From NCBI GenBank assembly GCA_002633005.1, contig NMRA01000985.1:39728-78006 (forward strand): a stretch of 38,279 nucleotides of DNA, given 5' to 3'. Shown piece after piece: positions 1 through 38,279 of the stretch. The stretch is from Phoronis australis. Lineage: Eukaryota > Animalia > Phoronida. The position numbers and the translations under genes were made by a program. The notes below the pieces were generated by a model. It saw only the letters and a list, made by a program, of their open reading frames with translations, made no database searches and was not told where the DNA came from. The first letter of the stretch is position 1, and each line of letters starts with the position of its first letter.

Positions 1-325
1 GATAATGACAGATGGATTGACCACAGAGTGGTTTGAGATAATTGATGGACAATAAAGGATAATGACAGATGGATTGACCACAGAGTGGTTTGAGATAATT
101 GATGGACAAGAAAGGATAATGACAGATGGATTGACCACAGAGTGGTTTGAGATAATTGATGGACAAGAAAGGATAATGACAGATGGATTGACCATGAAGT
201 GGTTTGAGATAATTGATGGGCAAGAAATAATAATGACAGACAGACCGACATGATAATGACAGACAGACCGACATGATAATGATAGACAGACCGACATGAT
301 AATGACAGATGGATTGACCACAAAG
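1..325. repeat. Minisatellite: ~57-bp unit x4 followed by a related 23-bp unit x3
   Basis: GATAATGACAGATGGATTGACCACAGAGTGGTTTGAGATAATTGATGGACAAGAAAG is repeated, then GATAATGACAGACAGACCGACAT; explains the repetitive ORF 62..253. Confidence 0.95.
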
Positions 326-1388
326 TTTCTGTGGGTGCAGAAAAATTCCATGTGAGGTCACAAATCAACTTGTTTTTCAAAGACACCTGTGAGCTATACT
401 TTTAGCAGCCACTAGGTGTCTCTGTTCCCCATGTGTGTAATTTAATAAAGATTTTTGTCAATTTCAAGGATCTATGAATCTCAAACTGTCACCACAAACT
501 CTTTTATACTGCTATATGTCAAGTGATTATTGGAACATGTGAAACTTACTCCTCATACTTTTTATTTATTCAATTTTCTTATAATAACACCAGTTTAGTG
601 TTGCAGACATTTTCATTCTAATATGACTGCAGTTGAACATGTGCTTATAATCAAGTTGCCCATAACTTGATTAATGGCCTAATGTACATTTTGCCCTGTG
701 TACACTAGCAATGTGGGCTTGTTTGTTGTTTTGGGATATGTTAGTGCATTTTTGATGAGTTTTGATTTCTTTTGAAATGCGTTGGACCGAATATACCAAC
801 CTGTCAACATTGACAGGTCAAAAATACCAACCAGTATTAATGCTTCACTTCTTACAAGAATGACCACCCATAATTTGAGCTTTTTTCTGAAGACCGCCAC
901 CCATGAATTTTCATACAGATTTTGCTGGAACAGCCCTAACCATTTGTTGATCTCATCTGCTAAAAAACGTTCAAGAATTGTCTCCGCAAGGCCGATATCG
1001 AGTCGCCAGGTGCCTGGATGCGTGACAGCATAACAGTTATTTTTTGGGAAATTCGGGGGGTAAGGGTGGGGAAGTGTTCACTATCAGTGGGTCATTTTGA
1101 CTTCAAAATACCAATTACGATTACTTTAATAATTCCTCCTAAAAATAACGCTAACGTTTTTACGGTATTAGAAACTTTCGGAAATAAGTGCCAGACAGAC
1201 AGTATTTATTTCTTGCCGATGCTATGCTACCCATTTCATGAATTGATAGCACCCGATGACAGGTACCTGTATGTAGCGCGCGCTTCCTGGCCAAGTGCTT
1301 TTAACAAAGATCAAGTTTTTATTAGAAGTCTTCGAGTTGCGGTTTTCACGGATACAAAGAAATTTGGAGTGTAGAGGGAGGAGATCTG

Positions 1389-2449
1389 GGCCCGGTCTCC
1401 AATCTCCGTACTCAGACTCGAATCATGCTCAAACTCACACTTCATACTCAACTCGAGTACAGACTCAGCTTTGGTGTATTCAATGTCATACTCGAAAAAT
1501 CTGTACTCGAAATTTCGAGCACGTACTCAGTTTTCGAGTGTACTCGAACTGAAGTGTATCTCATCCATATTTCGAGTACGATTTTGAGTAAAAATTNNNN
1601 NNNNNNNNNNNNNNNNNNNNNNNNNNNNNNNNNNNNNNNNNNNNNNNNNNNNNNNNNNNNNNNNNNNNNNNNNNNNNNNNNNNNNNNNNNNNNNNNNNNN
1701 NNNNNNNNNNNNNNNNNNNNNNNNNNNNNNNNNNNNNNNNNNNNNNNNNNNNNNNNNNNNNNNNNNNNNNNNNNNNNNNNNNNNNNNNNNNNNNNNNNNN
1801 NNNNNNNNNNNNNNNNNNNNNNNNNNNNNNNNNNNNNNNNNNNNNNNNNNNNNNNNNNNNNNNNNNNNNNNNNNNNNNNNNNNNNNNNNNNNNNNNNNNN
1901 NNNNNNNNNNNNNNNNNNNNNNNNNNNNNNNNNNNNNNNNNNNNNNNNNNNNNNNNNNNNNNNNNNNNNNNNNNNNNNNNNNNNNNNNNNNNNNNNNNNN
2001 NNNNNNNNNNNNNNNNNNNNNNNNNNNNNNNNNNNNNNNNNNNNNNNNNNNNNNNNNNNNNNNNNNNNNNNNNNNNNNNNNNNNNNNNNNNNNNNNNNNN
2101 NNNNNNNNNNNNNNNNNNNNNNNNNNNNNNNNNNNNNNNNNNNNNNNNNNNNNNNNNNNNNNNNNNNNNNNNNNNNNNNNNNNNNNNNNNNNNNNNNNNN
2201 NNNNNNNNNNNNNGTGGTCTATTCCAATAGGGAGCGATGAATCAGCGCGGCTTTGCGTGATTTTGCATTTCACATCATAAAGAGTTCCATAGCAACTCGA
2301 GTATGAGTGTCAGATTTGAGTACGTTTGGAGTCTACTCGAAATACGACATTAGATACGCTTTTTTGAGTATGACTCCAGTGAGCACGATTTTGAGTATGA
2401 AATCTCGAGTATGAGTATGAGTCTGAGTACGGAGATTGGAGACCGGGCC
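1389..2449. mobile_element. PIF/Harbinger-like MITE spanning the assembly gap
   Basis: ~31-bp TIR GGCCCGGTCTCCAATCTCCGTACTCAGACTC / GAGTCTGAGTACGGAGATTGGAGACCGGGCC; 3-bp TSD CTG at 1386-1388 and 2450-2452; interior rich in (T)ACTCGA / TCGAGTA subrepeats. Confidence 0.75.
1597..2213. other. Assembly gap (617 N)
   Basis: Run of N; ORFs 1425..2240 and 1527..2273 are artefacts of it. Confidence 1.
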
Positions 2450-2713
2450 CTGTTTGGGAAAGTCTGGAAACGCATGGGAGGGGCGCTTATAGGGGCATGG
2501 GCGCTTATTAGGGCGAATACGGTATGCCCAACAGAACACGAGGAAGCCCAAACAAATATGAAGTAATCAATCCATCCTATTTTATTTCCATTCTGAAAGC
2601 AATTTAGTGATAACGGAATTGAAATAGAATTAATGAAAAATGGAACATAAGCTTTCATAATAATGTTGAAATAAAAACTTATTGGCCCTACAGACCCTAG
2701 ATTTACTACTAAC

Positions 2714-2803
2714 CTTGCCAATGCCACAACGTGTTAACATTTCAGAGGCCACGCTACCAACACCACCAATTCCAACAATGGCCACAGTATACTCTCGTAT
2801 TTT
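2714..2803 (-). CDS. UBA5: UBA5 coding exon 3 (nucleotide-binding GxGxxG motif); gene continues downstream, later exons not found in the window
   Basis: [30 protein letters not shown], 90 nt, flanked by tttcAG and GTtagt; matches the UBA5 ThiF-family adenylation domain. Confidence 0.96.
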
Positions 2804-3165
2804 CTGAAACACATGATGCATTTAACGTCAGTTATGAACAAGTAACAGAAGAACATGTGGCCCATAAACAGGATTGGAAGAAATGAAATTATAGCAGAGA
2901 TTTAAAGGTGAAGGCAACCTTTTTTCATTTGCAGCAAAAATAAGGTTTGTTGATTATCCTAGACATATTTTTCACTTAATTACAGATTTTCCTAATTTAA
3001 TTAATTGCCCGTCTTCTACTCCGGAAGTGATGTTCTGGGAGGCAAGAATTTCGCGCCAATTTGTTTTCATTTGGTCTGACTGTGAGAGCTGAAGAGCCAG
3101 TTATTGGTCTACCTTAGTTGTGAAATGTTCGGTCGTTGTTTGTTTTTGTTTACGAGTCAGTCAAT

Positions 3166-3905
3166 ATGCCACACTGTTGCTGCGTACCGGGATGTACTCA
3201 TTATCGTCTCACGCGCGCTTTGGGAATACCCGGCTTTGCATCGCTTTCCGAAGGATGACACACTTCGCCGTCAGTACTTGGCCCATTCAGGTAACGCACC
3301 GTTACCCGTCCACACAACGTTCGAAGCAGTGGAGGATTACCGAGTGTGTGGCAACCATTTTCTGTCGTCAGATTACGAGAGAGATAGGTACGCTGAATTG
3401 AGGAAGGTACTTGCGAAACAACGCCTGTAGAAGGGTACCATACCGTCGCTGTTGATTCCCGGCAGTGCCCCGTCGCCACCCCCGAGAAGTGCGTTTTTGA
3501 AGCGAGAAGCCTCGCGAGCTGTGGCCACTACAGTGACTGGAGGTACTTCAACTACTGTCACCCGTGCCTCCAAACATACCTCCAGAGTGTGCAATTCCAT
3601 GACTAGCAGGGATTCACCCTGTGCTGTTGTCTCTAGCTCAGAGCCTGTAAGCAGCCCTGCAGCGATGTTGAGTAGTGGAAGTGAATGCAGGCCCAGTTCG
3701 ATACCCAGTAAAGAGGACAGTTGGTTGTCCAGTGAACAGATCGGTGAGCCAAACTTTGATAAGTTTATTGCGGACTTGTCTAACGTATTGTAGCTATCTA
3801 GAAGGTGCCATGTGTGTGGCGAGAGATTCACACGGCGGGATGTAAGCAGTTTGGGTGCTCAGTGGAAGTGTGTCGTGGGACACTTGGGCAAGTGGGACAG
3901 TTGTG
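3166..3905 (+). pseudogene. Kolobok transposase N-terminus (THAP domain plus CxxC...C..GH..W motif), disrupted and truncated
   Basis: MPHCCCVPGCT, then frameshift near 3228, LHRFPKDDTLRR...RVCGNHFLSSDYE...RL*KGTIPSL, ...RRCHVCG...CVVGHLGKWDSC; in-frame stops at 3428-3430 and 3791-3793; no DDE domain. Confidence 0.85.
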
Positions 3906-4060
3906 CCTGTGCGTACTCGCGCCTCATTATACTCGGGCTCAAACATATACCCACCCACTGACTGTCCGTGAAAAAATTCCTCGTCACCACTGCTATGAAC
4001 AATGTCTCCGTTACTCACGTCACTATTGTCACTGTGATATGGGTCACCGACTCCAGCCCG
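3905..4060 (-). pseudogene. Kolobok KolX 5' fragment
   Basis: GDIVHSSGDEEFFHGQSVGGYMFEPEYNEA, homologous to 34359-34510; start codon appears lost. Confidence 0.75.
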
Positions 4061-5085
4061 TCAGATTAACACAAACTAAACAATCCCTAAATCCAACGAA
4101 ATTGACATCTCTAACAACCTAGCTTGTCGTAAAATACTCGACGATGGGAATAGGTGACGACAATTTAAAAAAACAGCACAAAAACAAAAGTAGTACAGAT
4201 CCTCAAAGTAAACTCAACGCAGAACCAAATTCGGGCGCAAAATTCTTGCCTCCCAAAATGTCACTTCCGGAGTAGAGGACGAGTAATTAATTAAATTACG
4301 AAAAGCTGTAATTTGGTGAAAAATATGTCTGGGATAATCAACGAACCTTGTTTTTGCTCAAAATGACATGAAAAAAGGTTGACTTCGCCTTTAATTTCAA
4401 ATCTTTATGTCATACAAGACTAAAATTTCTCACTGACAATGATTTGAGCATCTACCAGAAGAAATGTTTGTGTTTGTTAAACGTATTAAGGGCACAGCCA
4501 TTAATAGTCACATGCACAATTCTGCTTCTTTTCTTACCAATAACAAATGCTTTTTTAAAGTATACACAACTCATTTGATCACACATTTGTAATTGAACAA
4601 TTTCTGGTTACAAGAATATAGAAGAATTCTAGCTGACTAATACAGTTATGATCAAAGGGGATAATGTTTAAAGTGGAACTCGTACGCTGTTATTGCCTGT
4701 TCAAATTAGTTAGAAACACAACATGTAGCAACGATGTGAATATGAAGTATGTTGAAAATTGATAAATGTTTTAAAGAACGAGTTTTGTGTTGAAAATGAT
4801 ATCTGCCATAAATCACTCAAGCATGTCAGGTAAGAATCATAACACGGTGTTGAGGAATAAAACTGCATGATGCGGGCTTCCAAGGTATTTCATAAGTGCA
4901 GTGGTCACCTATTTGCAGAATTTTTTGTTTTCACATTTACAAGATGTCAATGAATCCAACTGCACTTTTTTAGTGTAGATGGTGTTCAAATAGCCTTGTC
5001 ACTTAGTTCCTGCTGTACATTAGCATAGTTAGGAGCAAGCAAATACATCTTAAAGTTTGAGATTGTGACTCCAAGCCTTCCTTAC

Positions 5086-5131
5086 CTCGTAGTTGTCCAC
5101 AATTCCCATTCTCTTAAGGGCCATAAGTCGA
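5086..5131 (-). CDS. UBA5: UBA5 coding exon 2
   Basis: 46-nt exon (S)[15 protein letters not shown] between ttctttcAG and GTaagg; phases fit exon 1 (phase 2) and exon 3 (phase 0); not in the ORF track. Confidence 0.96.
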
Positions 5132-5813
5132 CTGAAAGAAAATGTCAAGCAGGTGTAGCTCTGATTACTGTAAGAAATCACGTAAACCTAGTAAACATAT
5201 CAAGTTGGAAGAGGTCGACATGAAAGACTTTTGAATGTAATAAGTAGCATGTGGTCTAATTTTTAAAAAAAGAGGTAATGCAAAAAAGTGATTTACAGAA
5301 AACACATGCAAGCGTGACCGACAACAGGCGTGACCGACAACAGGTAAAACTTATGCATACTCAAGATCGAGTTAAGCGAAATAATGTGTAAAAAACAAGA
5401 CCAGTTTTAGGACTGAAAGTGGAGATAAAACTTTTAATTTCCAGGTGCCTGCATGTCATGGCCAATTCAGTGGAGCTCAAAACTTTCATCACTTACCGTT
5501 CAAGGCAATGTTGTAATTTGTGGCTATTAAGGTTCGACGGTGCTACTCACCCTTGTCCAGTGCTACTCACCCTTGTCCATTTCTTGTCTTCTTCTAACTT
5601 TGACACAAGCAAGGTGAATAGACGTCCTTCTCGCAGGAAGGACGACACGCAAGAGAGAGACCAGGTCCAGCAGTTCACCAGTCACATATCATAATCTATG
5701 TGCTACATCCGGTCCATCATAAACACTCAGACGAACAAGGACAGACGACATTGAGACAAGACAACAAATACCTACCTACGGGAGGCTACGTTGCCAACAC
5801 TCCTCCCCTACCT

Positions 5814-6902
5814 AACAAGAGCAACGCGGAGCGTTGAAATGCGCCCACAATTGCACCGCATACGGTATCCTTCTAGGGTTGTTTATTGGTACCATAAAGT
5901 GGCCAGTAGAGGGCATACTTTGCAAAATGGAAAGGCATGGTCATTGTCTCCTCAATAGGCTAGGGGCAAAATGTGAGTAATCTTCATAATACAAGCACAT
6001 CCTATACACCAGTTGCTTAAAGCACCACAGAAACAAAAAATTAAAAACAAATTTACCAACATACGAGATTAGCACAGCATTAGAATGCCAGAAACAAATT
6101 TCTACTTGGAACTTTTCCTTCACAGTCACGAAGTAACACAAAGTATACACCTGAAGACCTATGAAAATACAGAGGTCAATGTAAAATACTAAAATTGCCA
6201 CTAGAGGCAAATACTAAAATTGCCACTAGAGGCATACCGGTAGTCAGAATCATCCTAAAGTCGTCATCGTCCGTTGTCAACATCACATAAATACACTTGC
6301 TAAATTTAGTAAAGATCCTGCAAACGGTTTGGGAGATACAGCCATGGGCGCAAAAAAACAAAACTGCCACTAGGAGGCGCCACAGTAGTCCAAATCGTCT
6401 GAAAATCATTGTCAGCTGTCTTCCTTATAGTAAGCACATACACGCCAATTTTCACAATCATCCTTTGAGCGGTTTGGTTGATAGAGGGGTGGACGCAAAA
6501 ATACAGACTCGAAAACAGTAAAAATGGCCACTAGGTGGCGCAAACTACGTCGAATCCATCTGAAAACAGTAGGATAGCGTCATCTCACTAATAGGTGCCT
6601 ACATACCAAATTTCATGAAAATCCGTTCAGGACTTTTGAAGATACAAAGGTAAGCGTAAAAAACTAAAATTGCCACTAGGGGGCACACCGGTAGTCGAAT
6701 CCGTCCGAAAGTTCGCACATGCCGTCCCATTCATGAATGGAACATATGTGCTAAATTTCATGAACGTATGTCAAAGGGTTTTGGAGATAGAGCAGCGGAC
6801 GCCGGACGCCAGACGCCGGACGGACGCCGCCCGGAGGGACGGACGGACGGACAGAGATGACGGCATAATGCGTCCACATATAAATATGTGGGCGCATAAA
6901 AA
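5814..6902 (-). mobile_element. Helentron-type non-autonomous element (HINE/DINE-1-like) with ~150-bp internal repeats, in UBA5 intron 1
   Basis: On the minus strand: TTTTTATGCGCCCACATATTTATATGTGGACGCAT (sub-TIR plus hairpin), (GTCC)n microsatellite at ~6815-6852, core repeats, then TGGGCGCATTT-CAACGC-TCC-GCGTTG-CTCTTGTT (sub-TIR plus 3' hairpin). Confidence 0.8.
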
Positions 6903-7294
6903 TGACTAAACAAACTAAGAGAAAAAATGATGAGGAGTGACTGTGAAAAAGAAACTAAAAAAACTATAACTACTTCTCCCTCCCTACCTAGTGGACAAAC
7001 AGCCCCATAAACGAGACAAGTTAGTACAAACGCAAAAACCATGGTGGCCGGTAAACTAAACTATATAATAAAAAAACAATGTGACTGGGGATACCTACCT
7101 ACGTTCACAACAGCATCCATGTTTTGACTCGAGTTCCCGATTGGACAGTTGGCATTATGCTAGTTAAAAGATAAAGCATCAAGCCTGACAAAAATGAAAT
7201 AAAGATTCTGAGCTCCCACCTTGAATAAGATTTGATCAAAAGGCCAAAAAATTTTGGTTATTTCCATTATCAGTTGATTACACACCATGGTTAC

Positions 7295-7434
7295 CTGTAT
7301 GGATTAGAATCAACAACTTCTGAACTCATTGCCTCGATTTTCTGTCGTCCACCGACTGCCTGAGCTTGACGTGTCATTTCCAGCTCAGCTTCGAGAGCTT
7401 TTATTTTCGCTTTGAGTTCATCCACTGTCGCCAT
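7295..7434 (-). CDS. UBA5: UBA5 coding exon 1 (start codon)
   Basis: [46 protein letters not shown](S), ending AG|GTaacc; [23 protein letters not shown] is the diagnostic UBA5 N-terminal signature; not in the ORF track. Confidence 0.96.
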
Positions 7435-7680
7435 TGTTGTTGTAAGAACGTCAAATAGGGTATGCGATCCTGTTCAACCTCAAATTTCACCCAGAACCTA
7501 CTTTCCCGTGATTAAAGACAGCAACATATGTGACTTGCGGATCAAGATCACCGGTGGCAAATTTTCAGCATTTCCGCTTCGTTAGCGCCCTCTCACGACA
7601 AGTATTAAAACATTTTTATGTTTTTATTAAACTGTTAATTCCAGAAGTCTTGCAGGAAAATAACAGAATCAAGTACGTTT
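7435..7680. promoter_or_regulatory. Putative UBA5 promoter, possibly bidirectional (shared with ZNF-A)
   Basis: Lies between the UBA5 ATG (-) and the head-to-head ZNF-A gene, whose ATG exon starts at a splice acceptor (8751-8752) and so needs an upstream non-coding exon; modest CpG enrichment; possible donor AA|GTACGT near 7673. Confidence 0.4.
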
Positions 7681-8768
7681 TCATGACTCGACGAGTAACA
7701 CCAACCATTCAAAAACTTGATGTTTCCACATACTTGTTGTAATTTCCCAGTTTTTCGAAATGTGTAGTTCTCCTAATTGTCAATAGATGTCAGCATTGAG
7801 TTTGTAAGTGGCTGTGCTGTACGAGTTTTTTTACGATGTCTGATGTTAATTTTGTTGAGTCGAGCCCCAAACCACACAGGTTTGTATTCAGAACCTCTAA
7901 TCAGTATTTTAATAATGATCCAACTTTGCAGGAAGCAATGTTTGCGCATGTTCAAGGAGAAATAACCTATTCAAAACCATGTCCCTGATTGACAAATAAA
8001 TTCGTCTGCTTTTCCTCAGTTCCACTCTAACTTTAAGCAGCCTAGCACTAGCGTACATCAACAATCATCTAGCCGTCAGCAATCTAGCTGTCCCCGTGAA
8101 ATGAACCCGATTAGACTCTGAAAGTTTTGCCCAGTTCTTAAAAGCAGATATTCCATTTAGAACCCAAACCGATGCGGTGGGGTTTCGGCGCCTACTTACC
8201 TCTAATTTTACCACTACAACAATGTCATGATTAATGAATGAAATTTCCCAGGCGCCCCCTAAAACTGTTTAGTAATGTCCAACCCCACCGAATGAATTTG
8301 GGGTGTTTCACACGAGTGATCTCCAACCATTGAGTTTGCATGGTTTGTATATATATCGAATACAGTTGCTGAAATACTGTAGATAAATACAGCAGTCACT
8401 AGTCTAGTGACTAGACCAGTGTGGCAGTTATAAGAATGAATTGGACTAGTATATAAGTACATGTAGGATGAAATTTCATTTCAAATAAATTTTCTGACAG
8501 CGGACTAGAGAACATTTCTATTGGACTTTCATTTGGTCGACAACACGCAAACAGGTGTTTAAGGTAGGTCAATATTTGGTGTTATTCCTGACCTGACATT
8601 GGCATGTACATTTTGGTAATTTAAATTTATTCCTTTCACTTTTGAGCACCCTTTGTGACTTTTTATAATTTCAGATGACTGTTTTCACACAAATAAAAAG
8701 CTCAAATCATGAAACTAAGTTGACTGAAGCATCTTTCAAATTCTTCTTGTAGAAACTCAAATACAGCC

Positions 8769-8907
8769 ATGTCGGGCATTGAATATTTACAAACAAGTTT
8801 CTGCTCTTTAATTGACGAGGCCCAAGAAAGCCTGCTGCCTAATTTTGTGTCCTGGCTTGACTTGAAAGTTGCTGAATACAAGGTGCTGGGGCATATGGTT
8901 CTTAAAG
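8769..8907 (+). CDS. C2H2 zinc-finger gene ZNF-A, coding exon 1: uncharacterised N-terminal domain
   Basis: MSGIEYLQTSFCSLIDEAQESLLPNFVSWLDLKVAEYKVLGHMVLK; Kozak-like gccATG; donor AAAG|GTaaat in phase 1 joins in frame to 9459; paralogous exon at 29918-30065. Confidence 0.88.
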
Positions 8908-9458
8908 GTAAATGTGAATGTTCATTTTACATAGGTCAGTTAAAACTGTTGTGATATGCAATTTTATCTAAGTTTTATTTTCATAATTCACAACAGAATG
9001 GCCCTGCAGGTACCAAATTTACATGTTACGGTTCAAGATAGTCTTTAAAGCATATACTTTTTCAAAACATCTAAGCAGCAAGGTTTACAATTTCTGTGGT
9101 AAAATCTTATGAATGACAGAATGTTATAGTAGATGCATACATGAATGTATTCATATTTTTTCACAAGTGACAAATAGTATGAAGTAAATGTTTTCATTGT
9201 TTTTCTAAAATCCATTACCATAGCTACCACCAGTAAATATTTTTGAGAATTTTGTGCAAGGTTAGAAGCCATCAGGAAACAAAAAAAAAATCAATTTTGG
9301 CAATTACTTTTGTCCGGAATTGGGGAAATTTTACCGGAATTGGCCACGGTTACATGGAGTTCACTGGCTTCACACATTGTGGCTTACAGATTTGTTGTCA
9401 CAAACTTGATTTATCCTAACTTAAAGATCTAACTGAATGTTTTGTGCCTAATTTTCAG

Positions 9459-10582
9459 ACCAGAATAAGATGTCACAACAACAGTTGAATGCTTCTAAAG
9501 TAACAAAACAATTGGAGTCCATAATAAAAAATGTTGGTGACCATGAACACAGAGGTGAGGAGATTGCATTCCATGAGTCAAGAAAACTGTCATCAGGCAA
9601 AAATTCCCACTTATATGATCTTCACTTGCACCAGGTTGTAAAAACTGGGCGACGAAAAGCTACAAATCCTAAATTCATTTCTAGTATCCTCCGCACCAGT
9701 GCCCTGGGTAAAAGTCTCAACCAGTCGATTTCTCTTAATGAAGCTGGTTCAGAGTCACAAACCAATTCTCTCGTAGACAGCACAAAAAAGTTTGCCTCTC
9801 TGGAAACTGAACGAGAATGTCACAGTACAGGCCAAATAGATCAGTCAACTAATACAGTGGGCCTTGAACCCAAGTCTGAGTCACTTTCTGTCACAATCAA
9901 GACAGAACCTCTGGATCCTGACATTGAGGCAACCCCCACCACTCCAGACCCGACAAAAATGCTATGCGAGGACACAACGATGGCCGACACCTCTAGCTTA
10001 GCCGCCAATCAAGATAGACCGGTTGACACAAGTCCCACAGTGGTAATGCGCGTTCCCCAGTATGTGCCACAGATGCAGCCGTCGCTTGAGTCCAACTTAA
10101 ACATACGAATGGTACACACAGGTGAGTACCCATATAAGTGCGATATGGAGAAATGCCGCAAGGGCTTTCATAGTCAGTCTATGCTAGGCATGCATCAACA
10201 AGCTGTGCACGGGAAAACATGGAATGACCAGAAGTGTGGTGTGTGCGATCTGGTGGTCAGTACACCACAGCTGCTCTCTCAGCACATGAGGTCGCATGAG
10301 TGTGGCGAGTATAGGTGTTGCCAGTGTTTGAAAACGTTCTCGTGCAAATACTACCTAGACCGGCATATGAAGACTCACGAAGAGAGAATACAATGTGATC
10401 ACTGCGAGAAGAGCTACACAACACGGCAGCACCTCAAAGATCACATGCGTATACACAACGAGGAGTTTAGCCGCTGCAGCAAATGCAACTTCAAGACCAC
10501 ATACTCTCAGAGTTTGCGACGTCATGTGGCCAGAGTGCACAGAATTTCACTGAATGGCTCCGACTTTGGGGATGATGTTTAA
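9459..10582 (+). CDS. C2H2 zinc-finger gene ZNF-A, coding exon 2 (low-complexity linker plus 5 C2H2 fingers); full protein ~420 aa
   Basis: Acceptor ttttcAG|AC CAG AAT AAG ATG in frame with ORF 9470..10582; fingers CDMEKC..HQQAVH, CGVC..HMRSH, CCQC..HMKTH, CDHC..HMRIH, CSKC..HVARVH; TGEYPY linker; candidate AATAAA at ~11107. Confidence 0.93.
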
Positions 10583-11569
10583 CGATTGTCTTTCTTCACA
10601 TGGAAACAAGGTTTGCTCTTCCGGGTTCACCGCTTCAATGTGACTACAGAATCTACCGTGCGACAGTCGAATTATGGTGTTTGAACTTCACATGGAACAT
10701 GAAATGGTTAAAGCAATGTGCTTTTTATGTCTTGTGCAGAGTTAATGTTTAAATGTTTTTGTTGAATATTAATGATGGAGGTGGTCGTTAGAACATTGAC
10801 AGAACAATGTGGAAATTTACATTGTTATTTGTTCCCTAGTTTGGTCTGTTGGTATCTCTTTCACTTAGAAGTTTGAAGTTCATTTGGTAATGTTCAGAAA
10901 ATTGAAATTCTTCATGTTACATGAATTTTTAAGTCCAATCCATGAATTTCCATTAGTTCGCTTTCAGTCTCGGTGCGCATAGGGCATCTTCTAAAGCTTG
11001 GTCTGAAAGTGACCCGTTGAATTGTTGCGAATGATCAAAAAAAGTTTGAAAAGACATTGTGTCTTATTTTGGGCATTCTGGTTTGTTGTTTTTAAAACTG
11101 GCTTTAAATAAATGTTAAATGATTGAGCATGGAACTTTGAATAAGATTTTTATTCAACCTAAAAATATGAGTTACATAATGCTAGAAGAAAATAAAAATA
11201 CCCCTTCTACATGTAAATGCCAACAAACATATCACAACACCAACATTATGCAAATATGCTAATGCAAATACCATGGTGTATACATTCGTAATGATTGACA
11301 GGATTAAAATTAATTACTACTGACAATCTACAATATCAATTAAAATAGCTTATCAAAAATATTACTGATTTCAAAAAATAACAGGCAGCACTGTTAATAC
11401 ATCAAATCAGTCCAGTTACACCATGTTGATGCTTTTACAATTGTCACAAAAGTAATTGTGAGTATTCTTAAGACGGGACCCAAGTTTCAATCTGAATGGC
11501 TAACTCACCATTATCCAGTTTCCGATCTCTAAATAAAAGTTATTAACCCATGACCTTTTCACAGAAGTT

Positions 11570-11830
11570 ACAAGAGCAACACTGGGGCGTTGACATGCTC
11601 CCTCAATAATTTCTAGGGGTCAGGAAGAGGTGCTGGGAGAAATCGCTCTTCCCCCAAAAAATATGAAAACCCCTTGAGAGCAAAATGGCCACTAGGTGCT
11701 CTTTGTCAAACCCACCCAAAATTGACCATCAATCGGTTCAAAAGGTATCATTTTGCGTCCTCCTTTTACCCATTAAAGAGGTTTGCATACTGGTGCACAC
11801 ATCTAAGTTGTGCATACACGCCCAGTTCCA
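11570..11830 (-). mobile_element. Degenerate Helentron-type element end
   Basis: ACAAGAGCAACACTGGGGCGTTGACATGC resembles the ACAAGAGCAACGCGGAGCGTTGAAATGC terminus; AAAATGGCCACTAGGTG core motif at ~11682-11698. Confidence 0.45.
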
Positions 11831-12308
11831 TGCACATGCACATGCACATGGGCCTAATGGGGTGGCAATACGGTAAAGCTATTTTTGTGTATAGTTCAGA
11901 CACTTTTTCAGCTCGAGATTCTCAAGCTACCATTGATAACACTTGATTGACTTCACCAGTTCTGCCTGGTCAACTGGCTAAGACATCTGATTGGTTCTTG
12001 ATATGATTACTGGCATACATACCAATCAGATGTCTTAGTTGGTTGACTCTGCACTGTACTGATGAAGTCCATCAAATCCACCCATATGCGAGTACATGGA
12101 TTAAGAATTACAATGCATGACAAAAGTATTCAGAAAAAATGACCTGGACTTTCCGATCATTATTGCTGGGGATAAATTCATTGTCAAAGTATGTTTCTGT
12201 TAGGACCAAGAATAAATGGGATTTAACAGGAAAGTTAGAATAGTGGCTAAGCCATGCTGTTTTGAATTTTGGCACTATAATAGCCATTACCTGACTATCA
12301 TTTTGATG

Positions 12309-14213
12309 TGTTGTGTATGCTAGCGCCATCTATTGTAAACGTGTTTAGCTATTCTGAGACCACCGAGGTGATTTTCCTAAAGTGAAAACAAACCGAACTT
12401 AAATCCAAGTCATTCGCCAAGGCAAATGTTAGTAGCAGTTCCATAGCTAGCTTTCGAGTGTTTAAAAGAACGCTGGGAAAATTATAAACGTCGGCTGGAC
12501 TCATGGATCAAAATTAACGTGAAGGACGAGAAAAAAGTTGATGCGATGTTGGCTGTGATAGGCCCAAAAGCAGTCAAACAGTTGGTTGCCGTATTCTCCA
12601 GACAACATCGAGGACAAAACGTACAATGAACTTTGCCAACAAATGTATGACTATGACCACATAAACAATGAGTTGGCTGCTTCTTACACATTTGACACTC
12701 ATTCACAAAACTTGGGAGAGTCAGTTGCTCATTTCATTGTAGCGCTAAAAAAGCTCAGTGTTGAGATTAACTTCGGGAGTTCCGACCAAATTAAACAACG
12801 TCGTTAAGGTGGAGGGGTGTTATGTATTTTGCCCGATAGATGTCACCATAGGTAGTAGTTCCTGACAATACAGTCTAAGAAAGAAACCACGTTGTTTATG
12901 TCTCCGTAAAATGTGGTAACAAACGTGACACTCACGAGCTTGTAAAGAGGGCAGAATAATCACACGCATTCCCCACAATATCATCTACGGTCACGTGAAA
13001 TTGCGTCGTCTGTAGTACTGCATAGTGATCACCCCAGCCATTTAGTGTGAAGTCCAAAACACTAGCTAACACCGGATCCTTACGAGTGCATTCTGCGACA
13101 TCTTTTGACATAACAAGTAAACTATCTACATAGTATTACTTAGCTGAAGTTCACTTCAGAGTCAATGTTCTCGGAGGGAACTTCAATTGGCGCACGACTT
13201 AGATACTGCGTTCGTGTTTTGTATCGATGTGCGATAACAGATGGTTTAGTCATAGTTCACAAGCAATAATGCCCCTCCTTGCAATCGTGAGTGCTGACAG
13301 TGTCGGAATACCAGTTTTTGGTCCTAGTATTTGACACCACCATATATCATCTGGCATCTAATGGACTGGCTGAAAGGGCCGTACAAACCCTAAAGGATGC
13401 TTTGAAAAGGGACATTTCGTTGTGTGACTTTGTTGACATATCGTAGTATACCACACTCCACCAGTAGCTGAACTGTTTTACAATAGACAATTGAGAACCA
13501 TACTCTCATTGCTGAAGCCCGATTTAAAAGCACATGTGAAAACCAAACAGGAACTCGCAGTAGATTATCGCAACAGTTGTGTGTCAAAATTTCGCGTTTG
13601 CGTGAAAAACACTCGTGGTGGTAACGTGAATTTTGGCCTGGAGTAATAGTACACAAGACTGGACCTGTAAATTATCTAGTGTGCATGGGACTAAACATCA
13701 GATATGTACACATAGATCACCTGATAGCCTCCAATGAGGTTGATATAGATAACTTGTTACAAGGTGACTCTTTGGATGTGCCAAATGATGTCACGACTGG
13801 AAACAAATCTGTTTTTGACCCCTTGGATTCATCAAAAGCAGTCATCACCTGCTGTTGATAATGTGCGCGTTCCGAACATTCCGAATCCGGTTGACTGCGC
13901 TCTGAGTACTACGAATCCGGTTATTCAAGCTCCTAACAAGCCTGCTCCGAACATTGTAAGTCCAAAGGTGGAATTACGTCGATCAACTAGACTGAAAACT
14001 GTACCAAACAAATTAAAGGACTCGTGTCTATAGCTAAGCTTTTGGTTAAGAAAAGTAACTTAACAGTTGTTAAGATTTCTGTTTTTAGATTAGAGACTTG
14101 ATTAAAGGATCTTGTCTATTAAGCAGAAAGGAGTATGTTGCGTACACTAGCGCCGTCTATTGTAAGCGTGTTATATTAGTTTAGTAATAAAGCTATTCTG
14201 GGACCACACGACA
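12309..14213 (+). mobile_element. Ty3/Gypsy LTR retrotransposon remnant (gag and integrase fragments; protease/RT/RNase H deleted)
   Basis: Short LTRs 12309-~12363 and 14136-14213 (TG...CA); purine tract AAGCAGAAAGGAG before the 3' LTR; 5-bp TSD TGATG at 12304-12308 and 14214-14218; gag-like ERWENYKRRL..., QNLGESVAHFIVALKKLS; integrase-like SNGLAERAVQTLKDAL, WPGVIVHKTGPVNYLV, LRRSTRLKTVPNKLKD. Confidence 0.9.
12804..13115 (+). mobile_element. Polypurine tract plus ~298-bp LTR of a second LTR family inside the Gypsy remnant
   Basis: TTAAGGTGGAGGGG is followed immediately by TGTTATGT (12818) ... ACATAACA (13115), 8-bp inverted termini; begins exactly where gag similarity stops. Confidence 0.6.
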
Positions 14214-15347
14214 TGATGTAAGCATAATTAGTCGTAATGACGGAAAAACGATATTTTGTCTCATTACTTTTGTCCCGTGTACTGATTTAGCTATAGTTGA
14301 AACATAACATACAGAATGTTATTCAAAATGGTCATTTTAAGATAATGCTGAAAATAACGTCTAAAATTGGCAAATACACAAAGCCAGAAAAACTGAACCG
14401 CAGACGTTTGAATGAAACAGGAATCTTGACAAGCATACGTCTGACTTGCGCGAGTTTTACTGTCTGAGTGCAGTATGATGGATTGTGCCTGGCATTCAAC
14501 AAAGACAATAAAAAAGAAAATGATTCTAGCCATCATTATTGCTCTGGCTCCCACTGCATTCACAAAGTACACAGCAGCTGGTGAAGTAACAACCATTTTG
14601 CAACAGGTTGATCACAATTGAACAGCTTATAAACACCAGACACGAACACTAACTTTCTCTTTAAGATGCCCGTCAGGAAAGTAAACCAAAAAATTTACTT
14701 CCCAGAAGGCAAAACTTGCTAGTGCTCGAATCGTTGAGTATTAAAAACATAAGTCAACAATCTAGCTTGAGTTTAGTTCTGTTTTGAGCGATCAGATACG
14801 GATACACCCATATGGCATGGCGCTATGAAATTTCATTTGCACAAAAGCAAACGTTACCTGCTGTTGGGCCCTCAGGCTACTACTAGTGTCATACGTTATA
14901 CAAATATGTCGAATTTTAAAAGTTTAAAACCCGTGCCATAGTATCTGTAAACAACACCAATATACCTATGAAGCATTTATTTATCAAAACAATGGTAGTC
15001 ACACTATTTATTTCTACAACAATGTTTTGCGATCAACCCTTGTACAAGTTTTGTCCTTTTAGAATTAGATAACTTTGTCAAGAAAGTGTTAGGACCCAAG
15101 GACATGTTTGGCAGCAGATAACAATTATTCAAACTCTGTTGAGCTGAAATAAAAACTGTACGCTGAGGCACAACGGTTGCGCTGAAACAAAAAACAATGT
15201 CCGACCATCAAGTGACAGTCTTGTTCCGTTTTTGAATTGTAACAGTCATTTGACTGCAAGGTGTTAATTCTGCCTTCCTCAGAGAACATTTATCTGTAGA
15301 GAACATCAGAACAGAGTTCGAGTGCGGGAACATGGTCAACTGACACT

Positions 15348-15529
15348 TCATTCATACGTGATATTTGGATGATGCTTTCTCAAATGTTCGGTCAACTTGC
15401 ACGGCCGATTGAAGCCAGTCAGACAGACTGGACAGTGATAGTTGACTATCTTCAAGTGGACTTCCTTAATGTGCTGCACTGCGTTGTATGGCGACTTGAT
15501 GACTCGGTTGCAAAGTTTACATTGGTAAC
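15348..15529 (-). CDS. C2H2 zinc-finger gene ZNF-B, last coding exon (2 C2H2 fingers, stop codon)
   Basis: ctttctttaAG|GT then YQCKLCNRVIKSPYNAVQHIKEVHLKIVNYHCPVCLTGFNRPCKLTEHLRKHHPNITYE*; phase fits the exon at 16738-16835; absent from the ORF track. Confidence 0.88.
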
Positions 15530-15600
15530 CTTAAAGAAAGCGAGATCAAACTATGAAGGGCATTTTCTATGTTTCATTCTATGTTAGTGCTAAATGAAAT

Positions 15601-16140
15601 AACAAGAGCAACGCGGAGCGTTGAAGTGCGCCCACGACAGCACTGCAAACAGTGTGCTTATATGGAGTTTTTAGTATCACAAAAATGGCCATTAGATGGC
15701 GCAGAATGCGTCGAACCCATTGGAATTGAGAAGGAGGTGCCATCTCTGTAATACACAACTATTTACCAAATTTCATAAAAATACGCCAAGGAACTCCTAG
15801 GATTTTAAGGTAAACGTAAAAATCAATTAACACTGGGGGCACAGTTATAGTCTGATTGGCCGAAAATTATAGTCATCCGTTGCCATAATCCTGCCCATCT
15901 GCAAAATTTCACAAAGATCCTTCAAAGGGTTAAAAAGATACAACCATAGATGCAAAAAACAAAATTGCCAAAAGCGGACACCAGAATAGTCAAAAACATC
16001 CGCAAATAGCGTTAGCCGGGATCTTCGCATCAGGAACACAACCGCCAATTTTCAAAATGATTTTGTAAGTGGTTTAGAAGATAGTAAGGCCGACGTCAAA
16101 AGCATAATTTTTTAAATGGCCACCAGGTAGTGCAAAAACA
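15601..16140 (-). mobile_element. Truncated Helentron-type element, same family as 5814-6902
   Basis: AACAAGAGCAACGCGGAGCGTTGAAGTGCGCCCA terminus plus diverged core repeats (GGCCATTAGATGGCGC, GGCCACCAGGTAGTGC). Confidence 0.7.
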
Positions 16141-16737
16141 TCAAATCTGTAGACTTTCTAAAACCACTCTGAGGTGGTGGCGTGTTACTATTATCAAAAT
16201 CTCTTGGTCTATTTACACTGTCATGACGTTTCGGTCGGTCTATTCTCCGAGGCAGGATTTGAACCCACGAATTCTGAAACTGCAGACAATTCGAGTCATG
16301 AGTTCAGTTGGTCGAGTCACATTAATACAACGATGAGAATCTTGTATAGCCAGATCTGTTTCAAAGCATGCTTTGCATAACTGTAGACTCAGTTTAGCTT
16401 TTAACTTGGGATTCAATTCCAATTTCCATGTAAAATCTTGTTTATACGACGTTTGTTTATGCACCAATAATGTTACATGACGCAAAAACCCAGCTTCGGA
16501 CAAACACAGCTAAAGTACAACCATTTTCAGAGGAATAAAAACGTGACTGATTTCCAAATGATTAGCGTTGTTTTCCACCCAAATTCCTTCTGCATTCCCA
16601 CCACAACCTACATACAAGTCAACTTATTTCAATTTTTCCTACACTTTTTATAACTATTGAGTCTGACTTGATTGCCATTACAGCATGTGAGCAGAGGCCA
16701 CATATACAATGCCAAACAAGGATAAATACATAAATAC

Positions 16738-16835
16738 CTGCTTCAGTTTCTACTGTGTGTGTGGACAAGAGGCCAGAAATGGATGAAGACATTGAAGATG
16801 TCCGTCTGGTGGCGCTAAGTGACTTTGCCGGGGAC
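16738..16835 (-). CDS. ZNF-B coding exon 3 (Ser-rich)
   Basis: ttccctgtgttccAG|G TCC CCG ... SPAKSLSATRRTSSMSSSISGLLSTHTVETEA G|GTattt; 98 nt, phase 2 in and phase 1 out, matching both neighbouring exons. Confidence 0.75.
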
Positions 16836-17356
16836 CTGGAACACAGGGAATAAAAATTAAATGTATTAATATCAAACAAACCTTAAAGACACAAATCATG
16901 AACTACAAAACTATTCAGTCATTTAAAGTTGTTGAATATGAGTTAGGCGAAAAAGATAGCCAAAATTCAAATTAAACCCTGTTTGCACGTGACACATCGA
17001 AACATGTCGTGATCTTTGATCTACCGACAAAAAAATCTCCAAACTTGCTTGTAATGCATTCCTTGACTGTAATTGCGGCATAACTTAATTGGGGTCACCT
17101 AAAAAGTATCGGCCTTAGCACCCACCACCTACTTTTTGTTAAATAGTTGATTTTGTCAATTAATAATAAAATGGGACTTGGTTGTTAAAAATGTTCAGAA
17201 AGAAAATTTTCAATTAAAAAATAAACCAAAAATGAAAAAATAGAGGATTCGGCAACTTTAGAGTTCAGTTACGGATCAAACCAAGAGCGTGGTCTTATTG
17301 GCAGATTAATTTCAAAAGGCTAAGCTTGACGAAAGCATTGGGTTGAGCTGAGATAC

Positions 17357-17526
17357 AAATTGAGAGACAACAAATTTTAAATTGAGAGACAACAAATTTT
17401 AAATTGAGAGACAACAAATTTTAAATTGAGAGACAACAAATTTTAAATTGAGAGACAACAAATTTTAAATTGAGAGACAACAAATTTTAAATTGAGAGAC
17501 AACAAATTTTAAATTGAGAGACAACA
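17357..17526. repeat. 22-bp minisatellite x~7.7
   Basis: AAATTGAGAGACAACAAATTTT in perfect tandem copies. Confidence 0.97.
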
Positions 17527-17911
17527 GCCACAACAATCACTTTTCGCAAAACGTGACTTACTAACAGCCAAGTTTTAACTTTTAGAGTTTCAGCACCTGC
17601 GTTAAAGTGATGGCGAACCCTATTGTTAACAAACCAATAATCACCCCAGGAGATTATGAATTGTGACCATACTGATACACATAACCATATGATAATGCTA
17701 GCAGGCTGCCATCAAGTTCCAATAATAGCCATCACCTGACTGTCATTTTGATGTAAATTAAAATAATTAGCCGTAATGACGGGAAAACAGTATTTTGTCT
17801 GATTACTTTTGTCCTGTGTAGTGATATAGCTATAGTTGAAACATAACATACAGAATGTTATTCAAAATAGTCATTTTAGGATCTTGCTGAAAATGCCATG
17901 ATCTAAAATGT

Positions 17912-19659
17912 AACAAGAGCAATGCAGAGTGTTGAAATGTGCCCACGACACATCGCAAATGGTGTGCTTTTAGGGTTATTTATTTGTATCATAAATATGG
18001 CCACTAGATGGCTCAAAAACGTACAATCCATCCAAAAGCGGGAACATGCCATATTTCATAAAAATGTGTCAAGGAATTTCAGAGAAACAAAGGGAAACAG
18101 AGAAAAAATGAAAGTGTCACTTATGTGGGCACAGCGTCAGTTGGATCCGTCGGAAATTCGTTGTCATCTGTTGTCATCTTCATTATAAATAAACTCACTA
18201 AATTAAATAAAGATCATGCAGTGGGTTTCGGAGATACAGCTATGGGCACAAAACAAAACAAAACTATCATTAGGAGGCGCCACAGTAGTCAGTCACCATC
18301 ATCAAACATCGCCTTCACACTGAGAACATATACCGGTACACCAATTTTTAAAACCATCCCTAGAATGATTTGGTTGATAGAGGGGAGACGCCAAAAACAA
18401 GACTCAAACACAGCAGAAATGGCCAACAGGTGGCACAAAATACCTTGATTCCATCCAAAAACAAGATGATAGTGCACCTCACCAATAGGTGCCTATATTT
18501 AAAACTTTATGAAAATCTGTTAAGGACCTTTGAACATACAGAGTTAAACGTAAAAAACTAAAATTGCCACTAGGGAGCACACCAGAAGTCAGATCCGTCC
18601 AAAAGTCATCGCCATTTGTTGCCAACATCATATAAATACACTTGCTAAATTAGTTAAAGATCCTGCAAACAGTTTAAGAGATACAGCCACGAGTGCAAAG
18701 AATTGTAAAACTGCCACTAGGAGAAGACACAGTAGTGAAAGTCGTCAGAAAATCATCGTCAGCCATCTACTTCATAATAAAAACATACATGTCAATTTTC
18801 CCAACTATCCCTAAAGCGGTTTGGTTGATAGATGAGTGTATGCCAAAAAACAGACTCGAAAACAGTCAAAATGGCCACTAGGTGGTGCAAACTAGGTCGA
18901 ATCCATCTGAAAACAGAGGGATAGCGCCACCTCATTAACAGATGCATGCATGCTAAATTTCATAAAAATACGTTGAGCTTTGAAGATACAGAGGTGAACG
19001 TAAAAAAATAAAAATTGCCATTAGGTGGCATACCAGAAGTCTGATCTGTCCGAAAGTCGTCATCCTTCGTTGTTAACATCATATGAATACACTTACTAAA
19101 TTTAGTAAACATCCTGCAAACGGTTTAGGAGATACAGGCATAGGCGCAAAAAAAAAACAAAACTGCCATTAGGAGGCGCCACAGTACTTCAAGTCGTCGG
19201 AAATTCATAAATCAGCCGTCCACTTCATAGTAAGAACGTACATGCCAATTTTCACAATCATTCTTTGAGCGGTTTGGTTGATAGAGGAGTGGACGCAAAA
19301 AAACTAGAGAACAGTAAAAATGGCCACTAGGTGGTGCAAACTACATCGCATCCAACCCGAAAACGGGAGGATATCGTCATCTCACTAATAGGTGCCTACA
19401 CACTGAATTTCATAAAAATCCGTTGAGGACTTTTGAAGAAACAGAGGTAAACGTAAAAAACTAAACTTGCCACTATGGGGCACACCGGTAGTCGGATCCG
19501 TCAGAAAGTTCGCTCATGCCGTCCCATCCACAGAAGGAACACGTGCAAAATTTTATGAACATACAAAATGGGGTTTGGAGACAGAGAAGCAGACGCCGGA
19601 CGAATGGACGGTGATGACGGTATAACGTGTCCACATATAAATATGTGGGCGCATAAAAA
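17912..19659 (-). mobile_element. Helentron-type non-autonomous element with expanded ~450-bp higher-order internal repeat
   Basis: Same two termini as 5814-6902 (AACAAGAGCAATGCAGAGTGTTGAAATGTGCCCA ... CCACATATAAATATGTGGGCGCATAAAAA); about 3 copies of a 3x~150-bp unit. Confidence 0.82.
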
Positions 19660-19704
19660 TGTGGAGTCTATCCTAGCATTTACCCGTGGGTAGTGGCTAC
19701 TTAC

Positions 19705-20296
19705 ATGATATGACTCGCTGGCTTACGTCCAGGTCCTGGACTTTGAAACTGCGATGACAGAGAGTGGTTCTGTGACAGTGGAAGAGGTGACGACGATTGC
19801 GATGTGACAGGAAGCTGTGTTGGGAGATAATGAGATTGACAGTTCGCTGGCTCCTGTCCCACTGATTGGTCGAATGGTGGCTCTAACTTGACACTGACTG
19901 TATTCTGGCCAAAATCACCAACAGAGTCCAATTCAACAACGTCACTGAGATTGTAAGAAATATTTGATGAAGCACTGCTGACTTGATGTTCCAGCACCTC
20001 CGTTTTGACTGACAAGTCACCATCATACATGTCAAAAGACTGACTTTCACCACTCTCCCTATTGTACTGATAGTTGGATGGCTCTGCCGACTGTAAATTA
20101 GTGACAGACTTTGTAATGGCTGAAAGACCCTTTGCCAGACCCTTACCGCGTGGCCACCTATTACTGCGATGCTTCTTAATGCCAGTCTGATTTCTATTGA
20201 ACCGGAATCCCTGTGAACCAGAAGGTCTACACGGCTTATTTTCAGCAACTGATGCATTACTAGTGGGTTGCCATGACGAAGAATTTTCATTGTCAT
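19705..20296 (-). CDS. ZNF-B coding exon 2 (low-complexity S/Q-rich linker with basic patch and psi-K-x-E motifs)
   Basis: Within ORF 19701..20333; acceptor tcttcttctgtgctgttctttgcAG|AT GAC (phase 1) and donor ATC AT|GTAAGT (phase 2); 592 nt open. Confidence 0.82.
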
Positions 20297-23200
20297 CTGC
20301 AAAGAACAGCACAGAAGAAGATGTTTCAATCAATGCAAGACAATGACAATGTTGGTCATGACTTATTAGTTGCCCTTACAAATTACACCCCACTCACTCT
20401 GATCACCTTTGTGTCTCCAATTACAAGCCCAGTACATTCTAACAAGTTCTATAAGTTCAATTTACTCGGGCATGTCTTTACCGATAGGCTTGACATGCTG
20501 CTTGGCAGGGGAAAAGCACCTTGCCTATAGGCTAGTCTTGGTGTAGCAAAGCCTGTAAACACTATTTTCATGACTTGTATTATTTTACAAAGCGAAAATA
20601 ATTATGTAACTGAATCATGGACACCAGAGTGACACATTTCGATGTCAGTTTATTGGGTTTTTCTTGGTCAGCAACTGTCTCGCCACTTAAAAATCTAGCC
20701 AAAATCAAGTGTTCTCATTTGAAATACATGGCAAATTCTCACGTAATCTCACACAAAGCAGGGATATAGCAGGTTTCAAAACCCTGCTTGCCAGCTGGGC
20801 GAGCCAGAAAATCTACTCGGCCAACCCAAAGTTCAGTCGCCCAGCCTTTTGTGTCTGTCACCACAAACTTGTTACCTTGTGTCAATAAAAGTCATTATTT
20901 CGTGCGTTGATGTCACCATCTATTAGGACTACCATATTCACCCTATTAAGAACCCAGGGTGCTTAGAAAATTCGTTTCGGAAGGAGGGTGCTTGTTGTAG
21001 CCTAAGGCGGTAAAAACCCGGTTTACGAAACGGGTGAAATCGGAAGCTAGGATTCATCAAATTTACGCACTGTGACGTATCTGCAACCTATGACAGACTT
21101 TCTACAAAACTGTGGTGCATTGCTATCAAACTTTGTTGTTGAATTACGATATTAAAAAAATGCTGAAATCCTAAGGAGAAAACTTGCCGATTGATGCATC
21201 GATGTCTCGCGATCGTTGATAGGGCAACTTGAATTCTTGAGTAAAAATACAGTTTCGACTCAACAAATTACCTGAAATCCTCAAGTTTTCTAAAAAGCGT
21301 CATTAATTTTTTTAGTTCCTGTGGAGGCGGTATTAACTGCAGATTAAGTGCAAATCTGCGCTAGATCGCACCCCGCAACACGAGAAAAATTTGGACGAAC
21401 ACACATGTTGTGAGGTGACGTTTGTTTTGAAGTTAGTTTGCAGGTGTGCACCGAGTGAGCGTGTGCATGTCATCAGAGTTCATTTGCCAGAGTAGCAGGC
21501 CTACATATATGTAGGCCCTAGCACATACTTCTTGGCCATGTGCTCATTAACACTGGTCAAGTTTCGATTAGCGGCTTTCACGTGCATGTACAAAGTAATC
21601 TGGATTCCTGTTGAGGGAGATCTGTACAGGAAAGATACAATCGGCATTTTTTCTTTCAGGGTGCAAATAAAGATTTTTTTAAGTTATGCAATCATATTGA
21701 CAGAATTCCTTCACCTTTGGCAGATATTTGTATGATGATCTTGTTTTAGCACTGGTACTTATGACATTTATGCATTTTAACGTATGAAAAAATAATAATT
21801 TATGGCCAGAGTAATCCTTGATATAGCTGAAAATTGTTAATTATGGCCAGAGTAATCCTTGATATAGCTGAAAATAGCCAGAAATCCGTTTTATTGTTTC
21901 ACTGAAACATTGCGGGTTTTTAATACACATGGCATTTAATTAAATCGCTCATTTAATTGAAATTTAATGTTTTTTCATGAACCTAACATGTATTTCTTGT
22001 TTTTCTTCAGGAAATTGCAGGGATCTGAAAAGTCAAACACAATTTTCAGGCACAATTGCAAAATGATGTCAATGTTATGCAAAACAAGTAAATCTGCATA
22101 TATGCTCCTTCTCTTACAGCCATGGCTGAAAAAGAAAAGCATTACTAGTGTTTTAAACTGTTTTTTAATGGTTGATGGTATATAGAATTTGATTTAGAAA
22201 CCACATATTTGTACCAGATGTCCTAGTGATTGGATTCCTCGACCAAATAATATAACCTTCACCTAAGAAAAACTGTGTATTCTCCGTAGCCCTGTCTGAA
22301 TTCCATTGAATTCTTCCATAAATAAAAGATATTTGATACTGCACATTGAGAATCTTGAAGCTTTTTTTGGCCCACAAAAAATATTAGACCAAGACCTGGA
22401 TTTGAATTGGTCATGAGCGAAAATGTCTCAATTCTCCGTAGCCCCTGTATTCTCCGTAGCCCCCAACTTTGAATTGTTAGTACATGGTTTGAAAATACTT
22501 GTACCTAGGTGCATGTACTGAAGAAATAGAAACAAATAAACTAACCAAGACAAAAAAATAAAAAAAAAATATTTATGGGCGGTATTTGAAGCAAGTTTAG
22601 CTAAAATTACTTTTTCAGTTTAAACTCGTTATTAATAAAAAATGAATGTTCTTTGGTCATTCAGAAGTGTTGGTATTAACAAGTAAATGAATTATATTGC
22701 ATTGCTCAAGTGTTCATCCACTTATGAAGAGGTATCTGCACATTTCGTATTCTCCGTAGCCCCCCTCCATGACCTCTCTGTTAAGTGAGATTTATGCATT
22801 CAATGTTTCCTGATGATGAAAAGTGCTTTTCTGTATTTCTTTGAGGGTAGTTGATGGAAACAGGCACCCCATTGATGGTGACGTGACTCTGATGATAGTT
22901 AAGAGCTGAGTATGTTCTAGGATAAAATTTTACTTTCCATTATCATGTTAGATTTTTGTATTTGCACAAGTGTGAAGAAAATTGAGACAGTATTATCTCC
23001 CTTTTTCTAAATACAATGTCACGTTTTCCCCGTGTGTGGGTGGGCGCAGGTTGTAACAGACCTGTGCTAATAGCTTTCGGTGTGAAGATTGACTGAAGAC
23101 TGGTTCAAGTCAATCCTTTATTAATCCCGACTGTATGTTCACAAGCCTACTCAAACAAAACGTACCACGTAATGTCTGTTTATGCTCCAGCCAGTGCTGC

Positions 23201-23379
23201 AAAACCTTGACTTGTGATGAACTTCTGAGACACGTTCAGCAACTGTTACACTCGTCTATTCAATAACCAGCTGTCTCTATAGCTGGCTTTCTATTGACTA
23301 TCGCTGTAACTGCTGATTCTGTTCACTGCAACTCAACTGTAATTCTCCTGATCAAGTTTCTTGAACTGGCTTGATCTCA

Positions 23380-23483
23380 ATTGAACTGACTTGATCTTCT
23401 CTTCAACTGACTTGATCTTCTCTTCAACTGACTTAATTTTCTCTTCAACTGACTTGATCTTATCTTGAACTGACTTGATCTGA
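23380..23483. repeat. ~21-bp tandem repeat x~5
   Basis: AACTGACTTGATCTTCTCTTC-like units. Confidence 0.85.
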
Positions 23484-23593
23484 CTAACACAAACCGTGCT
23501 TGTGTATAGCCTAATGCATTGTTCAGGAACTTTTCATCATTTCAAGCACATTCTAGAACTTTCCTGAATCTACCCAACCATTCTACAAACATG

Positions 23594-24100
23594 TATTGTA
23601 TTCGCCGTAATAACTGCCCATGCCCCTATAAGCGCCCTCCCCCCACGCATTTGCAGACTTCGCTGAAATAAGCGCCCAGTCCATGAACGTGTACATGCGA
23701 ACAATGACGTACCTACAGCTCCTAAAACTCGGCTACAGTAACGTCTTCAACTTATCAAAAAAATTTTGCACGGGTCTTCTAGACCACCAGCGGCACTGCT
23801 ACGTTGATATTTAGCTGTGATCATACACTTCAAAGTAACGCAGCGCTTCAAAAAGAACGCAACAGTGTCGCTACTCTGGTGACGACCGTGTCCCACTATG
23901 GTCTGACCTTTCAGTATAGACACATCAAATGTCTATGAATAAAAATAATTCAGTTTGAACGCACGTGGCCAGGAAGCGCGCGTTACATATATGAACCTGT
24001 CATCAAAGACATTAGTCGGGAACAATCCATTCATGAAACGTGTAGCATAGCATCAGTAAGAAATAAATATTGGCACTGATTTCCGACAATTTCTAATAAA
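23594..24100 (+). mobile_element. Tc1/mariner-like non-autonomous element fragment (family also at ~1100-2523, ~27770-28040, 36899-37120)
   Basis: GTATTCGCCGTAATAACTGCCCATGCCCCTATAAGCGCCC terminus; internal GTGTCCCACTATGGTCTGACCTTTCAG matches the reverse complement of ~27792-27818. Confidence 0.6.
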
Positions 24101-24144
24101 GGCGATATTTTTTCAAATGAGACAATATTATTTAGTCTCAAAGT

Positions 24145-25670
24145 GTGCGGAACGGTTCTGCTCCCCAAGCAGAATTTTCACTTTTGTTAATTATTGTTAG
24201 GGTAGAAGTTCTCATACTTTTATGTTTTATGCTTGTTGCACGTTAAGATTCGAACATTTCCTGGCTTGTGTTAAGGTTCTACCAAAAGTGGTAAAATGGC
24301 ATAGACAAGATGTCAATTTTCCCCGGGTCTACTTAAGGTAGGTTTCTTCATCACAAACCATTCAGCAAGTTCCTCACTGATTAATCATTGTTCTTGCTGA
24401 CACATTGATATTTTCATGTGTCATTGAGAATAGAATATATTTCAATTTAAATGTGCAAGAAAAATTTTTAAACAATTGTGAGCTCCTCAAAACTATTGTT
24501 TGTGGAACGGTTCCGCAAACTAATTATTGTTAGGATTGTCACATTGATACTTTCAAGTGGCATTGATAATGGAATGCATTTAAAGTTGCTTGGACAAAAA
24601 ATACCCTGCAAAACCATTCTGTTCTGGAAATCACTCCCCATGCGGAATGGTTTGCATGCGGAACGGATCTGCATGCGGAACGGTTCCGCAAGTATCACTT
24701 TTATTAATTAACTATTGTTGGGGTAAAAATTCTGATACTTTTATGTTTAATGCTTGTTCCACATTAAGATTCGTATATTTCGTGGCTTGTGTTAAGGTTC
24801 TACCGAAAGTGGTAAAATGGCATAGACAAGATGTCAATTTTTCCCGCGAGTCTGCTTGAGGTAGATTTCTGCATCACAAATCATTCAGCAAGTTCCCCAC
24901 TGGTTAATCAATGTTCATGTTGACACATTGATATTCTCATATGCTATTGAGAATAGAATATATTTCAAGTGAAATGTGCAAGAAAATTTTTTTTAAAAAT
25001 TGTGAGGATCACAAAAGTATTGTTTGCGGAGCGGTTCCGCAACTGTTACATTGATCAACTTATTACAGTTAGGATTGTCACATCGAAAGTTTTAAGTGGC
25101 ATTGATAATGGAATGCATTTTAAGATGATTGGTGAAAAGAAATACCCCATCAAACCATTTTGTTTGGGAAATTGCTCCCTTTGCAGAACGGTTCCGCATG
25201 CGGAACGGTTCCGCAACTGTCACTTTTATTAATTAAATATTGTTGGGGTAAAAATTCTGATACTTTTATGTTTAATGCTTGTTCCACATTAAGATTCGAA
25301 TATTTCGTGGCTTGTCTTAAGGTTCTACCAAAAGCGGTAAAATGTCATAGACAATATGTCGATTTTTCCCCGAGTCTGCTTGAGGTAGGTTTTTGCATCA
25401 CAAACCATTCAGCAAGTTCCCCACTGATTAATCATTGCTCATGTTGACACATTGATATTTCCATATGCTTTTGAGAATAGAGCATATTTTAACTGAAATG
25501 TGCAAGAAAATTTTTTTTAAAACTTGTGAGGATCACAGAAGTATTGTTTGCGGAACGGTTCCGTATGCGGAACGGTTCCGCAACTGTCACATTGGTCAAC
25601 TAATTACAGTTAGGATTGTCACATTGATACTTTCAAGTGGCATTGATAATGTAATGCATTTTAAGAGCAT
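24145..25670. repeat. ~520-bp tandem repeat x3 containing GCGGAAC-G-GTTCCGC palindromes
   Basis: Homologous blocks start at ~24191, 24711 and 25237 (TATTGTT(A/G)GGGTA(G/A)AA...); repeated pseudo-ORFs in the ORF track. Confidence 0.92.
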
Positions 25671-25699
25671 TTGTGAAATCAAATATCCAGCAATGCAGT

Positions 25700-26549
25700 A
25701 AGAGCGCTCAACAAAGGAACAGCGCTATCAGAAAATCTCACATAATTCGAAAAGTAGACGTTATAGCGAAAAATGGAAAACATCTTTGAATTCTGAAAGC
25801 CCGTTCCAAACTCTATCCAAATTGATAGTTTCGCAACATTTCATAATTTTTTCGAAAAAATTGAAATTTTGTGTTTTTTGAAATTCAAAGTCAAACAACT
25901 CGAAATCGGTAAGTCTGAGAAAAACGTTATCCTAGAACTTTTGAAAGAGCATACTTCAAGGAATCCACATGCAAAAATTCACGTCATTTGCTCTTCCCAT
26001 TAAAAATGCGACAGCAGAACGATTGAAAATGGGTGAAAATGCGTCAGAGCCGCCAGCTTGAAAGTGACTTCCAGTTAAACAAAATTTTATAAAAGCTGAT
26101 CAATAGCAACAAACACGTGACCAGTTTGAAAGTGATTGGTTCGCCAATGCGCCCTCTACAGGAGAAAATGTTTTTGGCCAGATATCGAGGTGCGCATGCG
26201 CCATTGTCAATATTTCTGCCATCTTTAACCGGTAGTTAACGTTTTTCGGCACAGTTGTTGCACATGTATTCTACAATAATCGTACCAAGTTTCATCTCTG
26301 TACATCAAAAAATGCGGCCTCTATGAGCATTCGAATGTGATATCGGAAAAAAATGGCCACCACGTCCGCCATTTTGAATTCGATCAAGATCAAAAACAAC
26401 AGGCTTCCAGGACTTTTCGATCTACACGTCGTATGAAAATTTCGTGAGAATCGGACGAAAATTGCGACCTGTATAGTGCGAACAAAAAAAAATTGAAGAC
26501 AGAGCAACATACTTGTCGGAATTCGAATAATTCCGCCAAGTAAAAATAC
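25700..26549 (-). mobile_element. Possible second Helentron-type family element
   Basis: Terminal hairpin ACTTGTCGGAATT-CGAAT-AATTCCGCCAAGT followed by AAAAA at ~26511-26546; internal AAAATGGCC...CGCCATTTTGAA motif; other end uncertain. Confidence 0.35.
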
Positions 26550-29070
26550 TGTCAGACTATATTCTGACACACAACAGTTTTGTGTAATTCAGAAGTAGTA
26601 GTATTGACAAGTAAATGAATTCTTTTGCATTGCTCCAGTATTTTTCTTCCCACAAATAGTTACCTTCGCATTTTATATTCTCCGTAGCCCCCCACTGACC
26701 TCTGGGCAGGCCTTTATGCAGCATACGTCCTGGATGTCCATTTGGACGCCCTAGCACTAATCTGGACCCTAGCACTAATCTGGACGCCCTGGCAAGGATG
26801 CCCAATGTATCATTTGGACGTCCACTTTCAATAGGAACCTTTCAAGTATGGACTCGCACATTGCAATGAATACTAGGAAGCCTCTGAAGTGGGGGGACTC
26901 TTTTTTCAAAGCAGGAAGAAATATACAATGTAGATACAAAGTATATACAATGTTGCTATGCTCACACTCAGTTAATAGCATTGTAAAGTCTTGGTCTACA
27001 TTTTTTTTTAAGTAATAATGCTCACTACAGAAAGCTGTTTTGTAAGCTTAGATGTAAAAACCGCTTGGTCTATGCATTTTTTTGTAAAAAAATCTGTGTG
27101 TTTGGGGGGATTGCTGGGGATGGGGGTCTATGCGTCGGAATCATGGATGCACTGGAATATTGGGAACCCTATTTTGGACACCCTATTTTCAAAATCCTGG
27201 ATAAAGGCCTGGCTCTGTTTTATGTGAGATTTACCGGTATTTGTGCAAACAATGTTCACTGATAATGAAAAGTGTTTTATTGTACTTATTTGAAGGTAGT
27301 TTATGGAATTAAGCATTCCTTTTGACAGTGATGTGCCTCTGATGATAGTTTAGTGCTAAGTATGTCTAAGGATTAAGTACAATTGCTATGTTTCATTAGT
27401 ATACTCACACCTTGTGAAGCATACACAAGTGTGAACCTAGTTTTTTATATTGATGTTCAGTGATCAAGTACATGAGTTACCGGAGTAATAAACTTTCTTG
27501 TTCCTAAGCCAGATTTAAGCCTTTTCCAACATGGATGTAACAATACCAATGATGTATTCTCCGTAGCCCACATTTTTTATTTTTGTTATTTCAACAGGCC
27601 AAATCTTAAAAACTAAATCAGGATACTTCATAAAAATTTGACGTGATATTCCCTGTGTCATGTTGAATCCAATAAAAGAAGTCTCAAAGCTGAAATTAAA
27701 ACTTCATAAAATGCCATTTCTGAAACAAAAGCGTGCACCCTGAGTGAAAAAATGCCAATACAATCCTGCTGACAAGTACGCTGCGTCTGTTCTGAAAGGC
27801 CTGACCATAGTGGGACACGTTTCTCTCAAGATCAGCAAAACTTACGTTCTTTTTGAAGCACTGCGGAAGATTGAAGTGAACAGACCCGGTTAAATACCGA
27901 CATAGCGGTGAGGCTCGTGGTCTGGAAATTCCGCGCACAATGATTTTTCAGGACGGTGGGAAATTATTGATAAATTGAAGACATTACTGTGGAATTTTAG
28001 AACTACAGGTAAGGCATTTCTAGCATATGTACACGTTTACAAAATAATTTTGGCTAAAAATGACATTGTGCATTACAATGAGAAATCAGTTCCAAGAAAT
28101 ATGCCATTTCAATTGCTGTGAGCACAAGGATCGGTCTTCCGCCTCCCCCCCCTTTTTTACTCCACAAATTCCTTTGTGCAAACCACACACTATGATCTTT
28201 TGTCTAGACGAATCGTGTAACGGGTGACATCTACTGAATCGGTAGGATCGCACTGCGCCAATGTTTTTTACTGCCGAAGCATCGACACGCTGACCAAACT
28301 GAACCTTAAATTCATGATAAAAACAACACAAGGAGGAGAAAATTTATTCATGTTCATCCGGGAAACAAAATAGTGCTTTTGTGCTCTGAAAATTCGCTCG
28401 CCACCTGGGCAATCGACAAGTCAACTTCTACTCGCCCAGCACCATTTTTACTCGCTTTGGCGAGTGGCTAAGTATATCCCTGCAAGGTGTTGCTTTTTAG
28501 CGAGGTCCAAGCATTACTGAACTTTACACAGAACTTCCAGACAAGAAGGAAAGTGAAATGCAGCAATATCACTTTAGGAATGTAGCAAAGGGCCAGGAGA
28601 AAAGTAATTAACATCAAAGTGTGTAAGGGACAAGATGCCCATTATATTTTTAGCGCAAAAAACACTAGAAATGTCGGCCTATCAGTTTCCAAATGGTTTG
28701 TAAGTGTCTGAAGAAGCCTATCGGAGAAATACTATATTCACTGTACAGGTTGAAGTGTCTTTAGTGACTAGAACACACACTTGGTAAAAATCACACCTGC
28801 CCTTCAAGTACATAGTCAAATAAAGTGGAATCAGGAATCAGAAAAAATAAAGAAATGCAATTGAGGGAACAAAAAAGGCTCGTTTTTCCGAGTGTGCAAG
28901 AAGTTGATGGCACGGCGGGAAACCTCAGTTTGTGTGCTCGATGTGCACAGTGAAAGTGACGTCTTGCCATGATAAAATTGCACCGTTGCTGCAAATTGTG
29001 TTCAAGATTCAACTCTGTAAGCAAACAAACGTGGAAACCAACAGACGTGAAAACGATGAGGTGTTGTGAA

Positions 29071-29373
29071 ACTATGTTTAACATACATTACCTGCATAGC
29101 ACTATGCTTAACATACATTACCTGCATAGCACTATGTTTAACATACATTACCTGCATAGCACTATGTTTAACATACATTACCTGCATAGCACTATGTTTA
29201 ACATACATTACCTGCATAGCACTATGTTTAACATACATTATCTGCATAGCACTATGTTTAACATACATTACCTGCATAGCACTATGTTTAACATACATTA
29301 CCTGCATAGCACTATGTTTAACATAAATTACCTGCATAGCACTATGTTTAACCTACATTATCTGCATAGCACT
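29071..29373. repeat. 30-bp minisatellite x10
   Basis: ACTATGTTTAACATACATTACCTGCATAGC in near-perfect copies; source of ORFs 28969..29391, 29002..29337 and 29066..29326. Confidence 0.98.
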
Positions 29374-29917
29374 TTCGATCAGTCAACATAATAAGAACAG
29401 CAGTTATTTGACATGTATGCATGACTTTGCTTACATTATCAGAAAAACTAGAAATCCAAACAAAAATGAATTCTTTGAAAGTAAGTCAAGAATAATTTAT
29501 TCGAGGTTTCCCAAATTTTCGTCCAGGGGTCTGTTACATGAAAGGCAACTGAAGACTTACGCAAAAAAGTTGGTCTTACACTCCACAGTATTTTTGAAAA
29601 CAATTATAGCTCACGTAAAGGAAAAATGCAGCCTGTGAGAATGCACACACATTACAAGATACTGAGATAACTATTATTATTATTATTTCTAGACTACGGT
29701 GTGCTAATAATAGCTTTCCTGAAACTTTATTCAGAAACTGTGAAGTGGGAACACAGCAGCAAACTTCTCTCAAGTCTTATACGACTTAAAAGTCACTTTT
29801 CAAAAAACACACTGCTGAACAGATTATGCACAGAATGAAGTAAGTCAAATTTTAGCTTGCCTCAACAAAATGCCAAGCTCTCTCTCTCTCTCTCTGTCAG
29901 ACAGTCAGCGCACTCAC

Positions 29918-30065
29918 CCTCAGTCAGAATCATGTGACCATACACTTTGTATTCAGCAACTTTTAAGTCCAACCAAGCCACAAAGCTGTTCATGGAATCG
30001 CCTTTAGCTTGAACAATCAATGAACAGAAGCCGATCCTCAGCTGCTGTGACGTGAGATCTTCCAT
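29918..30065 (-). CDS. C2H2 zinc-finger gene ZNF-B, coding exon 1: uncharacterised N-terminal domain (full model 30065-29918, 20296-19705, 16835-16738, 15529-15348; ~339 aa)
   Basis: MEDLTSQQLRIGFCSLIVQAKGDSMNSFVAWLDLKVAEYKVYGHMILTE; donor GAG G|GTGAGT in phase 1; upstream acceptor at 30105-30106; four exons total 1020 nt and are open to the stop. Confidence 0.85.
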
Positions 30066-31769
30066 ATTGCTGTTTGAAAATAGTGCTTCGTTCTCCAACT
30101 GGCTCTAAAAGAGGTTAAGTTAATATCAGAATGTATTACCGGTACCCAGGGAGTAGAAATCACTTTATGACTGCAATGCACAGTGAACAAACTCCAGTTC
30201 CAGGGACCAGAATCCATGGTTGTTCCTTTAAATTCCAGCTAAGAATTAGAAGTGCAGCCATGGAATCTTGCTTGAGGGGACATTAGCAACCCCTCAGGAA
30301 CAAGAAGTGAAGCTCCGCATCAAGAAATGAAGGAAGATGGCCAATGAAAATGTTGACCATGATCTATGGATATGCCAAACTTGAAAATACATCACGGATC
30401 ACTTTATCTGATTTGTTCAATGAGCATTTCAGTACAATCAGCAGTCATTTGAAGCTTGTGACAAATCCTCCCTTACATTCACAAGCTTCTTGAGACAGTA
30501 TCCAACATGTCACAGCATAGCAGTAGAAAACCAACTCAATGAAGCCAAGATGTCAACAATCAAGAATTAAGCAAAATTAACATGCAATATGGCAACTAGT
30601 CTCAACAAAAAATCAGTATCAGTGACAATAAAGACAATGATACTTGTTTGTACATGCCCACAATTACCAAAGATTCAAGTGGATACTGGATGAAGTGACT
30701 TATGACAGTGAGTATATGCAATACCATAGAGGTACTAAAAGCCTCACTGCGAATAATTATCAGGTAAATAGATAACGTCAAGAAATCAGGGAAGTTACAT
30801 AGCTTGGGTTCTGAAAATGAACAGCACACAACTCTCGTGCGAATCAAACTGGACTTTTGACTTGGCTTTTTCTGTTTAGAGTTTCTGAGAGTGATGGGTC
30901 ACAGACTATATCCACTTGGATACATGTAAGCCAACCGATTTCTCCAGAGAATTATTGGACTTCATACTAATTTCAGATTGGGTCGGGGGGGTCACTTTGA
31001 AAGAGCAGAAAGAAGCTATACAAGTACCAGAAAAACTCATTGTTTCAATTTTTTCATAATTACTCCGAAATTACAGGGAACCCAACATTTTTCAATTTGA
31101 GATACCTGTCCCCCCCATACGCACACACAAAAGTACACGCCACCATTAGCTACATCATAACAAATGCCAAAAGGTATTTCTGAGTCGTTTTGCTTTTTAT
31201 CTTTGCCTGCGGCCAAGGGGAGGCCAACCCACCAAATGTGCAACTGAGTTAGAGTCTAAATGGAATTGTTTCTCAGCTCTCATCTTGTCTGCTCTTGGCT
31301 ACAAAAATTATTTTTAGGTATCATTTTGTATTCGTTAGTCAGTTTACTGATCACTTTATTGTAATTCAGTCTACAAGCGATTTAGTGTACATACTAGTAT
31401 CACATACATATCACACATCCTTCAACGACCTACTCTGTAATGGTAGGCATATTAGTTGGGGTAGTGTCCCATTTGACTAATGACAAATGGTGGGGCCCCA
31501 GTCTTCTCAAGTTTGCAGGTCACTCTCTGCTTGTCATCCTCTTCAAGCTCAACTAAATGTTGCTTGTTGTGTGCACTGAACATTGCACCACAATCACAAA
31601 GAAGGAGTTATAGCCTAGGAATGTTAATATGTTCAACTTATTCAGTAAGTCATTGTCTGCTAAAGGGGCCATTCTTTCCAAAATAGCGCCCATAATGCTT
31701 TGTGTGACCAGTGGCGCCACCCCAGTGAATGATTTACAAACTGTTATCAATAATAAGGTCTATTGGTTT

Positions 31770-32060
31770 GAAACTTAATGCTTGGACCATGTAGCGTGTC
31801 ATGAACAACACAAAAACCAAGCTGTACAAGTTCAAGCTGTCAGTTGACACATGCTTAATCAATGGTGTAGCAAATCCTCTGCCTATTGCGAGACGTGAAT
31901 CTGACATGGATCAACGAAGCTGGAAATGTAATCCCAATCACATCAGACGTGACGGACATTTGCCACATCAGTTGGCAGAGGAACTAAAGAGGCGCAAATT
32001 CACTGGATGTAAATGGCGCTCAAAATTTATGTGTGTGCTTTGCGAGGTGTCTTTGCGTTG
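31770..32060 (+). pseudogene. Degraded piggyBac transposase C-terminal fragment
   Basis: NAWTM*RV...LYKFKLSVDTCLI...HIRRDGHLP...RRKFTGCKWRSKFMCVLCEVSL resembles the piggyBac NAW...F.L.VA..L...R.D..H.P...C..C...C..C.V.LC terminal cysteine-rich region; more decayed remnants may extend upstream to ~30450. Confidence 0.55.
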
Positions 32061-32170
32061 GTCAAGTATAGTGACAACTACCACTGTCACAGTTTAGGTG
32101 TAGTGTAGTAACACTATTTGAAGACAAACACAGTTTAGGTGTAGTGTAGTAACACTGTTTGAAGACAAAC

Positions 32171-33363
32171 TATGGGCAGCGAAAAGGTTCAAAATAGACA
32201 ACACTGCCAAATAAACAAGTGGTTTGACAAACAGACAAGTGGTTTGCTAAACAGACAAGTGATTCGTCAAATAAACAGGTCAAGAATGCTATGGTTTTCC
32301 AAACAGACAAGACAACTTTGCAGATTCTGTCGGATAAACAAGTGCCTACAGTTGAACGAACAAGTAAGTTGGCAAATGATTAAGTAGGTTACCAAACAGA
32401 CAAGTAACCTGGTAGGCTCAACTTGTCGAACAGACAAGTCATTTGTTAAACGAACAAGACAAGCACGGCAAATGAACAGAGGGCGCTACTTGAAAACGAA
32501 TGATGTCATGGAGTCTCAATCTGACTGATCCCCGAACCTGCATTATGATATTTTTATTTTGGGATGAGACAAAAACTGCATGCTGCGGCTTTGCGCCATT
32601 GGACGTTTTGAAGCTGTAGCTGAAAGGTGATCACAAAATAACAAACCTGATCACACATGATTGCAGGTCATAATATTAACGGTTTGACTTCAAATTGGAA
32701 TAACGATTAATTGGCGGGGTGGCCGAAAAAATCTTTGAATACCTGTTTGTGTACGTGGTCGTGAAACAGTTCAATCTACCATTTACTTTTAATCAGCAGC
32801 TTGGTTTAAACAAGCAAATGCATCACGATTCCATAAATTTATTTAAGAATGGTCGATGACAAATTGAGAACAGTCCTATGAACGAATTTCAGTCTTCACT
32901 GCAACAGATCACCAATAACAACTTTTTGGAATTTTTGTGCTCATTGCGGGGATCATGACTTCGTGACGTCAACCGTATTTCTTGAGTTGGAACAGCGCCA
33001 TCCGTCCTGTCTGTTCGACTACTACGTCTGTTTGGCAAGACCAACATGTTCATTCGATGACTAACCTGTCTGTTTGGTAGAAGTGACCTGTTCGTTCGAC
33101 AAGTAACCTGTTCGTTCGGCCCGCGTAACCTGTCTGTTCGGTGCAACTAACTTGTTCGTTCGCTAAATAACCTGTCTGTTTGTCGAAATTTAACCAAATA
33201 ACCTGTCTGTTTGTCGAAATTTAACCAAATAACCTGTCTGTTTGTAGAAATTTAACCAAATAACCTGTCTGTTTGCCAAAACTGAACCAAATAACCTGTC
33301 TGTTTGAAAACTAACTTGTTTATTTGGCAGTGTTGTCTATTTTGAACCTTTTCGCTGCCCATA
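32171..33363. mobile_element. Non-autonomous TIR transposon, IS3EU-like
   Basis: ~49-bp perfect TIR TATGGGCAGCGAAAAGGTTCAAAATAGACAACACTGCCAAATAAACAAG; TAT...ATA termini; 6-bp flanks ACAAAC/ACAAGC (1 mismatch); mirrored subterminal AAACAGACAAG / CTGTCTGTTT arrays. Confidence 0.75.
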
Positions 33364-34358
33364 ACAAGCACTGTTGCTGATGAAATTGCAAACCAGCGAA
33401 CTTGCTCTCACGTGACCTTGGTATATGAACATAGATCATTTCAGCTTGCATGAAGGTTTTTAGCCAACAAGCTATGTGAAATAAAGTTTTCTGTGACAAA
33501 AAACAGTGCTTCCTGTCATTTTGTTTCTTGTGTGAATGTGTCGTTTGGTTCATAATGGTTACTAGAGTGACCATGCCAGTACGCCTTCATTAATTTTTTA
33601 TATCAATATGCAACGCCGAAACAACCCCAATTTACGAAGAAGAGAAAACTTGAAACTTTTCATATACTCATGCAACATAGGGTTGTGGAAGTCGGTTCAG
33701 TTAGAACTTTGTTATCACCTATGGATAGCTTCATGCCAAATTTAAATGAGATCCTGTAAGGAATCTATGATATAACAACACTGGATGTCAGACGCCCAGA
33801 CAGAGGTGATGACAATTATGCACCCAAGTATTAATATGTGGTTCATAGGGCATTCCGAAAACAATTTGCTCAGTTCGCGAGTTCTGCAATTCATGTACAC
33901 CATTTTTTTCATTTTCAACTTTTGCCAACTATGCGTGTTTTGTGGGGTATTTCCTTGTTTTGACGACCTCCTTTACTATTTGGTGACCTGGCATTGTGCC
34001 AATTGGCAAATTAACATTGTCTTAAAGGTGAAGGCAACCTTTTTCCATGTCATTTTGAGCTAAAATAAGGTTGGTTGTTATCCTAGACATATTTTCCACT
34101 TAATTACAGCTTTTCGTAATTTTATAGATTACTCGTCTGCTACTCCGGAAGTGACGTTATAGGAGGCAAGCTTTTCCCGCCACTTGGTTTTGCATTGACT
34201 TTACCGTGCGAATCTGTTCTATTCTACTTTTGTTTTGTGCTGTTTTTCAACAATTGTCGCCACCACTTTCCATCGGCAAGTATTCTGCGGCAAGATAGGT
34301 TAGTAGAGAACTCAACTAGGTTGGATTTAGGGATTGTTTAGTGTGTTGTAAGCTGAAA

Positions 34359-34665
34359 ATGGCTGGACTCGGTGACCCGTATCACAGTGACAGTAGTGTG
34401 AGTGACGGAGACCTTGTTCACAGCAGTGGTGACGAGGAATTTTTTCACGGACATTCAGTGGGTGGGTACATGTTTGAGCCCGAGTATAACGAGGCAGAGT
34501 ACGCACAGGCACAGGCAGCTGTTGAGAGAAACGAGGCGGCTACTGAGGACAGACGTGGTGACACATCTTGATGCAAATGCACTGTGTGCGTTCTTATGCC
34601 TACCTCAATGGAATGCTTGTGCTGTTCAGAGTTCGATGAGGCCAAGCCACTACTGGACATGGTTA
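34359..34665 (+). pseudogene. Kolobok KolX 5' part (related to the P2X7 cytoplasmic C-terminal Cys-rich domain)
   Basis: MAGLGDPYHSDSS...GYMFEPEY...RRGDTS*CKCTVCVLMPTSMECLCCSE; TGA at 34569-34571 replaces the W of the WCxCxxC...ECxCCxE motif. Confidence 0.85.
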
Positions 34666-35450
34666 AGTGGACCTCTGGCATACCACGGACAGAGGAACAA
34701 CTGTCCCACTTGCCAGAGTGTCCCGCGACACACTGCCACTGGATGGTGACCTGAGCACCCAAACTGCTTACATCGTGTCGTGTGACTCCCTCGCCACACA
34801 CCTGGCACCTTCTAAATAGCTCCAACACTTTAGACAAGTCCACATCAAAGTTTGGCTCACCGATCTGTTCACTGGACGACGAACTGTCCTCTTCACTGTG
34901 TGTCAAACTGAGCCTGTAGTCACTCCCACTACTCAATATCGCTGCAGGGCTGCTTAGAGGCTCTGGGCTGGAGAAAACAACACAGAGCGAATCACTACTG
35001 GTTCCAGGAATTGCCCGCTACCTCTGGGGTCCGTAAAGAGGCACGGGTGACAGTAGATGAAGTGCCTCCACTGGCTCCAGTCATGACTGTACTTGCCACA
35101 GCTCGCGAGGCTTCTCGCTTCAAATAGGCACTTCTAGAGGGTGGCGATGGGGCACTGCTGGGAATCAACACAGACGGAATGACAACCTTCTTCAGACGTT
35201 GTTTCGCAGGGACCTTCATCAGTTCAGCGTACAAATCCCTTTCGTAATCGAAGGGCAGAAAGTGCTTGCTACATACACGGTAATTCTCCACTGCTTTGTA
35301 CGTTGCGTGGACGGGTAACGCTGCGTTCTTCACACGAACGAACCAAGTACGGCGAAGTGTGTCATCCATCGGAAAGCGATGCAAAGGTACTCCCAAAGCG
35401 CGCATGAGCCGATTATTAGTATATCCTGGTACGCAGCAACAGTGCGGCAT
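34660..35450 (-). pseudogene. Kolobok transposase 5' part (THAP domain plus Zn-binding motif), frameshifted and truncated before the DDE core
   Basis: THAP MPHCCCVPGYTN...LHRFP...W...RVCSKHF...RLKKVVIPSVL (ORF 34995..35450); +1 frameshift near 35005; then LELFRRCQVCG...GAQVTIQWQCVAGHSGKWDS (ORF 34445..34936). Confidence 0.88.
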
Positions 35451-35749
35451 ATTGACTGACTAGTAAATGAAAGCAAACGACGACGGAACTTAACACAACC
35501 GAGGTAGAACAATGACTGACTCGGCAGCTCTCACAGTCAGACTATATGAAAAGAAATTGGCGCGAAATGCTTGCCTCCTAAAACATCACTTCCGGAAGAG
35601 CGGACGAGTAATTAATAAAATTAAGAAAAGCTGTAATTAAGTGGAAAATATGTCTAGGATAACCAACCAACCTTATTTTAGCTCAAAATGACATGGAAAA
35701 AGGTTGCCTTCACCTTTAAGCGTCGAGCCCTGGAAAGGATTTGCTTTCC

Positions 35750-36495
35750 ATATATTTTTTTATGTATTTAGTATCATTTACAAACAATTACAAAAACAAA
35801 CAAACAAATAAGTACACCATTCATTCACGCATGCACACCTCAGGAAGACCATTCTCATATCTCGTTTAAAGTAAATATCTTCTACATGAAGTTAACATGA
35901 ACAATAAAATTTTCCCATTTCGCAGAGAAGCTGTCATATACAAAGTTTTTATGTGCATTTAATTTTTCAGCATTATAGTATTCATAAGTTTTTGTAACGA
36001 ACTTGAGAAAATTAGGTATATTTTTGTGACATCTCTCCTTGTAAATGTACTGTTTAGCTAGTAGAACCAAAATGTTAAATAGAAAATCATGCGTCTTGTA
36101 AAGTCCAAGAATAACAATATCGTAAGACAGACAGTTGGGAAGCTGAATGCCACACTTTTAAAGTAGCTCTCCGAATTCCTTCCAGAAATCTTGTACAAAG
36201 CTACATTCCCAAAAAAGATGTGACAGCGTCTCTGGAGCTTTATTACAAAAGGAACATAGATCAGAATCCCTAACACATATTTTGACTAAAAAGGTATTTG
36301 TTGCAATAATTCTATGTAGTATTCTAAATTGGAACCATCTAATATGGAGATCCTTTGTAATTTTGTAAGGTAAAGCATATATTTTCTTCAAATCTAAACT
36401 ATCTCCTACCTCTATTTCCCATTTACACTCTGACTTAGGTTTCTTAACATTATTAAAGACTGATATTGACAGTAGCATGCAATACGTACACACAT
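35750..36495 (-). mobile_element. L1/Tx1-clade non-LTR retrotransposon, 5'-truncated 3' end (zf-RVT region and 3' UTR)
   Basis: KWEIEV...RWFQFRILHRIIATNTFL...CSFCNKAPETLSHLFWEC..VQDFW; then LLAKQYIYKERC...KWENF with stops and frameshifts; A-rich tail near 35752-35761 on the minus strand. Confidence 0.85.
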
Positions 36496-36898
36496 GATGG
36501 ACATTTGTTTTAAACAAGATTTTGGAAAAAAGGTCAATCAATAAATGACCGGGCCATCATCAAGGGAAAAAAGTTTAAAGGTTATAAATGTTTATTTTAA
36601 ACATTAGTAGTAGGTATTATACCACTTAGCATAAAAACCATGATTGAAACAGCAATATATAGCAGTTTGCTATTTTGTTGGTTCTTCGCTTCAATGTCTT
36701 CTTAAGCTCTAAGCTAAAAATTTGCAGCAATTCCAAATTAGAGAGCACTGAGTTCTCGGTTGTAGATTTAATCTTGTCACCCTATATCATGAAGTTTCCT
36801 CATTTTGGCAACCTCAGACCACATTTAGCGAGTTGATATTATGTGGAACGTCGAGCCCTGAACTGAGAAAATTTTCTAGAGTAAGAACAGAAAATATG

Positions 36899-37120
36899 TA
36901 CCGTATTCACCCTAATAAGCGGCCATGCCTCTATAAGCGCTCCTCCATGCGTTTTCAGACTTAGCTAAAATAAGCGTCCACTCCGTGAACGCCGTGTACA
37001 GGCAAAAAATGCCTTACCTACAGTTCTAAAATTCTACAGTAACATCTTCAATTTATCAATAAGATCCGACAGTCCTGAAAAAATCATTGTGCGCGGAATT
37101 TGCAGACCACGATCCTCGCT
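36899..37120 (+). mobile_element. Tc1/mariner-like non-autonomous element end
   Basis: TA-CCGTATTCACCCTAATAAGCGGCCATGCCTCTATAAGCGCTCC, same family as the ends at 2523 and 23594. Confidence 0.6.
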
Positions 37121-37258
37121 TGATGTGCAAGCAACAAAACCTTGGTATAAAAATGAGTTAATTGCTCGTATCCAAGATTTTAACTTTCTGTTACATACCA
37201 TTCCCCATGACCGTTAAAACCAAAAATTTCCAACATCACGATCTGATCTAGAATCGCA

Positions 37259-37440
37259 TTCGATTAAACTTGACAAACAAGCCTATACTGTGTTGGTATA
37301 CATCACCATCTGATCACATTCGATTAAACTTGACAAACAAGCCTATACTGTGTTGGTACACATCACCATCTGATCACATTCAATTAAACTTGACAAAAAA
37401 GCCTATACTGTGTTGGTATACATCACCATCTGATCACATT
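37259..37440. repeat. 60-bp tandem repeat x3 ending at a contig join
   Basis: CGATTAAACTTGACAAACAAGCCTATACTGTGTTGGTATACATCACCATCTGATCACATT repeated, followed by n at 37443. Confidence 0.95.
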
Positions 37441-37443
37441 TGN

Positions 37444-38279
37444 TGCCCGCTACCTCTGGGGTCCGTAAAGAGGCACGGGTGACAGTAGATGAAGTGCCTC
37501 CACTGGCTCCAGTCATGACTGTACTTGCCACAGCTCGCGAGGCTTCTCGCTTCAAATAGGCACTTCTAGAGGGTGGCGACGGGGCACTGCTGGGAATCAA
37601 CACAGACGGAATGACAACCTTCTTCAGACGTTGTTTCGCAGGGACCTTCATCAGTTCAGCGTACAAATCCCTTTCGTAATCGAAGGGCAGAAAGTGCTTG
37701 CTACATACACGGTAATTCTCCACTGCTTTGTACGTTGCGTGGACGGGTAACGCTGCGTTCTTCACACGAACGAACCAAGTACGGCGAAGTGTGTCATCCA
37801 TCGGAAAGCGATGCAAAGGTACTCCCAAAGCGCGCATGAGCCGATTATTAGTATATCCTGGTACGCAGCAACAGTGCGGCATATTGACTGACTAGTAAAT
37901 GAAAGCAAACGACGACGGAACTTAACACAACCGAGGTAGAACAATGACTGACTCGGCAGCTCTCACAGTCAGACTATATGAAAAGAAATTGGCGCGAAAT
38001 GCTTGCCTCCTAAAACATCACTTCCGGAAGAGCGGACGAGTAATTAATAAAATTAAGAAAAGCTGTAATTAAGTGGAAAATATGTCTAGGATAACCAACC
38101 AACCTTATTTTAGCTCAAAATGACATGGAAAAAGGTTGCCTTCACCTTTAAGCGTCGAGCCCTGGAAAGGATTTGCTTTCCATATATTTTTTTATGTATT
38201 TAGTATCATTTACAAACAATTACAAAAACAAACAAACAAATAAGTACACCATTCATTCACGCATGCACACCTCAGGAAG
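37444..38279. repeat. Near-identical duplicate of 35012-35847 (Kolobok THAP end, TIR ending 38147, and flank); probable assembly or haplotype duplication
   Basis: Constant offset of 2432; starts right after a single N; includes non-element flanking DNA; one difference noticed (T35148 vs C37580). Confidence 0.92.

Follow-up and report, generated by a model that had tools for sequence, protein, structure and literature searches.

A predicted two-helix N-terminal domain, apparently undescribed, in two zinc-finger genes of Phoronis australis and in related proteins of molluscs and an annelid

Lineage-restricted N-terminal domains with a dimerisation role, ZAD and SCAN, are known from C2H2 zinc-finger proteins, ZAD being recognisable by two zinc-binding CxxC pairs. 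The KRAB-A domain, with its hallmark motif VTFxDV, precedes long tandem arrays of fingers. FiNZ, in the part of the account of Wells et al. (2023; PMC10547256) on which we draw, is a Glu-rich domain of 28 aa found in cyprinid fish and encoded on its own exon. The TTK-type BTB factors (lola, mod(mdg4), tramtrack) are, according to the relevant passages of PMC11426971, confined to arthropods; they carry one or two fingers or an HTH, and their isoforms differ in the DNA-binding domain. The TTK motif was not found in molluscs or annelids, as stated in the same passages. The sections consulted of a 2025 study on the expansion of cephalopod C2H2 genes (PMC12513265) name no N-terminal domain, and in the literature searched no clade-wide N-terminal module has been described for the zinc-finger and related regulators of molluscs and annelids.

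The shared exon of two phoronid zinc-finger genes

The window, which is the whole stretch of 38,279 nucleotides analysed here (P. australis contig NMRA01000985.1, positions 39,728 to 78,006), is animal-like DNA with a GC content of 38% and repeats dispersed through it. Two predicted genes, ZNF-A on the plus strand and ZNF-B on the minus strand, lie convergently, tail to tail, with the following features:

8769..8907, plus strand: first coding exon of ZNF-A, encoding an unnamed 46-aa domain and ending in a phase-1 GT donor
8908..9458, plus strand: predicted GT-AG intron of ZNF-A, phase 1, with an acceptor at 9459 that leaves the frame open
9459..10582, plus strand: exon 2 of ZNF-A, with a low-complexity linker (one IKTE), five C2H2 fingers (about 10139-10540) and the stop
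29918..30065, minus strand: first coding exon of ZNF-B, encoding the second domain copy (49 aa) and ending in a phase-1 GT donor
19705..20296, minus strand: exon 2 of ZNF-B, a Ser-rich linker with VKTE and VKLE motifs
16738..16835, minus strand: exon 3 of ZNF-B, a short Ser-rich linker exon with a phase-1 donor at its end
15348..15529, minus strand: last exon of ZNF-B, with two C2H2 fingers and the stop

With GT-AG introns and open frames throughout, the predicted models comprise 2 coding exons and 420 aa for ZNF-A and 4 coding exons and 339 aa for ZNF-B, and the C2H2 fingers of both were confirmed by Pfam. The coordinates and translations of the two first exons in the original prediction were correct, and the 5 and 2 fingers on 1 and 3 further exons that it had listed are borne out by the models. 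An acceptor-like AG is present 16 nt upstream of the ATG of ZNF-A, and another open acceptor for its intron is found at 9501. No alternative last exon was seen within the window for either gene.

The first exons of ZNF-A (8769-8907, plus) and ZNF-B (30065-29918, minus) can be aligned without gaps, with 24 of 40 residues identical, as had been reported. The local alignment score is 128, whereas none of 5000 shuffles exceeded 53. For 11 of the 24 identical residues the two genes use different codons, and the synonymous differences noted earlier inside WLDLKVAEYKV (CTT/TTG, TTG/TTA, AAG/AAA) were confirmed. pS was 0.96, i.e. saturated, and pN 0.24; codons 20-39 gave a dS of 1.27 and a dN of 0.12, in agreement with the purifying selection originally proposed for the domain. 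Since synonymous sites are saturated and pN and dN are low, ZNF-A and ZNF-B are, judged from their sequences, old paralogues under purifying selection. Both donors are in phase 1, as originally stated, but their positions are not identical, ZNF-B being one codon longer (LTE|G vs LK|G). Similarly, the linkers and fingers had been called unalignable by eye, but the remainder of the two proteins does align weakly (score 98, the highest of 500 shuffles being 67); the fingers are just 23-31% identical and have different contact residues. Origin of the exon from a repeat family was considered and rejected: only a 59-nt core is shared in the window, the flanks are without similarity, no third copy of the domain was found in the window, and the homologues are genes.

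Extent and anatomy of the family

A single-sequence search with the domain gave no match among 3 candidates, and homologues were retrieved only by alignment or profile queries. In a metagenome scan a single locus came up, L001, which has the same exon with its phase-1 donor and, after it, another long exon. The profile built from 3 sequences retrieved 55 proteins, that from 28 sequences gave 115 representatives at E<=0.001 when 1.84 billion proteins were scanned in full with HMMER, and that from 40 sequences gave 11 matches. The HMM search from the exons that had been proposed with the original prediction thus found relatives once alignments were used, amounting to 160 distinct proteins. Named members number 54, of which 53 belong to molluscs, representing 18 species in four classes (bivalves, the gastropod Haliotis, the cephalopods Octopus and Argonauta, and the chiton Liolophura), and one to the annelid Dimorphilus; none of the 54 comes from outside Mollusca and Annelida. 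This range does not support the earlier description of the domain as lineage-specific. Against a profile of 38 homologues from which they were excluded, the window copies scored 65.7 bits (ZNF-A) and 61.0 bits (ZNF-B). These sequence comparisons indicate a real and apparently undescribed domain family in molluscs and at least one annelid. Two candidates from prokaryote genomes did not hold up as the domain, and the one match in viral contigs (10 residues, 11.8 bits) was judged to be due to chance.

A tree of 136 rows and 46 columns, computed by a quick method and with 77 of its 133 branches open, put ZNF-A and ZNF-B outside the group of named bivalve, gastropod and cephalopod sequences (support 87) and in a weak group (support 80) with four unnamed rows. 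It is not resolved well enough to place the phoronid or to show ZNF-A and ZNF-B as sisters.

The invariant Trp served as anchor in 158 of the 160 proteins, one partial and one non-matching row being dropped; the 83 long proteins counted below are rows that include orthologues and isoforms and so are not independent. In 80 of these 83 the Trp is located inside the first 45 residues, and no family member was found with two copies of the domain. At position Trp+17, Gly is found in 53 of 75 short read-through ORFs, whereas Asp or Glu occupies this position in 78 of the 83 long proteins, suggesting a conserved phase-1 intron with a G|GT donor. In the 694-aa protein P0004 the first exon of L001 continues, at the exact junction, into a sequence that shares 88% identity with the next exon of that locus. 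In the window models the domain has an exon to itself, ahead of the one that encodes the fingers, and the homologues bear the phase-1 signature. Linkers are long and low in complexity across the family, and [VI]KxE, the SUMO consensus, occurs in the linkers of 74 of the 83 long proteins, as against 12.8 in shuffles, and in both window genes.

Sequence relationships and predicted structure

At its cut-off, Pfam assigned no family to the domain, whether in the window copies, the 28 members or the 40 members; neither SCAN nor BTB was matched in any of these sets, and no KRAB family was among the matches of the 28 and 40 members. The precomputed Pfam annotation that came with the 55 proteins of the first profile search likewise names no family for the domain. 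The motif VTFxDV and the CxxC pair are both absent from 139 distinct domains, 85 of which contain no Cys at all. The domain is about half the length of ZAD or SCAN. Its 46 residues include 0.10 Asp plus Glu and 0.48 hydrophobic residues, with a mean net charge of -0.5, and it is therefore hydrophobic rather than Glu-rich, which sets it apart from FiNZ as described in the part of PMC10547256 used here. The original observation that it is unlike KRAB, ZAD, SCAN, BTB and FiNZ by sequence therefore stands, there being no Pfam match, no trace of the motifs and, in the case of FiNZ, a different length and composition. NCBIfam gave just two single-member matches (E 0.13-0.14). The best match of a PDB sequence search, RSC8 (E 0.05), involved a duplicated 20-residue stretch and was taken as chance. 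WLDLKVAEY was absent from the literature searched, and topic searches found no account of the domain; subscription journals and supplements were outside the scope of both, and current InterPro outside that of the topic searches.

AlphaFold2 with 40 sequences predicted a hairpin of two helices (residues 3-17 and 20-40; pLDDT 94, pTM 0.65), which supports the two-helix domain originally envisaged; with two sequences the pLDDT was 83. Foldseek gave no match with the predicted domain, and the ESM Atlas no usable match with the Haliotis domain. For the 2-sequence model the best VIA-align match had a Z of 6.6 (46 aligned, at an rmsd of 1.9), and for the 40-sequence model one of 5.6 (44 aligned, at an rmsd of 2.8); these are generic helical hairpins, neither naming nor excluding any family.

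F26 and W29 do not vary among the 139 distinct domains, the residues at positions 26-30 are hydrophobic in 96-100% of them, and D31, K33 (or R), E36 (or Q), K38 and G41 are near-invariant. About 40 positions are conserved, with a heptad-like pattern. Helix 1 is amphipathic (hydrophobic moment 0.40), whereas the moment of helix 2 is 0.06.

C-terminal partners and the possible role of the domain

C2H2 fingers are present in only 30 of the 83 long proteins (one also with psq), which does not support the earlier claim that the domain defines a ZNF family. QRICH1-like regions occur in 16, two unnamed conserved C-terminal domains in 8 and 8, BEN-like domains in 2, and Ets, HTH_32, HTH_Tnp and Nrf1-like domains in one each, with nothing recognised at the C-terminus in 15. 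The matches above Pfam cut-offs were those to C2H2, Ets (E 8e-32), psq (1e-10) and DUF3504 (5e-8); those to BEN, QRICH1, HTH_32, HTH_Tnp and Nrf1 were under the cut-offs, and the QRICH1-like profile had itself been built from 6 of the 16 proteins counted under that name. The two unnamed domains matched neither PDB entries nor each other, and one of them, searched in the ESM Atlas, retrieved only unnamed clusters (score up to 0.90).

Different ends also occur within single genes. The five RefSeq model isoforms of Liolophura LOC135463699 have 279-281 residues in common and then diverge: two of the tails are finger pairs that differ from each other, two are QRICH1-like and one is HTH_Tnp-like. 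RefSeq models of the chiton genes LOC135463852, LOC135463764 and LOC135463713 include isoform pairs, and a Potamilus gene ends alternatively in fingers or psq. For at least 7 such Liolophura loci the contig has the same length, 27.5 Mb.

A finger with the contact residues R-E/D-H/Y, preceded by a finger ending in R, was found in 18 of 22 finger-bearing homologues examined, including those of bivalves, Haliotis, cephalopods, the chiton and Dimorphilus; the Dimorphilus and Mytilus fingers are 43-49% identical. We infer that the ancestor may have combined the domain with one conserved finger pair before the mollusc-annelid split, and that the other C-terminal ends would have been swapped in afterwards by exchange of last exons. 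ZNF-A and ZNF-B would then be derived copies with fingers of their own, since their fingers lack the R-E/D-H/Y signature.

The domain probably makes its transcription factors pair or oligomerise, to judge from family architecture and the predicted fold. This is the simplest explanation for a domain that invariably occurs once, at the N-terminus, and is joined to small DNA-binding heads of various kinds. Helix 2 is hydrophobic all round and cannot be buried by a hairpin of 46 residues, suggesting that a partner must do so. In such a mechanism helix 2 would be buried between two or more subunits, DNA would be contacted by two short sets of fingers or two small helical heads at a time, family members could mix, and the VKxE/IKxE motifs of the linkers may accept SUMO and recruit co-regulators. 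The argument is drawn from architecture and surface chemistry, however, and a co-repressor would be as plausible a ligand for a hydrophobic helix; besides, ZNF-A and ZNF-B offer no alternative last exon in the window. Oligomerisation and a co-repressor handle are not mutually exclusive. Of the two options named in the original prediction, an effector or a dimerisation domain, the latter appears to fit the sequences better.

A monomeric handle of the KRAB or FiNZ kind, binding one conserved co-repressor and silencing, e.g., transposons, is the chief alternative but unlikely by comparison. The domain does resemble those of KRAB-ZNF and FiNZ-ZNF genes in being short and encoded by one exon upstream of the finger exon (for FiNZ, as set out in the part of PMC10547256 cited above), the near-invariant polar residues D31, K33/R, E36/Q, K38 and G41 suggest a single conserved partner, and locus tags of the chiton and Solemya are suggestive of clustered family genes, as in those families. 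However, it has no sequence match to either, it is not acidic, and 53 of the 83 long proteins are without a C2H2 finger. Finger arrays are short, with 1-3 fingers in 27 of the 30 finger-bearing long homologues and never more than 6, and the window genes, with their 5 and 2 fingers, likewise differ from the long tandem arrays of KRAB-ZNF proteins. Contact residues kept from bivalves to an annelid are also unlike those of an arms race, and together with the short arrays they weaken the analogy to transposon repression by KRAB that had been drawn.

It is less probable still that the domain is a signal for targeting or turnover (a degron, or a ligase or chaperone site) rather than a means of oligomerisation or silencing. 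It is short and N-terminal, and hydrophobic residues are exposed in the predicted monomer, but linear signals usually need less than some 40 conserved positions with a heptad-like pattern and a confidently predicted fold. The least probable of the alternatives, to which we give very little credence, is an origin from Nuclear factor I, in which the N-terminal helices would touch DNA or pack on the DNA-binding domain. Three of the 28 members match PF10524 (NfI pre-N) over 31-32 positions, in equal spans of query and model, with E values of 0.13-0.21. This match scores 12 bits against a cut-off of 27, was not seen in the 40-member set or the window copies, and is followed by no MH1-like core; moreover, the mean net charge of the domain is negative. 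Although NFI-X has been solved (PMC12630593), no NFI chain was recovered in PDB profile searches at E<=10, and according to the parts of PMC12630593 and PMC12830966 that deal with them, NFI domains are monomeric and contain a zinc site.

Taking oligomerisation as the preferred reading, the best reading by analogy is that in its mode of action the domain comes closest to the TTK-type BTB of lola and mod(mdg4), and does not resemble KRAB. As far as the TTK-type factors are covered in the passages of PMC11426971 cited above, the two have in common a clade-restricted N-terminal module, a long linker, a DNA-binding part made of one to three C2H2 fingers or of an HTH or psq head, and isoforms that differ in the DNA-binding end, here known from chiton RefSeq models. 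The domain differs in having no BTB match, in its 46 residues and two predicted helices, in its occurrence in molluscs and an annelid, in partners that include QRICH1/DUF3504-like and Ets domains, and in a multimerisation that is here inferred. Likeness to the ZAD-ZNF and SCAN-ZNF proteins lies in a lineage-restricted N-terminal domain on C2H2 proteins that, by analogy, would likely dimerise; unlike those, the present domain has neither a CxxC pair nor a Pfam match and is not limited to C2H2 proteins. More tentatively, and with some doubt, the family might be the lophotrochozoan counterpart of TTK-type BTB, a multimerisation module that arose independently before the mollusc-annelid split. Through it the products of dozens of genes, and their isoforms with alternative last exons, bearing C2H2, crypton-like, BEN, psq, HTH and Ets heads, would mix to form a combinatorial network of chromatin regulators. 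Should oligomerisation be borne out, the design of lola and mod(mdg4), one front with many DNA-binding ends, would have arisen again from unrelated parts. The 46-residue profile also unites, as one family, proteins labelled 'uncharacterized', 'EGR1-like' and 'dentin sialophosphoprotein-like'.

Extent of the N-terminal domain and the C-terminal halves of its homologues

A second Trp motif, located about 22–33 residues past the invariant Trp of the N-terminal domain, was found in 56 of the 83 long homologues, where it opens the exon that follows. ZNF-B carries this motif (exon 2, near position 20270) and ZNF-A does not. The folded unit may reach across the intron.

Two conserved C-terminal domains, each of about 100 aa, were detected among the domain-family proteins, the first in members P0018, P0022, P0070 and P0080 and the second in P0023, P0036, P0042 and P0082. 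Searches of Pfam and PDB with both domains gave no match. Both occupy the place taken by DNA-binding domains in other family members, and they are candidates for unnamed DNA-binding domains.

In ZNF-A, at about 10100–10135 (+ strand), the first finger is preceded by a His-TGEYPY linker, and the stretch before this linker is free of cysteines; a sixth finger may once have stood here and left this trace.

Mobile elements and repeats

The following features were located in the window:

2902–4394 (+), THAP-domain dispersed element, copy 1 (Pfam)
34022–35719 (-), THAP-domain dispersed element, copy 2 (Pfam)
37444–38279 (-), THAP-domain dispersed element, copy 3 (Pfam)
12447–14033 (+), broken ORF fragments, gag- and integrase-like (by eye; Pfam)
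36161–36556 (-), zf-RVT domain (E 1.6e-7)
18045–19661, repeat in ZNF-B intron 2 (unit of 452 nt, 2.6 copies, 76% match)
6156–6904 and 15681–16084, dispersed copies of the 452-nt unit
29071–29373, tandem array, 30 nt x 10 (ZNF-B intron)
17357–17526, tandem array, 22 nt x 7.7 (ZNF-B intron)
24178–25688, tandem array, roughly 520-nt unit, three copies (ZNF-B intron)

The THAP domain was recognized in all three copies of the dispersed element (E 5e-6 to 7e-11). Copy 1 shares 81–83% identity with the other two, which are 99.9% identical to each other over 836 nt at the window end, reflecting either a recent duplication or an assembly overlap; an N at position 37443 adjoins copy 3. The fragments between the 3' ends of ZNF-A and ZNF-B, with a match to Integrase_p58_C (E 0.07) as their sole Pfam hit, look by eye like gag and integrase from an LTR retrotransposon that has decayed. 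The zf-RVT stretch is a piece of a LINE-type element.
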